Source: Actinomycetota bacterium (lineage in GTDB: Bacteria > Actinomycetota > Acidimicrobiia > Spongiisociales > UBA4744). From it: 64,000 nt of DNA. A model generated the notes under the pieces. The model searched no databases and was not told the DNA's origin. It saw only the letters and a list, made by a program, of their open reading frames with translations. Positions 1 to 64,000 of the stretch are shown here, in pieces. Position 1 is the first letter of the stretch, and the number at the start of each line of letters is the position of its first letter. A program made the position numbers and the translations under genes. Location: contig JAADGS010000045.1 of assembly GCA_013152275.1 (NCBI GenBank), forward strand, positions 1 through 64,000, given 5' to 3'.

Positions 1-63
1 GAACCCCCTCAGAGCCACACGCACATGCAACAAGTTGCGGGCGGTTGACTGGTTAACCGGGGA

Positions 64-669
64 GTGATGGTGATGGTGATGGTGCTGGATCGCGGCAAGC
101 TAGCGAAGATAGATCGCCGGCTGCTGGCGGAGTTGGATCATGGTGAAGGGCCGCAGACGGTGAAGGTCCCCTTGTCAGATGCGGCATGGTCGACATGGCG
201 AAGATACTGTGACGTGCTCGGGCTAACGATGGGGGAGGGTATCGCCGGTTTGATCGACAGCGAGCTGACAGCGGTAGTCGACGTCGGTGGCTTGGACAGC
301 AGCTCTGTGGTGTTCGCGGGTCGAGCCGAAGAACAGTTGGTAGCACGGGAGGCGCAGATCGGTGCACGTGAGCATGACGTCATGGCGGCGGAGGAGCGTC
401 TCCGCAGGCAGAACGAGCGGCTGCGCCATTGGAGTGAGCTTCTCCGAATACGAGAGGATGAACTCGATATCCGAGAGTGGCGTCTCGAGGCGACTACCAA
501 CCTGTCGAGCCAGCGTCAGCCAGCTGGCACCAAGGTCGGTCGCAACGAGCGGTGCCCCTGCGGATCTGGTCTGAAGTACAAGCACTGCCACGGCCTGCCC
601 GGTCGTCAAACAGACCGACCAACCCCATTAGGAGCCTCTCACTGCCGGTTCCCAATCCGTGAGGGATGA
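64..669 (+). CDS. SEC-C (Zn-binding) motif protein with central coiled coil
   Basis: C-terminal [21 protein letters not shown] is a canonical SEC-C motif; GGAG precedes tandem GTG/ATG starts, so the exact start is uncertain. Confidence 0.8.
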
Positions 670-759
670 CGGAGCTGAAGACCTCCTTCAGCTTCAGACC
701 TGGAGGAAGTCCGTGCATGCGCTGGCAGAACCGTTCGGTGTGATCGGGTGTATGTTCTC

Positions 760-1506
760 TCACGGAGAGGGCAGGTTTGCGATGTCGGATGGCGTGATCC
801 CGACCTTGGAGAGCAGATCGGAGGTGTGGATCGGGCAGTCGGCTTGGATGGCCAACTGATCGGCAATATCGGCCGGAATGTACATCCCTTCTACTCCCAA
901 TCCGACCTCGGCACCCGCGGGAAAGCCAGCGTACGGGTTCCAGCTATCGAGTCCGCCCTCGAGGAATGCGTCCAACGACGGCGGATCAGGAGCTGGTACG
1001 CCGTGGTCGAGGAGGCACTGCGTGAGCCAAGTGTACGCGTGGTACATGACGGTCAGATAGGCCTCAGAGAAGGGAGGGTCCACCACGAGCCCGATGTCGA
1101 TGGCCTTCTGCCAGCATGCCTGGGATGCCTGGCCGAGCGTCCTTTGCGAGATCTGCTCTGGGACGGTGAGCCCGCGACCGTCATCCCGCAGGCTAACGGC
1201 GTACCCGAGGTCGGTCAGACAGGCCCATACGTACTGCCAGTGATCGACTCCTCCCTTGAAGAAAGGACCGGTTCGAGATCCTGTGTAGCTAACCGGCCAG
1301 TCTGGTAGATCACCAGCCGTGACGGCACCATCCAGGCTTGCAGTGCTCGGTGTAGGCGAAGTGCTTGTCGTGACTGTCGATGTCGATGATGCCAAGGCCG
1401 GAGATAATGGCAGTGTTGTGGTTGGCTGCGCGCTGGAGCAGCCAACCACAACAACGACCAGACCCACCAGCGAGCCCAGCCGCGCTGCGGCGCCGAATCG
1501 ACTCAC
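760..1506 (-). CDS. Putative lipoprotein with duplicated CLxDxG motif
   Basis: GTG start overlaps the upstream TGA (GTGA); hydrophobic run then lipobox VVG-C, S/T-rich linker, motifs CLTDLGY and CLLDHGVPAPDPPSLDAF...WNPY. Confidence 0.75.
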   Translation of the reverse strand: MSRFGAAARLGSLVGLVVVVVGCSSAQPTTTLPLSPALASSTSTVTTSTSPTPSTASLDGAVTAGDLPDWPVSYTGSRTGPFFKGGVDHWQYVWACLTDLGYAVSLRDDGRGLTVPEQISQRTLGQASQACWQKAIDIGLVVDPPFSEAYLTVMYHAYTWLTQCLLDHGVPAPDPPSLDAFLEGGLDSWNPYAGFPAGAEVGLGVEGMYIPADIADQLAIQADCPIHTSDLLSKVGITPSDIANLPSP

Positions 1507-1784
1507 GTTTTGCAGGCCCCGTATCCCCCACCCGGAGCATTCACGATCCAGGACCGGTAGCCGGTTCGCCATGTCCAGGTCAGGACAAGTGTGCCATCCG
1601 AGTCGTAGTAAGTGCCCGGTGTTCCTTGGACCCAGTGGTACTGCAGTCCAGCACCGTATCCGACTGTTCTCGGATATCCGCCGGTTTGGCAGTTCATCGA
1701 TCCTGATGAGGCAGCGGCTGGTAGTGCCATCATGGCGATGAGCAGGCCGAGCACCGCGATGATTGTGATGGTTCGTCTGAGCAC
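1503..1784 (-). CDS. Small secreted peptide (93 aa, two Cys), bacteriocin-like precursor candidate
   Basis: GAGGAA RBS then GTG; Sec signal LRRTITIIAVLGLLIAMMALPAAA; G/W/Y/T-rich mature part with Cys near each end. Confidence 0.7.
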   Translation of the reverse strand: MLRRTITIIAVLGLLIAMMALPAAASSGSMNCQTGGYPRTVGYGAGLQYHWVQGTPGTYYDSDGTLVLTWTWRTGYRSWIVNAPGGGYGACKT

Positions 1785-2066
1785 GTAGTGTTCCTCATCG
1801 TGTTGGGTGGCGGCGGGACGGCGTAGCAAGTTAGTTCCGTCGCCACTCGGCCAGTGAAGACAGATGATCTCTGTCGTTGATCGGTCCCCCTTATGTCGCC
1901 TGGTAGTCGTACTGTCGCGCAAGATTGTTCCAGACGCAAGGCTCGGTTTTCCCAACCTTTGGGCGGACCGAGGACCCGCCCCACTTGGGGAGTTCTTCGC
2001 CTGTTCTCTGCCAGCCTTTGGGGAGGCGGTGGCTAGATTGGGTCGGGTCAGGTTAGTAGAGGTTGG

Positions 2067-3131
2067 GTGGTGTTTGTGAGGTGGGGCCGTGTGTTGGTGT
2101 TGCTGCTGGTTGTGGTGGCAGCCGCCGGTGGGGGCTTCTGGGCTGGCAGGGTGGCGTTGGAGCCGCCGTCGAATCCGCTTGATGAGACCGTACAGCCGGT
2201 TGTGTACACGGTGGAGGATGGGACGGTCGGCCGGTCGTTGACGTTCACTGCGGTCGCGGAGTGGGATCTGACGCCGGTGGGGGAGAACTCGGCCGGCGGG
2301 GTGGTGACGTCGGTGCAGGTCGCAGCGGGTGACACGGTGTCTGCCGGTGATGTGTTGTATTCGGTGAATCTGCGTCCCGTGGTGATCGCCGAAGGTGCGG
2401 TGCCGATGTTCCGGTCGCTGGCGGTGAAGTCGGATGGTTCGGACGTTGCGCAGCTTCAGTCGTTCCTGTCCGGGTTGGGGTTGTTTTCGGGTGATGTGGA
2501 TGGTTCGTTCGGGTCGTCTACTCGTAGTGCGGTGAGGGCGTGGCAGGCCTCGTTGGGTGTGTCTGACACGGGTGTGGTCGAGGCGGGGGATCTGGTGTTC
2601 GTGCCGGTCTTGCCTGTCCGGGTCGCGTTGTCGGATGAGGTGTGGGTGGGTGCACGGCTGGCTGGTGGGGAGCGGGTGGTGCAGGTGGTGCCGTCAGATC
2701 CGGTGTTTCGGATCCCGCTGGCGATCGAGCAGGCGTCGCTGGTGCCGTTGTCGGCCGATGTGTTCGTGACGTATCCGGATGGGGTGTGGGATGCGCGGAT
2801 CGTGCAGGCGTCCGAGTCGCTCGAGACGGGGCAGTTGAATCTGATTTTGGAGGGGATCGGTGGCGGGTCGGTGTGTGGCGATGTGTGCGCCGACTGGGTC
2901 GGGTTGACCGACCGGAGCGACTTCCGTGCCGAGGTGGTGGTGATCCCGGAGACGAACGGTCCGGCTGTGCCGGTCGCTGCGATCAGTTCCGGGCCGGGCA
3001 ATCAGGCGTATGTGATGGCTCCCGACGGGTCGCAGCTGCCGGTGACCGTGATCGAATCGTCCAACGGACTGTCGATCGTCGACGGGATCGCCGCCGGTAC
3101 CGAGATTCTGTTGCCTGTCACCGGCTCATGA
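2067..3131 (+). CDS. Peptidoglycan-binding domain efflux adaptor (membrane-fusion-like) protein
   Basis: N-terminal TM; GVVTSVQVAAGDTVSAGDVL barrel motif; PG_binding-like GSDVAQLQSFL...DGSFGSSTRSAVRAWQ...TG. Confidence 0.85.
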   Translation: MVFVRWGRVLVLLLVVVAAAGGGFWAGRVALEPPSNPLDETVQPVVYTVEDGTVGRSLTFTAVAEWDLTPVGENSAGGVVTSVQVAAGDTVSAGDVLYSVNLRPVVIAEGAVPMFRSLAVKSDGSDVAQLQSFLSGLGLFSGDVDGSFGSSTRSAVRAWQASLGVSDTGVVEAGDLVFVPVLPVRVALSDEVWVGARLAGGERVVQVVPSDPVFRIPLAIEQASLVPLSADVFVTYPDGVWDARIVQASESLETGQLNLILEGIGGGSVCGDVCADWVGLTDRSDFRAEVVVIPETNGPAVPVAAISSGPGNQAYVMAPDGSQLPVTVIESSNGLSIVDGIAAGTEILLPVTGS

Positions 3132-3763
3132 TCACCGTCGAGGATCTTGTTTTCGGGTACCGGCGGGACGAAACGATCCTGGACGTGGTGTCGCACCGGT
3201 TCGAGGAGGGGTCCGTGACGGCGGTCACGGGAGCGTCGGGACGAGGCAAGTCGACACTGCTGTATCTGATCGGTCTGCTGTTGACGCCGTGGTCGGGGAC
3301 GATCAGTTTCGATGGGGAGAATGTCGGTGCACGGGCGGATCGACGCCGCTCGGAGTTCCGTGCGGCCCGGATCGGGTTCGTGTTCCAGGACGCGGCGTTG
3401 GATCCGGCCCGAACGGTGTTGGACAACATCATCGAAGTGTCGAATTACACGCGGATCCGTCGACGTGACGCCGTCGAGCAGGCCGAGGAGCTGATGCAAC
3501 GCTTCGATGTGGGGTTGCGGGCGGATTACAAGCCGGGGGAGGTATCGGGCGGGCAGGCGCAGCGGATCGCGTTGTGTCGCGCGCTGCTCGCGTCACCCGA
3601 CGTGATCCTTGCCGACGAACCGACCGGCAACCTCGATGCCCGAACCGCCGATGTGGTCATCGACGCGCTCGCCGGTTTGGCGCACGATGAGGACAAGACG
3701 GTGATCATCGCTACACACGACGCAACGGTCATGGCCGCCTGTGATGCGAGGTGGGCACTGTGA
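3128..3763 (+). CDS. ABC transporter ATP-binding protein (LolD/MacB-like)
   Basis: ATGA overlap; Walker A GASGRGKS, signature [23 protein letters not shown]. Confidence 0.95.
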
Positions 3764-4839
3764 AACTGGTTATCGAGTCTGCCCGCACCGCACTGGCCCA
3801 ACCGGTGTCGTCGATCGTGACGGCGCTCATCGTGGCGGGGGTTGTCGCGGCGATCCTGTCGACGACCGGCCAAACCGTCCAAGCTGAACGCCAGGTCCTG
3901 TCACAGATCGACGCAGCCGGGACCCGGTCGATCGTCATCTCGGACACGAAAGGCACCGCAGGGATCAGCCCCGACGCTGTCGATCGCATCAGCCGCCTCA
4001 GCGGGGTCCAGTGGGTGATCGGCCTCGGACCGGCCACCGACGTGCGGCCGGCAGCCAACCCTGGAGGAGACCCGGCAGCGATGCGTGCCCTCTACGGCAC
4101 CATCCCGCCACAACTCGACATCCCCAGCGGCATCCCACCCGCCGGTCAGGCCGTCATCGGACCCGACGCGCAAACCACCCTCGGCCTGCTCCTGCCGGTC
4201 GGGGGGACCATCACCAACGACTCCAGCGTCGCGGTGGTCGGCGGGTTCAAAGCGACCGATCCGCTCACGTTCCTCAACCGTGGTCTGCTCACCGGGCCCG
4301 GCCCTTCCGACACGCAACTACGGGCGATCTACATCCTGGTTACCGCGCCCGATGAGGTCGCCAGTGTCGCCGATGCCGCCTACCTCGTCCTCGCACCCAG
4401 CGACTTGTCGTCGGTCGGGATCCAAACCTCCGAGACCCTCGCACAGGTCAGGGCAGCCGTCCAGGGAGAACTCGGACGCTACGGCCGCAACCTCGTCACC
4501 CTCGTTCTCGCCGCCGGACTTGTCCTCACCGGACTGAACGTCTACGGGACCGTCACGACACGCCGCCGCGATTTCGGACGCCGCCGCGCGTTGGGTGCCA
4601 CCCGACCCACCATCATCGGGCTCATCGCCACCCAGACCGCACTCACCGCGTTGGTGGGTGCGTTGATCGGTACGGTCGCTACCTGGCTGATCCTCACCCG
4701 GGCAACCGGCACTCCACCCGATCCGACCTTCACGCTCGCCATCGACATCCTCGCCGTCGTCACCACCACCATCGCCGCCATCCCACCAGCAACCATCGCC
4801 GCCTACCGCGACCCCGTCCGCATCCTCCGAGTGCCATAG
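3760..4839 (+). CDS. FtsX/MacB-like ABC permease
   Basis: GTGA overlap; N-terminal TM, extracytoplasmic domain, [13 protein letters not shown] motif, C-terminal DPVRILR. Confidence 0.9.
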
Positions 4840-4951
4840 GGAACAAGAAGGAAGCGGAGAGTCAGCTGAGAGCCCTTGGGCCACACCGCGACCACAAGCA
4901 GCGAGAAACAGCGCAAATCGATGCGAACTCGAACCGACGCGAACTCCCAGT

Positions 4952-5887
4952 TCAGAGGCTGCTTTCGAGCATTCCTCCCAGGCCACACGGTTGTACTCGG
5001 ATACCCTTGAGCCGGCCTTTCAAGCCGGAAACGCTAGTTCGAATCTGGTCGGGGCTGCGAAACGGCCCCTGCTCAGCGACGAAGACTTCCAGCGTCCTGT
5101 CGTCGAGAAGGCGGTCGATCAAGTCGGCGGAACCGGCGATGTAGGTCGAGGACCAATCGATGTCGGTCGATACAAACCATGCGCGGTCGGCCGGCCACCA
5201 GAAACTCGGCGGCGTGTTGTTGAACACCCAGTCATCATTGCGGTCGGAGGGAGTCTCGATCGAGCCCCGATGGAGGAGGTAGCGGCGTCCGCTGTGGGTA
5301 AGCGACGGGCTGACGTCGACCAATGGGCGTGGGTCGTCCGCGGGCCGACGGTGTCGCCTCCGGCTCCTGCGTCGGTTCCACCACCGCCCTCTGGCCTGCA
5401 GAGGAACACCGGTCCCGTATCCGTACCAGACGAGCAGCCACAGCAGGCCCGGGGTGGAGGTCGCTTGGGCGAGGATCTCAGCCAGCCGATCAACGAGCGG
5501 CCGCTCGAGCTCACCTTCCATTGGGAGAGATGCTCCTTGGCGCAGCCAAGACATCCCATCGTCGCGAACCGAAAGGTCATGGATCGAAGAGGTGGCGTCG
5601 AACGGTTTGCCGCTCCAGCCGCTGATCTGGCTCCACGGCACCGACCGTTCCGAGATGTGGTCGACGGCTTGCTTCCTGACATGAGCCGGGTGGAGAACCC
5701 TGGCGTAGCGCTCGAAGTCGTCGGGGATCCACGAACGGAGTGATCGGCCGTAGACGAGACGTCCCCGCACCCAATCCACTGGGTCGTGATCCGTCAGAGG
5801 CTCTGAGTCGATGCGTATTCCGACTTCGAGCCTCCTTTCTCTCGGCTGCAACGATACCTGCACGGAGCAACGCCAGACTGGATCCAC
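4952..5887 (-). CDS. Conserved hypothetical protein (actinobacterial type)
   Basis: Protein-like motifs FERYARVLHPA and PSFWWPADRAWFVSTDIDWSSTYIAGS; both ends uncertain. Confidence 0.65.
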   Translation of the reverse strand: MDPVWRCSVQVSLQPRERRLEVGIRIDSEPLTDHDPVDWVRGRLVYGRSLRSWIPDDFERYARVLHPAHVRKQAVDHISERSVPWSQISGWSGKPFDATSSIHDLSVRDDGMSWLRQGASLPMEGELERPLVDRLAEILAQATSTPGLLWLLVWYGYGTGVPLQARGRWWNRRRSRRRHRRPADDPRPLVDVSPSLTHSGRRYLLHRGSIETPSDRNDDWVFNNTPPSFWWPADRAWFVSTDIDWSSTYIAGSADLIDRLLDDRTLEVFVAEQGPFRSPDQIRTSVSGLKGRLKGIRVQPCGLGGMLESSL

Positions 5888-6118
5888 GCTCTGGGTCTCA
5901 CTAGCGCGGCCGAATCGAGCGGTTGCTCGAAGTCAGCCTCCGCCCGACAAGAGGCGCCGCGCTCAAGGTGAACGTTCAAGCCGCGTGCCTATCGCGTGCA
6001 CATGGCAGTGAGAACCACCGGAAAACAGTGCAAGACGATGAGTGGCCAGAGAGCGGCCCCACCTGGCGTTTCTCTCGTGATCCGCCTTCTACCAGGGCGC
6101 GTCGAAACAGGTCCGGAA

Positions 6119-6153
6119 GCCTTCACACAGCAGAGGTCATTAGTGCGGGTCCC
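6119..6153 (+). other. Degenerate tRNA-Val(CAC)-like fragment (probable att relic)
   Basis: GCCTTCACACAGCAGAGGTCATTAGTGCGGGTCCC resembles the anticodon-to-T-arm part of tRNA-Val(CAC); no D arm or acceptor stem. Confidence 0.4.
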
Positions 6154-6230
6154 GATGCACTCTCCCGGCCGGGATCTGGCGCTCGGTTAGGGCGCAGGTT
6201 CCTGGATCCGGGCACGTAATCCGCGTGACG

Positions 6231-6306
6231 TCATGCTGCGACAGAGTACAACCTGGCGAGTGGCGCTGGACGTGTAGTCAGCTCTCGTATCGGTCCTCCG
6301 ACACCA
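6231..6306 (+). mobile_element. att-junction relic 1 (recombinase tail + tRNA-Leu-like core)
   Basis: Ends CCTCCGACACCA; minus strand reads GVGGPIRELTTRPAPLARLYSVAA*. Confidence 0.65.
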
Positions 6307-6624
6307 ACATACCCGCTGGTAACAGGGGGTGTTTGCACCACGTCCTGGTTCGGACTGACTCGGCGCGAATGCGCGATGGGGATATTCTCGCGGCGAAGAC
6401 TCAGCCGGCATCGTGGCGGTGCGGCCCTGGAAACCGCCACGCGTATTGCCGGATATGGGCGGCTCGCCTGTGGGTTGTTTGGCATCCAGGCCGCGCGTTA
6501 TGGGTGGTGCCCATGCCCCCACGACTCCGGCGAGCGTCCTTTTGGGGTGCCTGCCCTACGAGGCCTGCGGGTCTTGACATGGCTCGGCCCATTAGAACGC
6601 CAATCCGACCCGGGTTTTCAGCTG

Positions 6625-6747
6625 TTACAAAGGTTTCTGCTCATTGGCCTTGGCTGCCTTCTTGTCCTTCTTGGCCTGGCGTTTCTCCTTCAGGCTGCTG
6701 GACGCGGCCTTCTTGCTGCTCCTTCCGCCCTTGTCTTTCTTCGCCAT
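6625..6747 (-). CDS. 40-aa Lys-rich basic small protein
   Basis: AAGGAGG RBS 5 nt before ATG; MAKKDKGGRSSKKAASSSLKEKRQAKKDKKAAKANEQKPL*; below the ORF-track cutoff. Confidence 0.75.
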   Translation of the reverse strand: MAKKDKGGRSSKKAASSSLKEKRQAKKDKKAAKANEQKPL

Positions 6748-7141
6748 GGGTGCCTCCTTGCGGACCGCCTGCGATGACGGCCATGCCCCATTCTGTCACA
6801 CAGGCACGATCTGGCCTCATAGGTCACCGAGGCCAGGTCAGCTCCGCATGTTCTCGGATCGGCCATTGAGCGGAGCCCAGCTTCGGTGAGAGGCCCGTCA
6901 AGTCGCTCTCTGACGGCCCGATCGAAGAGCGGGTTCGGCTGGATGTGCTCAAGATTGGAGCTACCCGCATCAGCGCACTGATCACCCAACCTGATCCCGC
7001 GGTAAACGTAAAGCGTCGGAATACCCCATAACAGCGGGTTCCCGAGCCATATTGGTCTGATCACCAAACAGCGCCGAACGGCACGTATCGAGCGGTGGCT
7101 CACAGCAGGTAGTTGACGTTTCCCGTCCGGGCCGTCGTCAA

Positions 7142-8299
7142 TCACCTAGCGGGCCCTGCCGCCAGCTGAGTTCTCTTGACGTTCATCGACGTTGCCCGAC
7201 CTCCCCACTCCCTAAGTCGCCACGCCGGGTGGTTGTCACGCGTTGAGGTTCCTCCGACACGAACCCCAAGTACATGGCGTGCCCCGGCGGCTACGTGTGC
7301 GCGTCCGTCGGAGTGGTGGGTGAGGTTGACTCCGAGTTCTTCGTAGATGGCCCGTTTGTCGGCGGGATCGGCATCGGCTGGCACGGCGACGATGTCGCGT
7401 AGTTGGGTGACGAGTGCTTTGATCTCGGTCTCGGTGAGTTTGCGTGGTGTGGGTTTGCGGCCGAGTTCTCGTTTCAGACTTCTGCGTTCTCGCTCGGTCT
7501 CGGCGATCCAAGTGACGGCGATAATGATGTCGGCGTCGTGTTCGAGGAGTGCCCGGTACTTGGCGAGCTTGGTGTCGCATTCCTCGAGCCGGCGGCGCAG
7601 CTCGAGGCCAGGGCTTTCATCGGGTATGGCCCCGCTGGCGGCGGCCGGGGTCTGGGCGGTGGCATCGAGATGGTCATCGTCGGAGAGGCTGCCGATCCAG
7701 ACGTCGAGAGCGGGCACGATGGCGTCCTCACGCACGTAGATGGTCTTGGCGTGTTGTTGCTTGGTCACGGCGTACTCGGCGGGGAACTTGCATCGATAGT
7801 AGGGCTTGCCGTTGTTCCAGGATCCCTGCATCCTGCGGTCGCACACAGCACAGCGGATCAGCCCTGAGAGTACGTAGGCATGCTTGGTGCGATCTCGACG
7901 GACCGCGCCGGCGCGTTGGGTGCCGGCAAAGACGTCCTGGGCAGCCTGGTAGGTCTCGGCGTCGATGATGGCTGGAAGGGTCGGGTTCTGCGATCAGATC
8001 CAGTCGTCGGGGTTGTTCCATCGCATTCTGGTTTGGTGGCCGAGGGCGACGTCGTTGACGTCGATGAGGGTTTCGTCGCGGCGTTGACGGTTCCAGACTT
8101 GGTGCCCGGTGTAGCGGGGGTTGCGGGCAGGGTCGTGAGCGGAGGGAGAGGGGATCCCGTCTGCGGTGAGTCCCTCGGCGATCGCATACAGACCTTTCCC
8201 GGCAAGGTACTCGGCGAAGATCCTCTGCACGACCGGCGCGACTGTCGGGTCAAGCTCGAGCTTCTTCAGCGTTTGGCCGGCGGCGGCTTTGGCGGGGTG
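7142..8299 (-). pseudogene. Large serine recombinase remnant (recombinase + Zn-ribbon + coiled-coil domains)
   Basis: VVQRIFAEYLAGKG...NPRYTGHQVWN; LSGLIRCAVCDRRMQG...YYRC; in-frame TGA at 7994-7996; N-terminal catalytic domain absent. Confidence 0.9.
7238..7260 (+). mobile_element. att-junction relic 2, inside the 3' end of the recombinase gene
   Basis: TTGAGGTTCCTCCGACAC; the recombinase frame reads VRVGGTSTRD across it. Confidence 0.65.
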
Positions 8300-8408
8300 G
8301 CATTGGCGGCGTCGGCAGTCGGTGCAACGGCAAGGCTTGCCGCTATGGCCAGAGCCAACGCTCTGGTACTTCAGCGGGACAGGCTCCCGCGGTCTCGTTT
8401 CCGCAGCT

Positions 8409-9143
8409 TCAAGACTGTCCCCTCGCTGATTGTCGACTTGCGTTTGCACTGCCGGCTGAGTTCCTTCCTCCTCTTTGTCTCTGCTCCACCCGGCTCGCCA
8501 CACATGTGAAAACAACCCAGAGGACGACGACATTGATGATCGCCCCGATGATGTCGAGGTGTGCGATGAACGGATTGAACGTGGGAGACGAGAGCCGATT
8601 CGGGAATGTGATCCATGCAACGGGCCAACCGGCGACATAATCGATCCGGGAGTAGAACCGGGCTGGTCCCGAAGGGACACGCACCGTGAACATGGCGATC
8701 ACCACGCTCACACCCAAGGCGAACCACGCCAGTCTCACCAGCCGTCGCCTCGTCAGGTATGGACCGAGTGAGACGAGAAACAGAGCAGCGAGCGAACCCC
8801 AGGCGATCACATCGAACACTGCGGCGTCGACACTGAACTCCCCCTCCGAAAACTGCGGACCTAGGAAGACGTTCAGTTCAGCAGCCGAGTCGTCTGGAGG
8901 CAGCTGGTTCGAGAATCGGTCCTCGCTCAAAAAGGGCCGTGGCAGTCCGTAGTTGCAGAACGGCTGGATTCCGGCATCGAGAATGCCCTTCTCATCGTAC
9001 TGGAGGATGCTCACCGATGCCGGCATCGCACACGTATGGGCGAAGAGAGACAAGAACGTCGCCACAAGCCCGACCCCAAGCGAGATCACTGCAATCAGCC
9101 ACAGGCGCAAATGGGGTCTTCGAACGGTTTCATCCCTGGTCAT
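8409..9143 (-). CDS. Hypothetical membrane protein (4 TM, internal duplication)
   Basis: GGAGG RBS then ATG; two TM-loop(G-x-P)-TM units (YGLPRPFL / AGWPVAWI). Confidence 0.7.
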   Translation of the reverse strand: MTRDETVRRPHLRLWLIAVISLGVGLVATFLSLFAHTCAMPASVSILQYDEKGILDAGIQPFCNYGLPRPFLSEDRFSNQLPPDDSAAELNVFLGPQFSEGEFSVDAAVFDVIAWGSLAALFLVSLGPYLTRRRLVRLAWFALGVSVVIAMFTVRVPSGPARFYSRIDYVAGWPVAWITFPNRLSSPTFNPFIAHLDIIGAIINVVVLWVVFTCVASRVEQRQRGGRNSAGSANASRQSARGQS

Positions 9144-9567
9144 GTCACCCTCCGTACGCTCAAGCGCATGCTCGCGCCCGAGCTGTCGCACAATACATCG
9201 AAAGGCTTCTGCAACCCGAAAAGAGACACTCGGTAATCAACCGGCAACGGACCCCTACACCGATACCTCGAAACACCCGAAACACTCAAACCGACCAACC
9301 CAGAATCTGAGCAAGAAAGCCGAACCGGGACACCTCCGATGCGGAGATCGCGATGTGCTGGGACCGGGGGAACCGTTCGCGGGCTGCGGCGGCGTGAGGT
9401 CGTGCCGCTGTGGCATTGGGGGTGTGATGCGGCCCCCTTCTCGTCAGCGCCTGCTACACGATGCGGGGCTGGGGTTGACGAGAGTGCGCGACAGGGTCCG
9501 GTCGTTGAGGGCACACGATCGGCCGAGAAGTGTTTGGCAGGGCTTGTATGATCGCCAGGAGGTTCGG

Positions 9568-10131
9568 ATGCGGCGTGTGATGGTGGGGCTGGTGCTGTTA
9601 CTGGCGGCCGGGTGTGCCCGGTTGCCGGTGGGTTCGGGACCTGTGTCGGCGTCGCGGGTGTCGGAGGTCACGGGGGAGTCGACGATTCCTCGGTGGCCTC
9701 CGGTGTCGTTGTTGCCGGATGAGTTCTTTCCGCGGCTGGTGGCGTGTCTGAACGATCACGGATACCCGGTGACGCTCGGGCCGAACTACACGATCACCGG
9801 AGGCGGGTTGATCGGGGATCGGGGGGCGTACAAGGAGATCAGAGAGGAGTGCATCCGCGATGTGGATCCGTCGTATTCGGAGGACCCGCCGCCGTTCACC
9901 CAGGAGCAGTTGGAGAGCCTGTACCGGTATCTGCAGGGGGTAGTGGCGTGTCTGGCCGGGTTGGGGTATCCGCAGGTAGAGATGCCATCGTTTGAGCGGT
10001 TCTCGACCGATCTACGGGGAAGGTTCGATCCGGTTTCGGCGCTCGTTGACGATTACGGGGTGTTTCCGTCCGATGCGGATATCGCAACGTGCCGTGACCA
10101 GGGTAAGCCGTCATGGTTCGTGGCGCCATAG
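9568..10131 (+). CDS. Lipoprotein, paralogue of 760-1506
   Basis: TATGAT -10 and AGGAGG RBS; lipobox LAAG-C; CLNDHGYPV and CLAGLGYPQVEMPSFERF. Confidence 0.85.
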   Translation: MRRVMVGLVLLLAAGCARLPVGSGPVSASRVSEVTGESTIPRWPPVSLLPDEFFPRLVACLNDHGYPVTLGPNYTITGGGLIGDRGAYKEIREECIRDVDPSYSEDPPPFTQEQLESLYRYLQGVVACLAGLGYPQVEMPSFERFSTDLRGRFDPVSALVDDYGVFPSDADIATCRDQGKPSWFVAP

Positions 10132-10293
10132 GCGCTCACGCTGCAACAGGTTTGGACCTTGATCGTCGCCTGGGGTTTCCCGACTGGACCGTTGCGCAAA
10201 GAATACGACGACGTCCCGATGGGCCCTATCGGGAACCCATGCGTGGTGCGGCATCTGATCGTTGCCCCCGCGATCGTGAGAGCATGCTGATCG

Positions 10294-10695
10294 ATGGGTC
10301 TACGGGTTCGACCTGGTTCTGCACGCCGACGGGCTCGGTGCGAACTGGGCAGCGTACCCAAAGAACAGAACTACCTCACGTTGGCGGTAGCCATTGCCTG
10401 TCGCGCCGGACTGCACATCCCCGATCGAGTTCCCCACACCGAGGAGGAGTGGGCGGAGATGCTCGCCTACGAGATCGCTCTACTGGATTGTGTGGCCGGT
10501 CTGGGCTATCCGGTGCCGTCGCCGCCGTCGTTGGATATGTACATCTAGTCGAATGGGAACTGGCCCGCCTGCGACCTGGTGCCAAACATCGTCGGTCCCG
10601 CATGGGAAGGGCTGGCGAGAACCTGCCCGCAGGGTCCCGTCGGTGAGCTCGGAGCCTGGGACCCGGGCGACCCGATCAGGCCGTACGAGCCGTAG
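10294..10695 (+). pseudogene. Truncated third lipoprotein paralogue
   Basis: LDCVAGLGYPVPSPPSLDMYI, in-frame TAG at 10546-10548, then SNGNW...RTCPQ; no signal peptide; 5' boundary approximate. Confidence 0.7.
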
Positions 10696-10838
10696 TCGGC
10701 AGGGTTTCCTCGCTCTTGTCAAGGTGGGCGTCGCTGTTCTCCTGGTTGGTCCGAGCCGCCGATCGGGAGCACGGCCGGGCAGTCCGACAAGAGGCACCAC
10801 GACGTGCCCGGCACGGCCTGCCCTCGTAGAGACACGGG

Positions 10839-10905
10839 TCACGCGATGACCAGCCGTGTCTGCCACGCGTCGCGTGTACTTGGGTTGAAGTCCCCCTCCG
10901 ACACC
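10839..10905 (+). mobile_element. att-junction relic 3
   Basis: GGGTTGAAGTCCCCCTCCGACACC (T-arm/acceptor-like); minus strand reads GVGGG/STRDAWQTRLVIA* across a frameshift. Confidence 0.75.
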
Positions 10906-10988
10906 GTTGCCGGCTACACGCGCCCGGGACTCGACGAGGGCCCGGCTGTCGGTAGGCAGGAAGTCTCTCTCATGTGCTCGCCAAAGGT

Positions 10989-11020
10989 GTAGACGAACCA
11001 GTCTACGAGTTGGTGTACAC
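10989..11020. promoter_or_regulatory. Putative TA autoregulatory operator palindromes
   Basis: GTAGAC-N6-GTCTAC and GTGTACAC immediately upstream of the antitoxin ATG. Confidence 0.5.
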
Positions 11021-11025
11021 AGCCT

Positions 11026-11262
11026 ATGAGTACAACGATCAGAGTGAGCGAGAACACTCGCGATCGGTTCGCAAGGCTTGCGGATGCGACCGGGCGTCCG
11101 ATGACTCAGCTGCTTGATGAGGCTGCTGATGCGCTCGAGCGTCGTCTGTTCTTCGATCAGATGAGCAGGCGGTTCGAGGAACTCCGGCACGACGGGTCGG
11201 CGTGGGTCGAGATTGAAGCTGAGCGTGCCCTGGAGAACGGCGGTGCCGGTGACCAGTCCTGA
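11026..11262 (+). CDS. Type II antitoxin (RHH-like, MazE position)
   Basis: MSTTIRVSENTRDRFARLA N-terminus typical of ribbon-helix-helix; stop overlaps the toxin start. Confidence 0.8.
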   Translation: MSTTIRVSENTRDRFARLADATGRPMTQLLDEAADALERRLFFDQMSRRFEELRHDGSAWVEIEAERALENGGAGDQS

Positions 11263-11600
11263 TGACACCGCGCAGGGGTGAGGTCTGGCTGATTGACTCC
11301 GGTAAGCCGGTCGGGCGTGAACAGTCCGGGCGTCGCCCCGCCGTGGTGGTCTCCGCAGATGCACTCAACGAGGGTCCCGCCGGTGTGATCATGGTGGTTC
11401 CTTGCACCACCGCCCGTCGAGGACACCCGTCTCACATCGAGATCGAACCTGGGGACTCGAGTCTCGACGTGGTGAGCTACGCCAAATGCGAGGACCTCAA
11501 GTCGATCTCCGAGCAGCGGTTCACCACCCGCGTTGGGCAGGTCGGCCCCGATGCGATGTTTGGGATCGGTCGGGTGCTTCGTTTCCTCCTCGAACTCTGA
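11262..11600 (+). CDS. mazF: PemK/MazF family endoribonuclease toxin
   Basis: RRGEVWL...GREQSGRRPAVVVS...VVPCTT motifs. Confidence 0.93.
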   Translation: MTPRRGEVWLIDSGKPVGREQSGRRPAVVVSADALNEGPAGVIMVVPCTTARRGHPSHIEIEPGDSSLDVVSYAKCEDLKSISEQRFTTRVGQVGPDAMFGIGRVLRFLLEL

Positions 11601-11703
11601 CGCTGCCGGCCGGCACGCGGACCCGAACGTTCATCGCACAAGCAAAGACTCCGCCCCGCCAACACACTGCTGGTTCCAGGAGGCACCACCGACCGAGATC
11701 TCC

Positions 11704-11773
11704 TCATGCAGCGATCAACCATGCCTCTCACGGGTCGCGTGTACCTGGGATTGGGATCCCCCCTCCAGCACCA
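11704..11773 (+). mobile_element. att-junction relic 4
   Basis: GTCGCGTGTACCTGGG...TCCCCCCTCCAGCACCA, an imperfect direct repeat of relic 3; minus strand reads GAGGGIPIPGTRDP*EAWLIAA*. Confidence 0.7.
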
Positions 11774-11879
11774 ATGGTCCCAAGGGTTGTGGCCCTCAGG
11801 GCCGTTCCACGTTTGAGGTTTGAAGTGACGGATTGCAGCCAACATGCTGCCCGATGTATACACGCAAAAGGGCGAGACG

Positions 11880-12320
11880 GTATCGACGGATTTGGATCGG
11901 GGCATCCTCGCCGGGATCGACCGGAGGATCCTGTCTGGCGTCGGCAACGATGAACGCCAAGATGGTCAGGGTGTTGGTCGTAGCGGCGATGTGGTCGACA
12001 TGCCGGCCGCACTGCACGGTGTCTGTCGATGGGGAGCGAAGTCGTGGGATCGATCGGTCACGAGTTTGACACCATCGCCGGCCAGGACAAGGACGACAGG
12101 TCCGCGTTCAGCACCGAGCTGAAACGGAAGCTCGTCGCATACGGCAAGCGACCTCGACGCTCGAGATCGACGCCTCAACGACTGGGAACAGTCGCTCGGA
12201 GCACTCGAGTAGCGGCCGATCAGGAGGAGGCGATCACCGCTCGCCTCCACATCGGAGATCGGACGCAACGCGCAGTGCCCCTGCGGCTCCGGCTCGAAGC
12301 AGAAGCACTCTTGTGGCCTC
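11880..12320 (+). pseudogene. Frameshifted paralogue of the SEC-C gene at 64-669
   Basis: LDRGILAGIDRRIL, MVRV...AMWSTCRPHC and EIGRNAQCPCGSGSKQKHSCGL are colinear with 64-669 but separated by frameshifts. Confidence 0.75.
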
Positions 12321-12344
12321 GCCGGTCGCCGCGCGCGATGTCGG

Positions 12345-13124
12345 TCACGCGTCAAGCTGAGCCAGCCAGGGTCTCAGATGGTCGTCGCTCTCGATGAGTC
12401 GGGTCATGTTCGTGCGAATGGTCGTCACGAGTTCGCTTCGCGCCACGCCTCGGACATCAGAGAGCTTGTCAACGATCTCACCGATGAGGGCGGGGTATCC
12501 CGTGTCACCGGTCAGCCACCGTAGACCGCCGGGGTTGTCGGTTTCGGTCAGCAACTGCTCCGCGGGTATCGCGCGTGCAACGTCTCGCACGTGATCTGAA
12601 TGCAGTACTTCGACTCCGACACTGAACATGAGGCCTGTCTCGATCAGCCGGCCCAGGACATCGAGCGGCCCGGAATACCAGTGGATGATTCCTCGGTCGA
12701 CGCCGTACCGTACAAGCAGGTCGGTAGTGTCTTGTTCGGCGCCGGCACAGTGAACGCTGATTACCTTGTCCTGGTCTCGGGCGAGGCGGAGCAACCTTTC
12801 AAAAACCTGCCGTTGGGCCGGGTAGAGGCTCTGATCTGTGACGAAGCGGTAGTCGAGCCCTATCTCTCCGATCATCGGACTGCGTTCGGCAAACTCGTCG
12901 AGATCATCAATCGAGTCAGCGTATCTGGGTGCCTCCCAAGGCTGTATTCCGAAGGAAGGCACCACGAATTCTGACCGTGCTGCGATCTTCTCCGTTCTGA
13001 CAAACGAAGGGACGTCGATCGAAACGCCGAGCGTGAGAATCCGTTGACGCTCAATCGTGTCGAGAACTTCGACGAGTTCCTCGTCGCCGTACTTGTCGAC
13101 ATGCGAATGAGCATCGACGTACAT
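12345..13124 (-). CDS. TatD family hydrolase
   Basis: DAHSH, IGEIGLDY, SVH, IIHWYSG, LLTETDNP. Confidence 0.95.
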   Translation of the reverse strand: MYVDAHSHVDKYGDEELVEVLDTIERQRILTLGVSIDVPSFVRTEKIAARSEFVVPSFGIQPWEAPRYADSIDDLDEFAERSPMIGEIGLDYRFVTDQSLYPAQRQVFERLLRLARDQDKVISVHCAGAEQDTTDLLVRYGVDRGIIHWYSGPLDVLGRLIETGLMFSVGVEVLHSDHVRDVARAIPAEQLLTETDNPGGLRWLTGDTGYPALIGEIVDKLSDVRGVARSELVTTIRTNMTRLIESDDHLRPWLAQLDA

Positions 13125-13233
13125 GCGTTCTCCAGAGCGAAACGATCCGCCGCAACCCTACCTGTTCCCCCCATCCTCACGTGCGAGCGGTGCTACCGAA
13201 GGAAGGAGCACCTCGGCGTGCATCGAGAGCCGC

Positions 13234-13464
13234 TCAGTGGGGGTGTTCCTCATCACGCTCAGCGTCACGCTGCACACGCTCCTCCTTGCGTCGGAGGTCG
13301 GCCTGCACACGCTCCTCCTTGCGTCGGAGGTCGGCTTGCACGCGTTCCTCCTTGCGTCGGAGGTCGGCTTCCTCGCGTTCCTCCATGCGTTCGCGCTCGT
13401 AGCGCTCGTTGTCCTCTTTGCGTTCGCGCTCGTGGCGCTCCGCACTTTCCTCATCGGTTTCCAT
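13234..13464 (-). CDS. Highly charged E/R-rich small protein with ADLRRKEERVQ repeats
   Basis: GGAG then ATG (METDEES...); start uncertain (alternative 13518). Confidence 0.5.
   Translation of the reverse strand: METDEESAERHERERKEDNERYERERMEEREEADLRRKEERVQADLRRKEERVQADLRRKEERVQRDAERDEEHPH
13270..13368. repeat. 33-bp tandem repeat x3
   Basis: Unit CTGCACACGCTCCTCCTTGCGTCGGAGGTCGGC, third copy imperfect. Confidence 0.95.
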
Positions 13465-14038
13465 GCCACGCTCCAGCGCTCGAGTATCCGCGTTTCCTCG
13501 CCTGTGAGGGTATCGCATTTGAGAGCCGCCGTCGCCGCAGCGAAGTCGTGCCCACGGACGTGCGCATGTCGTGCGGATCGTGTTCGACCATGAGGGCGAC
13601 TCTGGCTCGCAGGGGGCGACGATCCGTTCGATCGTGGAAGGCCTCCTGGAACCATCCAGCCACGTCCAAGCCACGGTGCGGCGTGAACTCTTGCCGGGGG
13701 AGTGGCTCCTGGCGCGACAGGGTGAGGTCCCCGACAGACAGAGGTCCCCGACAGACAACGGTCGCATAGGGAGCATTCCTGAAACGACTCAGGGGAGCAA
13801 GTGCTTCCGACGCCGTAGCCGACCATAGGCGGCCGGAACTCGACAAGGACCGGCAGTCCTGATGGCAGCCGACCTCGCTTCCCATCTCTTCGTGGACGGC
13901 GGCGAGCAAATCCTCGTCCACGGCTGCTTCTTTGCCGCCGCACGGCCGGACTTGGCCTTGGGACTCCGGGTCGGCACCTTCGCTGAGAGTGAACTCGGGA
14001 TCGGGTCTTGCCGGTTCCCGGGTTGACCAGCCGGCTGT

Positions 14039-15784
14039 CTATCTGTACATCGCGTCGATCTCGGCGGCGTAGTGATCTCTTATCACCTTGCGTCTCACCT
14101 TGAGGGTGGGCGTGAGCTCGCCGCGCTCGATCGAGAAGGGTTCCTCGAGGATTGTGAACCTCTTGATCTGCCGTACTCGGGCAAGGTTCTGGTTCGCCTC
14201 GTCGATCGCCGCCTGGACGGCGCGCTCGACCGCGGCGTCGTCGAGGCCCATCTCCTCGACGGCTTCCGCGTCGAGTGATACCAGGACGGTGAGATAGGGC
14301 CTCAGGTCCCCGATCACGATGGCGTCGCCGATGATCGGAGCCGTTTTCAGCTCGACCTCGATGAGCGATGGGGTTACATTCTCACCGCCCGAGGTGATGA
14401 TGATGTCCTTCTTGCGATCGGTGATGAAGAGGAATCCGTCATCGTCGATATATCCGACATCGCCGGTGCGGAGAAAGCCGTCCTCGCTCAACGCCTCTGC
14501 CGTCGCCTCCGGATTCTTCAAGTACCCGAGGAAGTTGTTTGGGCCGCGGGTCAGGATCTCGCCGTCTTCGGCGATCTTCAGTTCGACCTTCGGGAGGGCA
14601 GTACCCACCGACCCGAAGCGGTTGTTGGTGGGACGGTTGAACGCACACAGACCCGTGCACTCGGACAGACCGTAGACGTTGAGAATCTGCAGCCCGAGGC
14701 CTGCGAAGAACTCGGGGATCGAGATCGAGAGCGGCGCAGCGGCCGAGAACGCGAACCGAGCCTGATCGAGACCCATCGCCCCCTTCGCCTTCGAGTAGAC
14801 GAGCTTGTCGAACAGCCTGTACTGCAGGCCGAGCCACGCACCCGGTGTCTGCCCCCGGTTGATGGCGTCGACATGCCGTCTCCCGACGGTCAACGCCCGG
14901 TCTACGAGCACCTTTTTCGCGCCGGCAGCGCTACTCACTGCTTCATTCACGCCGGCGTAGAACTTCTCCCAAACCCGTGGCACCGCAAAGAACACCGTTG
15001 GGCGGACTTCTTTGATGGTTTCTGCGAGGCGTCTGATGTCCGTCTCGTAGTAGACCATGTGACCACTCACCGCCGGTGTGATGAGGGTTATGACTTGCTC
15101 GGCGATGTGCGAAAGGGGGAGATAGGAGATCACCCGGTCCTCGGGACCCACCGGGACGATGTCGATGAGGACTCTGGCCATGTATGCCAGAGCCTCATGG
15201 GGCAGCACGACCGCCTTTGGAGGTCCGGTGGTGCCCGACGTGTAGATGAGGGTCCCTCCGTCGCGCGGGCCGAGAGCGTCGAGCCTGGTGTCGACGGTGT
15301 CATCGGAGATATCGCGGCCGCCTGCGACGAACTCGTCCCAGGTCAGGACGCCTTCTACACCGACCGCGTCGTCGCTCATGAGCACGATGTGATGCAGACC
15401 CGGCAGCTCGGAGCGCTTGACCAGGATCTTGTCCAGCTGCTCCAGATTCTGAACGAGGACCACAGGCGACTCGGAATGGTCGATGACGTACGCGCACTCC
15501 TTCGGCGTGTTGGTTGCGTAGATTCCTGCGGGCATCGCACCGATTGCCATGGCGGCGACGTCGAAGACGACCCACTCGGGCTGGTTGGTCCCGAGGATGG
15601 ACACCGGCATGCCGGGTTCGACACCGAGCGCGATCAGTCCCTTCGCGGCGTCACGAATCTGAGACGCGTACTCGGTCCAGCTCGTTGTCACCCAACGATC
15701 GCCGTCGCGCACGGCGTACGCGGGCAGGGCGCCCCGCTCGGTTCCGGTTGCCAGGATCTTGTGGACAATGCTCTCGAACGCCAC
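14039..15784 (-). CDS. fadD: Long-chain fatty acid-CoA ligase (FadD15-like AMP-dependent synthetase)
   Basis: AAGGAGG then GTG; YTSGTTGPPK, YGLSE, LRTGDVG, DRKKDIIITSGGENV. Confidence 0.93.
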   Translation of the reverse strand: MAFESIVHKILATGTERGALPAYAVRDGDRWVTTSWTEYASQIRDAAKGLIALGVEPGMPVSILGTNQPEWVVFDVAAMAIGAMPAGIYATNTPKECAYVIDHSESPVVLVQNLEQLDKILVKRSELPGLHHIVLMSDDAVGVEGVLTWDEFVAGGRDISDDTVDTRLDALGPRDGGTLIYTSGTTGPPKAVVLPHEALAYMARVLIDIVPVGPEDRVISYLPLSHIAEQVITLITPAVSGHMVYYETDIRRLAETIKEVRPTVFFAVPRVWEKFYAGVNEAVSSAAGAKKVLVDRALTVGRRHVDAINRGQTPGAWLGLQYRLFDKLVYSKAKGAMGLDQARFAFSAAAPLSISIPEFFAGLGLQILNVYGLSECTGLCAFNRPTNNRFGSVGTALPKVELKIAEDGEILTRGPNNFLGYLKNPEATAEALSEDGFLRTGDVGYIDDDGFLFITDRKKDIIITSGGENVTPSLIEVELKTAPIIGDAIVIGDLRPYLTVLVSLDAEAVEEMGLDDAAVERAVQAAIDEANQNLARVRQIKRFTILEEPFSIERGELTPTLKVRRKVIRDHYAAEIDAMYR

Positions 15785-16316
15785 AGCGGCCTCCTTGCGT
15801 TCGTGGGCGGACACCAATAACACTACGCGTCCACCACCGGCCGGTCGCGCGTTTTGGAGGTCATCGAAAGAATTGGCCGAGTAGCCGCACGTTGAGGTTG
15901 TCGACGATCCGGGGGTCCGCATTCTTGTCACGCATTCCACCCATTCCGGGTCCTGTACGCGCGCGTTGGCCACCTTCGGATCGTCGTGCACGGCAGCGCT
16001 CCATTCTGCAACCCGCGCCCGCTCTTGCGATGGCAAATACCTGCATTCTCCCTGCCTGCAAACGCCACCGAGTTGTTCTGCTCGAGATCGCGGCCAAGGC
16101 AGGTCGGCTGTTCACGAATGACTTCTCCACGATGACGCCGCCGACAACGAGATACCTACTTGACATTCCAGGCGACTGGAAGGAATAAGGTGTGGGCATC
16201 GTGCAGATCCGATCGACTTTCTGGAGGACTTCGTTCATGAGTTGGCGCTTCTATGGCGAGGCATGGTCCGTGGCATGGTGAATGCGGAAATGGAGAGCTC
16301 CAGCAGTGAGACCACG

Positions 16317-16877
16317 ATGCAGTCTCAGCGGCTTCTGCGTGCCCCACTGCGCGTCGGCATCGTGTTCACGCTCCTTGTTCTCGGTCTCAACCTGGGTGCA
16401 AACCTCATGATCGGTGGCTTTGAACCGCAGATCCACGAGCTGTTCCTGCGCGGCGTATCGTCGCAAGCCCTCGTACCACCGACCAATGAGCCACAATTCG
16501 CCGAGATGCCCCCGCCGAAGACCGACGCGGATGTGGCACATATGGCATTCGAGGTCGTGCTCACCGATTTCTTCCCGCAGAGTCTCTACAACACGGTCTA
16601 CGTCTTCCTCATCAGTCTCTTCGCGGCAAATGCCCCGCTCATCGGTGATCATGAACGACGGGTCATTACCTGGATGGTGGGTGTGGGCGGCCTCACCTTC
16701 GCCACTGTGTTCCTGGTCACCGCACTTCTCACCCCCACCTTTGGGCCCGCGGGCCACCAGATCGCCCGCACCTGGCTTTTCCCCATCCCCGCGCTGATGA
16801 TCGCGGGTGCGTTTACCTGGACGATCTTCGCCCACATCGCCGGCCTGTTCGCCCCGAGCCCGAAGACTGCCGGTTGA
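16317..16877 (+). CDS. Unknown ~4-TM membrane protein heading the rnfC-rnfD-apbE operon
   Basis: Hydrophobic segments; stop lies 1 nt before the rnfC ATG; start uncertain. Confidence 0.7.
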   Translation: MQSQRLLRAPLRVGIVFTLLVLGLNLGANLMIGGFEPQIHELFLRGVSSQALVPPTNEPQFAEMPPPKTDADVAHMAFEVVLTDFFPQSLYNTVYVFLISLFAANAPLIGDHERRVITWMVGVGGLTFATVFLVTALLTPTFGPAGHQIARTWLFPIPALMIAGAFTWTIFAHIAGLFAPSPKTAG

Positions 16878-16878
16878 C

Positions 16879-18201
16879 ATGCAACTGTTCACACGGCGCC
16901 GACATGTTCCATTGCTCGATGCCCGCAAGGACGCGACGGCGACGGCTGCGATCACAACGTTGCCTGCGCCGGAAGTCGCGATCGTCCCCCTCCGTCAGCA
17001 TATCGGTGAGACGTGTGAGCCGATCGTACGTGTTGGAGACCGCGTGCGGATCGGCGATGTCATCGGCGAGAGCCCCGCTCGAGTGGCGGCAACGGTTCAC
17101 GCCTCTGTTTCGGGGAGGATCCTCGAAGTGGCAGAACATCCGTACCCGCTCGGAGGTGTCGTCCCTGCGGTGGTGATCGAGAACGACGGGAGGGACGAGT
17201 GGACGGATCTCGCCGTGCTCGCGGATCTGGAGAAGGCAACCCCCGAGCAGCTTCGGGCGGCTCTTCGTCGTGCGGGCATCGTTGGGATGGCCGGCGCAGG
17301 ATTCCCGGCCGCGGTCAAGCTCGATCCCCCTGCCGATGTCGACATCGACATGGTGATCATCAATGTGATGGAGGGAGAGCCGTATCTCTCGGCGGACCAT
17401 CGCATGGCCGTCGAACGCACGGACGAAGTCGTCGACGGCTTGCAGTGGATCATGCGCATGGTCGATGCTCCCCGCGCTGTTTTCGCCGTGGAATCGGACA
17501 AGGAAGATGCGGCAGCTGCGCTCGAACGTGCGGTGCACACGGCGGGTCTCGGCTCGGTGGTCGAGGTACGGCTCATGTCGCGCGACTATGCGGCAGGGGC
17601 CGAGAAGATCCTGATCAAGGTGCTCCTGGGCCGAGAGGTCCCCTCTGGAGGGTTCCCCTACGACATCGGGGTCGTGAGCCAGAACGTGAGTACCGCCGCC
17701 GCGATCTCCCAGGCCGTGCGTCGAGGACGTCCGCTTGTGGAACGTGTTGTGACGGTGGCCGGTGAGGCCGTAGAACACCCTGGCAATTACCTGGTGCGAA
17801 TCGGTGCCTCGTTCTCCCACGTCCTCGAGCAGACCGGCGCGACCGGAGATGCCGACCGGGTGATCATGGGTGGCCCCATGATGGGGATCGCTCAACGAGA
17901 CCTGGCAGTCCCCGTCATCAAGCCGACTACCGGGATCTTGGCGCTCTCTCCAGAGGAATCTCGACAAGGCTCGGAGGTTCCCTGCATCCACTGTGCCTGG
18001 TGCGTCGAAGTGTGCCCCATCGGTCTGATGCCGTATCTCTTCGTCGATCTCATCCGGTTGAACAAGCCGTTACTGGCAGATACCTATCACCTCTTCGACT
18101 GTTTCGAGTGCGGCCTGTGTGACTACGTCTGTCCATCCAACATCCCCCTCGTCGAAGTCATACGTGCCGGAAAGCGCACCATCCGCGAGGAACGGCGATG
18201 A
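16879..18201 (+). CDS. rnfC: RnfC/RsxC-like NADH/FMN/2x[4Fe-4S] subunit
   Basis: VHASVSG, GIVGMAGAGFP, MGGPMMG, CIHCAWCVEVCP and CFECGLCDYVCP. Confidence 0.95.
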   Translation: MQLFTRRRHVPLLDARKDATATAAITTLPAPEVAIVPLRQHIGETCEPIVRVGDRVRIGDVIGESPARVAATVHASVSGRILEVAEHPYPLGGVVPAVVIENDGRDEWTDLAVLADLEKATPEQLRAALRRAGIVGMAGAGFPAAVKLDPPADVDIDMVIINVMEGEPYLSADHRMAVERTDEVVDGLQWIMRMVDAPRAVFAVESDKEDAAAALERAVHTAGLGSVVEVRLMSRDYAAGAEKILIKVLLGREVPSGGFPYDIGVVSQNVSTAAAISQAVRRGRPLVERVVTVAGEAVEHPGNYLVRIGASFSHVLEQTGATGDADRVIMGGPMMGIAQRDLAVPVIKPTTGILALSPEESRQGSEVPCIHCAWCVEVCPIGLMPYLFVDLIRLNKPLLADTYHLFDCFECGLCDYVCPSNIPLVEVIRAGKRTIREERR

Positions 18202-19109
18202 AGGCCGTCTCCTCACCGCACATCAGACGCTCACTGACGAAACCTCGGGTGATGTGGGAGGTCGTCGCGGCTCTTGTCCCGGCGGCCAGTTTCGGCGTGT
18301 GGTATTTCGGTCCAGCCGAGACGCTTCCACAGTTGGCCGCCGCGATCGTCGCCGCCGTTGCAGCCCAGGCAATCGTCGAGCGGCTGCGTCACCGGCCCAT
18401 CACCATCATGGACGGAGCGCCGTTTCTGACGGGTCTCATCCTGGGCATGAGTCTTCCGCCAGGCCTCAACCCGTTGATCGCCGCCGCCGGGGGAGCGGTG
18501 GCAACCGGGGTGATCAAGGCGTTCGTCACCACGTCCACCGGCAGAAGCCTGCTGAACCCCGCCATGGCGGCGCGGGTGCTGATCGTGTCGGAGTTCTTGG
18601 TACCGATGACGACGTTCCCCGTCGACGCCGTATCGGAGGCAACTCCACTCGGCGCCGCTTCGCGCCCCGGCTATCTCGACATGTTCTTCGGTACTCGGGG
18701 CGGTTCGATCGGTGAGACCACGACGATACTGCTCCTTCTCGGTGGCGCGTACCTCTTGTGGCGGGGCATCATCCGGTGGCATCTTCCCGCGGCCTACCTT
18801 GTCGGCGTCGCGGCAACATCGGTGGTTCTCGGACGCCAACCTCTCTTCGATCTGCTGGCGGGCGCCAGCATCATGACCGCCTTCTTCATCGTCACCGACC
18901 CCACAACGTCACCGGCAACAGTGCCGGGACGAGTGGGATTCGGCTTGGGTGCCGCCGCCATCGGCACCTTCATCCGCATCACCACATTGTTTCCCACCGG
19001 GGAGGCGTTGGGAGTCGTTCTCGCCAACTTCGCCACACCTTTCATCGATCGCGTGGTAACCAATCGTGTCTACGGGACTCGAAAGCAAGGGAGAAGGGCG
19101 CCGGCATGA
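18198..19109 (+). CDS. rnfD: RnfD/NqrB-like membrane flavoprotein
   Basis: SSPHIR, LNPAMAAR, flavinylation-type DAVSEATPL, GSIGETT, FFIVTDPTTSP. Confidence 0.93.
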   Translation: MKAVSSPHIRRSLTKPRVMWEVVAALVPAASFGVWYFGPAETLPQLAAAIVAAVAAQAIVERLRHRPITIMDGAPFLTGLILGMSLPPGLNPLIAAAGGAVATGVIKAFVTTSTGRSLLNPAMAARVLIVSEFLVPMTTFPVDAVSEATPLGAASRPGYLDMFFGTRGGSIGETTTILLLLGGAYLLWRGIIRWHLPAAYLVGVAATSVVLGRQPLFDLLAGASIMTAFFIVTDPTTSPATVPGRVGFGLGAAAIGTFIRITTLFPTGEALGVVLANFATPFIDRVVTNRVYGTRKQGRRAPA

Positions 19110-20095
19110 TCTCCCGCCGTCACTTCCTCAGGGACATGCTCGGCGTCGTCGCAGGTGCGGGACTGGTCGGTTTGCCCGTGTGGGAGTGGACAGCCAGGCG
19201 CGACCGGGTCGATCGATACGTCCGTGCGATGATGGGGACCGATGTCGAAATCGTCCTGATCGGTCTTGAACCGGACGTCGCCGCGTCCATTGCGGAGAGG
19301 GCGTTTGCCGGCATGGAAGGGGTGGCGAGTCGCCTTACGGTCTTCGATCCGACCAGTGAGTTGAACGACTTCAACGCGACCGCCGGTTCGGGACCCGTCC
19401 GCCTCGCTCCGGATCTGGAAGCCGTGTTGTTTCAGGCAAATGCGTTGCGCTCGGCCACGGAGGGCGCGTTTCTCCCTCTCAGCCGGCTCTGGCGACCCGA
19501 TGAGGGCCGAGTCCCGGAGACCGCGGCGATTGAAGAAGCCCTCGACGCCGTCGCCCGGGCGGAGGTGAACCTGTCGGGCGGCCTGGGGCAGCTCACGTCG
19601 ACCGCAAGCCTCGACCTCGGGGGAATCGCCAAAGGTTTTGCCGTGGATCGGGCGGTTCGCATCCTGCGGGCGGCAGGTGTCACGAATGCGATCGTCGATG
19701 CAGGAGGAGACCTGCGGCTTCTTGGCTCCCACGCCGGGCGACCCTGGCGGGTCGGTATCCCCGACCCCTTCCGACCCGAGCGGATCTCCAGGGTCCTTCA
19801 CCTTCGCGACGCTGCCGTGGCGACATCCGGTGACTACGAACGATTCTTCACCGTCGACGGCGTTCGCTATCACCACATCGTCGACCCGCGTACGGGATAC
19901 CCTGCAAGAGGGACCCACTCGTTCACGGTGGTTCTGCCCGATGGGATGTCGGCGGACGGCGCAGCCACGGCCGGATTCGTGCTTGGGCCGAGGGACGGTC
20001 TCGAGTTCGTCACCGGAAAAGGAGGCGAGGCTCTTGCCATCGGTGCGGACCGAACCTGGGTGCGCACGGGCGGTCTCGAGGACCGCCTGGCCTGA
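19106..20095 (+). CDS. apbE: FAD:protein FMN transferase with Tat signal
   Basis: SRRHFL twin-arginine motif; MMGT, LDLGGIAKGFAVD, VATSGDYER, HHIVDPRTGYP. Confidence 0.95.
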   Translation: MISRRHFLRDMLGVVAGAGLVGLPVWEWTARRDRVDRYVRAMMGTDVEIVLIGLEPDVAASIAERAFAGMEGVASRLTVFDPTSELNDFNATAGSGPVRLAPDLEAVLFQANALRSATEGAFLPLSRLWRPDEGRVPETAAIEEALDAVARAEVNLSGGLGQLTSTASLDLGGIAKGFAVDRAVRILRAAGVTNAIVDAGGDLRLLGSHAGRPWRVGIPDPFRPERISRVLHLRDAAVATSGDYERFFTVDGVRYHHIVDPRTGYPARGTHSFTVVLPDGMSADGAATAGFVLGPRDGLEFVTGKGGEALAIGADRTWVRTGGLEDRLA

Positions 20096-20399
20096 GAGAT
20101 GATCCTGTAGCCGCCGCGCGAGGACAGTACGACTTCCCTTTGCGCATCTGAGGTTGCTGGTTCGATCCCGGCAGTCTTCAGGAGGAAGAACATGCTCGGG
20201 TGGCTATCCGGCGGAGCATGCCTCTTGTGCAATCTCGGGTGCATCAGGACGTGTCGCGGCTGGACTGCTCGAGCCTTCGAGTTCGACATGGTCCGCAGCC
20301 ACATCTGTGGACTCGATGTGCAACTACTGCGAGTTGCCGTATTCCTCGAACCTGAGTGTCAGGCCGGAGAACTAGTTGGGAATCCCCGTGCGCCGTGTC

Positions 20400-21935
20400 T
20401 CACTCGTACACGGGCAGTGTCAGCTCGAAGATGGTTCGTCCATCGGCGTGGCGGTAGGTGAGGTCGCCGCCCATTTTTCGGGCAAGGTCTCTCGACAGCG
20501 GCAGACCGATGCCGATTGGTCCGGGTTTGCCTTGCTGGGGTTGCGCGACATGGAACCGTTCGAAAATCCTTTCTTGGTCCTCTTCCGACAGCGGCGGTCC
20601 GTTGTCAGTCACCGCAAGCGTAATGATCTCTTCACGTCGGTCGATCTCGACTTGTAGATCCGTTCCGCCGTAGCGTTCTGCGTTCGTGACGAGGTTTCGC
20701 AGTATCTGACGCACCCTGCCCGGGTCGGCACTAGCCAGGACGGTGCCTGTAACTTCGACAGTTGCCGCGACACGAAGGGACTCGAGGACCTTGCGTGCTT
20801 GGGCCTCCAGGTTGACCGGCACCTGGATGACCTCGAGTTCTCCCAGCTCCGCCTGCGCTCCCACCAGGAGGTCCTCGACCAGGTTCGCCATGTCAGACGC
20901 CTCAGAAGCAATATCTCTCATCATGGCCCTTTGCTCCTCAGGCGAAAGGCCGGAGTCCTCTCTGAGAAGTTCGGAGAACCCGAGTATTGCGGTCAGCGGG
21001 GTGCGTACCTCATGGGATACCGAGGCCAGCAGCTGCAGACGGGACTCGGCCATCTCCTCGAGCCTGCGGAGATTCTCCAGGCGTTCGGTCACGTCTCGGA
21101 CGATGGCCATCAGTGTGCGCTGTCCGTTGAAAGTCACGTTCGCGATCGAGATCTCGATACGGAATTCCTCACCATTCGCTCGCACCCCATAAAGCACGGG
21201 TCTGGTATCCATCCTCCGGTACCGCTGCGAAGAGACGGCAAAGTCCCGGACGTGCTTGGGATGGCTGTGGCGGAATCGTTCCGGAATGAATCTGTCGAGC
21301 TTGCCTCCAAGCACCTCGCCGGCGGACTCCAGGCCGAACATCTCGACAAACCGATCATTGGTCATCACGATGTTTCCGTCGGTGTCGATCACGACGATGC
21401 CGTTCGGGGCCAAGCTGAACAGGGCGTGCCACCTGGCGGCTTCTGATCGGAGGAGGCTGCCGGTTTCGTGGTATATCAGACCGCCGATGCTGTTGCCGAT
21501 CACGAGGATGGCGATGGAAAGCGCCGTGAGTGTCGGCGGCGCCTGCAACCTCAGGATGAACACTACGGCTGCGATGACGATTGCGGCACCGAACCAGAGG
21601 TTCAACCAACGTCCTCCGAGATATGCTGCCGCGGCGGCAAAGACCGTGTACGTGAGAAGGGCGCTCACGAGGATGACCGGTTGGTTGACCAACGCTGCTG
21701 CGATCAAAAGAAGGCCGGCCAGACCGACCAGGACGTCGAGCCGGGGCCGGTCATTCCTCAGTTGCCACAGAGCGAGACCTGCGAACAGGAACAGGGCCAC
21801 CGCCGAGGCGGCGAGGCTGACATCCTTATGGACGCCGGCGGCAACTCCATACGCTACCCCCAACGCCGCAGCGACGTAGACTCCCACGTGCACGTATCGG
21901 CGGTGCAAGTCCTCCACTGTCGGCCAGAGATTCAC
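20400..21935 (-). CDS. Membrane PAS-domain sensor histidine kinase (orphan)
   Basis: 5-6 TMs, PAS domain, VSHEVRTPL, NLVTNA, DNG, GIGLPLSR. Confidence 0.93.
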   Translation of the reverse strand: MNLWPTVEDLHRRYVHVGVYVAAALGVAYGVAAGVHKDVSLAASAVALFLFAGLALWQLRNDRPRLDVLVGLAGLLLIAAALVNQPVILVSALLTYTVFAAAAAYLGGRWLNLWFGAAIVIAAVVFILRLQAPPTLTALSIAILVIGNSIGGLIYHETGSLLRSEAARWHALFSLAPNGIVVIDTDGNIVMTNDRFVEMFGLESAGEVLGGKLDRFIPERFRHSHPKHVRDFAVSSQRYRRMDTRPVLYGVRANGEEFRIEISIANVTFNGQRTLMAIVRDVTERLENLRRLEEMAESRLQLLASVSHEVRTPLTAILGFSELLREDSGLSPEEQRAMMRDIASEASDMANLVEDLLVGAQAELGELEVIQVPVNLEAQARKVLESLRVAATVEVTGTVLASADPGRVRQILRNLVTNAERYGGTDLQVEIDRREEIITLAVTDNGPPLSEEDQERIFERFHVAQPQQGKPGPIGIGLPLSRDLARKMGGDLTYRHADGRTIFELTLPVYE

Positions 21936-22110
21936 CGTGATCCAACTATACCGACGGAGTCACGAAATTGCCTGCATACGGCACATCTAGGCCCGTGCAA
22001 CTCCAACCTCTGCAGACGCATACGAGGGTCTTGGTGCCAGGGTACGTCCGAGGCGGAAGCCGTAACTCCAACGAGCCCCAAGGTTGATCATGACTACCTT
22101 CGGACCTGGA

Positions 22111-23463
22111 TCATGCAAGGTCTCGACTCGCCGACTCGGTGACGAAGCCGTGTTCGCGCCACGCGATCATCCCTCCGGCGAGGTTTCGTACATTGCGATA
22201 GCCCAACGTGGTCAGGAAGAGGAGACCAAGAAGTGAGGCGTTGCCCTTCTCGCAGACGCTGAGCACGGGCGCTTCGAGATCTTCGGGGAGGTCCGAAACG
22301 CGCTCGTTCAGGTTCTTGAGGGGCATGTTGACGGCACCCGGGATGTGCTCCAAGGAGAAGTGCAAATCGTTACGCACGTCCATGACGAACGGCTTGTGGT
22401 TCCGCCACAGCTCGTGGGCCGATTCGACGTCGATGGTCAAGGCCATGTTGGCTCTGATATTCCCGGCCATCTGGTCCAGCAGCCGCTCCTTTCCAGTTGG
22501 TGGGGTCGCTTGCGCCGAGCGCAGACCGGCCAGATGTTTGACGACCGATGATGCATACTTGAAAGCGCTATCGGGGAAGATCACCACTACCAGATTGCCG
22601 GGCTCGTCGGCTATCAGCTTGAACGCTCCCTCCAGCGCCATGGCAGAACTCGGTCCTGCTGTGATGCTCTCCTCACGGTTCAGCCGCAAGCAGAGTTCGA
22701 AGGCGTTCTGGGTTTGGACCTCCACCAAACCGTCGTACTGCTCAGGCTGGAAGAAGTGCGTCTGCTGTAGTTGTTGGATGCTGCGCACACCGGGGATGTC
22801 ATGTCCCTCATTGGGGTGGACACCAAGGACCTGCACATTCGGATTCTGTTCCTTGAGGAACCGGCCCGTCCCGGTAATCGTGCCGCATGTACCGAGACCC
22901 GCGACCAGGTGCGTCACCCTGCCCCGTGTCTGACGCCAGATCTCAGGTCCGGTGGTCTTGTAGTGCGCCTCGGGGTTGGCCTTGTTCTCGTACTGGTTCA
23001 GCATCTGGAACTCCGGGCGTTCGGCGATCTCCATCGCGTGGGCGATGGCACCCTCCGGTGCCCATGGTGCGGGGCACAGGGCGTCCTCCAATTCCAGCAC
23101 CTCGGCCCCGAAGAAACGCAGCATCGTCCGTTTCTCCAGCGGAATCGAGCTGGAAAGAGGAGTGGTGAGAGAGTAGCCCTTCGCGTTGGCGATCATGGCG
23201 AGACCGAGACCGGTATTGCCCGAGGTCGGCTCCACCAGCTTCTGGCCTGATCCGATCTCCCCGCGTTGCTCCGCGTTGCCGACCATGTTGGACGCCACCC
23301 GGTCCTTCACGGACCCGAACGGGTTGAACCATTCCAGCTTCGCGTACACCTGTGTGTGTTCGAATGGGCTCACCCGAGTCAGACGCACAAGGGGTGTGGG
23401 GTTGTCGGGGTTACAGAGCAGTCCGAGAATCGAATCGTAGACGCGAAGGGAATGGTCGTTCAT
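22111..23463 (-). CDS. PLP cysteine synthase fused to a C-terminal rhodanese domain
   Basis: NPFGSVKDR, EPTSGNTG, GLGTCGT; rhodanese DVR...HIPGAVN...CEKGNAS...LAGGMIAW. Confidence 0.92.
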   Translation of the reverse strand: MNDHSLRVYDSILGLLCNPDNPTPLVRLTRVSPFEHTQVYAKLEWFNPFGSVKDRVASNMVGNAEQRGEIGSGQKLVEPTSGNTGLGLAMIANAKGYSLTTPLSSSIPLEKRTMLRFFGAEVLELEDALCPAPWAPEGAIAHAMEIAERPEFQMLNQYENKANPEAHYKTTGPEIWRQTRGRVTHLVAGLGTCGTITGTGRFLKEQNPNVQVLGVHPNEGHDIPGVRSIQQLQQTHFFQPEQYDGLVEVQTQNAFELCLRLNREESITAGPSSAMALEGAFKLIADEPGNLVVVIFPDSAFKYASSVVKHLAGLRSAQATPPTGKERLLDQMAGNIRANMALTIDVESAHELWRNHKPFVMDVRNDLHFSLEHIPGAVNMPLKNLNERVSDLPEDLEAPVLSVCEKGNASLLGLLFLTTLGYRNVRNLAGGMIAWREHGFVTESASRDLA

Positions 23464-23464
23464 G

Positions 23465-24412
23465 TCATGCTCCTCGAAGGCCTGTCGTGGATGGTTGCCA
23501 CTTTGATCTGTCCTTCCGCCCCGCCACGGCTGTCGGTCGGGATTCGGAGTGTTCCCCGGCCGGGCGGCAGTCGCCCAACATGTCTGAGACGACTTGTGGA
23601 ACCGCATCGAGATGCCGGCCGGACGCGGACACCTGTACCCTCGAAGCAAGGGCGGCGCGAAGCTCGACGACGTGCCCCACCACCAGTATCGCCGGCGCCT
23701 GGACCGCAACCGTCTCGGCCGCGATCTCCCCGAGGTTCGTGACCAGGACACGCTCATCGGAGGTTGTTCCCCTTTGGATGAAGGCGGCCGGCTCGTCGGG
23801 TGAGCGGCCTGTCGCGATCAGAGAGCGGGCAATGGCGCTCCGGCGGCGCACCCCCATGAGAATCACCAACGTGTCGATCTCCGCGTAGCGGGACCACTCC
23901 GGCATGGATCCGTTCTCTTTGTGGCCGGTGATGACCGCGAACGATTCGGCGACGCCCCGCTGGGTGAGGGGGATGCCGGCCACACCGGGCACCGAGGTCG
24001 CCGAGGTGATCCCGGGGACGAACTCCACCTCGATGTTGTGACGGCGGAGGTATTCCCACTCCTCGCCTCCACGTCCGAAGATGAGGGGATCTCCACTCTT
24101 GAGGCGCACAACCGTCTTTCCCAACGCGACGTAGGTGAGCATCGTGCTATTGATACGATCTTGGCTGTTGCCCGGCCCTCCCGGCCGCTTCCCAACGTCG
24201 ATGAGGATTGCCGCCGAGTCGGCCATTCTGATGATCTCCTGGCTGACCAGACGGTCGTGGAGCACGACATCGGCTTCCTCGAGGACGCGAAGCGCCTTGA
24301 GGGTAAGGAGTTCGGGGTCCCCGGGACCGGCCCCCACCAGGAACACCTTGCCAGAGGAAACCGCTGCCCGCCGTCCGGAGGGGACGGCTTCGTTTCCTGT
24401 CACGAGCCGCAT
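23465..24412 (-). CDS. cobA: Uroporphyrinogen-III C-methyltransferase
   Basis: VGAGPGDPELLTLK, RLKSGDPLIFGRGGEE, VPGITSA. Confidence 0.95.
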   Translation of the reverse strand: MRLVTGNEAVPSGRRAAVSSGKVFLVGAGPGDPELLTLKALRVLEEADVVLHDRLVSQEIIRMADSAAILIDVGKRPGGPGNSQDRINSTMLTYVALGKTVVRLKSGDPLIFGRGGEEWEYLRRHNIEVEFVPGITSATSVPGVAGIPLTQRGVAESFAVITGHKENGSMPEWSRYAEIDTLVILMGVRRRSAIARSLIATGRSPDEPAAFIQRGTTSDERVLVTNLGEIAAETVAVQAPAILVVGHVVELRAALASRVQVSASGRHLDAVPQVVSDMLGDCRPAGEHSESRPTAVAGRKDRSKWQPSTTGLRGA

Positions 24413-25092
24413 GTCGTGGCCTCCCCGTTGGGCGGGTGGATACCGCACTCGGTCTTCGTGCCGTTCCAGCGACCTGAACGAGTGTCGCTCGGGTCGAGAG
24501 GCAGCGACGTGCACGGAGCACAGCCGATGCTCGGATAACCGGCAGCGTACAAGGGGTGTAACGGCAGGTCGTTGGCGCGCGAGAAGTCGAGGACTTCTTC
24601 CCAGGTCCAGTCGACGATCGGGTTCACCTTGATGAGCTGTTTTCCGGTGGGAAGCCGGTATCGGTCGATTCGGGGAGTTGCGGCCCTGGTCGGCGCCTGG
24701 TCACGTCGCAGTGCGGTAAACCAGATGTCGTAATCTTGCAGCGCCCGGAGGAGGGGATCGACCTTGCGCAATCGGCAGCACAGATCCGGATTCGTGAGGG
24801 GCAGGTCGTCCACGAGACCCTCGCCCAGCCCGTCGCCGGGAGTGATGTTCACCAGGTTGAGGTCCCATGTCTCGGTGAGCTGGTCGCGGAATGCGTACGT
24901 CTCGGGGAAATGAAGGCCGGTGTCCACGAAGAGCACCGGGATGTCAGGCCGGAAGCGTCGGATGATGCTGAGCAATGCGATGCCGCCCGCCTGGAAGCTG
25001 CAGGTGATACCCACGTTGCCTGGATACTCGAGAGCGGCACCGACCAGCGTCTCGGCCTTGAGCTCCTTGCGCGTGCGAGTGGTGGCGGTCAC
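24400..25092 (-). CDS. cysH: APS/PAPS reductase (Fe-S type)
   Basis: DTGLHFPET, CCRLRK, SIGCAPCT, ECGIH. Confidence 0.95.
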   Translation of the reverse strand: MTATTRTRKELKAETLVGAALEYPGNVGITCSFQAGGIALLSIIRRFRPDIPVLFVDTGLHFPETYAFRDQLTETWDLNLVNITPGDGLGEGLVDDLPLTNPDLCCRLRKVDPLLRALQDYDIWFTALRRDQAPTRAATPRIDRYRLPTGKQLIKVNPIVDWTWEEVLDFSRANDLPLHPLYAAGYPSIGCAPCTSLPLDPSDTRSGRWNGTKTECGIHPPNGEATTCGS

Positions 25093-25772
25093 AGTTCCTC
25101 CTCGGCATCAAATAGCTCTTGCGCAGCTCGATAGGCGGCTTCCATATCGCCACGCCGCACGTGCTGGAAGGTCTCGTCGCCGATCAGCCGGCGCCAGGCT
25201 CGGCGCCTTTGCGCCGGATCGGTGAAACGGTCGGCCACCTCCGGCCTGAGGTTGCCCAGCAGGTCGAGATAGGCCCCGTACTCGGGTCCGATGCCGTGCG
25301 CGATCCGGTCTCGAAGCCAGACGGAGAACGCCGGCGCCAGACCGCTGGAGGAGACCGCAACGACAAGATCGCCCTGCCGGTGTACCGCCGGAAGGATGAA
25401 GTTGCAGTGGTGCGGGTCATCGGGGGCGTTCAGCAGAATCGAGTGCTCTTCGGCCTCCTGCCACACCCGCCGGTTGACATCCCGATCCTCGGTGGCCGCG
25501 ACGGCGAGGAAGCAGCCGGTGAGGTCACCCTTCCGATACGGTCTCGGGATCCAGGCGATCCGCCTGTCCTCGAACCAGGTGAACAGACGTTCGGTCAGCT
25601 CTGGACTGACTACGGTGACGTCGCCATGGGCGGCGAGCAGACCCTCGACCTTGCCCTCGGCCACCTTTCCCCCTCCGACGACCATGCAGGATCGACCTTC
25701 CAGGCGGAGGAGGAGCGGGTAGTGTGCCGGAGTGCTCCCGGACGGTTGTGTGCCTGTGTGGGTGACGGTCAT
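25089..25772 (-). CDS. Precorrin-2 dehydrogenase/sirohydrochlorin ferrochelatase (CysG N-terminal/SirC-like)
   Basis: VVGGGKVA, NAPDDPHHCNFILPA, VAVSSSGLAP. Confidence 0.93.
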   Translation of the reverse strand: MTVTHTGTQPSGSTPAHYPLLLRLEGRSCMVVGGGKVAEGKVEGLLAAHGDVTVVSPELTERLFTWFEDRRIAWIPRPYRKGDLTGCFLAVAATEDRDVNRRVWQEAEEHSILLNAPDDPHHCNFILPAVHRQGDLVVAVSSSGLAPAFSVWLRDRIAHGIGPEYGAYLDLLGNLRPEVADRFTDPAQRRRAWRRLIGDETFQHVRRGDMEAAYRAAQELFDAEEEL

Positions 25773-27529
25773 GGGAGGGTCGCTCCGTGGATCGGGGATG
25801 GTCGGTACTCGTCGAGATCGATCGGGTCCGGTGTGGGGATGGGAAAGCGCTCATCACGGTCGGCCGATTCGGCATCTCCCACACCGCTGCGGAGACAGAA
25901 GTCTCCGAAGGTCTCTCCGTCGAATCTGTCATCTCGATATGCAGTCAGAATCGGCGAGAGCAGGTGAACCAGGTCCTCCCTGGCCACGTTCTCGGCGAGA
26001 AGCACATTGAGGCGCGTCCCGAGGGCGCTGCCGCCCACATGGACGTCGTACCTGCCCTTGCGCCTGCCGACGAAGGCGATCTCGGCGCTCTGAGGGCGCG
26101 CGCACCCATTTGGGCAACCGGTCATGCGCACTCGGATACTTTCTTCGCCGATCCCCAGTGCGTCCAGTTCGGTCTGGAGAGCCCGTGTGACCTCGGGAAG
26201 GACACGTTCGGACTCGGTGACCGCCAAGGGGCACGTGGGAAGGGCCGGGCATGCCATGGAGTGCAGGATCACCGGGGGTATCCGACCGGCCGGAAGGACG
26301 CCGTGATCCTCCAGCGTCGATACGACGTCCACTCGCTCACGATCGGTGAGGTCGGTGAGAAGAAGGTTTTGCCCTGGAGTGAGCCGGAATCCGGGCCGGA
26401 ACCGCTCGGCGACGGCACGGAGTCCGGTGCGCAACAGCACATCGCCACGGTCGGCGATACGTCCACCTTCGATCGGCACTCCGACGAACCATCGGCCGGC
26501 GTCCTGACGATGCACACCCAGATGGTCGTCGGCGTCGGTCCACGACAAGGGCTGTGGGGCAGCAAGACGTCGGCCGAGCCGTTGTTCCAGAGCATCCTTG
26601 AAGATGTCAACGCCCCAGTGGTCGATCAGATACTTCAACCGGGCTTGTTTACGGTCCAATCGGTCACCGAAATCCTTCTGGATACCGACGATCCCTTCGA
26701 GTACCTCCAAGAGGTCCTCGGGAGCAACAAAGCAGAGTGGGTCGGCCAGCCGCGGGAAGGTGTCGGGTCTGCCGTGAGTTCGGCCGAGACCGCCGCCGAC
26801 CAGCAACGTGAACCCCTCCAAACTCCCGGATCGCACATCGGCGATGATGCCCACATCCTGGGAGTAGACATCTATGCAGTTGTCTTCGGGGAAAGCCAGA
26901 CCGATCTTGAACTTGCGAGGCAGGTACGTCCTGCCGTAGAGCGGCTCCTCGTCGGCAGCGGCGGCGGTGACTGCCCGTTCACCGTTCATCCAGATGTCGT
27001 AGTAGGCGCGGGTGCGTGGGCGAAAATGATCGGCGATCTGCTCTGCGAAGGTGGCCAGGCCCACACGTGCTCTGTCAGGGAGCGGCGCCGGGCAGCTCAT
27101 CACGTTGCGCACGGCGTCGCCACTGGCGCCAAGTGTCGTGACAAGACGTTGATTCAGTGTCCGAATCAGTGTGGCGAGATCGGTCTTGCGGGCATGGTGG
27201 AACTGCACGGCCTGACGGGTTGTGAGACGAAGGGTTCCGTTCCCTGCCTGGTCGGCCAGTCGATCCAACGCCAGGTACTGTTCGGTCGTCAGCACGCCTC
27301 CCGGGATTGCTGCCCTGACCATGAAGATCACGTCTGGGTTCGCGCCGGGTGCCAGGTCGGCGCGGACATCCCGATTGTCCTCCTCGGTGATTCCGTGGAA
27401 CTTCAGTACCACGACGTTTTCTTTGCTGAACGACGGTTTCTCGTCATCCAGTTCCCGGACGATGGTGCCTCGAAGAAAGCCGCTGCCGGCCTTGATCTGC
27501 TCGACCAACGAATGCTCGATAGAGGTCAT
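25769..27529 (-). CDS. cysI: Siroheme sulfite reductase hemoprotein (CysI/Sir)
   Basis: LTTRQ, YLPRKFK, ACPALPTC and TGCPNGC ligands. Confidence 0.92.
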   Translation of the reverse strand: MTSIEHSLVEQIKAGSGFLRGTIVRELDDEKPSFSKENVVVLKFHGITEEDNRDVRADLAPGANPDVIFMVRAAIPGGVLTTEQYLALDRLADQAGNGTLRLTTRQAVQFHHARKTDLATLIRTLNQRLVTTLGASGDAVRNVMSCPAPLPDRARVGLATFAEQIADHFRPRTRAYYDIWMNGERAVTAAAADEEPLYGRTYLPRKFKIGLAFPEDNCIDVYSQDVGIIADVRSGSLEGFTLLVGGGLGRTHGRPDTFPRLADPLCFVAPEDLLEVLEGIVGIQKDFGDRLDRKQARLKYLIDHWGVDIFKDALEQRLGRRLAAPQPLSWTDADDHLGVHRQDAGRWFVGVPIEGGRIADRGDVLLRTGLRAVAERFRPGFRLTPGQNLLLTDLTDRERVDVVSTLEDHGVLPAGRIPPVILHSMACPALPTCPLAVTESERVLPEVTRALQTELDALGIGEESIRVRMTGCPNGCARPQSAEIAFVGRRKGRYDVHVGGSALGTRLNVLLAENVAREDLVHLLSPILTAYRDDRFDGETFGDFCLRSGVGDAESADRDERFPIPTPDPIDLDEYRPSPIHGATLP

Positions 27530-27535
27530 GCCCGC

Positions 27536-28417
27536 TCAGCAGCCTTCCAGGTCCGACGCGCTCACCGGATCGCCTCTCCGCCGGCCCCGTTCCACCGGCG
27601 CGCCGGTTGTTGCGTAGTCCACCCAGGAGCGCTCGTAGTGCATGACCCGCGGGTAACCCAGCAATTCCTTGAGGACGAACCAAGTGTGGGCCGACCGTGC
27701 ACCCGACAGTGAGTAGGTGACGACACGGGCGTCTCGGGGGACCGATTCGCGCTCGAAGAGTGAGCGCAACTCGTTCAAGGACCGAAAGCTCCGGTCGACG
27801 TTGGTCGTCCGCGGCCAGGGAACATTCCTGGCCCCGGGAATGTGACCTCCTGCATAGTTCTGACGCTGCGATGCATTTGGGGGTGCCAACTGTTCTCCCC
27901 GATACTCTTGTGGCGAGCGGGTGTCGACGAGGACGGTGTCACCATCTGCGGCGAGGACGTGGTCTCTGCTCGCTCTCAGTTCTTGCCGATCTGCGCCCGT
28001 CACCCGAAAACCGGTGGCTTGTGGTGAGGCGATCTCCCGGGTCAGCGGGCGTGCCTCGAGTCGCCACTTCTCGCGCCCACCGTCGAGCAGATGGACGTCG
28101 TCGAAGCCCCGATACTTGAGCAACCAGTAGCCGAACGCTCCCAACCAGTTTCCGGGTCCTCCATACACGACGACAGTGGACCTGTCGTCAACCCCGGCCC
28201 GGGAGAGCACGCGACTCAGTTCGGCTTGATCAGGGCAAGAAGGCGGCTCCGGACGCTGCAGATCGCACAGTCCACTCCAGAGGGTTGCGCCGGGAAGGTG
28301 GCCCTGGTCGTAGGCGGCCGGATCCGCGGCCACCTCGAGGATCCTGATCCGGGGGTCCCCAAGCCGACGTTCCAGCCACTCGGTGGTGACGAGGGCATCT
28401 GGATTGGCATAGCTCAT
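27536..28417 (-). CDS. Tandem-rhodanese sulfurtransferase (CysA/SseA-like) lacking the catalytic Cys
   Basis: GHLPGA, LLDGG, DTRSPQEY, GHIPGA; active-site loop reads YSLSGARS. Confidence 0.88.
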   Translation of the reverse strand: MSYANPDALVTTEWLERRLGDPRIRILEVAADPAAYDQGHLPGATLWSGLCDLQRPEPPSCPDQAELSRVLSRAGVDDRSTVVVYGGPGNWLGAFGYWLLKYRGFDDVHLLDGGREKWRLEARPLTREIASPQATGFRVTGADRQELRASRDHVLAADGDTVLVDTRSPQEYRGEQLAPPNASQRQNYAGGHIPGARNVPWPRTTNVDRSFRSLNELRSLFERESVPRDARVVTYSLSGARSAHTWFVLKELLGYPRVMHYERSWVDYATTGAPVERGRRRGDPVSASDLEGC

Positions 28418-28424
28418 GTGTGGT

Positions 28425-28565
28425 CGCTCCTGGTGTCGCAGACCGTCGTCGACGAACGACAGTTATCTGGAAGGGGTGTGACGACGCCGGAACGTGCTAA
28501 CGGGTGGTGGCGTCGTCAGGAGCGTGAGGCGATGGACACGCCAACGCTCGGGTGAACCACCCGAG
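28425..28565 (-). promoter_or_regulatory. Translational attenuator (alternative hairpins, anti-SD)
   Basis: CTCGGGTG/CACCCGAG hairpin, TGACGACGCC/GGCGTCGTCA hairpin, and leader CGCTCCTG complementary to the downstream SD region CAGGAGCG. Confidence 0.7.
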
Positions 28566-28596
28566 AGCATCGACACATACACATCGTCCACAACAT
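28516..28596 (-). CDS. Cys-rich leader peptide (26 aa)
   Basis: MLWTMCMCRCSRVVHPSVGVSIASRS*; -10 TACATT 9 nt upstream (near-leaderless); precedes the sulfur-assimilation operon. Confidence 0.75.
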   Translation of the reverse strand: MLWTMCMCRCSRVVHPSVGVSIASRS

Positions 28597-28811
28597 GAGG
28601 GCCGCAATGTACCGTATCGAGGGAGTTGACGCAAGCACCGGGGCTCCGTCCTCGTGCCAGACCCGCCCGTGAGTAACCGGGGATTCTCGGACAAGCGGTC
28701 CGGTGTTAGCGAACGCGGAGGATCCGGTGTGATACAGCTCGCGGCCGATGAGATCCGATTCGCCCCGCCGGGCGTCCGCAGCGGCGCGAGGACTGACAGT
28801 GACACGAGTGC

Positions 28812-30422
28812 TCAGGTTGCCGCGGTTGGCTTCGACAAGCCGGGGAGCCTGTAGTTGCGCCGCCAGCAGTCCAGGTACTGCTCTACCTCGCTTTCCCAGC
28901 GAGCGTCGTGCCAGCCCAGTTCGTCTTGCACGATGGTTCGGATCCGTGGAAGGAGGTCGGCGCCGCCGTCGGGGACCAGCAGACCGACGCGAACGCGCCG
29001 GAGCAGGAGGTCCTCTAGATGCACGACTGCTTCGGTTCGAGCTGCCCAACGCAGTTCGGCCCACAGCAGCGGAGTACCGGGGATGAGCGAGAGCTCTCCT
29101 GGACCGGCGGCTTGGATGAGGGCGACGGCGTCGCGAGACCACCACCCGCCCAATCGGCGAACGAGGTCCTCGCCGAGTTCTCCGCCTGGAACCTCATCTG
29201 CCGGATCGAGTGCAGGGGCATCGTGATCTGCCGGAGGCAGATCCGGCATGCGGGAGTGCAGAGCATCGATCGCATCGCGGGCGATCAGCCGAAACGTGGT
29301 CAACTTGCCTCCGGTGACAGTGACCAGACCGTGCTCGTCGAGAATGATGTAGTCACGGGACTCCTGCGAGGGATTCGACTTGCCGCTTCCGATGACGGGG
29401 CGTATGCCGGAGTAGGTGGCCGTCACATCGGCGGCGCCGACATCGAGGGCCGGAAAGAACGCGTGGACCCCTTCCAGCAGGTAGTCGACTTCTCGCGGGC
29501 TGATGGCCGGCTCGTCGTCGAGCGGCGCGACATGATCGACGTCGGTGGTGCCGACGATCGTGACGCCTTCCCAAGGGAAGAAGAACACCGGCCTGTGATC
29601 CTTGGGGTGGAGGACGGCCACCGCCTGTGGAACCGGCAGGCGCCAAGCCTGGATGATCAGATGACTGCCGCGCAGAGGGCGGATCATCGACTCACCATCG
29701 ACCCGGCTCCGCAGCCGGTCGGCCCAGGCGCCGGTCGCGTTGATCACTGCCTGGGCGGACACGTCGATCGTTCGACCCGTCTCGGTGTCCCGGACTCGTA
29801 CGCCCACGACCTGACCGTCACGGCGGACCAGATCGACCACTTGGGCATAGTTGAGCGCCGTGGCACCCGACCGGACGGCCTCTTTGAGCACCCGCAGTAC
29901 AAGGCGGGCATCGTCGGTGCGGGCGTCGAGATAGTGGAAGCCGCCGCGTAGGCCGGTCGCTCTGATGTGGGGGGCCAGGAGACGAAAGTCACCGGGGTCA
30001 TGGAATGTATGGCGCCATTGCAGAGCGAGGAGGTCATACAACATCAACCCCAATCGGTCCAACAGCAAACCCGGGTGCTCTCCTTGATAGGTCGCCAGCA
30101 GGAAGCCGAGCGGGTCGACCAGGCCGGGTCCCTCACGGAGAAGCCGATTGCGCTCTCGCACCGCCGCCCGGGTGATACCGATCTTGCCTTCCTTGAGGTA
30201 GCGGAGGCCGCCATGGACGAGCTTCGATGAGCGGCTCGAGGCACCCCAGGCGAAATCTCGTTGTTCGACCAGCAATGGCCGCAGGCCACGTCGAGCCGCC
30301 TCGCGCAGGATGGCGGCACCTGTGATACCTCCCCCGACGACGATCAGATCCCACGGGCGGTCCAGCGCGGACCAGACGTCTTCACGCCGGCCGATCCAGG
30401 AACTCCCGAGTGCCGCGTTCAT
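28812..30422 (-). CDS. glpD: Glycerol-3-phosphate dehydrogenase/oxidase family FAD protein
   Basis: VGGGITGA, SSRSSKLVHGGLRYL, DDARL, GGKLTTFR. Confidence 0.92.
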   Translation of the reverse strand: MNAALGSSWIGRREDVWSALDRPWDLIVVGGGITGAAILREAARRGLRPLLVEQRDFAWGASSRSSKLVHGGLRYLKEGKIGITRAAVRERNRLLREGPGLVDPLGFLLATYQGEHPGLLLDRLGLMLYDLLALQWRHTFHDPGDFRLLAPHIRATGLRGGFHYLDARTDDARLVLRVLKEAVRSGATALNYAQVVDLVRRDGQVVGVRVRDTETGRTIDVSAQAVINATGAWADRLRSRVDGESMIRPLRGSHLIIQAWRLPVPQAVAVLHPKDHRPVFFFPWEGVTIVGTTDVDHVAPLDDEPAISPREVDYLLEGVHAFFPALDVGAADVTATYSGIRPVIGSGKSNPSQESRDYIILDEHGLVTVTGGKLTTFRLIARDAIDALHSRMPDLPPADHDAPALDPADEVPGGELGEDLVRRLGGWWSRDAVALIQAAGPGELSLIPGTPLLWAELRWAARTEAVVHLEDLLLRRVRVGLLVPDGGADLLPRIRTIVQDELGWHDARWESEVEQYLDCWRRNYRLPGLSKPTAAT

Positions 30423-32014
30423 GGCACCAGCTTTCCAGGATTCATGAGTCCGTCCGGGTCGAAGCGGCGCAGAGCGTCCCCAAGTACCGCGACGCCCAGT
30501 GTGCCCTTCTCTGCCTGCATGTAGGGGAGGTGGTCCAGGCCAACACCGTGGTGGTGGCTGATTGTTCCGCCGTGGGCAAGAATCGTCTCGCTGACGGCTC
30601 GCTTGAGCTGCCGAGCACGATCGATGGATATCTCGGGATCGCCTGCGGCCCGGAACACACAGGTCGTGTAAATGCTCGCCCCGGTCGGATACACATGGGA
30701 AATGTGTGTAAAGGTGAGGATCCGTTCATCGGGATCATCGAGGGGAGTGCGGAGGGCGGCCTCCTCGATCGCCGAAATCATCTTGGGGACATGGGTCCAG
30801 TCGGTGGCGGTTTCCCAAGTGTCGACGGCATAACCCATCTCCCACAGGTTGTTCCGCAGATAGGGTGCGGCGAAGCGACCGGCGAGCCAGCGGTTGCCGA
30901 ATGAGCGCCCGACATCGATTCCACCGTGTCGCCGGATGGTACGGACGGCGATCCGGTGTGTCCGCCGCACCTCGGTCGAAGTGCCGGTAAGGCCCATGAT
31001 GAGCAGGCTCTTCGTCTCGCGGATCTTCCGTAACGAAACGACCCTCTCCAAGGCTGCTATGGCTCGCGGATGCCCGGCAAGGGCGAGCGTCAGTGCGGTT
31101 TCTCGGCTGGAGCTCAGTCGCAGCATGGAGAGTGGCAGGCGGGCCTGAACCATCTCGCGGATGGCGATCTGCCCTGCAGCGAAAGTGGGAAACAACACAC
31201 CGTGGAACTCTTCCCGTTCAGGGAGTCGTGTCACGCGCACGGTGGCCCGGGTAAGGATCCCGAGCCGCCCTTCGGAGCCGAGCACGAGCTGGCGGAGGTC
31301 CGGGCCCGCCGCCGAGGCAGGATAGGGGGGCAATTCGATTGATCCGGCGGGCGCCTCCAACCGCCCGCCGGCAAAAAGATCTTCGATACGCCCATATCCG
31401 AGTGACTGCTGGCCGCTGGAACGGGTGGCCACCCAGCCGCCCAACGTCGAATACTCGAACGATTGGGGAAAGTGACCCAGTGTGTAGCCGCGCGCTCGGA
31501 GCCGGCCCTCGAGATCGGGGCCGGACACGCCGGCACCGAAGGTGGCGAGGCGACTTGCCTCGTCGAGGTGATACAACTGGTTGAGACGTCGCATATCGAT
31601 CGTGACGACCGGACGCTCGTCCGGTTGGGGATTGATGTGCCCCAGGACGCTGGTACCGCCCCCGTAGGGGATGAGACGAGCCCCGAGATGCGCTCCCCAC
31701 GTGAGCAGCTCTCTGACCTCTTCGTTGGTGCTTGGCAGCGCCACTCCGTCAGGGAACGAACCGATCCGGCCGGAACGGAGTGCCAGCCAGTCGAGGAGGC
31801 TCTGGCCCCGAGCGTGCCGGACCCGGGTGCGGGGATCTGTGATGACCAGCGGGTGGTCGGGGAGTCTGGACGTCGGTACCGTGGCGATCACCGACTCGAA
31901 CCGCGCATCGTCCGGCGGGGTGCCGACACCGATGACCCTGTGCAGCATCTGGACTCCGTTGGGCGGCAGGGGATGGTCGGTCCCATCATCTCCCCAGCCG
32001 TTCCAGCGTCGCAT
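30419..32014 (-). CDS. FAD-binding oxidoreductase, alkyl-DHAP synthase-like
   Basis: MRRWNGWG, PYGGGTSV, GHFPQSFEYSTLGGW, HISHVY, SHHHGVG. Confidence 0.9.
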   Translation of the reverse strand: MRRWNGWGDDGTDHPLPPNGVQMLHRVIGVGTPPDDARFESVIATVPTSRLPDHPLVITDPRTRVRHARGQSLLDWLALRSGRIGSFPDGVALPSTNEEVRELLTWGAHLGARLIPYGGGTSVLGHINPQPDERPVVTIDMRRLNQLYHLDEASRLATFGAGVSGPDLEGRLRARGYTLGHFPQSFEYSTLGGWVATRSSGQQSLGYGRIEDLFAGGRLEAPAGSIELPPYPASAAGPDLRQLVLGSEGRLGILTRATVRVTRLPEREEFHGVLFPTFAAGQIAIREMVQARLPLSMLRLSSSRETALTLALAGHPRAIAALERVVSLRKIRETKSLLIMGLTGTSTEVRRTHRIAVRTIRRHGGIDVGRSFGNRWLAGRFAAPYLRNNLWEMGYAVDTWETATDWTHVPKMISAIEEAALRTPLDDPDERILTFTHISHVYPTGASIYTTCVFRAAGDPEISIDRARQLKRAVSETILAHGGTISHHHGVGLDHLPYMQAEKGTLGVAVLGDALRRFDPDGLMNPGKLVP

Positions 32015-32016
32015 GG

Positions 32017-32730
32017 CTATGGGACGGTGAACGTGGCGCCGCCGGCGCTTCGCCACAGTTCGATACTGTCTTGCATTACTTGCCGGCTTACGCGCTCTGC
32101 AGCGTCACGGTCGTTGCTCCTGGCGGCGGTCTCGAGATCCGAGTAGAAACGTGTCGATCGGTCACGAGCTTCGGAAAGAGCGAAGTAGATGCCGGCCAAT
32201 CGTTCGTAGAAGCCTGCGAACCCGTTCAGGATGAGCGTAAAGATCGGGTTGCCGGACGCGATCGACAGGCGGCGGTGCACCTCCCAATCGAAAGCGGCGA
32301 AAGCCTCGGCCCGATCGGGCAGGTCGCGATGCTGAGAGAGGAGCGCGGCCACCTCGTCAGGGACGCATGCAACGGCAGCGGCCATGTAAGGCGGCGCCAG
32401 GTACAAGCGAATCTCCAATAGGTGCTCCACAAAGTCGGTGGAGAGGTGTTGCGAGTGCTTGACCAGAGCTCCGAGCACGTTGAGGCCGCCTTCCTGCCAG
32501 AAGTGATTCACGACCGTGCGCCTGCCCTGTCGGACGGTGACCCACCCATCTCGCTCGAGGCGCTGAAGGGCTTCTCGGAGCGTGGGGCGCGTCACCCCGA
32601 GGCTGATGGCGAGTTGGCGCTCCCCGGGAAGCTCGGAACCCGGTGGGAACGTCCCATCCAATACCGCCTCGACAAGCGAATGCTCGGCATGATCTGCCGG
32701 TCGGATGGGAGCAATCCACGTGGCCGTCAT
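32017..32730 (-). CDS. fadR: FadR-type GntR regulator (acyl-CoA-responsive type)
   Basis: FPPGSELPGERQL...GVTRPTLREALQRLERDGW...VNHFWQEGGLNVL parallels E. coli FadR. Confidence 0.85.
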   Translation of the reverse strand: MTATWIAPIRPADHAEHSLVEAVLDGTFPPGSELPGERQLAISLGVTRPTLREALQRLERDGWVTVRQGRRTVVNHFWQEGGLNVLGALVKHSQHLSTDFVEHLLEIRLYLAPPYMAAAVACVPDEVAALLSQHRDLPDRAEAFAAFDWEVHRRLSIASGNPIFTLILNGFAGFYERLAGIYFALSEARDRSTRFYSDLETAARSNDRDAAERVSRQVMQDSIELWRSAGGATFTVP

Positions 32731-32740
32731 ATGTCTGTCC

Positions 32741-32766
32741 AAACTGGTGAGTGGTCTTACCAGTTT
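32741..32766. promoter_or_regulatory. FadR-like operator inverted repeat
   Basis: AAACTGGTGAG-TGGT-CTTACCAGTTT, 10 nt upstream of the fadR ATG. Confidence 0.75.
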
Positions 32767-33624
32767 GTATGTTACACGTGAGAACTCGGGAAGTGGATGC
32801 GGAATCCTTCGGTCGTCCGCGCGTTGCGGAGTCCCGTACCCAGTTGCACCGATACTCTCGCATTCATTGCGGGCCGGCACCATGTTGGGGCTGCAGAGCG
32901 TTCGAAGCGCAGGAGGGTCTCGAGCAATCTCTCGGGTGCCGGAGTGCCGGGAGCGGCGGTCCGGCCGGGAATTGTCCTCCCTGACCACGCTCTGTCGTCG
33001 GCAGGTCGGAGGGGTTCCCACGGCCGGCCGGTCGTCGAGCTGCTTCCGGTTCGTGGCCTGGCGGCCGGCGACATCGCCAGAGGCGTCTGCGCCGCTCCAC
33101 TCCATCGCGCAGCGACCACGATCGAGTGATCTGTGGTGCCGCGGTGGCCCAGTCTTGAAGCCTCGATCCAGGGTGGTCATCGAACGATTTGAGGACCCAC
33201 CGGCACCAAGTGCCGCCGACAGCCGCGAAATGAGCGGTCACCGGCACGAAAGGCCCGATAATCCTGCGAAAGTCCGAGACACGGTCGGCGGAATCGGCCA
33301 TACTGCCCGCATGCATTTTGCCAGATGGCGCTCGAGGGCGTTTTGGCTCACTTCAAATCAGCGGTCTGCCTCCTGTCAGAAGCGGAAACGCGCGAACAAC
33401 TCGGACATCACACTCAGGCTCTACCCACCGCCCGACGGTCGGGCGCGTCGTCGACACGATGAACCTACGCACACGCAGCTATCGCACAAACCACCGACAT
33501 TGCTCAAGAGGAGTCCGGATGACGCATCGATGGATGGCCGAAAAGAGGAGGAAAGGACCCTGTGCTTCCCGCAGCTCGGGTCAACTTTGCGAAGGCTTGT
33601 TTCACCGTGAGAGAGTCTGTCGTC

Positions 33625-34182
33625 ATGACGAATACTGAGATGCGCGACGCCGTTCGACTCCTTTGGCCCGAGCTCGACTGGATTCAAGATCTGGATCTCC
33701 GAGAGAGAACCCTCGACACCTGGGTACTTGGATTCGAACGTAGTCCGTTGGAACCCGAAGACCTGCATGAGATCCCCTTCACGCTGCTCGTCCCTGATTG
33801 TCCGACGTCGTTCATGGAACACAAACGCTGTGTCGTGCACATTGCACACGGAGCCGCCGAAGCAATGCAAGAGTTTCTCGGCAACGCACTCGTGATCGAC
33901 ATGGACACCGTGATCGCCGGGGCGATCCTGATCGATGTCGGCAAGTTACTGGAGTACGAGAAGGTCGACGGCGTCGCCGTCCAGAGCGAATTGGGCCGCT
34001 ACCTGCGCCATCCGTTCACAGGTGTGTCGCTCGCCATGGAGTGCGGCATTCCCGACTCGATCTGTCACATCATCGCCGCTCACTCCAAAGAAGGCGATCT
34101 GATCACGCGTTCGGTCGAGGCGACGATCCTGCACCATGCCGACTTCATGAGCTTCCTTCCTTTCAAGAACCTGACGAGGTAA
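33625..34182 (+). CDS. HD-domain (HDIG-like) metallohydrolase
   Basis: MEHKRCV...AGAILIDVGK...RHPFTG...IIAAH...HHAD; the HD dyad reads ID. Confidence 0.85.
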   Translation: MTNTEMRDAVRLLWPELDWIQDLDLRERTLDTWVLGFERSPLEPEDLHEIPFTLLVPDCPTSFMEHKRCVVHIAHGAAEAMQEFLGNALVIDMDTVIAGAILIDVGKLLEYEKVDGVAVQSELGRYLRHPFTGVSLAMECGIPDSICHIIAAHSKEGDLITRSVEATILHHADFMSFLPFKNLTR

Positions 34183-34188
34183 CCACCA

Positions 34189-35589
34189 ATGAAGAGCACC
34201 CATCCCGATTCTGAGATGATCACTGCCCCGATGGCCCGGTGGGCCGCCGACCTGACATTCGCCGACCTGTCCGAAGAAGCAATCCATGAAGCGAAGCGCT
34301 TTCTGCTCGACTCACTGGGGTGTGCACTCGGCGGCTATACGCAACACGATGTGAAGATCCTGCTGGACGTCTTGGATGAGACCGCGGGATCTGGTCCGGC
34401 AACCGTGATCGGCACCGGCAAGAGGGTGGACGCCGTGTCGGCGTCCTTTGCCAACGCCTTGATGGTGAGGGCGATGGACTACAACGACATCTACTGGCAG
34501 CAAGATCCTTCGCACCCCTCGGACATCATTCCCGGGGCCCTGGCCCTCGTCGAGCGCGGCGACGGTGACGGTAAGGAGCTGTGCGTTGGAATCATTCTCG
34601 GCCACGAGTTCGAGATGCGGCTCTGCGAGGCGGCGTTTCCCGGCATTCGCGAACGCGGTTGGCATCACGCGACGTTGACCGCCTTTGCCGCTGCCTTCGT
34701 GGCCGGGCGGATGCTGCATCTCGATGCGGAGCGCATTCAACATGCAGTCGGGATCTCGGGGAGTTCGCATGCGACGTTTGGCGCGGTCACGGCCGGCAAA
34801 CTCACGATGATGAAGAACACCGTGGACCCTCTTGCGACACAGCGCGGGGTCCTGGCAGGCCTCCTCGCCGAACGTGGCTACACGGGACCTGAGCACGTGA
34901 TCGACGGCAAAGAAGGATTGGTCGAGACGCTCGGTCCCGAATGGAAACTCGGCGTCCTGACCGACAAGCTAGGACAATCGTGGCGGATCACCCGCTGCGG
35001 CATGAAGGCGTTTCCGACCGAAGCCCTCACCCATACGCCGATATCGGCAGTACTGGACCTGGTGACGGAACATGACCTTGCGGCGGACGACGTCGAGCAG
35101 GTTCATATCCGATCGCTCGCGCGGGCTGCGGACATCCTCGCGGATCCCAGCAAGTACGAGCCGCGCAACCGTGAGACCGCCGACCACAGCCTGCCCTACG
35201 TGATTGCGGCAGCCTTGGTCGACCGTCAGGTCACACCGCTCCAATTCACGATTGCCAAGATCGAAGATCCTCAGATTCGGGCTCAGCTGAACAAGGTCGT
35301 GGTGGTCGCCGACCCGGAGATCGAAAAGGACTTCCCGGCCCGCCAACGTGTCGGCGTGACCATCACCACGAAAGATGGTCGAACCTTCACGAAGGATCTG
35401 GACTATCCCAAGGGGCATCCGAACAATCCGCTCACGTCGACGGAGATCGAGGAGAAGTTCGACGCGCTCGCGGCGCCGGTCATGTCGTCGGGACGTCGCC
35501 GGCAGATCAAAGATGCCGTCTGGAACCTGGAGAACCTCGACAGCGTCCGCGATCTGACCGACCTGTTGCGTGTTGATGGTGCGTCGTGA
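34189..35589 (+). CDS. prpD: MmgE/PrpD family dehydratase
   Basis: DYND...HPSD, RGWHH, RETADHSLPY, PKGHPNNP. Confidence 0.92.
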   Translation: MKSTHPDSEMITAPMARWAADLTFADLSEEAIHEAKRFLLDSLGCALGGYTQHDVKILLDVLDETAGSGPATVIGTGKRVDAVSASFANALMVRAMDYNDIYWQQDPSHPSDIIPGALALVERGDGDGKELCVGIILGHEFEMRLCEAAFPGIRERGWHHATLTAFAAAFVAGRMLHLDAERIQHAVGISGSSHATFGAVTAGKLTMMKNTVDPLATQRGVLAGLLAERGYTGPEHVIDGKEGLVETLGPEWKLGVLTDKLGQSWRITRCGMKAFPTEALTHTPISAVLDLVTEHDLAADDVEQVHIRSLARAADILADPSKYEPRNRETADHSLPYVIAAALVDRQVTPLQFTIAKIEDPQIRAQLNKVVVVADPEIEKDFPARQRVGVTITTKDGRTFTKDLDYPKGHPNNPLTSTEIEEKFDALAAPVMSSGRRRQIKDAVWNLENLDSVRDLTDLLRVDGAS

Positions 35590-37541
35590 CCCGGCACCAG
35601 ACGGTCGTTGAGGCGATAGCGCAAACCCATCTTGCCGCCGGTGCCCAGAGTGGACCGGTCAAGGCCGGTGACTTTGTGACCATTCGCCCCGACCACGTCC
35701 TGACCCACGACAACACCGCTCCCGTGCTGAAGAAATTCTTGACGATGGGAGCGACACGAGTCTCGGACCCGGGACAACCCGTGTTCGCGATCGACCACGA
35801 CATTCAGAACACATCGGAGGCCAATCTGGCCAAGTACCGCAAGATCGAGGAGTTCGCCAGGAGCCAGGGTGTCGATTTCCATGCTCCTGGTGAAGGAATC
35901 GGACACCAGATCATGGTCGAGCAAGGCTATGTCACTCCTGGTTCATTCGTCGTCGCGTCCGACTCGCATGCAAACATGTACGGCGCTCTCGGGGCGATCG
36001 GAACACCCGTCGTACGCACCGATGCCGCAGCAATCTGGGCCACGGGGGAGTTCTGGTGGCAGATTCCGCGCAGCGTTCGTGTCGAGTTGGTGGGAGAGCT
36101 TCCCGAGGGGGCAACGGGCAAAGACGTGATTCTCATCCTCTGCGGCCTCTACTCCCACGGTGAGGTGCTCAACGCCGCCGTCGAATTCACAGGTCCCGGA
36201 GTGAAGAGCCTCAGCATGGATGCACGGTTCACCATCTCGAATATGACGACCGAATGGGGTGCCCTCGTCGGATGGTTCCCGGTCGACGAAACGACGCTGG
36301 ACTACCTCGAGTGGCGGCGTGCCGTCCTTGAGTCACAAGGACGCAGGCGGCTGACCCAGAACGTCTCAGATACGGTGTCCGGCCACCTTGCCGGAGATCC
36401 GCAGGCCCACTACGCAGCACACATCCTGTTCGACCTCGGCGAAGTCACACCCCACATCAACGGTCCCGATACCGTGCAGGCCACCCGGTCGGTCGCAGGG
36501 TTCAGAGAACAGGCCGTGCCCATCGACAAGGCCTACCTGCTGTCCTGTGTGAATTCACGTTTCGAAGACCTTGCCGCTGCCGCGGAAGAACTCGAAGGCA
36601 AACACGTCGCCGACGGTGTCGAGCTCTACTTTGCTGCGGCCAGCCGGGAAGTACAGGAGCGTGCCGAAGCTTCGGGACACTGGCAGGCGATCCTCGATGC
36701 GGGTGGGCGGCCGTTGCCACCCGGGTGCGGTCCGTGTATCGGTCTCGGGGCCGGTCTCCTCGAACCGGGTGAGGTCGGAATCTCTGCGACGAACCGTAAC
36801 TTCAAGGGCCGTATGGGCTCACGCGACGCAGAGGCGTATCTCGCCAGCCCCCAGGTGGTGGCCGCCTCGGCCGTGGCCGGCCATATCTGTGGTGCGGGCG
36901 ATTGGCCCGATCGCGCTCCCCGGAGAAACATCGACGTTACGAGTCGCTCCGTTGCGAGCCGGGCCAGCAAGGTGACGATCCAAGAAGGCTTCCCCCCTCG
37001 GGTGGAGGGCCGGATCGTGTTGCTGACCCAGGACAACATCAATACGGATGGCATCTACGGCAAGGACTACACCTACCGCGACGACATGACACCCGAAGCC
37101 ATGGCCCGGGTCGTCATGGAGAACTACGACCCGGAGTTCGCTTCCATGATCCAACCGGGTGACATTCTCGTCGGCGGTGAGAACTTCGGAACGGGCTCCA
37201 GTCGCGAGCAGGCGGCGACTGCTCTTCAGGCGGCGGGCATCGCCATGGTGATCGCTGCAAGCTATTCACAGACCTACCTGCGCAACGCGTTCAACAACGG
37301 CTTCGTGTGCATCGAATGCCCGGAACTCGTCGCGTACCTGCGGGAGAAGTTCACGGCACCCGTCGACGCCGAAGTCAGGTCCGTCTTCACGGACGACGCC
37401 CTGAGTGTCGACTTCACGTCCGGGGAGGTCTCGTTCGACGAGCACATCTTCCCATTTCCCGTGCTCAGCGAGGTTCCGCAATCTCTCGTGGCTGCCGGCG
37501 GCCTGGAAAACGCCGTTCGCCTACAACTTTCAGTGACATGA
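35586..37541 (+). CDS. Single-chain aconitase-family hydratase, homoaconitase (LysF)-like
   Basis: THDNT, GIGHQ, SDSHANMYG, RTDAA, SCVN, CGPCIG, TNRNFKGRMG; fused swivel domain NTDGIY...FGTGSSRE. Confidence 0.85.
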   Translation: MTRHQTVVEAIAQTHLAAGAQSGPVKAGDFVTIRPDHVLTHDNTAPVLKKFLTMGATRVSDPGQPVFAIDHDIQNTSEANLAKYRKIEEFARSQGVDFHAPGEGIGHQIMVEQGYVTPGSFVVASDSHANMYGALGAIGTPVVRTDAAAIWATGEFWWQIPRSVRVELVGELPEGATGKDVILILCGLYSHGEVLNAAVEFTGPGVKSLSMDARFTISNMTTEWGALVGWFPVDETTLDYLEWRRAVLESQGRRRLTQNVSDTVSGHLAGDPQAHYAAHILFDLGEVTPHINGPDTVQATRSVAGFREQAVPIDKAYLLSCVNSRFEDLAAAAEELEGKHVADGVELYFAAASREVQERAEASGHWQAILDAGGRPLPPGCGPCIGLGAGLLEPGEVGISATNRNFKGRMGSRDAEAYLASPQVVAASAVAGHICGAGDWPDRAPRRNIDVTSRSVASRASKVTIQEGFPPRVEGRIVLLTQDNINTDGIYGKDYTYRDDMTPEAMARVVMENYDPEFASMIQPGDILVGGENFGTGSSREQAATALQAAGIAMVIAASYSQTYLRNAFNNGFVCIECPELVAYLREKFTAPVDAEVRSVFTDDALSVDFTSGEVSFDEHIFPFPVLSEVPQSLVAAGGLENAVRLQLSVT

Positions 37542-37561
37542 CCATTCCCAAGGAGGATGTA

Positions 37562-38743
37562 ATGACTCGAAGGACCGTCGTGACGATGCCAGGTGACGGC
37601 ATCGGCGCCCTTGTACTCCCAGAAGCGATTCGCATCCTTGATGCGGTCGGTTTCGAAGCAGACTACGTGCAGGCCGACATCGGCTGGGAGTGCTGGCGGG
37701 AACGGGGCAACCCACTCCCGCAGGCCACGATCGATCTCCTCGCCGAGCACAAGCTCGGCTTGTTCGGTGCGATCACCTCCAAGCCCAAGGCGGCGGCGGA
37801 AGCCGAGCTCGCGCCCGAGCTACGCGGGAAGGGTCATGTGTACTTCAGTCCCATCGTTGGGCTTCGTCAACGTTTCGGCCTCGACGTCTGTGTGCGACCC
37901 TGTCGCTCCTACGCAGGAAACCCGCTCAACTTCGTCCGGCAAACTGCCAACGGTGTCGAGGAGCCGCCGGTCGATGCGGTGATCTTTCGCCAGAACACCG
38001 AAGGCCTCTACGCGGGCGTCGAATGGACGGATCCCCCCCGCGAGGTCCTGGAGGCGCTGGCAACCCATCCCAAATTTGCTCCGTTCACCGGCATTCCCGC
38101 CGCAGACCTGGCGATTTCCACTCGCGTGTTCTCACGGAACGCATGCCGGCGCATCGTCCGTGCCGCATTCGAATACGCCGCAAAGCACGGCTATCGATCG
38201 GTTACGGTCTGCGAGAAGCCCAACGTCTTGAGAGAGACATCCGGCATGCTCGAGGATGTTGCCAAAGAGATCGGGGCCGAATACCCGAACATCGAGCGGT
38301 GGTCCACGAACATCGACGCCCAGATGATGTGGCTCACCAAGAACCCGGAGAATTACGGTGTCCTCGTGGCAGGGAACCTGTTCGGCGACATCATCTCCGA
38401 CGGCTTTGCCGGCCTCGTAGGGGGCCTCGGCTTCGCCTGCTCGGGCAACATCGGGGACGAGGTGGCGGTGTTCGAGCCGACACACGGTTCCGCGCCCAAG
38501 TACGCCGAGCTGGTTCCGTCGATCGTCAACCCCATCGCCATGATCCTGACTGCCGCCATGTTGCTCGATCACGTCGGCGAAGAGGAGAAGGCCACCCGGG
38601 TCAGAGAAGCAGTCGGCAAGGTCATCGCTGAGGGCGCGGTTCGGACCTACGACATGATGCACCTTCCCGGTGGGCCGGGGGTGGTCGACGCGGGCGCCGC
38701 CGCCACCTCCGAGATGACCGACGCGATCCTGGACGCCTTGTGA
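37562..38743 (+). CDS. Isocitrate/isopropylmalate/homoisocitrate dehydrogenase family protein
   Basis: AGGAGG then ATG; PGDGIG, FRQNTEGLY, NLFGDIISD, FEPTHGSAP. Confidence 0.93.
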   Translation: MTRRTVVTMPGDGIGALVLPEAIRILDAVGFEADYVQADIGWECWRERGNPLPQATIDLLAEHKLGLFGAITSKPKAAAEAELAPELRGKGHVYFSPIVGLRQRFGLDVCVRPCRSYAGNPLNFVRQTANGVEEPPVDAVIFRQNTEGLYAGVEWTDPPREVLEALATHPKFAPFTGIPAADLAISTRVFSRNACRRIVRAAFEYAAKHGYRSVTVCEKPNVLRETSGMLEDVAKEIGAEYPNIERWSTNIDAQMMWLTKNPENYGVLVAGNLFGDIISDGFAGLVGGLGFACSGNIGDEVAVFEPTHGSAPKYAELVPSIVNPIAMILTAAMLLDHVGEEEKATRVREAVGKVIAEGAVRTYDMMHLPGGPGVVDAGAAATSEMTDAILDAL

Positions 38744-39951
38744 CCGGGCGAAGCGCCGAGGCGGGCTTTGCAGGCCGCGGTGTCCGTTCAGATCTGCGCG
38801 TCAAGATCGAAGAGCGAGAGGATGGGGGTCTCACGGTCGATCTGCAGTCCAAGGTCGAGGCCTATTACGGCGCCGCGATCCGAGATCAGGTCCGCGACGA
38901 GTTGGAACACCTCGGCGTCGAGAACGCGACAGTGACCATTCAGGACATGGGAGCGCTTCCCTTCACCATTGCTGCACGGGTCGAGACTGCGGCCCTCAGG
39001 GCCGGGCTCCTCGAAGACAAGGCGCTCGATGCGGTTCCCGAACCCGACCGCGTTCCGACGGAGCGCGGTCGAGTTCGGCGGTCACGGCTCTATCTTCCCG
39101 GCAACGATCCAAAGTACATGGTCAACGCCGGCCTGTATGGTCCGGACGCCGTCATCCTGGATCTGGAGGACTCGGTGCACCCGGCAGAGAAGGACAGCGC
39201 CCGCCTTCTGGTCGCCAATGCCGTTCGCCACGTGGATTTCGCCGGGGCAGAGATCATGGTTCGCATCAATCAGCTTCCGGCCGGGTTGGAGGACCTGGCA
39301 GCGGTGATTCCCAGTGGACCGGATCTGATCCTCATCCCGAAAGTGGAGGACCCGGCAGAGGTCCAAGAGGTCGACCGGACGATTACCACCATGCTCGAGA
39401 CACTGGAGTGGCACCGGTCGATCTGGATCATGCCGATCCTCGAGTCTGCACTCGGAATCGAATCGGCCTTCGATATCGCACGGTCTTGCGACAGGGTCGT
39501 CGCGCTCACCGTGGGGCTGGAAGATCTGATGGCGGACCTCGGAGTATCCGGATCGGCCAAGGAGCAGGCGACACACTACGCACGGGCCCGCATCGTCAAT
39601 GCCGCAGTCGCCGCGAGTGTCCAGCCCATCGACTCGGTCTATGCCGACGTATCCGATCTCGATGGGCTGACGTCGTGGTGTGAGCGGTCGAAGGCGCTGG
39701 GATTCCAGGGCATGGGCTGTCTCCATCCACGACAGATACCGATCGTTCACGACGCGTTTGCCCCCACCCCAAAGGAGATCGAACGTGCCCAGGCGATCGT
39801 TGCTGCCTTTGAACAAGCCCAGAAAGAAGGCTTGGCCATCGTAAGTATCGGATCCAAGATGATCGATGCACCGATCGTGCAACGAGCCGCGAAGATCGTC
39901 GAGCAGGCTCGAGCGCTGGGCCTCTTGCTCGAAGAGGGGAGCGGGCAATGA
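38740..39951 (+). CDS. citE: Citrate lyase ACP (CitD-like) fused to citryl-CoA lyase (CitE-like)
   Basis: N-terminal YGAAIRDQV...DMGALPFTIAARVETA (CitD-like); RRSRLYLPGN, LDLEDSV, MVRIN, HPRQI, MIDAP. Confidence 0.88.
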   Translation: MTGRSAEAGFAGRGVRSDLRVKIEEREDGGLTVDLQSKVEAYYGAAIRDQVRDELEHLGVENATVTIQDMGALPFTIAARVETAALRAGLLEDKALDAVPEPDRVPTERGRVRRSRLYLPGNDPKYMVNAGLYGPDAVILDLEDSVHPAEKDSARLLVANAVRHVDFAGAEIMVRINQLPAGLEDLAAVIPSGPDLILIPKVEDPAEVQEVDRTITTMLETLEWHRSIWIMPILESALGIESAFDIARSCDRVVALTVGLEDLMADLGVSGSAKEQATHYARARIVNAAVAASVQPIDSVYADVSDLDGLTSWCERSKALGFQGMGCLHPRQIPIVHDAFAPTPKEIERAQAIVAAFEQAQKEGLAIVSIGSKMIDAPIVQRAAKIVEQARALGLLLEEGSGQ

Positions 39952-41525
39952 CGGCCGGATTCACCGAGAACGCTGCAGGTCGGATCGTTCCGACCGTCGT
40001 AAACGGCCATGAGCAGACCCCATACCGGGGCATCGGCCGCCACCGCCCGGTCGGCAACAAGGCAGGACCGCCGATCCGGGTCTCGTCCGACTATCCGGTC
40101 AACGGAGACAAGCGGGTCGCATCCCTGCAGGAGGCTCTCGAACGGTGCGGCCTGGCCGACGGGATGGTCGTCTCCACCCATCATCACCTTCGCAACGGAG
40201 ATCGCGTTGCTCTCAGCCTCCTCAACACCGCGAAGGACATGGGAATCCGCGACCTGACCTGGTTCCCGAGCGCATCATTCCCCTGCCACGAACCCGTGAT
40301 CGACCTGATGGAGGCCGGCGTCGTCCACCATATCGAGGGCAGCATGAACGGGCCGCTGGGGGAGTACTGCTCGAAAGGAAAGATGCGTGGACTGGGCGTA
40401 CTTCGCTCGCACGGCGGCCGGTGGCAGGCAATCTCCGACGGAGAGATACACATCGATATCGCAGTGATCGCCGCTCCATGCGCAGACATGTTCGGCAATG
40501 CGAACGGCGCACGCGGCAAGTCGGCGTGCGGATCCCTTGGCTTCGCCCTTGCAGATTCCCTGTATGCCGATCACGTCATCGTCGTTACCGACGGCCTCGT
40601 CCCCTTCCCGTGCGTTCCCTGGCAGATACAGGGCAACAACGTCGACTACGTCGTCGAGGTGCCTTCGATCGGGGACCCGAGCAAGATCGTCTCCGGCACG
40701 ACACAGATCACCAAGAGCCCGGACCGACTGATCATCGCCGAGTTCGCGGCGCGGTTCGTTCGGGATGCGGGCATCTTGCGTGATGGCTTCTCGTTCCAGG
40801 CAGGAGCCGGGGGCATCTCACTCGCTTTCACGGCGTTCCTCGCGGACATGATGCGAGACGCCGGCGCCACTGCACGGTTCGTCCGCGGAGGCTCCACGCG
40901 TGTGCTGGTGGACATGTTGCAGGAAGGCCTGACGGACTACATCCTCGATGGTCAGACGTTCGACCTCAGCGGCATCCAATCCATTGCGACAGACCCGCGC
41001 CACGTGGCGACCTCACCGTTCACTTCGTACAACTTCAATGGCAAAGGCAACTTCGCGAGCATGGTCGATGCCGTCGTTCTCGGTGCAACCGAGGTGGACG
41101 TCGATTTCAACGCCAACGTGGTGACACACTCCGACGGACGTCTCTTGCACGGTATCGGGGGTTGGCAGAACTGCCTGTTCGCCGGCTGCACGATTTTGGC
41201 GATGCCGTCATTTCGGGACCGGAACCCTGTCATACGTGATCGAGTGACGACGCTCACGGGGCCGGGCGAACTCATCGATGTCGTAGTCACCGAGCGCGGT
41301 ATCGCCATCAATCCGAGGCGCCAGGATCTGATCGATGCCACAAAGGCCTCTGATCTTCCCATCGTGGACATACGTCGTCTCCAGGCGGATGTGGAGCACA
41401 TCTGCGGAGGCAAACCTGAGCCCGCCGTGCTGACCGACCAGCCTGTGGCCGTGATCAAGTGGGTGGACGGCACGGTCCTCGACACCGTGTGGCAACCTCG
41501 CGTCGATCCCGACCCTCACAGTTGA
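39948..41525 (+). CDS. citF: Citrate lyase alpha subunit (CoA/ACP-transferase)
   Basis: HHHLRNGD, RSHGGR, ACGSLGFA, FQAGAGG, ATEVDVDFNANV, VVVTERGIAINP. Confidence 0.93.
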   Translation: MTAGFTENAAGRIVPTVVNGHEQTPYRGIGRHRPVGNKAGPPIRVSSDYPVNGDKRVASLQEALERCGLADGMVVSTHHHLRNGDRVALSLLNTAKDMGIRDLTWFPSASFPCHEPVIDLMEAGVVHHIEGSMNGPLGEYCSKGKMRGLGVLRSHGGRWQAISDGEIHIDIAVIAAPCADMFGNANGARGKSACGSLGFALADSLYADHVIVVTDGLVPFPCVPWQIQGNNVDYVVEVPSIGDPSKIVSGTTQITKSPDRLIIAEFAARFVRDAGILRDGFSFQAGAGGISLAFTAFLADMMRDAGATARFVRGGSTRVLVDMLQEGLTDYILDGQTFDLSGIQSIATDPRHVATSPFTSYNFNGKGNFASMVDAVVLGATEVDVDFNANVVTHSDGRLLHGIGGWQNCLFAGCTILAMPSFRDRNPVIRDRVTTLTGPGELIDVVVTERGIAINPRRQDLIDATKASDLPIVDIRRLQADVEHICGGKPEPAVLTDQPVAVIKWVDGTVLDTVWQPRVDPDPHS

Positions 41526-41573
41526 ACCCAGGGCTCGTAGGGGTCGTGGCGACCCCCCTGAGCCCTGGGTTCA
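41523..41573. terminator. Long hairpin between convergent citF and ftcD
   Basis: TGAACCCAGGGCTC...GGGGTCG-TGG-CGACCCC...GAGCCCTGGGTTCA. Confidence 0.75.
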
Positions 41574-41583
41574 GTGTTGGTGA

Positions 41584-43239
41584 CTAGTGATCGGTCGCGA
41601 TACGGCTCTCCACGATCGCCTGCACGTCGGCTGCCATCGTCCTGACGGACTCGAGTGCAGCGCTCCGTCGCGCGTCCAGACGTGCTGTCTGTGGATGGTC
41701 GGGCAGCGAACCGAGGTTGATGCGTACGTTCAGCGACGCACCCTCTGCGGCGGCGAGCGCACACATGGCGGCGACACCTCCATCGCTGACCGCACTCTCG
41801 TTGCCGTCTCTGGCCACCACCGAGGCGGCGCCGAGGGTGTCGACGCAATGTTCGAGCACCTCGAGAGGGACCATGCTGGCGGCCACTGTGGCTTCCTGCA
41901 CGGCACGGTCGCGGGCGAGACGCTCCGCGTCGGTCCTACGAGGTAGTCGCATCGCCGCCATCAGCGAGTCGAACGCCTCCGTATCTCGATCGACCGCATC
42001 GAGAAACCAGTCCTTGAGCAGCTGTGCGGATCGGCCGGTCTCCTCCATCTTGGCGTCGCCCGTCTTGGAGAACGTGAGAGCAGCGACCATCGAAGTCAGC
42101 GCCGCCGAGAGCGCGCCGACCAGCGCGGCCACGCTGCCTCCTCCAGGTGTCGGCGTGCCCGTCGAGAGAACGTCGGCAAACTCTCGAAGCGAGCCGGCCG
42201 CAAAGCCCGATGATGCCCCGTGATACCGGTACTCGATCACTTTGTCGGCCGGATCGAACGGTGACACATCATCCAGACCAAGGCTCAACACGGCAATATG
42301 CATTCGCTCGGCCTCCGGGATTCCGGTCGTCTTGCCCTGCGCTCGCAGGTAGTGATCTGCCGCGGCAAGCATCGAGCGGCGGGGGACCAAGCCGACGATC
42401 TCGCTACCCGTCACCCGCACCCCGAGCCTGCGGGCCTCTTCGCAGGCGGCGTCGAAGACGGCATGGAGCGGAGTGATGTCAGGATCGGTCAAGTTGAAGG
42501 ACACCTGTGCCCGTCCGTACTCCTCGATATACCAGCCGACCCCTCGCAGATGAGTGAACCGTCCTGGCTCCCGCAAGGCGAGACCGTCGGCATCACGTTG
42601 AATCTTGCCGTCGGGATCCCGCTTTGGCCGCCCACTCTCTCGGAGAGCACCCGCGATCTTGTTGGCGAGCTTGCGGTCGCGGGTGTTCAGATTGACGTTG
42701 TAGGCGATCAGGAAGTTGCGTGCGCCGATCGCGGTTGCCCCAGTCCTCGGATTGAAATCTTTCGGACCGAAGTCGGGCTCGTCTTCACGGTCCGCGAGCC
42801 CTTCGTATTCACCGCGGCGGACATTCGCGAGTGATACGTGCTCGGGTCGGGATGCCGCCTCCCCGTACAGGTAAACGGGGATCGAGAGTTCGGTTCCAAC
42901 ACGTTCGCCCAGACGTCGTGCAATCCGAACACAATCCTCCATGGAAGCACCTTCGAGCGGTACGAACGGACAGACATCGGTGCTACCCATTCGTGGATGT
43001 TCACCCTGGTGAGCTCGCATGTCGATCAGGGTGGCCGCTTTCTCGATGGCGGCAAACGCGGCATCTTCCACGGCTTCGGGAGACCCGGCGAACGTCATCA
43101 CCGTGCGATTCGTGGCGGCCCCCGGGTCGACATCGAGCAGCGTCACACCGTCTATGGCCGCGATGGCCGCGGCGATGGCATCGATGACACGCCGATCTCG
43201 GCCTTCACTGAAGTTGGGGATGCATTCGATGAGTTTCAT
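41584..43239 (-). CDS. ftcD: Bifunctional glutamate formiminotransferase/cyclodeaminase
   Basis: ECIPNFSEGR, HQGEHPRMG...DVCPFVP, PTPGGGSVAA. Confidence 0.95.
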   Translation of the reverse strand: MKLIECIPNFSEGRDRRVIDAIAAAIAAIDGVTLLDVDPGAATNRTVMTFAGSPEAVEDAAFAAIEKAATLIDMRAHQGEHPRMGSTDVCPFVPLEGASMEDCVRIARRLGERVGTELSIPVYLYGEAASRPEHVSLANVRRGEYEGLADREDEPDFGPKDFNPRTGATAIGARNFLIAYNVNLNTRDRKLANKIAGALRESGRPKRDPDGKIQRDADGLALREPGRFTHLRGVGWYIEEYGRAQVSFNLTDPDITPLHAVFDAACEEARRLGVRVTGSEIVGLVPRRSMLAAADHYLRAQGKTTGIPEAERMHIAVLSLGLDDVSPFDPADKVIEYRYHGASSGFAAGSLREFADVLSTGTPTPGGGSVAALVGALSAALTSMVAALTFSKTGDAKMEETGRSAQLLKDWFLDAVDRDTEAFDSLMAAMRLPRRTDAERLARDRAVQEATVAASMVPLEVLEHCVDTLGAASVVARDGNESAVSDGGVAAMCALAAAEGASLNVRINLGSLPDHPQTARLDARRSAALESVRTMAADVQAIVESRIATDH

Positions 43240-43249
43240 ACGGCCTCCA

Positions 43250-43501
43250 TCAGAGATCCGGCTCTTCGCCGGACGCCAGGAAGGTTTCCAGCGGTTCACG
43301 GGCAACATAGTGTGAGGTCATGGACTCTTCCCACTCCAGGTACCGTTCCTCACACCGGACCGAACAGAACTCGGAGCCGTCTCGCCGGGGAGCACCGTCC
43401 CAGAGACAGGTCGTATGGGTGCGGCGCAACCACGGTGGATCGTACAGGGGATATCGTCCGTGTCTGGAGCGATAATCATCAGGCGTTGGCTCGACATCCA
43501 T
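43250..43501 (-). CDS. Small Zn-finger-like protein (HxxCxxD...FCSxxC)
   Basis: GGAGG then ATG; stop 10 nt before the ftcD start. Confidence 0.65.
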   Translation of the reverse strand: MDVEPTPDDYRSRHGRYPLYDPPWLRRTHTTCLWDGAPRRDGSEFCSVRCEERYLEWEESMTSHYVAREPLETFLASGEEPDL

Positions 43502-43672
43502 CGGCACTCTCCTCCCTGTCCCGACCCAGGCTAGAGGCGGCCGGGCACCGCGGACATCCAAACTCGCAAACCGACCGTCGGACCCCCACCGACCGGGCCG
43601 AACGGCGTGGTTCGCGGCGTCTTGCAAGGAAACTCCTACAGGAACCGAACCTTTGCTCCGATGTCGTCGGTG

Positions 43673-43861
43673 ATGAGTACGGGCATCGAGTTTACGTTCA
43701 TGTGCACTCGCTGTGGGGAGAAGGCGGCCGCTGTCAAAGAGGGGCGCAAGGTGTTCCTCTGTGCAGCGTGTGCCTCCGACACCATGTGGCGCGACATGGT
43801 TTCCGTGATCCTCGACGGCCCGGATGTCGATCGAGGGAAAGACGATACCCGTCAGTCCTGA
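43673..43861 (+). CDS. Small CxxC...CxxC Zn-ribbon protein
   Basis: CTRCG...FLCAAC; start uncertain. Confidence 0.6.
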   Translation: MSTGIEFTFMCTRCGEKAAAVKEGRKVFLCAACASDTMWRDMVSVILDGPDVDRGKDDTRQS

Positions 43862-44721
43862 ATGCTCACCAACCACATGGCCAGCAGGTTCATCACAACT
43901 CCGAAGACGGTAACAACGATCAGATCCTGACCCACCGTCATCGAATGCCCGAAGACCTTGATTCCGAGACCGAAGTCGGGAAGCCGATCCAGTATGGCGG
44001 CCGGCAACCCCTGTGCGTTCAGGACCAATCTGCGCAACGGGTCGACCGCGTACGTGATCGGATTGATCTTGACGAGAATGGTCATCCATGCGGGCAGACC
44101 CTGGAGTGGAAAGAACACACCCGATAGAAAGATCATCGGAAAGGTGACGAACTGGTTGATCACCTGGAATGCCTCGGTACTGCGCATCCGTGCGGCAAGC
44201 GCGACACCCATCCCCGACAAGCCAAAAGCACCAAGGAACATCACCGGCCAGAGTTGGAGGACCAGCAGAGGCGTCAGAGTGACCCCGACGAGTGGGGCGA
44301 ACAGGAAGACGAGCGTTCCCTGAATCGTCGCGACAGTGGCACCGCCGAGGGTTTTGCCGAACGCCACCGAGGCACGATTGACGGGGGCGACAAGGACCTC
44401 CTTGAGGATGCCGAACTCACGATCGTAGACCAGCGAGATGCCGTTGAAGATCGAGGCAAAGAAGACGTTCATGGCGATGATTCCAGGAAAGATGAACTGC
44501 TTGAAGTCGATCGTCGGACCACCGGATCCGCCGCCGATCAGTGATCCCATCGCGCCGCTGAGTCCGCTGCCGAAGATCAGCAGGAAGATGATGGGCATCC
44601 CGAGAGACCCGGCGATCCTCGTCTTGTCCCGCCACCATCGAGTGATTTCCCTGCGCCAGATGATCCCCACTGCCGCGGCAGACGAAGGCCGTCGTCCATC
44701 ACGAGTTCCTGTGGCCATCAT
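43852..44721 (-). CDS. ABC-2 type permease (DrrB-like)
   Basis: DREFGILKEVLVAP, FLSGVFFP, NPITYAVD. Confidence 0.93.
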   Translation of the reverse strand: MMATGTRDGRRPSSAAAVGIIWRREITRWWRDKTRIAGSLGMPIIFLLIFGSGLSGAMGSLIGGGSGGPTIDFKQFIFPGIIAMNVFFASIFNGISLVYDREFGILKEVLVAPVNRASVAFGKTLGGATVATIQGTLVFLFAPLVGVTLTPLLVLQLWPVMFLGAFGLSGMGVALAARMRSTEAFQVINQFVTFPMIFLSGVFFPLQGLPAWMTILVKINPITYAVDPLRRLVLNAQGLPAAILDRLPDFGLGIKVFGHSMTVGQDLIVVTVFGVVMNLLAMWLVSIQD

Positions 44722-45707
44722 CCGTGCCCCCTTCGTCTGCGAACCATCATCTTGAGCCGGTTGCGGTTGAGATCACCCTGATCCAGCTCAGACTCCCGGA
44801 TGGTTCGTCCCGTCAGCTTCAGGAAGACATCGTCGAGGGTCGGCCTCCTGAGCTCGATCGCGTCGATACGACCCTTGAATCCCCTCGCAAGGTGTGGAAT
44901 GAAGGGCGCACCTTCTCGTACCTCGATTCGGACTTGGCCATTCCTCACCGTCGTCGTAACAGGCTCGGTGGAGAGGAACTCGACGAGATCGCCCGGGTCC
45001 GGCGTCGTTACGGTGATCATGTCGCCGCCGACCATGCGCTTGAGACCCTCGGGGGTGTCGAGTGCAACGATACTCGCGTGGTCCATGATGGCGATTCGGT
45101 CGCAGAACTCGGCTTCGTCCATGTAGTGCGTGGTCATGAAGATCGTGATTCCGGTTTCCTCGCGCAGTCGCTTGATGTGGTCCCACATGCTGCGTCGGGT
45201 CTGGGGGTCAAGACCGATCGTCGGCTCATCGAGAAAGAGGATTTCGGGAGTGTGTAGAAGCCCTCTCGCGATCTCGAGCCGGCGTTTCATGCCACCGGAG
45301 AACTTCTCGACGATGTCATCGGCTCGAGTATCGAGGTCGACGAGCTTCAGGAGTTCGTCGATCCGGCGCCTCCGAATCTGCGGCGGGACATGGTAGAGAA
45401 CGCCATGGAAGTTCAGGTTTTCACGGGCCGTGAGGCGGTCGTCGAGGCTTGGTTCCTGGAAGACGATGCCGATCGCCGAGCGCACCGCGCTCTGGTCGGA
45501 TCTGATGTCGTGTCCAGCAACGGTTGCGGTACCCGCCGATGGTTTGAGGAGGGTTGTCAGCATCGAGATCGTCGTCGTCTTACCCGCGCCGTTCGGCCCG
45601 AGAAAACCGAACACCTCGCCCTTATCGACCCAAAAGCCGATCCCATCAACCGCAAGAAGATCCTTGAAACGCCTGCTCAGGGCGTTCACATCGATCGCTC
45701 GAGTCAT
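44718..45707 (-). CDS. ABC ATP-binding protein (DrrA-like)
   Basis: GPNGAGKT, FSGGMKRR, LDEPTIGLD, TTHYMDEA. Confidence 0.95.
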   Translation of the reverse strand: MTRAIDVNALSRRFKDLLAVDGIGFWVDKGEVFGFLGPNGAGKTTTISMLTTLLKPSAGTATVAGHDIRSDQSAVRSAIGIVFQEPSLDDRLTARENLNFHGVLYHVPPQIRRRRIDELLKLVDLDTRADDIVEKFSGGMKRRLEIARGLLHTPEILFLDEPTIGLDPQTRRSMWDHIKRLREETGITIFMTTHYMDEAEFCDRIAIMDHASIVALDTPEGLKRMVGGDMITVTTPDPGDLVEFLSTEPVTTTVRNGQVRIEVREGAPFIPHLARGFKGRIDAIELRRPTLDDVFLKLTGRTIRESELDQGDLNRNRLKMMVRRRRGHG

Positions 45708-45790
45708 ATCCCCGTCCTCTCGAGACGAGGTTAGTGCCGTCCATGTGAGTCTCATTGCACCGCTCCGGCACGGGCCTCTACCGTTGGGGT

Positions 45791-46126
45791 ATGTATCGGC
45801 GAACCGGCATCATCCTCATCATCGTCGCCATGGGCCTGAGCATCTGGATGCTTGCGACACCTGTCCGCCATTTCACCGGGTATCTCATCGGAGGAGGTGA
45901 AGTTGAAAAGGCGTACACGACGTGCGGGATGACGATCGAGGTTCTTTCCGGGCGATTCGATGAAGAAGTCGGGACACCCGGTGCGCGCGAAGACTGCGTA
46001 AAGGAGGCGCGGGGTCGCGTTGCCTACGTGATCGTCGTTGCCGTGCCCCTGCTACTGCTTGCGAGTTTCGCGATCGCGCAGGGGAAGTTCCCGAACCTGC
46101 CCCTGCCTTGGCAGTCGGCCGTGTGA
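45791..46126 (+). CDS. Hypothetical two-TM protein
   Basis: Two hydrophobic segments flanking a loop with two Cys. Confidence 0.6.
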   Translation: MYRRTGIILIIVAMGLSIWMLATPVRHFTGYLIGGGEVEKAYTTCGMTIEVLSGRFDEEVGTPGAREDCVKEARGRVAYVIVVAVPLLLLASFAIAQGKFPNLPLPWQSAV

Positions 46127-46300
46127 CGCCGGCGTGCGGGCAAGCGGCGGAAACGGTTCCAGGTGGCCGGTTGCCGGCCCGAGTTGTCGCTCTCAGGCTG
46201 CAGGCCCACGAGTCGGACCACCCACAAGAGGAGAGACGTGATCCTCGAGCTGGGTGCCATCCGCCGCCAGGCGGACTCGTCGGCAGGAGCCGGAAACGAT

Positions 46301-47206
46301 CTAGGGGGTCTCCGCCCTGGAAGCGAGGAACGCTCCAATGAGCACGACGGCGGTTCCCGCAATCGACAGGAGCGCTGCATGCTCGCCGTGCAAGAAGACC
46401 CCGAGCAGGATCGCCACGACCGGCAGGAAGTAGATCGCTATCGAGGCGCGGGCCGCCCCGACCCGGCCGGCGAGCGCGGTCATTGCGAGGAACGCGAGCC
46501 CCGTTCCGAACACACCCAAAGTCGCCACTGCCGCCAGGGGACCCCATGCGAAGCGCACCTGTCCCACATGAGCCAACCCGAACGGAGTCACGAGTATGAC
46601 CGCCACGAGTTGGGCCCGCAGGATCACCGGGAACGCGCCATACCGCTGCTGAAGTGGGACAGCAATGTTGACAGAGATTGCGTAGGAGATCGTGGCGGCG
46701 AGCACCAGCAAGGTACCGCGAAGGACCGACGACCCCCCTTCGATACCCGGAAGGCTGATCGCGACGATCCCGACGAGACCGAGCGAGACACCCACGATCT
46801 GATAGCGGCCTGGAGCCTTGCGGAGCAGAAGGGCCGCGATGATTGCAGAGAAGATCGGCATCGACCCGTTGAGCATGCCGGCGAGAGAGGATGCGATCCA
46901 CTGTTGGGCGATGGGGAAGAGGAGCATGGGCAACCCCATCCACAGGACACCGAGGAGAACGATTCGTGGAAGGTCCATCCGGTCCACCGGCCGCCTCGAA
47001 GCCGGAAACAGAGCGAGGGTGGCTGCGCCCACGGTGAGGCGAAGCAGCGCGACGAGCGTCGGGGGGAACGCCTCGAGTCCGATGGCAATGAGCAGAAACG
47101 ACGAGCCCCAGATGAGCGCGATCCCGGTGAGCAGACCCCAGTCGGTGAGCCCGAAGGCAGCTCGCCGGATCCCCGGAGCAGTCGAGAGGAGTGAAGACGC
47201 CCGCAT
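46301..47206 (-). CDS. DMT/EamA family transporter
   Basis: LIWGSSF; about 10 TMs in two repeats. Confidence 0.9.
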   Translation of the reverse strand: MRASSLLSTAPGIRRAAFGLTDWGLLTGIALIWGSSFLLIAIGLEAFPPTLVALLRLTVGAATLALFPASRRPVDRMDLPRIVLLGVLWMGLPMLLFPIAQQWIASSLAGMLNGSMPIFSAIIAALLLRKAPGRYQIVGVSLGLVGIVAISLPGIEGGSSVLRGTLLVLAATISYAISVNIAVPLQQRYGAFPVILRAQLVAVILVTPFGLAHVGQVRFAWGPLAAVATLGVFGTGLAFLAMTALAGRVGAARASIAIYFLPVVAILLGVFLHGEHAALLSIAGTAVVLIGAFLASRAETP

Positions 47207-47236
47207 CGACCGCAGGGTAATGCCAGGGGAGATGTC

Positions 47237-48475
47237 TCAGGCCGGCTGGTCGTACTCTGCGACGTTGCGGGCAGACCAGACGACCGTGCGAGAGAGGTAT
47301 ATGGCGAAGAGGACGATGAGGATCGGGCCGAGCCGCACGATCGTCAGCAGGCCGATGCGATCCGCCAGAGCCGTGCCGAACAAGGCACCGAAGGGGACCG
47401 TGCTCCATGCGAGGCCCCGCCCGGCGGCGCTCACCCTCCCAAGGAGATACTGTGGCGTGTAGAGCTGGCGCATCGTGAGCAGACTCACATTGGTCCAAAC
47501 GAGTCCGGCGAACCCCACCGCCAAGACGCTCGTGACGACCAAGAGGTTGCTCGACCAGGTGAGGCCAAACATGCCAAAACCGAAGATCGCGAATCCGAAC
47601 ACGTAGGTACGGCCGATGTGGATACGATCGATGACTCTCGGTGCGCTTATCGCTCCGATGATGCCACCGGCGCCCATCCCGACGAAGAAGATCCCGAGTC
47701 GCGCCGGATCATCCGTCCCGAGAAGCTGGGCTCCGATCAGCACGAGGGTTGCTTCGATGAATCCGGTGATGAAGTTGGCGAGTCCTCCACCGAGCGTGGT
47801 CAGGCGGATCCTTCGTTCGGACCACAGGTGTGCCCATCCTTCTCGCAGATTCTCAAAGAAACGGTCGCCGGAACCGAGGACGCGCTTCGGAACTCGGGAC
47901 AAGTAGATGAATGACAAGGCAGACACGAGAAAGGTCAATCCGTTGAAAGCAAACGCGGCTGGGAAGCCCGCGGCCTTCACGATCAGCCCACCGGTGAGAG
48001 GCCCGAGCAGAAAAGCGATCTGTTGAGAAAGCGAGAGCCGACCGTTCGCCCGAGTCAAACCCAGTCCCGCGGCCACCGACGGGATGAAAGCCTGCAAAGA
48101 GGCGTTGAAGGAAGCGGCAAGACTGCCGGCTACAAAGGCAAACGCGAACAGGCCCCACGTGGTGAAAGTGCCCTCGCGAGCCATGACCGCAAGTGAGAAG
48201 AACGCGGCGGCTCGTGCCAGCTCGTTGATGACGATGATCCAGCGCAGCCGGTACCGGTCCAACAGGGTTGCGCCGACAAAACCGAAGAGAAGTGTGGGTA
48301 GGTTCTCGGCCGCAGACAGGAGCCCGAAATCGAACGCCCGTTGCGAGAGCATCGCGAGAAAGAGTGGGACCGTCAGGTACGCGACGTAGTCGCCAAACAG
48401 AGAAACTGTCTGTCCCGTCCAGACGATTGAGAAGTTCCGGGCAGGCGGAACCGTCCTGTGCGTGCCTTGGCTCAC
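47237..48475 (-). CDS. MFS transporter
   Basis: WTGQTVSLFGD, LLDRY, LLGRV; about 12 TMs. Confidence 0.9.
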   Translation of the reverse strand: MSQGTHRTVPPARNFSIVWTGQTVSLFGDYVAYLTVPLFLAMLSQRAFDFGLLSAAENLPTLLFGFVGATLLDRYRLRWIIVINELARAAAFFSLAVMAREGTFTTWGLFAFAFVAGSLAASFNASLQAFIPSVAAGLGLTRANGRLSLSQQIAFLLGPLTGGLIVKAAGFPAAFAFNGLTFLVSALSFIYLSRVPKRVLGSGDRFFENLREGWAHLWSERRIRLTTLGGGLANFITGFIEATLVLIGAQLLGTDDPARLGIFFVGMGAGGIIGAISAPRVIDRIHIGRTYVFGFAIFGFGMFGLTWSSNLLVVTSVLAVGFAGLVWTNVSLLTMRQLYTPQYLLGRVSAAGRGLAWSTVPFGALFGTALADRIGLLTIVRLGPILIVLFAIYLSRTVVWSARNVAEYDQPA

Positions 48476-48538
48476 GATTCACCAGCCTAGTGGGGGATGA
48501 GGGCGCGATGCCTGAAAGTTTGCCGTCCGCCGGCGGTG

Positions 48539-48740
48539 GGGAGGCACGTACCGCAGCGGCTTTGCGCCGGGGTAGCGGGTCTTCGTCGGGGAGCGGAACG
48601 ACCGCAGGGAGGCACGTACCGCAGCGCCTTTGCGCCGATGTAGGGAGGTCTTGCCTTGGGAGCGGAGCGACCGTCGGGGAAGTGCGCTGAAGCCGGGAGG
48701 GAGGAGAGCAGCGCAGCGGACCTTGCGGCCGGTGTAGGAG
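48539..48740. repeat. 68-bp imperfect tandem repeat x2 plus a degenerate third copy (REP-like)
   Basis: GGGAGGCACGTACCGCAGCG...GGAGCGGARCGACCG starting at 48539 and 48607. Confidence 0.8.
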
Positions 48741-48904
48741 GGAATGCGCTTCAGGGAGTGCTCAACAGGATCCTTGCGTGTTGCAGATGGTCTGTCGTAC
48801 CGGGCACCCTGACCGGCTCTCGGAGGTCATCCGCGATCGAGGGATGCAATCTCGAGGAATTGATTCGCCCATGAATCGGGCGCTCGGGTAGCCTCGGTGG
48901 CGTC

Positions 48905-49198
48905 ATGAGTGATGTAAGCGAGATTCCTGAGCAGGTCGGAGAACTCATCGACCTGTCCAAGCAATACCTGCGGGAGCAGACCATCGAACCTGCAAAGCGA
49001 CTCGGAAGGGTCGCGGGGATGGGCTTCGCTGCGGCGGTGTTGTTCTCCATCGGTGCGCTTCTCCTTGCAATCGCAGGCACGAGGGTGCTGATCGGCGTGC
49101 TTCCCGATGGCGCCCTGTGGAGCGCTCTCGGTCTGCTCATCTCCGTCATCGTCCTTTCCGGAGTGGCCGGTCTGATCATGTGGAGGGCAACCCGCTGA
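48905..49198 (+). CDS. Phage-holin-like two-TM membrane protein
   Basis: ELIDLSKQYLREQTIEP followed by two TMs. Confidence 0.75.
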   Translation: MSDVSEIPEQVGELIDLSKQYLREQTIEPAKRLGRVAGMGFAAAVLFSIGALLLAIAGTRVLIGVLPDGALWSALGLLISVIVLSGVAGLIMWRATR

Positions 49199-49389
49199 TG
49201 GTCGAACGAGCAGATATCGAAGCAAAAGCCCGGGAGATCGAGCAAGCTCTGAGCGACACGAAAGAGAGCGTTCAGCAAAAGGGCGTTGTCATAGCCCTCG
49301 GTGTGATCGCCGTTGTCGTGCTCGCGTTCATGATCGGCCGGCGTCGGGGGAACCGATCGAGAGCGGTCGTAAAGGTCTACCGCTCCTGA
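49198..49389 (+). CDS. Small membrane-anchored protein
   Basis: TGATG overlap; RADIEAK coiled segment, TM, GRRRG. Confidence 0.7.
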   Translation: MVERADIEAKAREIEQALSDTKESVQQKGVVIALGVIAVVVLAFMIGRRRGNRSRAVVKVYRS

Positions 49390-49571
49390 GGTTCGAGTCG
49401 GATCTCGACGGTGTCGCCGGGCCGGAGACGCTGCTTGTATACCAGCGCGTCGCCACTCGGCTTCCGGAGCCACCTGAACCCCAGAAGCGCTGCTCCGATC
49501 AGGATCAGCCGGGCATCACCCGTTCGCAGACCCCGGAAAGCACTTTGCACGGCGATACGACCCAATTGCAT
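49377..49571 (-). CDS. Small hypothetical protein
   Basis: One hydrophobic stretch followed by RLRPGDTVEI. Confidence 0.55.
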   Translation of the reverse strand: MQLGRIAVQSAFRGLRTGDARLILIGAALLGFRWLRKPSGDALVYKQRLRPGDTVEIRLEPQER

Positions 49572-49684
49572 GGAGCCAGCGTAGTTGTCCCAATCCCTGT
49601 GCGTCGCACTCCGAGTGTCTCGGCCTCCGCCCGCGGAACCGGTATCGGTACGTCAAAGGTGCACAAACCGCGTAGAGTACGGGC

Positions 49685-49786
49685 ATGCTCAATGAAACCA
49701 TGAAGAAGATCGTGATCTGGGTGATCGTGCTCGGGATGGTCCTGTCACTCGCCGCCGGGCTCGCTGCAGTGGTCTTCTCTTCGTGA
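49685..49786 (+). CDS. 33-aa single-TM leaderless peptide
   Basis: TAGAGT -10 6 nt before ATG; MLNETMKKIVIWVIVLGMVLSLAAGLAAVVFSS*; GTGA overlap with ttuB. Confidence 0.65.
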   Translation: MLNETMKKIVIWVIVLGMVLSLAAGLAAVVFSS

Positions 49787-49977
49787 AGGTCATCCGCCGC
49801 CACCCTCGACGCGAAATCCACATCGAAGGGCCCATGACGGTGCGTGCTCTCCTCGAACACCTGGACATCGTCCCCGAGACGGTATTGGTGATCCGCGACA
49901 GCGACCTGCTCACCCGTGATCAGCGGCTGGAGGCAGACGACACGGTGGAGTTACGGCCGGTCATTTCGGGGGGCTGA
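49783..49977 (+). CDS. ttuB: ThiS/MoaD ubiquitin-like sulfur carrier (TtuB-like)
   Basis: 64 aa ending VISGG; coupled to ttuA. Confidence 0.85.
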   Translation: MKVIRRHPRREIHIEGPMTVRALLEHLDIVPETVLVIRDSDLLTRDQRLEADDTVELRPVISGG

Positions 49978-50867
49978 TGCGCTGTCGCGTATGTAGAGGG
50001 AGCGCGGCCATCGAGGTAAAGCGTCACAATGCGGCGTTCTGTGGACAGCACTTCATCGATCATGTGCGTAGACAAGTTGGACGAACCATTCACGACCACG
50101 CCATGTTCGGTCCCGACGAACGTCTTGCGGTCGGTGTGTCGGGAGGCAAGGACAGCCTGGCGCTCTGGGACATCTTGCATCACCTCGGCTATCGGGCTGA
50201 AGGGATCTATCTCGACCTCGGCATCGGGGCCTACTCGCAGGACAGTCTGAGCCGAGTCGAGGCCTTCGCCGAAGAACGGGATCTGATTCTGCATTCGGTC
50301 AGCCTGCTGCAGCACTACGGATTCTCGATTCCCGATGCTGCGAAGGCGACTCGGCGCACGCCCTGTTCTGCATGCGGCCTCTCCAAGCGGTACGTCCTGA
50401 ATGAGGAGGCGACACGCCGGGGCTTTGATGTTCTCGTGATGGGACATAATCTGGACGACGAGGCTGCGACGCTCTTCTCCAACGTGCTCAACTGGAACAT
50501 GGAATACCTGGGCAGACAGCGCCCTGTTCTTCCGGCTTCGGACGGTTTGGCCAAGAAGGTGAAGCCGCTGATTCGCGTCGCCGAACGAGAGACCGCCGCG
50601 TACGCGGTTCTCGCCGGGATCGACTACGAGGTGGAGGAGTGTCCGCTTGTGGGAGGAAACACGGTCAATCGTCTCAAGGAATGGATGGCCATGCTCGAAC
50701 ATGACTCGCCGGGAGTCACCCAGCACTTCCTCGGGGGCTTCTTCGGCAGGGCCTCACATGCATTCGCAGTCGATATTCCCGACCTGCATCCCTGCTCCAA
50801 GTGCGAAAGGCCGACCACCGGCGAGCGGTGCGCCTTCTGCAGGCTTCAGGAAAGAGCGGTGACATGA
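49977..50867 (+). CDS. ttuA: tRNA 2-thiolation enzyme (TtuA/Ncs6 family)
   Basis: N- and C-terminal Zn fingers, SGGKDS PP-loop, CSACG, GHNLDDE. Confidence 0.88.
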   Translation: MRCRVCRGSAAIEVKRHNAAFCGQHFIDHVRRQVGRTIHDHAMFGPDERLAVGVSGGKDSLALWDILHHLGYRAEGIYLDLGIGAYSQDSLSRVEAFAEERDLILHSVSLLQHYGFSIPDAAKATRRTPCSACGLSKRYVLNEEATRRGFDVLVMGHNLDDEAATLFSNVLNWNMEYLGRQRPVLPASDGLAKKVKPLIRVAERETAAYAVLAGIDYEVEECPLVGGNTVNRLKEWMAMLEHDSPGVTQHFLGGFFGRASHAFAVDIPDLHPCSKCERPTTGERCAFCRLQERAVT

Positions 50868-51637
50868 GGTTCGAAGCCGACGATCTCTGCCTGCTCGTCG
50901 ACTTCAAGGGAAGACGCTATCTCCTCACACTGCGAGAAGATGGTGAGTTTCATTCGCATCTCGGCGTGATCCCGCACACAGACCTGATCGGCATACAGGA
51001 AGGCTCTCTGGTTTCGACGGGAAGCGGGAGCAAGCTGCTGGCCATTCGTCCACGGTTCGTTGACTACGTGCTGAAGATGCGCAGGGGCGCGCAAGTCGTC
51101 TACCCGAAGGACGTTGGCCCCATTCTCGTCTACGGAGATATCAAGCCGGGCAGCATCGTTCTGGAAGCAGGCACCGGATCCGGAGCCCTCACCATCGCTC
51201 TTGTGCGCGCCGTCGGGCCGAACGGACGTGTGGTCAGTGTCGAACGTCGCGAAGATCACGCAGCGCATGCCCGCCGCAGCATCGAACGATTCTTCGGTGA
51301 GATTCCTTCGACCCTCGATCTGCGCGTCGGAGATGTCGAGACCGAAGCCGAGACCGTACACGCGGACCGGCTCGTTCTCGATCTCCCCGAACCGTGGCAC
51401 ATCGCCCGTGCAGGCGGCCACATGGAACCCGGAGGCGTCTTCATCGCGTACCTCCCCACCGTGCCGCAGGTACAGACACTCGTGGAAACGATGCGAGACG
51501 TCGGCTCGTTCGCGCTGATCGATGTCTTCGAGACGCTGCACCGCACCTGGAAGGTGGAAGGACGATCGGTCCGTCCTGATCACCGCATGGTCGGACACAC
51601 CGGGTTCGTGGTTATCGGGCGGAGAAGCAATACGTGA
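50864..51637 (+). CDS. trmI: tRNA (adenine58-N1)-methyltransferase
   Basis: AQVVYPKD, LEAGTGSGALT, LDLPEPW, RPDHRMVGHTGF. Confidence 0.95.
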   Translation: MRFEADDLCLLVDFKGRRYLLTLREDGEFHSHLGVIPHTDLIGIQEGSLVSTGSGSKLLAIRPRFVDYVLKMRRGAQVVYPKDVGPILVYGDIKPGSIVLEAGTGSGALTIALVRAVGPNGRVVSVERREDHAAHARRSIERFFGEIPSTLDLRVGDVETEAETVHADRLVLDLPEPWHIARAGGHMEPGGVFIAYLPTVPQVQTLVETMRDVGSFALIDVFETLHRTWKVEGRSVRPDHRMVGHTGFVVIGRRSNT

Positions 51638-51638
51638 G

Positions 51639-51662
51639 GGAAGGCCCCATGTGGGGCCTTCC
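51639..51662. terminator. Hairpin between convergent trmI and ferredoxin
   Basis: GGAAGGCCCCA-TG-TGGGGCCTTCC. Confidence 0.7.
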
Positions 51663-51692
51663 TCCACCATACGTTCGCTGAAAGGAACTGGT

Positions 51693-51938
51693 CTACGGCT
51701 CGATGAAGATGCACTCTCCCGGGCACTCTTCCGCGGACTCGATGACCATTTCTTCCTGCCCTGCAGGAACAACGCCGAGACCTTGAGCCCCTTCCGGGTT
51801 GCCTTCGGAGGCTGCAAAGATCTTGTCGCCTTCTTTGACATAGGCGAGTCCGTCATCCAACAGCACAAAAACATCCGGCGCGATCTCTTCGCAGAGGCCA
51901 TCGCCCGTACACAGATCTTGGTCGATCCAAACCTTCAT
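51693..51938 (-). CDS. Ferredoxin
   Basis: DQDLCTGDGLCEEIAP...ECPGECI. Confidence 0.93.
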   Translation of the reverse strand: MKVWIDQDLCTGDGLCEEIAPDVFVLLDDGLAYVKEGDKIFAASEGNPEGAQGLGVVPAGQEEMVIESAEECPGECIFIEP

Positions 51939-52034
51939 AGCTGAGGAACTCCTTATGTGTTGCAGGCATGCTACCCAAATTCGCGCTCTCCACTAAGTGC
52001 AGTCTTCGCACCGCCGTATACTTCGCGCGAGCCC

Positions 52035-53732
52035 ATGACTGATGTCGAGCAACTGAAAACCGCCATTGCCCACCTCGAAGTGGAGGTTGCGACGCTCAGA
52101 TCGGAATCGGACCGCGCCCGAAAGCTGGAACGCCGGCTGTCCGAAACCAAGATGCAGCTCGACCGGGCAGGATCCCAGAACCAGCGGATGGCGGAATTGC
52201 TCCGCGAGGCGCGAGAACAGCTCGCGATGCTTCGCCACGAGGTGGAGAGGCTCGCAGCTCCTCCGAACCAGTTCGGAACGGTCCTCCAGGTCAACGCCGG
52301 AGGAACGGTGGACATTGTCAGCGGTGGCCGCAAACTGCGCGTGGCGGCTCAGCCCAGCATCGAAGTCAAGCAGCTCCAACGCGGCCAAGAGGTCCTGCTG
52401 AATGAGGCGATGAACATCGTTGATGTGCGGCGTTTCACCGTCTCCGGCGAGGTCGTAACGGTCAAGGAGCGCCTTGGGGAGCAGCGCCTCCTCGTCCTTG
52501 CCAGAGGAGACGAGGAGCGAGTCGTCGAGATTGCGGAACCACTCGAGGAAGAGTCCTTCAGGGCAGGCGACGCGGTACGCCTCGACGCACGTAGCGGGCT
52601 CGTGTTCGAGAAGCTCTTGCGCCCTGAAGTCCAGGAGCTGATTCTCGAAGAGGTCCCTGATGTCACGTACGACGACGTTGGGGGTCTCAGGGAGCAGATC
52701 GAGGCGATTCGAGACGCCGTCGAACTTCCGTACCTGCACAAGGAACTCTTTGCCGACTACGGACTCGAAGCCCCCAAAGGAGTGCTGCTGTACGGACCGC
52801 CCGGCTGTGGCAAGACGCTGATCGCCAAGGCGGTTGCCAACAGTCTTGCCCAGGCGGTGGCTGCTCGCACCGGACGAACCGACGCCCGCTCATACTTCCT
52901 GAACGTGAAAGGCCCGGAGCTGCTCAACAAGTACGTGGGGGAGACGGAGCGTCAGATCCGATTGATCTTCCGAAGGGCCAAGGAGAAGTCGGACCAGGGG
53001 GTTCCGGTCATTGTGTTCTTCGACGAGATGGACTCGTTGTTCCGCACCAGAGGCACAGGAGTGTCCTCCGACATGGAATCGACAGTCGTCCCTCAATTGC
53101 TCTCGGAACTCGACGGTGTGGAAAGCCTCAAGAACGTCATCGTGATCGGCGCATCGAATCGTGAGGACCTGATCGACCCTGCGATTCTGCGGCCGGGCCG
53201 CCTCGACGTGAAGATCAAGATCGGCCGACCCGACGAGACGTCCGCTCGCGAGATCTTTCGCATCTACCTCGACGGTGTCGCGCCCCTGGACGCCGAGGAA
53301 ATGGAGGAGGCGGGAGGTGATCGCGAGACGATGCTCTCCGCGATGATCGATCGCACCGTCGAGAGGATGTACGCACAGGACGACGCGAACAAGTTTCTCG
53401 AGGTCACGTACGCGAACGGTGACCGGGAACTGCTCTACTTCAAAGATTTTTCCAGCGGCGCGATGATCCAGAACATCGTCAGCCGGGCCAAGAAAGAGGC
53501 GATCAAGCGGGAGATCGCCGGCGGGCCGAGGGGCCTTCGGACGGCCGACCTCCTGAGAGCGATCACAAGCGAATTCGCCGAGCACGAGGACCTTCCCAAT
53601 ACGACGAATCCGGACGACTGGGCGAAGGTCTCCGGCAAGAAAGGGGAGCGTATCGTGTATGTCCGGACGCTGATGCGAGGCGAGAACAACTCGAAGAAGA
53701 TCGAGGCCGTCACGACCGGCCAGTACCTCTAA
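52035..53732 (+). CDS. arc: Proteasome ATPase ARC/Mpa
   Basis: N-terminal coiled coil, [15 protein letters not shown]-terminal GQYL. Confidence 0.97.
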
Positions 53733-53785
53733 GGGGGTCCGAGATGCTCGTTGCGTTCTCGTCGGCATCCTTGGTTTCCTGACCG

Positions 53786-55255
53786 ATGTCCATACCGAAG
53801 GTGATCGGCACCGAGACCGAATTCGGGATCACGATTCGTCACCAGGCAGACTTCAATCCGGTGCTCGCCTCCGGACTCGTTGTCAGCAACTCCCCGGATG
53901 GATTGCGAGTGCGGTGGTCGCTCGCCGAGGAGTCCCCTGGGCGTGACGCGCGAGGGCACGCATTCGGCAGCGGGGTGACTCTCGACGCGGAGATTCTCAA
54001 TGCGCTTCTTCCCAACGGAGCCCGGTTGTATGTCGACCACGCCCATCCCGAATACTCGACACCCGAATGTCTGGACGCCCGCGAGGCGGCCCTGCACGAC
54101 AAGGTGGGAGAACTCGCCATGGCACGCGCCGTGACGGCGGTACAGCGTGTTCTCCAGCCTGGGGAGACGATCTCCATCTACAAGAACAACAGCGATGGGA
54201 AAGGGAACTCCTACGGTGCCCACGAGAACTACATGGTGTCGCGATCCCTGCCGTTCAACGACATTGTCCGTTACCTGACAACATTCCTGGTCACCCGTCA
54301 GGTCTTCACCGGTTCAGGGAAGGTCGGAGCCGAGAACGGGCGGAACGAGGTCGACTTTCAAATCAGTCAGCGCGCCGATTTCTTCGAAGAGCGGGTCGGA
54401 CTGGAAACGACGCTGCGACGACCGATCATCAACACACGCGACGAACCGCACGGCGACCCGAAGCGGTTCCGGAGACTGCACCTCATCATCGGGGATGCCA
54501 CACGATCCGAAATCCAGACCTATCTGAAGCTTGGCACGACGTCGTTGCTCCTGGCGGCCATCGAGGATGAGGCACTGCCCGACGATCTCGAACTTCTCGA
54601 TCCGGTGGCAGAGACTTGGCAGGTGAGTCACGACATAGGTTTGGGGAACGCTTTGCAGCTTGCGGACGCTGGTTCCGCCACGGCGCTCGAGTTGCAGTGG
54701 CAGTACTTCGATTGGCTCTCGAAGTATGCGGAGGCGACGGAGGCGGACGATGTGAGCCGAGACGTTTTGGTGCGTTGGGAGCATGTACTCCAAGACCTCG
54801 AGGCCGACCCGATGCGGACCGCCGACCGTCTCGACTGGACGGCGAAACTGCGAATCATGCAGGCATACAGAGATCGGGAGCATCTCGGCTGGAGCCATCC
54901 GCGCCTGAGGGCACTCGATCTCCAATATCACGACGTCGACCCGAAGCGAGGGTTGTACGACCGTTTCGTCGAGAGGGGTTCGATCCGGCGGCTCTTCACC
55001 GACACCGAAGTGGCCGACGCACTGCATCATCCCCCTGAAGGAACGAGAGCGTATTTCCGTGGTCGCTGTGTGAGCGAACACGGCGAAGCATTGGTGGCCG
55101 CGAACTGGGACTCGCTCGTATTCGATACGGGCGAAGCCACACTCAAGAGGGTGCCTATGATGGATCCGCTGCGAGGAACGGCGAAGCGAGTAGGTGCACT
55201 CCTCGATGCATCATCGAGTGCCGCCGATCTCCTCGAGGCACTAGGAGGTGACTGA
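53786..55255 (+). CDS. dop: Depupylase/deamidase Dop
   Basis: GTETEFGI, NGARLYVDHAHPEYSTPE, KGNSYGAHENY. Confidence 0.96.
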   Translation: MSIPKVIGTETEFGITIRHQADFNPVLASGLVVSNSPDGLRVRWSLAEESPGRDARGHAFGSGVTLDAEILNALLPNGARLYVDHAHPEYSTPECLDAREAALHDKVGELAMARAVTAVQRVLQPGETISIYKNNSDGKGNSYGAHENYMVSRSLPFNDIVRYLTTFLVTRQVFTGSGKVGAENGRNEVDFQISQRADFFEERVGLETTLRRPIINTRDEPHGDPKRFRRLHLIIGDATRSEIQTYLKLGTTSLLLAAIEDEALPDDLELLDPVAETWQVSHDIGLGNALQLADAGSATALELQWQYFDWLSKYAEATEADDVSRDVLVRWEHVLQDLEADPMRTADRLDWTAKLRIMQAYRDREHLGWSHPRLRALDLQYHDVDPKRGLYDRFVERGSIRRLFTDTEVADALHHPPEGTRAYFRGRCVSEHGEALVAANWDSLVFDTGEATLKRVPMMDPLRGTAKRVGALLDASSSAADLLEALGGD

Positions 55256-55435
55256 ATGAAAGAGAACATCCAAAAGCCCCACCGGGAGCAGAACACCACC
55301 GAAGATACCGACATCGCCTCCACTCCCGAGGTGCATGTCGGAGAGATCGACGATCTCCTCGACGAGATCGATGAAGTCCTCGAAGAGAACGCGGAAGAAT
55401 TCGTCAAGAACTACGTCCAGAAGGGCGGAGAATGA
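55256..55435 (+). CDS. pup: Prokaryotic ubiquitin-like protein Pup (GGE type)
   Basis: DDLLDEIDEVLEENAEEFVKNYVQKGGE*; 59 aa, absent from the ORF track. Confidence 0.97.
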   Translation: MKENIQKPHREQNTTEDTDIASTPEVHVGEIDDLLDEIDEVLEENAEEFVKNYVQKGGE

Positions 55436-56202
55436 GTGACGCATTCGGACAGGGTGTGAGCTTCAGCAACCTCCTCGCTTCGCTCGAGATGACTCCGAAG
55501 TGGGAGATTCCGACAACGGAGCACTCCACACTCGACGCTCCTGTTGCGACGACCGTCCTCGCTCTGCGTTTCAAGGATGGTGTTGTGATGCTCGGAGATC
55601 GCCAGGCTACGGAGGGACATTTCGTTGCCCACCGCAGAATCCAGAAGGTTTTCCAGGCCGACCATTTCTCGGCCGTCGCGATCTCCGGTACCGCCGGCAT
55701 CGCTCTCGACCTGGTCCGTCTCTTCCAAACCGAACTGGAGCACTACGAAAAGTTGGAGGGGACACGTCTCAGCGTCGACGGCAAAGCGACCTACCTGAGT
55801 CGGATGGTCCGTCAGCAGCTGCCTTTGGTGTTCCAGGGCCTGGTCGTCGTTCCGCTGTTCTGCGGATACGATGAAGACGAGCGAACCGGACGCCTCTATA
55901 CGTTCGATGTTGTCGGCGGCCGATACGAAGAGCACGAGTACGGAGCTACCGGCTCGGGTTCGCGCGATGCCAAGGGGTATCTGCGATCCGTCTACCGAGC
56001 GGATCTCGACGAGTCGGATGCGTTGGATATCGGAATGCGCGCGCTGGTGGTCGCCTCCCAGGAGGACACGGCGACCGGTGGACCCGACCTCGCTCGAGGC
56101 ATCCTTCCGAACGTCGTGACCGTCACTGCAGACGGGTTCGTCGAGGTCGAATCGGACGTGGTTGCAGCCCTGGCCTCGTCAGCACTGGGGGACATTCGAT
56201 GA
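55432..56202 (+). CDS. prcB: 20S proteasome beta subunit
   Basis: Propeptide then TTVLAL; GDRQAT, LEHYEKLEG, GSGS. Confidence 0.96.
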   Translation: MSDAFGQGVSFSNLLASLEMTPKWEIPTTEHSTLDAPVATTVLALRFKDGVVMLGDRQATEGHFVAHRRIQKVFQADHFSAVAISGTAGIALDLVRLFQTELEHYEKLEGTRLSVDGKATYLSRMVRQQLPLVFQGLVVVPLFCGYDEDERTGRLYTFDVVGGRYEEHEYGATGSGSRDAKGYLRSVYRADLDESDALDIGMRALVVASQEDTATGGPDLARGILPNVVTVTADGFVEVESDVVAALASSALGDIR

Positions 56203-56882
56203 CCGTTCCTTTCTACGTGCCTCCCGAACAACTTGTCAAGGATCGAGCCGAGTTTGCCCGCAAAGGCATCGCTCGGGGTCGTTCGATCGTTGCTGCCGAG
56301 TACGACCTGGGTGTGCTCCTACTCGCAGAGAATCCGAGCGCCACCCTCCACAAGATCAGCGAGATCTACGACCGTGTCGCCTTTGCCGGTGTGGGCAAGT
56401 ACAACGAATTCGAGGCGCTGCGGGTCGCAGGGACTCGCCACGCGGACTTGAGAGGGTATCTCTACAGCAGGTCCGACGTGAACGCGAAGGGCCTTGCCAA
56501 CGCTTTCTCCCAAACACTCGGCAACATCTTCACCCACGAAGTGAAGCCGTACGAGGTCGAGATACTCGTCGCAGAACTGGGGATCAACGGCCACCCGAGC
56601 CATCTCTATCGGGTCACCTACGATGGCACCCTGTCCGACGAAGGTCGCCATTGCGCCATTGGCGGCCAGGCCGACGCGCTGAGCGAACTCTTGGAGGCAC
56701 AGGACCAGAAAGTCGGCTCGCTCGCCGAAACGATCAGGGCGGTCGCAGGAGCATTCGAAGAAGTCCTCGACAGGGAAGTCGACGGATGGGAAGCCGCCGT
56801 CCTCGATTCGACAGCAGGCCGGAGAGCATTCCGCAGACTATCGGGTACAGAGGTCGTCGAGATCCTTGGCGGCTCTGACTGA
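56199..56882 (+). CDS. prcA: 20S proteasome alpha subunit
   Basis: PFYVPPEQLVKDRAEFARKGIARGRS, KISEIYDR. Confidence 0.96.
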   Translation: MTVPFYVPPEQLVKDRAEFARKGIARGRSIVAAEYDLGVLLLAENPSATLHKISEIYDRVAFAGVGKYNEFEALRVAGTRHADLRGYLYSRSDVNAKGLANAFSQTLGNIFTHEVKPYEVEILVAELGINGHPSHLYRVTYDGTLSDEGRHCAIGGQADALSELLEAQDQKVGSLAETIRAVAGAFEEVLDREVDGWEAAVLDSTAGRRAFRRLSGTEVVEILGGSD

Positions 56883-57109
56883 TTCTCCAATCTGTCAGGG
56901 ATGTCCTGACGGAAAAGTGAGAACGATGTCCTGGCGGTTCTCCCATATCTCGTACTTCGAGAATCGGCGGATCCGGAACCCACCAGGGAGCGCATGAATC
57001 AAAACCAGAACCGGACGCCGCTTGTCGGCTCCCACTCTTGGATTGAAGCCCGCAGGTGCGTGCTGGGCACTCCTCGACGGCCCTGGACCATGGGATCTAC
57101 GCTGAAGCG

Positions 57110-58465
57110 ATGAAGCGCCGCATCTACGGGCTCGAAAGCGAATACGGTGTGACGTGCACTCTGCGTGGCCAGCGGAGACTGAGTCCGGACGAGGCTGCCA
57201 GGTATCTGTTTCGACGGGTCGTGAGTTGGGGCCGGTCGTCGAATGTCTTTCTCGAAAACGGCGCTCGTCTCTACCTCGATGTCGGGAGTCACCCCGAGTA
57301 CGCGACGCCCGAGTGTGACGATCTTTCCACCTTGATCTCCGCCGACAAGGCCGGTGAGCGAATCCTGCAGAACTTGGCCGTCGAAGCTCAACACAGGCTG
57401 GCCGAGGAAGGGATCAGTGGAGAGATCTTCCTCTTCAAGAACAACACGGACTCGGCGGGTAACTCGTATGGCTGCCACGAGAACTACCTGATCGGACGGG
57501 ACACCGACTTTTCGGTCGTACTGGGGGCGCTGCTTCCGTTTCTTGTTACGAGACAGATCTACGCGGGTGCCGGCAAGCTGCTGCAAACCACCAGAGGCGT
57601 GCGATTCACGATGTCCCAGCGTGCCGAGCACATCTGGGAAGGAGTGTCGTCTGCCACTACGCGCAGCAGACCTATCGTGAACACGAGGGACGAACCACAT
57701 GCAGATGCAGCGCTTTACCGGAGACTTCACGTCATCGTCGGTGACTCCAACATGTCCGAAACGGCCACGTACGCAAAAGTCGGAGTAGTTGGTGCACTCC
57801 TGCAGATGCTCGAGGAGGGGTCCGAGTTTCGCACGCTCGATCTGGAGAATCCGATCCGGGCAGTCCGGGAGATCAGTTCCGATCCGACATGCCGAAGGCG
57901 GATCAGGCTCGCGAACGGTCGAGAACTCTCCGCCCTGGACATCCAGTGGGAGTATCTGGACAAAGCCGCCCACCACGCAAGGACCCGGGGTTTTCCTCCG
58001 ATCATCGATAGGGCGGTACGGATGTGGGAGAGAATGCTCGTGGGCATCGAGAAGGATCCGATGACCCTCACGAGGCAGGTCGACTGGGTTGCCAAGCGGC
58101 AACTGATCGAGGCATACCGAGCTCGGCACGATCTCGCCTTGTCAGACCCGCGGCTGGCAATGATGGATCTCTCCTACCACGACATCAACCCGGCACGAGG
58201 CCTCTACAACCTGTTGGTCCGTCGAGGCAAGGTCGATCGTGTGGTCGATGACGCGGCAATCGCCGAAGCGATGACCAATGCACCCTCGACCACGCGGGCT
58301 CGCCTTCGGGGACGGTTCATTCGCGCCGCCAAGGCCGCGGGTCGCGACTTCACCGTCGACTGGGTCCATCTCAAAGTGAACGATCAGGCGCAGCGAACGG
58401 TTCTCTGTAAGGATCCCTTCGTGCACACCGATCCTCGCGTCGATCGACTCATCGAGGACTTGTAG
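57110..58465 (+). CDS. pafA: Pup-protein ligase
   Basis: [42 protein letters not shown] -10 6 nt before ATG (leaderless). Confidence 0.97.
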
Positions 58466-58745
58466 GACCGTAGGGACCGTGGAGCGTGGGAGCGGAGCGT
58501 TCCGACTGCCGGACGCGAACTGTCACGTAGAGGGTCGGTGCTGCCGGGGTGGAACTCGTGTTCCTGGGACACTGCCGGGTATGGCACGACGCATGCCGTC
58601 CGGACCTGAGCGTCGGGCGGTGATGACACCGGAAATGTGAGGATCGGCAATGTGACGTCGCCGAGTTTCCTACCTGCACCGGCAACCGGGTCCAGATGCC
58701 GAGCACCTGGTACGGCGGGCGCAGGGGGCCTACAGTTGTCTGAGC

Positions 58746-59660
58746 ATGCGACGTGCGCTCGAACGGCTTCTCAACCTTCTCGCCTTCCTGCTCACGGCCG
58801 ACCGACCGGTCACGGCCGAGGAGATACGCATCACCGTGGCAGGATACGCCCAGGATTCCGACGACGCCTTCCACCGGATGTTCGAACGTGACAAGGACCT
58901 TCTCCGACGGATGGGCATCCCGATCGAGCTTCGCCCGACAGACACGTGGGAAGTCGAGTACGGCTACTTTCTTCACCCTGACGCCTATCAGCTTCCCGAC
59001 CCTGACCTCTCCGATGAGGAGCGAGCCGCCCTCTGGCTCGCTGCGCAAGTCGTTCGGCTGGGTGGTCAGCCGTCAGGAGCCGATGCTCTCATGAAACTCG
59101 GGGGACTGGCGATGAGCGGAGGGGGAGAGCCCCTCGCCGCAGATCTTGGATCGGGCGCCGAGGATCTCTCCACGGCCCATTTGGCGGCGACAGAGCGCCG
59201 AATGCTCTCGTTCACCTATCGGGGTCGACGTCGCACTGTCCAACCGATGGGGATCCTGCACCAGCGAGGACACTGGTATCTGATTGCCAGAGACCGGGAA
59301 GAGATGCGCGCGTACCGGGTCGACCGTGCGTCGGCGTTCGCCCTGGGAGATCATCCTGGAGCGTTCACCCGACCGGCCGGCTTCAGTTTGAAAGATGCCC
59401 TCCCTGGGAAACCGTGGGCCGCGGGGGAAGCCGACATCATCGCCAAGGTCGTATTCGATGCCGACACCGCATGGTGGGCGAAGCGGCAACTTGGCGCCAA
59501 TGCGGTCGAGCGGCCGGACGGAGCTCTGGAAGCCGAACTGCGGGTGGCGAATCCAGACGCCTTCATTGGTTGGATACTCGGCTTCGAGGACAAGGCGGAG
59601 ATCCTGCAGCCCGAACACCTCCGGCAGGCGTTGATCGACCGGGTCCGGGAGCGATCGTGA
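58746..59660 (+). CDS. pafB: HTH-WYL transcriptional regulator PafB
   Basis: ERLLNL, RMFERDKDLLR, HWYL, YRVDR. Confidence 0.92.
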   Translation: MRRALERLLNLLAFLLTADRPVTAEEIRITVAGYAQDSDDAFHRMFERDKDLLRRMGIPIELRPTDTWEVEYGYFLHPDAYQLPDPDLSDEERAALWLAAQVVRLGGQPSGADALMKLGGLAMSGGGEPLAADLGSGAEDLSTAHLAATERRMLSFTYRGRRRTVQPMGILHQRGHWYLIARDREEMRAYRVDRASAFALGDHPGAFTRPAGFSLKDALPGKPWAAGEADIIAKVVFDADTAWWAKRQLGANAVERPDGALEAELRVANPDAFIGWILGFEDKAEILQPEHLRQALIDRVRERS

Positions 59661-60589
59661 GCAAGACGATGCACCGCCTGACGCGGATCCTCTCGATGGT
59701 TCCCTGGGTGATTGCCAACCCGGGAGCCACGGTGCAAGAGGTGTGCGATCGCTTCGGCTACTCACGAAGCACACTCATCAAGGACCTGGACCTCGTATTC
59801 GTCTGTGGGCTTCCCGGCTACGGACCGGGCGATCTGATGATCGCCTACGTGGACGAGGAGGAGGTTGTCATCGACATGGCCGACTACTTCTCCCACTCGC
59901 TGCGTCTCAGCGCCTCGGAGGCGCTGGCGCTCGTCGCCGCGGCGGAGACCCTCATCGCTACCGAGCAGGCACCACCTGCGCTGCAAAGTGCCGTCGACAA
60001 ACTGACCACTGCGCTTGGTATTTCGGCCGACGAGACACTCGCCATCGAGATCGAAGGAGAGCCGGCCCTCGTCACCATGCTGCGCGATGCAGCTGCGGAC
60101 GGACGAGTGATCGATCTGACCTACACCTCGCTGAACAAGGGTGAAACGACCCGACGACCCGTCGAACCATGGTCGGTCTTCCTGACGATGGGGAACTGGT
60201 ACCTGTCGGGCTTCTGCCGCTCCGCCGGAGCCGAACGGGTCTTTCGCGTCGACCGAATCCGATCCGCCGTACCGACCGAGGAACGGTTCATCCCCAATCC
60301 CGAACCGCCACCCCCGGTGCTGCGGTACACGCCTTCGGAGGATGACGTGCGGGCAACGATCCGTCTCGAGCCGCGCGCCGCGTGGGTCGCCGACTATTAC
60401 CCGGTCGACATCGTTTCCACAGATCCTTTCGTGATTCGCTTTTCGGCGTCCGATCCAAGCGTCGCCGCGAGGCTCCTCGTGCGCCTGGGCAAGGATGCCG
60501 AACTGCTCGAAGGGGTCGAAACCGCAGCAGCAACCGCCTCTCTGCGTCGCAGGGTGCTTGCCCGCTACGAGGTGACCATTTCGGAATAG
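59657..60589 (+). CDS. pafC: HTH-WYL transcriptional regulator PafC
   Basis: GTGA overlap; CGLPGYGPGDL, NWYL, FRVDRI. Confidence 0.92.
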   Translation: MSKTMHRLTRILSMVPWVIANPGATVQEVCDRFGYSRSTLIKDLDLVFVCGLPGYGPGDLMIAYVDEEEVVIDMADYFSHSLRLSASEALALVAAAETLIATEQAPPALQSAVDKLTTALGISADETLAIEIEGEPALVTMLRDAAADGRVIDLTYTSLNKGETTRRPVEPWSVFLTMGNWYLSGFCRSAGAERVFRVDRIRSAVPTEERFIPNPEPPPPVLRYTPSEDDVRATIRLEPRAAWVADYYPVDIVSTDPFVIRFSASDPSVAARLLVRLGKDAELLEGVETAAATASLRRRVLARYEVTISE

Positions 60590-60651
60590 TCACTTCAGAG
60601 CGCGTTCGTGAAGGCCGATATACGGATCATGAACGGTGAGCGGAGCGCCGA

Positions 60652-60951
60652 ATGACCACAATCAAAACAACGTGTGAGCACTGCGGGGATGTCGAATTGC
60701 ACCCCGCCGATCTTGCCCTCGAACTCGATCCAACTGCAGATTCGGGCACCTATCTGTTCACGTGCCCGGCGTGCGGAGATCTCCAACGGCGACCGGCCAA
60801 TCCCCGTGTTGTAAATGTGCTGCTCGCCACCGGTGTCAGCTATGACGTGGTCGTTCCCGAACCCGGGCCCATCACTGCCGACGAAATCGAGCGATTCGTG
60901 CATGCTCTTGACAGGGAAGAGGATCTCTGGAGGATGCTTCCCTCGTCGTAG
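60652..60951 (+). CDS. Zn-ribbon hypothetical protein
   Basis: CEHCGDV...YLFTCPACG; GGAG RBS. Confidence 0.8.
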   Translation: MTTIKTTCEHCGDVELHPADLALELDPTADSGTYLFTCPACGDLQRRPANPRVVNVLLATGVSYDVVVPEPGPITADEIERFVHALDREEDLWRMLPSS

Positions 60952-61048
60952 GAGCCGGCCGAGTGATGCGAGGCTCGCATCCTCACTACCCCGACACAAG
61001 GCCGTTACGGCAGCTTCCCCCTGCTGGCGCGTCGCGATACGACATGTC

Positions 61049-61146
61049 AAGTACCAGATGCCAGGTGCAAAGTACGAGGTATGAAAAGGGAAGCACCGGG
61101 TACCAGGCACGAGATACGGAGTACAAGGCGCCAAACACCAAATACG
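61049..61146. repeat. Degenerate heptamer tandem array (14 units, consensus about ARGTACS)
   Basis: AAGTACC AGATGCC AGGTGCA AAGTACG AGGTATG ... AAATACG in exact 7-nt register. Confidence 0.75.
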
Positions 61147-61178
61147 GTGATCGAAGCGAGCCCTAACATATAGATGTT

Positions 61179-61664
61179 GTGTTCTTCGACGTCAGTCCTA
61201 CCGAACTCGTTTTCATCTTCCTCGTGGCACTGGTTGTGTTCGGTCCGCGACGCCTGCCGGAGATGGCGAAGAAGATCGCCTCGCTGGTTCGCGAGATCCA
61301 ATCGACGGTGGGGGACCTCCAACGCGGACTCGAAAGCGAGGTCAAGGATCTGACGGCGCCCATCAAAGATCTGACGGAACCTCTGAAGGAACTCTCACAG
61401 CCGATCAGGGACCTTGCCAAGCCGCTCGAGGATGTCACCAAGCCGCTCGAGGATGTCACCAAGGCGCTCGAGGATGTCACCAAGCCGCCCGTGGATGTCA
61501 CCAAGCCGCCCGTGGATGGCACCAAGCCGCCCGTGGATGTCACCAAGCCGCCCGTGGATGGCACCAAGCCGCCCGATGCCGGGGACGAAGTCCTCACAGA
61601 AGATGCGGAATCTGCGCAAGATGCCGGCGACGCAGCACCCAACGATGGACCTGAGGATGAGTAA
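61179..61664 (+). CDS. tatB: Tat translocase TatA/TatB subunit with repeat tail
   Basis: ELVFIFLVALVVFGPRRLPEMA; upstream of tatC. Confidence 0.85.
   Translation: MFFDVSPTELVFIFLVALVVFGPRRLPEMAKKIASLVREIQSTVGDLQRGLESEVKDLTAPIKDLTEPLKELSQPIRDLAKPLEDVTKPLEDVTKALEDVTKPPVDVTKPPVDGTKPPVDVTKPPVDGTKPPDAGDEVLTEDAESAQDAGDAAPNDGPEDE
61417..61574. repeat. 21-bp coding VNTR (about 7.5 units; KPLEDVT/KPPVDVT)
   Basis: CCAAGCCGCTCGAGGATGTCA and CCAAGCCGCCCGTGGATGKCA units. Confidence 0.95.
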
Positions 61665-62370
61665 AGACCAACCACGCCCCGTTCTGGAGCACCTCGACGA
61701 ACTGCGGTGGCGTCTCGTCAAGAGTGCGATCGCGTTGACCATCGGCGCCATCGTGGCGTTCTTGTTTCGGGAGCAACTCTTCGATGTCCTTGCCAAGCCC
61801 TACCGGCTCGCACTCCCGGGACAGGAACTCAACCAGTTCCAGGTGACGGAGGGCTTCTCGATCGCAATGCGGCTCTCTCTCTTTGGCGGGGCCTTCCTTG
61901 CCAGCCCCGTCCTCTTCTACCAGTTGTGGGCATTCGTGAACCCTGCGCTCACGAAGAAAGAGAAGAAGTGGACAATCCCGATCGTGACCGCTCTCGTGGT
62001 GCTGTTCACCGGCGGCGCCGCGTTTGGTTACTACATCCTCCCCAGAGGACTCGTGTTCCTTCTCGGCATCCAGCCGGGACTCACGTCGGTGATCGGGGCT
62101 TCGGACTATTTCGGTCTCACACTTCGATTCCTCCTCGTGTTCGGCGTCGCATTCGAGTTTCCCGTGTTCCTGTTCGCCGCCGCGGCCGTTGGCCTGATCA
62201 GCTCCACTCAGCTCAAGAAGGGCCGTCGATGGGCGGTGCTCATCATCGTCGTCGTGGGCGCCGTCGTGACCCCGACGGGCGACCCCCTGACACTGACCGC
62301 TCTTTCGGTGCCCCTCTACGTGTTGTATGAAATGACGATCTGGCTGGTGAAGCTGGCGCTGCATAAATGA
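61657..62370 (+). CDS. tatC: Tat translocase TatC
   Basis: LEHLDELRWRL, YQLWAFVNPAL, FGVAFEFP, TPTGDP. Confidence 0.96.
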   Translation: MSKDQPRPVLEHLDELRWRLVKSAIALTIGAIVAFLFREQLFDVLAKPYRLALPGQELNQFQVTEGFSIAMRLSLFGGAFLASPVLFYQLWAFVNPALTKKEKKWTIPIVTALVVLFTGGAAFGYYILPRGLVFLLGIQPGLTSVIGASDYFGLTLRFLLVFGVAFEFPVFLFAAAAVGLISSTQLKKGRRWAVLIIVVVGAVVTPTGDPLTLTALSVPLYVLYEMTIWLVKLALHK

Positions 62371-64000
62371 TCGGGTTCGACCTCGATTTCGAACCGGACG
62401 CGTTCCAGCTCGAGGCTGCAGATCGAATCCGGTCCGGAGCGTCCGTCGTCGTGACCGCCCCCACGGGATCGGGCAAGACACTCGTTGCCGAGGTCGCGAT
62501 TCGAGAGGCTCTGTCCCGAGGAAAGAAGGCCTTTTACACGACACCGCTCAAAGCACTGTCCAACCAGAAATTCAACGACTTACGAAAGCAGTTTCCACAT
62601 GTGGGGCTGCTGACCGGAGACAACACGATCAATGGTGACGCGCCGCTGGTGGTGATGACGACCGAGGTCATTCGGAACATGATCTATGCGGGCTCTGAAG
62701 CACTTGACGGTCTCGAAGTCGTGATTCTGGACGAGGTTCACTATCTCCAAGACCGGTTTCGTGGACAAGTGTGGGAGGAGATCATCGTCCACGCTCCGGC
62801 GAAGACTCAGCTCGTATGCCTCTCCGCGACCTTGTCCAACGCCGACGAGTTCACGGCATGGGTCCGCAGCAGACGGGGGAGAACGAGTCTCATACAGGCC
62901 GAGCGGCGTCCGGTCCCGCTGGTCAATCTCTATGCAGTGAAAGATCGATGGAGTGACGAAGTCTTCATGGACGAAATGCTCAGAGAGCACAGAGCCAACA
63001 AATCCATCGAGTCACGCATAGGCGGGAAGAAGGCCCGTCGCTACGGAACCCCGCGGCGAACCGAGATCGTGTCGGCCTTGGCCGGCAAGAGCATGCTCCC
63101 CGCCATCTATTTCATCTTCTCGAGAGCAGGTTGCAACGATGCTGCCAGGAGACTCGTCTCGTCCGGCGCAAGGTTCACCGACGCGCCGGCACGTGACAGC
63201 ATTCGCCGAGTCGCCGAAGAGAAGACAGCCCATCTCGATTCCGGTGATCTCGCCGTTCTCGAATACGAGGCATGGTTGACGGGCCTGCAGGCGGGGATCG
63301 CTCCTCACCACGCAGGGATGGTGCCGGCGTTCAAAGAAACTGTCGAAGAGCTTTTCGCCCGAGGCCTGATCAAGGTCGTCTTCGCCACCGAGACGCTCTC
63401 CCTTGGCATCAACATGCCCGCGCGCACCGTCGTTCTCGAGAGTCTCAGTCGCTTCACCGGAGAAACCCACGAACTGCTCAGGGCCGGCGACTACACACAG
63501 CTGACCGGCAGGGCGGGACGACGCGGGATCGACGAAGTTGGATACGGCGTGGTACTGCACTCGCGATTCGTCCCCTTTGCACAGGTCGCCAAACTCGCCG
63601 CCACCGGGTCACATTCACTCCAATCGAGTTTCCGACCCACCTACAACATGGCAGTGAACTTGGTCGCCAACTACTCGCGGGAGCGGGCAGAGAAGCTGTT
63701 GAACGCATCATTCGGCCAGTTTCAGGCGTCGAAAGCGATACGCAAGAAAGTGCGGTCACTCCAGCGTCGAGAAGCCGAGCTCGAGTCATTGTGGGACGCA
63801 GCGTCGTGCGACCGGGGAGACGTGGCTGAATACCGGGAGCTTCTCAACGCTTCTACGACGCGAGCATCGTCTCCCACGGACGGACTGCGTCGCGGGCAAG
63901 TGATCGAGGTCGTCTCAGGAGGCAAGGCCGGTCGATACGTGGTCGTGAAACGCCGGCAGGGTGAGAGAGTCGAACTCGTCGTGATCTCGACACGAGGCAA
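62367..64000 (+). CDS. helY: Ski2-like DEAD/DEAH helicase HelY (runs off the window)
   Basis: ATGA overlap; APTGSGKT, KALSNQK, DEVH, LSAT, GINMPAR, GRAGRRG read from the sequence. Confidence 0.92.
   Translation, partial: MIGFDLDFEPDAFQLEAADRIRSGASVVVTAPTGSGKTLVAEVAIREALSRGKKAFYTTPLKALSNQKFNDLRKQFPHVGLLTGDNTINGDAPLVVMTTEVIRNMIYAGSEALDGLEVVILDEVHYLQDRFRGQVWEEIIVHAPAKTQLVCLSATLSNADEFTAWVRSRRGRTSLIQAERRPVPLVNLYAVKDRWSDEVFMDEMLREHRANKSIESRIGGKKARRYGTPRRTEIVSALAGKSMLPAIYFIFSRAGCNDAARRLVSSGARFTDAPARDSIRRVAEEKTAHLDSGDLAVLEYEAWLTGLQAGIAPHHAGMVPAFKETVEELFARGLIKVVFATETLSLGINMPARTVVLESLSRFTGETHELLRAGDYTQLTGRAGRRGIDEVGYGVVLHSRFVPFAQVAKLAATGSHSLQSSFRPTYNMAVNLVANYSRERAEKLLNASFGQFQASKAIRKKVRSLQRREAELESLWDAASCDRGDVAEYRELLNASTTRASSPTDGLRRGQVIEVVSGGKAGRYVVVKRRQGERVELVVISTRG

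Follow-up and report, generated by a model that had tools for sequence, protein, structure and literature searches.

A five-junction array in an Acidimicrobiia genome, read as a probable stack of large-serine-recombinase islands at tRNA-Leu(GAG)

Junctions, units and cargo of the array

The window, a 64,000-nt stretch of one contig of an Acidimicrobiia genome, carries at 6.2-13.9 kb a row of short repeats in direct order, separated by units of small and varied gene content. An exact-match search for the core CCTCCGACAC returned five matches in the window (0.34 ± 0.55 expected; none of 100 shuffles reached five), with plus-strand starts at 6295, 7251, 10895 and 43773 and a single minus-strand match at 9658. 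The direct-order set consists of three exact copies, one variant with two mismatches and a degenerate fifth junction at 13804. An earlier note on this DNA had claimed four direct-orientation copies, and these were recovered: the first three are the exact copies at 6295, 7251 and 10895, the third worded correctly there as GGGTTGAAGTCCCCCTCCGACACC, and the fourth is the two-mismatch variant CCTCCAGCACC. The fifth junction, with the degenerate core CTTCCGACGCC at 13804-13814, was absent from that note.

Window positions 1-6294 are filled by an element whose first gene (64..669, plus strand) encodes a 201-aa SEC-C-motif protein (Pfam SEC-C, E 3.3e-10). SEC-C homologues adjoin the recombinase on two other contigs of this genome, C98 and C78, and at several related loci; window 1-38 matches the C98 stretch upstream of its SEC-C gene, and the recombinase of the window element would lie beyond the contig start. 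This element ends in a type A P arm (6231..6294, minus strand) and the junction 1 core CCTCCGACACC (6295..6305, plus strand). The right flank of junction 1 is not recombinase-like, with no tblastn match to recombinase, and this flank folds no better than shuffles (z -1.1). Unit 1 (6306-7250) holds as sole cargo a 40-aa basic ORF (6625..6747, minus strand), of which 36/40 residues are identical in a congener (G001, L104 1306-1425) within a 500-nt block of 84% identity.

The earlier note placed the junction 2 core CCTCCGACACG (7251..7261, plus strand) in the reading frame of a large serine recombinase gene, at its 3′ end; this is correct, but the gene is a pseudogene (7247..8299, minus strand; tblastn 47% identity, E 7e-96) that retains residues 174-543 only and has a single in-frame TGA at 7994-7996. 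Pfam finds the Recombinase and Zn_ribbon_recom domains only; residues 1-173 are missing and the catalytic Resolvase domain is absent. The P arm of this junction is decayed (7171..7250, minus strand; read as a recombinase pseudogene tail, VGGTSTRDNHPAWRL...), and the match to model R1 is restricted to the last 19 nt (7243-7261, 4.6 bits). Unit 2 carries a 260-aa membrane-type ORF (within 8409..10548, minus strand) and lipoprotein-like ORFs (9568-10131 and 10294-10548, plus strand), none of which has a Pfam family; its segment 9683-10127 has paralogues at C98 6607-7054 and on contig C43.

Junction 3 combines a type B P arm with the core CCTCCGACACC at 10895-10905 (10839..10905, plus strand; R1 64.1 bits over 10832-10905). 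At the left end of unit 3 there is a recombinase 3′ remnant (10891..10950, minus strand; residues 523-542; tblastn 70% over 20 aa, E 0.32; blastn 78.6% over 70 nt to C72 3739-3808), followed by genes for an RHH-type antitoxin (11026-11262, plus strand; Pfam RHH_1 E 0.007, below its cut-off) and a MazF/PemK toxin (11262-11600, plus strand; Pfam PemK_toxin E 5.8e-22). Units 1 and 3 had been described as lacking a recombinase; unit 1 has no such similarity by tblastn, and unit 3 retains about 20 codons of the 3′ end. Junction 4 pairs a type B P arm with the variant core at 11762-11772 (11704..11772, plus strand; R1 65.5 bits over 11698-11772), and its right flank is not recombinase-like. To its right lie a disrupted SEC-C-motif gene split over two frames (11844..12340, plus strand; CPCGSGSK motif read in the sequence), which has homology to the congener G002 and a start resembling the SEC-C gene of C98, and, in unit 4, a TatD-family hydrolase gene (12345..13124, minus strand; Pfam TatD_DNase, E 1.1e-46). 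Junction 5 (13804..13927, minus strand) consists of the degenerate core and a recombinase 3′ remnant at 13806-13927 (residues about 500-540; tblastn E 0.021; blastn 76-84% to C72 and C98). No P arm was found to its left, and it has a degenerate counterpart in G002. The two small units of the window measure 0.95 and 0.87 kb.

We consider it very improbable that the array is a chimera of a metagenome bin, collapsed at repeated recombinase or tRNA sequence. The genome is split over 100 contigs, contigs break at tRNA-Leu both here (C72) and in relatives (G002:C41, G001:C28 and G013:C1), and depth is elevated across the conserved part of the recombinase (7928-8218), all of which would suit such an origin. 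Against it, separate, independent contigs of run X1 span junctions 1 and 2 (5600-7964) and junctions 3 and 4 (8201-13299) with 2 and 9 differences, the order of junction 4 and its right flank is conserved in G002, and the junctions are identical to one another over 11-25 nt only.

Recombinase tails and the tRNA-Leu(GAG) target

The core is the 3′ end of the genome's own tRNA-Leu(GAG), GGGGGTTCAAGTCCCCCCTCCGACACCA, which was located on contigs C72 and C98; the host tRNA anticipated by the earlier note was thus found exactly. Its expected position on the left flank of the array was not borne out, as a tRNA search found no tRNA-Leu on this contig, which begins 6.2 kb upstream of the array inside another element. 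We infer the link between the array and the tRNA gene from relatives and from this contig start within an element.

On C98 and C72, intact 543-aa large serine recombinases (Pfam Resolvase, Recombinase and Zn ribbon) adjoin tRNA-Leu in antisense; the ORF passes through the core into the antisense T-arm and ends with GVGGGT and a stop. With C78, the genome has three intact paralogues. The arrangement recurs across Actinomycetota: at 53/80 related loci there is an antisense tRNA-Leu (51 GAG, 2 AAG), offset by -18 to +111 nt relative to where the recombinase match ends, the remainder comprising 18 assessable loci without an antisense tRNA-Leu and 9 that were not assessable. The related loci include Mycobacteriales (L081) and a Mycolicibacterium plasmid (45% identity). 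The proposal that the attachment core lies within the last codons of the recombinase holds on C98, on C72 and at these 53 loci, with all three frames of the tRNA used to encode the tail (14 GGT and a stop, 19 SEGGLEPP, 12 RGDLNPH and 8 other). In window orientation, the canonical element begins with a core and a minus-strand recombinase gene, continues with the SEC-C protein and cargo, in some cases also a MazEF pair, and closes with a P arm and a second core. Where the element is circular or follows another unit, its recombinase ORF extends through the core into the P arm and thereby gains a conserved tail of 22-24 aa, which is coded by about 66 nt left of each core and occurs in three types (A, B and C).

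The tails that the earlier note read before copies 1, 3 and 4 are real, although two of them are broken. Copy 1 is preceded by a tail ending in GVGGPIRELTTRPAPLARLYSVAA and a stop, whose arm matches C78 15176-15228 with 87% identity over 53 nt and whose type A recurs at locus L057. Copies 3 and 4 have type B arms by R1, with a frame interrupted in translation by two 1-nt deletions at junction 3 and by an in-frame stop at junction 4. P arms are present in 14/20 family genomes; in G014, where 9 kb holds six junctions, and in G007 they follow the tRNA as arrays. The tail ORF is open up to the conserved stop in 20/33 arms examined, and the share of synonymous substitutions is highest in the tail frame, both in type B (35% versus 23% and 11%) and in type C arms (40% versus 13% and 14%).

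Every junction lies at, or reads as, a recombinase C-terminal coding end, as would be expected if the repeats were merely 3′ fragments of duplicated recombinase pseudogenes with an incidental likeness to tRNA and no attachment role. We give this reading almost no weight, since it is already contradicted by the overlap with a tRNA-Leu gene in 53/80 related recombinase genes and by differences between genomes that break exactly at the core. Further points against it are arms that stand alone in G014 and G007 without any recombinase, and inter-repeat units that are unrelated to one another by blastn.

Unit-wise differences in relatives and the status of the units

G014 has two arrays that are 98% identical yet differ in whole units, once by a single unit (~0.7 kb) and once by two (~5.4 kb). 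The breakpoints lie at the core, in shared stretches of 37 and 15 nt. Right of junction 4, the window and the congener G002 are homologous from 11759 onwards, a position inside the core. The stacking proposed in the earlier note and the whole-unit differences between relatives that it suggested looking for are borne out by these cases. The recombinase query used here found no recombinase in G014, and such differences at 98% identity suggest that the units may be more active than mere leftovers of larger elements.

Four genera share the MazEF module, with a common left boundary (window 10981-10989); in G014 (two copies), G006 and G007 it lies, at 77-83% nucleotide identity, just ahead of a P arm. 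The recombinase remnant to its left varies, being about 55 nt of C98 type in the window, about 29 nt in G006 and of the copy-2 type in G014. These differences in length and type point to independent deletions of larger elements.

The units could alternatively be discrete non-autonomous cassettes (CIME-like, pseudo-SCC-like or loosely integron-like), inserted and excised singly at the cores by a recombinase acting in trans, which would make the window a working cassette platform and the conserved P arm both a recombination site and a donor of the recombinase's functional tail. Units of ~0.7-1.0 kb with one gene or one TA pair do recur in the window and in G014 (0.73, 0.89, 0.92, 0.91 and 0.98 kb), and MazEF units with junctions on both sides occur in G000, G006 and G014 (twice). 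Whole-unit breakpoints within a 15-nt core between different arm types are arguably too short for ordinary homologous recombination, and a contig of run X2 departs junction 1 at 6308 not into unit 1 but into CCCAAGTACAT, a recombinase-type left end. Three intact recombinases are present in the genome. The open tails in 20/33 arms argue that orphan P arms are not decaying freely. This counts against leftovers, as do the non-recombinase flanks right of junctions 1 and 4 and a common GCGAG(A/G)CTGCA start of four G014 units, for which we found no origin in a recombinase gene. We nevertheless regard working cassettes as unlikely. The differing left ends of the MazEF units imply at least three separate truncations rather than one spreading cassette, and in G007 the same module is merely the right end of a 7.6-kb unit. 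In the window, the tails encoded by the arms of junctions 3 and 4 are broken, core 4 deviates at two positions, the junction 2 arm is decayed and genes face both ways. No excised circles were seen among the contigs examined. Serine integrases recombine attP with attB, or attL with attR together with a directionality factor, and these rules do not allow recombination between two P-core-P′ junctions.

The earlier note had called the array integron-like. Integrons rely on the tyrosine recombinase IntI, folded single-stranded attC sites, an attI site with its Pc promoter and uniformly oriented cassettes that lack promoters, none of which was seen in the window; the likeness lies in arrays of small gene units with recombination sites between them. 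We rejected this comparison, as the enzyme is a serine recombinase and not of the IntI type, the junctions consist of a coding tail and a tRNA-derived core and as single-stranded DNA fold no better than shuffles, and the cargo lies in both orientations. A recombinase without its catalytic domain, the remnant in unit 3 and the broken tails at junctions 3 and 4 instead indicate a decayed tandem stack.

Known systems and a likely history

Arrays of this kind are already known from SCC composite islands, CIME accretion, the Dehalococcoides ssrA islands (DsiB) and Mycobacterium tRNA-Leu elements. Staphylococcal SCC uses large serine recombinases (CcrAB) and a fixed site at the 3′ end of the conserved gene rlmH (orfX), and forms tandem stacks with short direct repeats between units that include recombinase-less pseudo-SCC. 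These features are shared with the present array; SCC differs in its target, in having two recombinases together and in a recombination site outside the recombinase gene. In CIME-ICE/IME accretion at streptococcal tRNA genes, recombinase-less units with both att ends likewise stack with autonomous elements, but there tyrosine recombinases act and mobilisation with the autonomous elements was shown experimentally, whereas the units here are known from sequence. Phage Mx8 (IntP/IntX) and SSV1-type archaeal viruses carry attP inside their own tyrosine integrase gene, and integration alters or splits the integrase C-terminus, as it does here; the serine integrase of the present elements differs in exchanging a 22-24-aa tail for a few tRNA-encoded codons.

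A close layout is that described for Dehalococcoides ssrA islands, which form serine-recombinase stacks with recombinase-less units (McMurdie et al. 2011, PMC3146451). DsiB is, as here, a large-serine-type recombinase of about 540 aa at the left edge, its ORF continues through attL/attP into the target RNA gene, and the tandem stacks are bounded by direct repeats of the target's 3′ end. Those authors suggest that the integrase may be complete only when its island is circular or lies behind a neighbour, discuss some islands without an integration module as possible cis-mobilizable elements, a term they use by name, and mention SCC composite islands (PMC3146451). The target there is tmRNA, in contrast to tRNA-Leu(GAG) in an Acidimicrobiia host, and of the DsiA-type small recombinase, ParB and Mom module described for those islands none was seen here. 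The overlapping part of DsiB is called divergent in that account (PMC3146451), whereas the P-arm tail here is conserved, in three types and with codon-like substitutions. Among Mycobacterium AICEs, eight serine recombinases are described as integrating into one tRNA-Leu gene, and serine-recombinase integration into tRNA genes is termed rare (Ghinet et al. 2011, PMC3218068). The elements here resemble them in combining a serine recombinase with tRNA-Leu in Actinobacteria, but the replication and FtsK-type transfer genes described for AICEs (PMC3218068) were not found by Pfam among the 15 window ORFs scanned.

Taken together, window 6.2-13.9 kb is probably a tandem five-junction stack of large-serine-recombinase islands at tRNA-Leu(GAG), with units that are likely non-autonomous leftovers deprived of their recombinase, which would be moved or lost only through recombination at the cores by an intact recombinase from elsewhere. 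Crossover may occur where the T-stem gives way to the acceptor stem, close to the CC/CT step on which the inverted repeat GTGTACTTGGGGTT...GAACCCCAAGTACA is centred. Elements arriving later would have entered at the tRNA-proximal junction, yielding P-core-P′ hybrid junctions, and the recombinases would then have been deleted while addictive TA modules and the junctions persisted. Since the window's only recombinase is dead and two arms are broken, present mobility of these units would need the intact paralogues on C98, C72 and C78.

The junction cores and their host tRNA

The 10-nt core CCTCCGACAC is present in five copies in the 64-kb window, compared with 0.34 ± 0.55 in shuffled sequences, where five copies were reached in 0 of 100 shuffles. 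The earlier note had read four att junctions here. Its first three are exact plus-strand matches to the core, starting at 6295, 7251 and 10895 (junctions 1, 2 and 3), and its fourth is a variant with two mismatches, CCTCCAGCACC, at 11762-11772 on the same strand (junction 4). An additional junction 5 was identified at 13804-13814, where a degenerate plus-strand core, CTTCCGACGCC, is followed by the 3' remnant of a recombinase gene. All five plus-strand junctions therefore bear the 3' core of tRNA-Leu(GAG), and these same-orientation direct repeats delimit the units between them. The genome (3.07 Mb in 100 contigs) contains tRNA-Leu(GAG) twice, on contigs C72 and C98, and both copies end in GGGGGTTCAAGTCCCCCCTCCGACACCA, so the guess that the core derives from the end of this tRNA was right. 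ARAGORN detected no tRNA within 6-14 kb of the window, and the tRNA-Leu that was to be sought on the left flank is absent from contig C12, whose first 64 kb make up the window and which begins inside an element. Arrays that do begin at an intact tRNA-Leu were found in the relatives G014 (contigs C2 and C1) and G007 (contig C15).

The order of junctions 1-4 is not confined to this assembly, as the stretches 5600-7964 and 8201-13299 are also covered by contigs from sequencing run X1. In run X2, one contig follows the left flank to 6308 and then continues into CCCAAGTACAT, a recombinase-type left end, in place of unit 1, which hints at a variant at junction 1. Among those listed from the contigs of four runs, joints at junctions have sides of 21-29 nt, which is too short to be informative.

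The sole tRNA called by ARAGORN in the window, tRNA-Val(GAC) at 27178-27254, lies within an opposite-strand 586-aa ORF (25769-27529) and is probably a false call because its ends are atypical. Three tandem 33-bp repeats (13283-13381), located in an ORF on the minus strand (13234-13776) whose product repeats ADLRRKEERVQ, are the source of three one-mismatch core hits on the minus strand, and a similar repeat is found in the congener G002 (locus L093, 7851-7917). In many relatives (for example, G002 contig C41, G001 contig C28, G013 contig C1 and G016 contig C17), and also on C72 of this genome, the contig ends 0.1-3.5 kb past tRNA-Leu(GAG), which indicates that metagenome bins systematically under-represent the stacks that follow this tRNA.

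A recombinase clade at the 3' end of tRNA-Leu(GAG)

An intact gene for a 543-aa recombinase with Resolvase, Recombinase and zinc ribbon domains lies directly 3' of both tRNA-Leu(GAG) copies, on the opposite strand. In the C98 protein, whose N-terminus is MRFAFYGRVSTEDQ, Pfam analysis placed the Resolvase domain at residues 4-150 (E 2.9e-10) and also detected PF07508 (E 5.5e-23) and PF13408 (E 2.2e-10); the feature expected of a large serine recombinase, a catalytic Resolvase domain with a serine nucleophile, is present. A phmmer search of PDB sequences gave no matches at E ≤ 0.001 and a phage collection yielded distant integrases only (≤26.5% identity among the matches listed), so the protein is assigned to the large serine recombinases, as a predicted member, from its Pfam domains only. 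A plasmid collection contained two actinobacterial matches with 51% and 45% identity. In both the C72 and C98 recombinases, the codons for the C-terminal GVGGGT, together with the TGA stop, correspond to the tRNA acceptor and T-arm read in antisense.

A one-genome-per-species scan identified 358 relatives of the recombinase, and the best 80 of these 358 loci were examined. An antisense tRNA-Leu is associated with 53 of the 80 (51 GAG and two AAG), positioned between -18 and +111 nt relative to where the recombinase match ends; it is absent at 18 assessable loci, while nine loci end too early to judge. Where these recombinase ORFs run into the tRNA, each of the three frames is used, giving GGT and a stop (14), SEGGLEPP... 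(19), RGDLNPH... (12) or another sequence (eight), so the tRNA-encoded tail is incidental. Within the best 80 of 358, the clade ranges from Acidimicrobiia (≤75% identity) to Frankia, Nonomuraea, Actinomadura, Micromonospora, Nocardia, Streptomyces and others. A search for a second copy of the tRNA core up to 4 kb upstream of the recombinase at tRNA-bearing loci returned scattered two-mismatch hits and no clear attR. Uninterrupted full-length recombinase genes occur in three of 20 family genomes: this one, with three copies, G003 and G013. This query retrieved no recombinase from G007 or from G014, a 79% complete bin in which a copy may have been missed.

Units of the stack and their differences among relatives

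The units of the window differ widely in content. No trace of a recombinase is present in unit 1 (0.95 kb), which encodes a 40-aa basic ORF that is conserved in the congener G001. The stretch at 6306-6485 (IPIAHSRR...), considered as a possible recombinase remnant to the right of junction 1, was ruled out as it gave no tblastn match. Unit 2 starts with a recombinase gene that retains only residues 174-543, is interrupted by one in-frame TGA (a break initially considered a frameshift) and has no catalytic domain; PF07508 is detected with E 1.4e-10 and PF13408 with E 0.004, below its cut-off. Lacking residues 1-173, this is a dead member of the family. Unit 3 (0.87 kb) comprises approximately 20 recombinase 3' codons followed by an RHH/MazF pair. 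Units 1 and 3 therefore have a junction at both ends and no recombinase gene, as do units in G014 and G007, where the recombinase query had no match. To the right of junction 4 are a disrupted SEC-C gene (11844-12340), a TatD gene and a repeat region, which lead to junction 5 and its remnant. The contig starts just upstream of an intact SEC-C gene (64-669) and its sequence there matches the region beside the C98 recombinase, so positions 1-6294 represent the body of a further element, whose recombinase would lie off the contig. The canonical order of such an element is core, recombinase, SEC-C gene, cargo, sometimes MazEF, arm and core, where the arm (P arm) is the ~66 nt to the left of the core that encode a recombinase tail on the minus strand. 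A compact canonical element of ~3.8 kb is found on contig C2 of G013.

The SEC-C-motif protein (~175-200 aa, C-terminal CPCGSG.KYKHC) adjoins the recombinase on the opposite strand, as on C98 (locus L001, 7965-8462) and C78 (locus L002, 12042-12554), and is also encoded at the Acidimicrobiia loci L005, L006, L011, L012, L052, L057 and L063, among others. One possible role for it is that of an accessory or directionality factor in these elements. As terminators, the hairpins after junctions 1 and 4 were no better than shuffles (z -1.1 and -1.3) and the corresponding G007 flanks form strong hairpins (z -4.7 and -6.4); a simple terminator scan gave six sites against 4.5 expected, none of them at a junction.

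Comparison with relatives showed that arrays differ by whole units. G014 contains two versions of the tRNA-Leu locus (C1 and C2) that are 98% identical. The longer spans 9 kb, with the tRNA and six junctions; its units measure 0.73, 0.89, 0.92, 4.5, 0.91 and 0.98 kb and carry, in order, HIT, VapBC-like, NYN, mixed (the 4.5-kb unit), MazEF and YbjQ cargo. The other version is without the first unit and without the third and fourth units, and homology switches between the two within 37 and 15 shared nt at the core. Unit-wise gain or loss with breakpoints at the core, which had been proposed as a check, is therefore borne out. As the core is the tRNA-Leu 3' end, cores delimit units and relatives differ by whole units, the inference of an attachment site at which units have stacked is also supported. 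The G014 bin is a mixture at this gpmA/tRNA-Leu locus (L102 on C2 and L103 on C1), and the two versions presumably represent two strains. Four G014 units (L102: 1119, 1851, 2738 and 9107) open right after the core with GCGAG(A/G)CTGCA, and two of these share 25 identical nt before diverging; a similar sequence directly follows the tRNA in G002 (locus L096 on C41, 2432). This is a third kind of left end, neither recombinase end nor hairpin.

The MazEF module was also found at two G014 loci and in G006 and G007, with 77-83% nucleotide identity to the window. It lies directly upstream of an arm in every case, and homology always starts at window 10981-10989. The MazEF unit is 0.87-0.91 kb with junctions on both sides in this genome, G006 and G014, and in G007 the module forms the right end of a 7.6-kb unit. 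A single spreading MazEF cassette does not fit the stretch between the left core and MazEF, which consists of ~55 nt of a C98-type recombinase end in the window, ~29 nt of the same type in G006 and a different recombinase-end type in G014. These differing ends instead fit three or more independent truncation events, each sparing the junction and an addictive toxin-antitoxin pair.

To the right of junction 4, homology to G002 begins at 11759, inside the core, and extends for 1.8 kb at 80% identity, while the left side differs; G002 also has a degenerate counterpart of junction 5. The possibility that the window is missing a 3.6-kb unit of G002, based on the resemblance of arm 4 to a G002 arm (2640-2701), was not supported, as all type B arms are ~77-82% alike and this likeness is no proof of orthology. 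Only the core boundary of the right flank stands.

Arms, encoded tails and the nature of the stack

Three types of arm were distinguished. Type A, found at junction 1, on C78 (twice), on C59 and at locus L057, encodes (G/R)VGGPIxxLTTRPAPLARxYSVxx before the stop. Types B and C, whose tails are GVGGATSTPSTRDPWEAWLVAA and GVGGAxRTxTPRGAPxGEFxLAA, respectively, each followed by a stop, were modelled from eight sequences, and a search of 20 family genomes with this model placed arms extending beyond the tRNA end alone in 14 of them. Across 27 sources, the model gave 45 matches at E ≤ 0.01, including tRNA ends. The ORF is open from the core to the conserved stop in 20 of the 33 non-tRNA-end matches examined, and arm conservation ends at this stop codon. 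Synonymous codon differences number 159/453 in the tail frame of 12 type B arms, compared with 99/428 and 54/470 in the other frames, and 101/251 in the tail frame of seven type C arms, compared with 32/252 and 34/249, an excess that is to be read as a pattern and not a test because the arm sequences are related. A full-length recombinase on C78 (13561-15189) continues into an arm-encoded tail. In the window, arms 3 and 4 are broken type B arms and the junction 2 arm is decayed.

An X2 contig (depth 7.5 of 19.1) features one-base insertions after window positions 10881 (G) and 10891 (C), which would return arm 3 to the usual GGGG...CCCCCC spacing of the family; the contig represents a variant form of junction 3 or, alternatively, a paralogous junction from a different strain. 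On C59 (locus L004), positions 1-40 fall within a recombinase 3' remnant and a type A arm follows ~1.5 kb on (1508-1560), then CCTCCGAC and unrelated sequence. It may represent a secondary-site attR or one that has decayed.

Several points can be regarded as established: which site is targeted, where the core sits in the recombinase gene, that the C-terminus takes two alternative forms, that units are stacked and that they differ unit by unit at the cores. The type B arm GTGTACTTGGGGTT and the left end GAACCCCAAGTACA read as inverted repeats 18-19 nt apart, from which crossover would likely occur near the CC/CT step, 9-10 nt 5' of GACAC, at the border of the T-stem and acceptor stem. The unit 2 left end matched the arm model weakly on the opposite strand (7.8 bits, E 0.12), and the terminal repeat was not among the 25 listed of 91 pairs from an inverted-repeat scan of 6200-11900. 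With such a crossover, the element's own left end would rebuild the acceptor strand of the tRNA, and later arrivals at the tRNA-proximal junction would generate P-core-P' hybrids. Under the pairing rules of serine integrases, an element sitting at the tRNA could then leave by recombining with any arm-core-flank junction downstream and take the intervening units along, a form of cis-mobilisation. Given its dead recombinase and damaged arms, the section of the stack in the window is most likely immobile without action by the C98, C72 or C78 paralogues.

The earlier note had proposed an integron-like cassette array, but this fails on recombinase type, site folding and cassette orientation. Integrons use an IntI-type tyrosine recombinase, whereas the array and its surroundings contain just one recombinase, a pseudogene of the serine type. 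Instead of attC hairpins, the folded arms show a coding pattern: as single-stranded DNA, three arms gave z-scores of -0.70 to +0.95 against shuffles across both strands. Unlike one-way promoterless cassettes, the 40-aa ORF and recombinase are on the minus strand and MazEF is on the plus strand, while G014 units are mostly on the minus strand. Pfam analysis of the 15 longer window ORFs identified no AICE-type RepSA, RepAM, Prim-Pol or FtsK/SpoIIIE-type genes. SCC composite islands and CIME accretion provide functional analogues.

The layout of the stack is that of the Dehalococcoides ssrA islands (PMC3146451): tandem islands bounded by direct repeats, some units without an integration module, and a serine integrase of ~540 aa. 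The ORF of this integrase extends across attL/attP into the RNA gene, and it was suggested that the protein may be complete only in the circular form or when another island lies next to it in the stack. Similarly, Ghinet et al. reported a single tRNA-Leu gene as the integration target of eight serine recombinases from Mycobacterium (PMC3218068). Among the literature matches listed, none concerned Acidimicrobiia or a conserved tail. The tRNA-Leu stack belongs to the tandem accretion arrays already known (ssrA-GI, SCC composite or CIME type).

A broader joint reading, which we consider rather improbable, is that the 22-24-aa tail encoded by the P arm is a working switch and that orphan arms are selected as tail donors and landing pads, amounting to serine-recombinase cassette exchange. 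The recombinase would then be complete solely on the excised circle or behind the arm of another unit, and one landing directly at the tRNA would be clipped to GVGGGT and a stop. Visiting helper elements would shuffle small TA-anchored units in Acidimicrobiia tRNA-Leu stacks.

For the tandem accretion arrays described here, a widespread actinobacterial clade of predicted large serine recombinases is placed at one target, the 3' end of tRNA-Leu(GAG), and odd annotated C-termini (...GGT, ...SEGGLEPP..., ...RGDLNPH...) are explained as three antisense tRNA frames. These loci supply natural attB, attP-like and attR-like sequences for testing as a new integrase/site pair. Conserved blocks of tail and core behind tRNA-Leu can flag island boundaries during annotation, even without an integrase. 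The unit-wise polymorphism is clean in arrays that themselves lack a recombinase and, together with the conserved tail, such differences between 98%-identical arrays make the idea put forward for the Dehalococcoides integrase DsiB, an integrase that would be complete only off its target, directly testable.

Follow-up and report, generated by a model that had tools for sequence, protein, structure and literature searches.

What can the RnfC and RnfD subunits of the Rnf complex do where the rest of that complex is missing? The question is raised by a stretch of 64,000 nucleotides (the window) from an Actinomycetota bacterium of the class Acidimicrobiia (GenBank assembly GCA_013152275.1, contig JAADGS010000045.1), which carries on one strand, in this order, the genes for a membrane protein of four predicted transmembrane helices (4-TM), RnfC, RnfD, and the flavin transferase ApbE. 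The initial annotation described these as four tightly coupled genes, and the gene calls, the family models, and the spacing (a 1-nt gap between the 4-TM gene and rnfC, followed by two 4-nt overlaps) bear this out (Table 1). Its coordinates left out the promoter at 16160-16191, an element that belongs to the conserved unit.

Table 1. Features of the cassette, numbered from the first nucleotide of the window
Feature	Position	Strand	Remarks
MerR-type promoter/operator	16160..16191	+	-35 TTGACA, 20-nt spacer, -10-like TAAGGT; from sequence
4-TM membrane protein, 186 aa	16317..16877	+	No Pfam/NCBIfam match
RnfC-like NAD(H)/FMN subunit, 440 aa	16879..18201	+	TIGR01945 473 bits, cut-off 246
RnfD-like membrane flavoprotein, 303 aa	18198..19109	+	PF03116 255 bits
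ApbE flavin transferase, twin-arginine-type N-terminus, 329 aa	19106..20095	+	PF02424 244 bits

The public gene call for the 4-TM protein starts at the ATG at 16275 and gives 200 aa. RnfD scores 183 bits to TIGR01946, below the cut-off of 207 for that model. The twin-arginine character of the ApbE N-terminus, read earlier as a Tat signal, is evident in the pattern SRR-H/R-F in all four homologues checked, although the score against the Tat model TIGR01409 (16.0) falls just below its cut-off of 16.7. Downstream (3') of apbE lies a tRNA-like stretch; ARAGORN does not call it, and the rest of the genome offers no good match to it. No genomic island signature was seen in GC content.

Profile searches of the source genome and five other carriers recovered, of all six Rnf subunits, RnfC and RnfD only, confirming the reported absence of rnfA, rnfB, rnfE, and rnfG. 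Matches to RnfA/E (PF02508) and RnfG (PF04205) at E<=0.01 were found neither in the source genome nor in any of the other five, the RnfB model (PF04060) gave no match in the source genome and exceeded its cut-off in none of the other five, and no FMN-binding domain protein (PF04205) was found in the six. The source genome is 100% complete with 0.89% contamination, and control genomes gave matches with the RnfA/E, RnfG, and RnfB models. It also encodes a canonical complex I, so routine NADH oxidation is already covered.

The cassette is a conserved unit of four genes behind one promoter. Among 401 genomes of the class, 5 have this RnfD, and the same 5 have the 4-TM gene; these carriers are few and related to each other, and show the same gene order with differing flanks; the 4-TM gene precedes rnfC at every locus with downstream DNA present, so that the proposed co-occurrence of this gene with rnfCD-apbE holds. 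The segment conserved with carrier G122, in which it is inverted, spans 16159-20096, its ends coinciding with the -35 box and the ApbE stop codon. All 20 gene pairs are under purifying selection (dN/dS 0.07-0.23), with no stops, and the stem of the clade is long and fully supported (100/99). The distribution is narrow to date: some 25 RnfD clusters, belonging to the Acidimicrobiia where named; distant homologues include P0023 (4-TM, 47%) and P0049 (RnfD, 45%). A plasmid search with RnfD returned 40 records, all below 60% identity, the best among the matches listed being 35%; in the one inspected, from Gemmatirosa, the neighbour is of RnfE/A type and nothing points to the module. No description of the module was found in the literature searched, mostly at abstract level; the supplementary cluster tables of PMC8238504 could list such loci.

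RnfC matches the RnfC of 7ZC6/9ERI (E 1e-96) and retains the NuoF-type NAD residues, and both [4Fe-4S] motifs (CxxCxxCxxxCP, C369-C379 and C408-C418) are present in 23/23 clade proteins. The sequences EGEP and YAAG, noted earlier along with the Fe-S motifs as departures from the usual ECEP and YPxG and likewise found in the translation, are clade-wide, and the NAD-contacting residues stay in place. Of the 21 changes in RnfC that are specific to the clade, several lie close to the flavin site. In RnfD, the flavinylation-type motif DAVSEAT is present as first reported (D143-T149), and T149, N120, and D234, which align to T156, N123, and D249 of Acetobacterium woodii RnfD (9ERI_D), are invariant (27/27); from this alignment T149 is the predicted site of covalent FMN, and N120 and D234 are predicted riboflavin ligands. 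The outer loop of RnfD is remodelled, with the clade signature FPTGE, and residues T263, T267, and E269 are found in 26/26 clade members versus 0/67 in the outgroup, in a loop placed on the periplasmic side (PMC11889175). RnfD lacks cysteine in 26/26 clade members and in 1/67 of the outgroup; copper adaptation was ruled out as the reason, since 77 of 112 membrane-like stretches in the source genome are also cysteine-free.

The promoter and its regulon, both overlooked in the initial annotation, provide the best clue to the function of the module. The 20-nt spacer holds an imperfect palindrome, TTCCAG-N4-CTGGAA, and a standard promoter scan (16-18 nt spacer) found nothing, as expected with such a spacer. 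The MerR-type box stands upstream in 12/12 homologous loci aligned, and upstream of the module in carriers G122 and G190. With the window site left out of its construction, a scoring matrix gives that site 39.0 bits, against a best of 18.4 in two shuffled genomes. Eleven sites in the source genome score above 23; two precede copper-type ATPases (TIGR01511, 606 and 600 bits against a cut-off of 397), and a MerR gene, at 187920-188387 of contig C64, is divergent from one box. An orthologue of this MerR (59-86%) adjoins a box in 5/5 carriers and lies opposite an HMA-domain gene in two genomes, G401 and G312. The regulator has three cysteines (C77, C120, and C126), reaches no NCBIfam cut-off, and is closer in score to CadR/PbrR (100 bits) than to CueR (91 bits, cut-off 147). 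An ACCTTCC-type palindrome is present between -35 and -10 (consensus from PMC1526738), and the targets include copper-exporting P1B ATPases as for canonical CueR, but CueR promoters have a 19-nt spacer (PMC1526738) and a regulator above the CueR cut-off, neither of which is seen here. The actinobacterial HMRTR group shares the CueR-type site (PMC5045206), and the regulator fits better as a candidate member of this group than as a canonical CueR. Because the regulator and spacer are not of CueR type, copper as the inducer rests on regulon content. That content includes many metabolic enzymes not directly concerned with metals (GAPDH, Glu dehydrogenase, cyclopropane synthase), and membership therefore does not imply a metal substrate. 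The box occurs in 43/401 genomes, most of them without the module.

The 4-TM family gave nothing significant in Pfam, NCBIfam, and PDB sequence searches and only four matches in a profile search of 1.84 billion representatives; the window protein has 18 homologues besides itself. Its model (pLDDT 72) is a predicted four-helix bundle resembling styrene oxide isomerase (SOI), MAPEG, and the heme-copper oxidase repeat. Against SOI (8PNU) the fold gives a Z of 9.9 (rmsd 3.2 over 131 residues, 12% identity), which is middling, within the range of common helical bundles, and equalled by MAPEG and V-ATPase c rings. At E<=0.001, Foldseek returned nothing with this model, and Atlas fold leads were all below 0.9. 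The nearest outside relative, P0118, matches SOI clusters (TM 0.61/0.71), which lends the fold assignment indirect support, and its HxH motif aligns to F86-P87-Q88 of the 4-TM protein, three turns downstream of H75; no alignment placed a residue of the 4-TM protein on SOI H58, and no sequence-level match to the SOI family emerged. The initial annotation pointed to histidines in this protein and suggested that it may bind heme or quinone. H147 (19/19) and H75 (18/19) are indeed conserved, H75 and M76 being lost in P0023, the most distant homologue, but H173 of the FAH motif is found in only 4 of 19. The replacement of HxH by FPQ, the poor conservation of H173, and the lack of NqrB-type quinone helices in RnfD all weaken a role with heme or quinone. 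The conserved residues H40, M64, H75, M76, E79, D84, and H147 fall in two predicted outer loops, in a topology inferred from charge bias, and the protein is free of cysteine (mean 0.05 per protein across homologues). Gene order suggests that RnfD and the 4-TM protein may be physical partners; complex prediction, with scores of 0.18 and 0.14 where the mark is 0.32 and with control complexes not folded, speaks neither for nor against such contact.

We tentatively favour the reading, at a little under an even chance, that the cassette is a metal-induced, NAD(H)-fed outward wire, leading most likely to copper (or silver or gold) ions held by the 4-TM partner. The stand-alone NAD(H)-to-outside conduit first proposed is thus kept, and a metal-regulated outward conduit in general is probable; that a metal ion is the acceptor is a weaker part, on balance slightly disfavoured. 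Doubtful as yet is the full picture of a copper-switched surface metal reductase of three proteins, free of ion pumping, in which NADH electrons exit via a covalent flavin and a descendant of the SOI/oxidase four-helix fold, now without heme, binds the Cu, Ag, or Au ions to be reduced. Electrons would pass from NADH to the FMN and two [4Fe-4S] clusters of RnfC, from these to riboflavin in RnfD, then to FMN attached to T149 by the operon's own ApbE, and finally to an acceptor on the outer face, most likely copper ions on the 4-TM partner. The RnfC-RnfD arm of Rnf would thereby run in the NADH-oxidising direction and, having no RnfG shuttle, RnfA/E ion pump, or RnfB, would not pump ions. Gene content, co-occurrence, selection, the cofactor residues, the promoter, and the composition of the regulon are observed; we infer the direction of flow, NADH as donor, copper as inducer, the association of RnfD with the 4-TM protein, and the identity of the acceptor. 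Reduction of Cu(II) outside the cell to the more toxic Cu(I) has no obvious benefit, which counts against a copper reductase. Earlier work has established the cofactor chain and, in A. woodii, electron transfer by RnfD without movement of Na+ (PMC11889175). The cupric reductase CcoG offers a precedent for raised copper tolerance (PMC7558416).

Several other explanations must be weighed. The cassette might be a metal-tolerant spare NADH:quinone oxidoreductase, NqrA-NqrB-like, with the 4-TM protein supplying a quinone site or heme and NADH oxidation being sustained while complex I is damaged by copper. Second-route metabolic and respiratory genes abound in the regulon (type II GAPDH, Glu dehydrogenase, Rieske protein, cytochrome b in G190), which also includes a complex-I-like membrane arm, found in 4/5 carriers and only 8/401 genomes, while the predicted fold family of the partner has heme binders (SOI, PMC11374702) and H147 and H75 could ligate heme. 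We nevertheless regard this as unlikely: NqrB reduces quinone from riboflavin via N-terminal helices missing in RnfD (PMC12174285); such a route needs neither an outer FMN nor a dedicated ApbE, yet both are conserved; quinone reduction at the outer face would probably cost membrane potential; and FPQ takes the place of the HxH of P0118. Alternatively, the wire could supply reductant for envelope repair, feeding unlinked extracytoplasmic thioredoxin-like or methionine-sulfoxide reductases (DsbD/ScsB- or MsrQ-like), with the 4-TM protein as a docking or accessory subunit. Metal regulation is compatible with this, outward flow assisted by membrane potential would fit low-potential acceptors, and flavinylation-linked DsbD-like and MsrQ-like systems are described (PMC8238504); we consider it improbable, however, given that no soluble carrier gene lies within the cassette or is conserved beside it, no FMN-binding domain protein was found in the six genomes, and the partner is cysteine-free.

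Flow could also be inward or reversible, with a reduced donor outside giving up electrons to NAD+, or the module could act as a redox sensor or valve, the 4-TM protein being merely a co-regulated metal channel or chaperone. SOI-type trimers look like channels (PMC11374702), and transfer from RnfG through RnfD and RnfC to NAD+ is the forward direction in Rnf. The clade-specific RnfC changes, several of them by the flavin site, also speak for this reading. It is quite improbable, since inward flow would require the outer donor to lie below about -320 mV and to act against the membrane potential, and no gene for such a donor is linked. Cu(I) cannot serve as that donor. That the cassette is a decaying remnant of an Rnf operon, or that an assembly gap conceals rnfABEG, is scarcely credible: all carriers are metagenome-type assemblies of 50-340 contigs, but five of the six genomes without the other subunits are at least 95% complete, and the intact frames under purifying selection, the cassette's own promoter, and the well-supported stem speak against decay.

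The outward conduit that we favour would be the RnfC-RnfD arm isolated by nature. It is disputed whether RnfD/NqrB moves Na+ or electrons only (PMC11889175, PMC12174285), and a stable RnfC-RnfD unit without RnfA/E/G would allow a direct test. With the module, the Rnf/Nqr family gains a third architecture, flavinylation is connected with a heavy-metal regulon, and an unnamed four-helix family receives its first functional lead; the module could also provide a minimal NADH-to-surface wire for electron-transfer engineering. Should it prove to be a surface metal reductase, metal resistance would for the first time be seen to have recruited an Rnf derivative, and the module would be a transmembrane wire of two subunits that occurs in nature.

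Compared with the Rnf complex (7ZC6, 9ERI, 8AHX), the module shares the RnfC/RnfD residues for FMN/NAD, two [4Fe-4S] clusters, riboflavin, and covalent FMN, as well as maturation by ApbE. It differs in lacking RnfA/E/G/B, and with them ferredoxin input, the membrane [2Fe-2S] cluster, and, by PMC11889175, the ion pump, and in adding the 4-TM gene, the MerR-type metal promoter, and the remodelled outer loop of RnfD. The NqrA-NqrB arm of Na+-NQR is a homologous pair that passes electrons via the FMN and riboflavin of its membrane subunit; NqrA has no cofactors, whereas RnfC here retains them, and NqrB has extra N-terminal quinone-binding helices (415 aa against 303 for RnfD; PMC12174285). The SOI/Aq_1264-like four-helix family (8PNU; PF26512, PF27139) may share the predicted fold of the partner; SOI is a stand-alone heme isomerase, and the 4-TM protein shows FPQ where P0118 has HxH. 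Functional analogues of our preferred reading are the cupric reductases, CcoG and the eukaryotic Fre/Steap/Dcytb, which carry cytosolic reductant to Cu(II); CcoG, with two [4Fe-4S] clusters, contributes to copper tolerance, and no flavin-wire surface reductase appears in the parts of the review PMC7558416 covered. Without homology to the module, CcoG delivers Cu(I) to cytosol-side chaperones and ATPases and Fre/Steap use heme. The Nqr/Rnf-like systems (Meheust 2021, PMC8238504; Huang 2024, bioRxiv 10.1101/2024.03.13.584918) likewise combine partial Rnf/Nqr with ApbE, and as in them ApbE is clustered here with just one of two transmembrane paths. They occur mostly in Actinobacteria, are proposed to send electrons from NAD(P)H out of the cell in one direction only, and in some cases are tied to metal (iron) handling; their NqrB/RnfD-like domain is fused to a PF00175 NAD-binding domain, they have an RnfG-like subunit, and the RnfD flavinylation Thr is lost. 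In contrast, the module has no RnfG-like gene, an RnfD of PF03116 only (303 aa, no PF00175 fusion), a separate RnfC, a retained Thr, and an extra 4-TM protein.

The four-gene cluster of the initial annotation, encoding a four-helix (4-TM) membrane protein, RnfC, RnfD, and ApbE, is borne out by gene calls and family models in this genome (G000, with the window on its contig C12; 3.07 Mb; completeness 100%, contamination 0.89%), with the proposed ApbE Tat signal standing only in qualified form (Table). Named homologues of the proteins belong to Acidimicrobiia/Actinobacteria. The absence of RnfA, B, E, and G also held when the rest of the genome was searched: six-frame searches, positive in control genomes, gave no match to PF02508, PF04205, or PF04060. 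Five other carriers (G122, G190, G238, G312, and G401) had no match to PF02508 or PF04205 and none above cut-off to PF04060 (one sub-cut-off match of 18 bits, in G401). By tblastn the genome has a single rnfD, a single rnfC, and an additional, distant second apbE, adjoining small exported proteins and one membrane protein with, by eye, a ferric-reductase/MsrQ-type domain. A sulfur-assimilation and siroheme-synthesis-like cluster elsewhere in the window reads as cysteine synthase-rhodanese, CysG parts, PAPS reductase, sulfite reductase, and sulfurtransferase.

Table. Cassette genes and other loci (window positions unless a contig or locus is named)
Feature	Position	Strand	Remarks
Upstream ORF, 14 codons, with GGAGG site	16224-16281		ORF stop overlaps ATG 16275 of 4-TM gene
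4-TM membrane protein, 186 aa	16317-16877	+	alternative public-collection start 16275; no family match
RnfC	16879-18201	+	passes TIGR01945
RnfD	18198-19109	+	PF03116 match; below TIGR01946 cut-off
ApbE	19106-20095	+	PF02424 match; Tat model borderline
Block shared with G122	16159-20096		-35 box through ApbE stop
Sulfur/siroheme-like cluster	22111-28417		by eye from translations
tRNA-Val call (ARAGORN)	27178-27254		within sulfite-reductase-like ORF; may be false
Second apbE	G000:C5:78798-81229
Complex-I-like membrane arm	G000:C64:175693-184156 (L029:3693-12156)	-	behind MerR box
Regulon locus L030	G000:C93:3364-13520
Regulon locus L031	G000:C31:3922-6953
Rnf-like cluster, Gemmatirosa plasmid NZ_CP007129.1	L066:737-11508		unannotated

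The flavinylation-type motif noted in RnfD is supported by alignment to the Acetobacterium woodii structure 9ERI, in which T149, N120, and D234, invariant in 27/27 sequences, correspond to T156 (covalent FMN) and to N123 and D249 (riboflavin) (PMC11889175). A loose flavinylation motif gave seven matches across 2412 called proteins, that of RnfD being the only one in the cassette. Nineteen RnfD columns distinguish the clade (n=26) from the outgroup (n=67), among them a change of E to Q57 and T263, T267, and E269, which lie in the loop past A. woodii I274/R275 and Y280, a region placed on the periplasmic side (PMC11889175); these changes suggest that RnfD was refitted on its outer side, close to the FMN, following loss of RnfG. 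The EGEP and YAAG substitutions noted in RnfC are real and clade-wide (MEGEP and YAAGAE-type changes in 23/23 clade proteins vs 0/94 outgroup proteins). RnfC also has two new acidic residues, D207 and D236. Because all NuoF nucleotide contacts mapped by motif spacing are retained (F142, K147, E165, E167, D173, Y237, and E242 for Aquifex aeolicus F71, K76, E95, E97, D103, Y180, and E185; PMC9299107), the NAD site likely works, with either NADH or NADPH possible.

The 4-TM protein has 18 homologues. Its model (pLDDT 72) consists of four long helices and gave no fold match in Foldseek at E<=0.001; the nearest natural folds are V-ATPase proteolipids, MAPEG enzymes, and styrene oxide isomerase (SOI), with values not decisive for helical bundles (SOI 8PNU: Z 9.9, rmsd 3.2, 131 aligned; oxidase subunit I pieces: Z about 8). 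The sole outside relative found by profile search, P0118 (E 6e-4; hhalign 94%), has an Atlas model matching SOI and COX1 clusters, and Atlas leads for the 4-TM homologue P0011 point the same way, below 0.9. SOI ligates heme via H58 (PMC11374702), and the helix 2 HxH of P0118 aligns with F86-P87-Q88 of the window protein. P0118 and its Atlas clusters form an unnamed four-helix family (156-190 aa, HxH motif, predicted SOI/COX1-like fold) from Pseudomonadota, Methylomirabilota, and Verrucomicrobiota that matched no Pfam family. In the 4-TM family, E79, D84, and H147 are conserved in 19/19 sequences and H40, E63, M64, D72, H75, and M76 in 18/19 each; of the histidines singled out initially, that of FAH (H173) occurs in only 4/19. 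Charge bias suggests that the conserved His, Met, and acidic residues face outside, on the same side as the RnfD FMN. Clusters of His, Met, and carboxylates are typical copper ligands.

The expected co-occurrence of the 4-TM gene with rnfCD-apbE was found: RnfD (E<=1e-10) and the 4-TM profile match the identical five of 401 class genomes, this one included, spanning three families. Among 17 loci compared (several duplicates of one genome; two stop within the 4-TM gene), every locus holding downstream DNA keeps the order 4-TM, C, D, ApbE, while flanking genes vary; in G122 the shared block is inverted relative to its flanks, and in the same-genus G342 the upstream neighbour is followed by another gene. 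An RnfD tree without a fixed root, built from 54 rows (13 of 26 from the clade, 40 of 67 from the outgroup, and the 45% homologue P0049), joins P0049 to the clade on a long stem with support of 100/99 and points to no donor. Although the carriers are kin and hence not independent samples, a decaying Rnf remnant is scarcely credible given dN/dS of 0.07-0.23 and zero stops (four genes vs five relatives) and this clade support.

A TTGAC-palindrome-TAnnnT element lies upstream of 12/12 aligned homologous loci (nine by strict regex) and also of the cassettes in G122 and G190 (reversed-pattern control, 0). The leader from box to 4-TM gene is longer in the window and G122; in other carriers the gene starts ~23 nt past the box. 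A matrix from nine sites, the window site excluded, scores the window box at 39.0; the genome has 11 sites above 23, and two shuffled genomes peak at 18.4 and 13.1. Behind these boxes lie two copper-type P1B ATPases (TIGR01511, 606 and 600 bits), cupredoxin, YHS, SPW, and Rieske proteins, type II GAPDH, Glu/Leu/Phe/Val dehydrogenase, cyclopropane synthase, and an ABC transporter. A complex-I-like membrane arm (NuoL/M/N/H-like proteins plus a fused NuoB/D-like protein without cysteine) follows a box as well and occurs in 8/401 class genomes, including 4/5 cassette carriers. L030 and L031 hold both ATPases (one with CPD instead of CPC), the archaeal-type GAPDH, both other enzymes, and the SPW protein and cupredoxin, with SufBD/ABC genes farther downstream. 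The palindrome fits the CueR/HmrR consensus (PMC1526738), but the promoter spacer is 20 nt, against 19 nt in CueR promoters. A MerR gene diverges from one box, with orthologues adjoining a box in 5/5 carriers; the regulator has three cysteines, scores below every family cut-off, and fits better a CueR-like sensor, probably of HMRTR type (PMC5045206). On regulon content, copper is the likely inducer. The regulon thus extends beyond the cassette, which belongs to it only occasionally: the box occurs in 43/401 class genomes.

Given a dedicated ApbE and the invariant Thr, electrons would pass via the outer FMN of RnfD; lacking RnfA/E, the cassette would not be expected to pump ions (PMC11889175). 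Flow would run outward from NADH, because inward flow would need an outer donor of very low potential; inward flow or a sensor role is improbable. The originally proposed NAD(H)-to-outside conduit is thus favoured, minus the poorly conserved H173. As acceptor we tentatively prefer a metal on the 4-TM partner. Quinone or heme, the cassette then being a spare dehydrogenase in a genome that encodes full complex I, seems rather unlikely, and delivery to envelope-repair carriers somewhat more so.

The Gemmatirosa plasmid cluster combines an internal apbE with an RnfE/A-type gene; upstream of its rnfC stands a very long ORF of about 1960 aa. No description of the cassette appeared in the mostly non-subscription literature searched; the cassette is real and conserved and, within that scope, a previously undescribed form of flavinylation-based Rnf-derived conduit. 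With four subunits absent, it is not an Rnf. Nqr/Rnf-like systems are defined by a PF00175 fusion, an RnfG-like subunit, and loss of the flavinylation Thr (PMC8238504 and a 2024 preprint), whereas the cassette has neither fusion nor RnfG-like subunit and retains the Thr, though it likely operates as they do.
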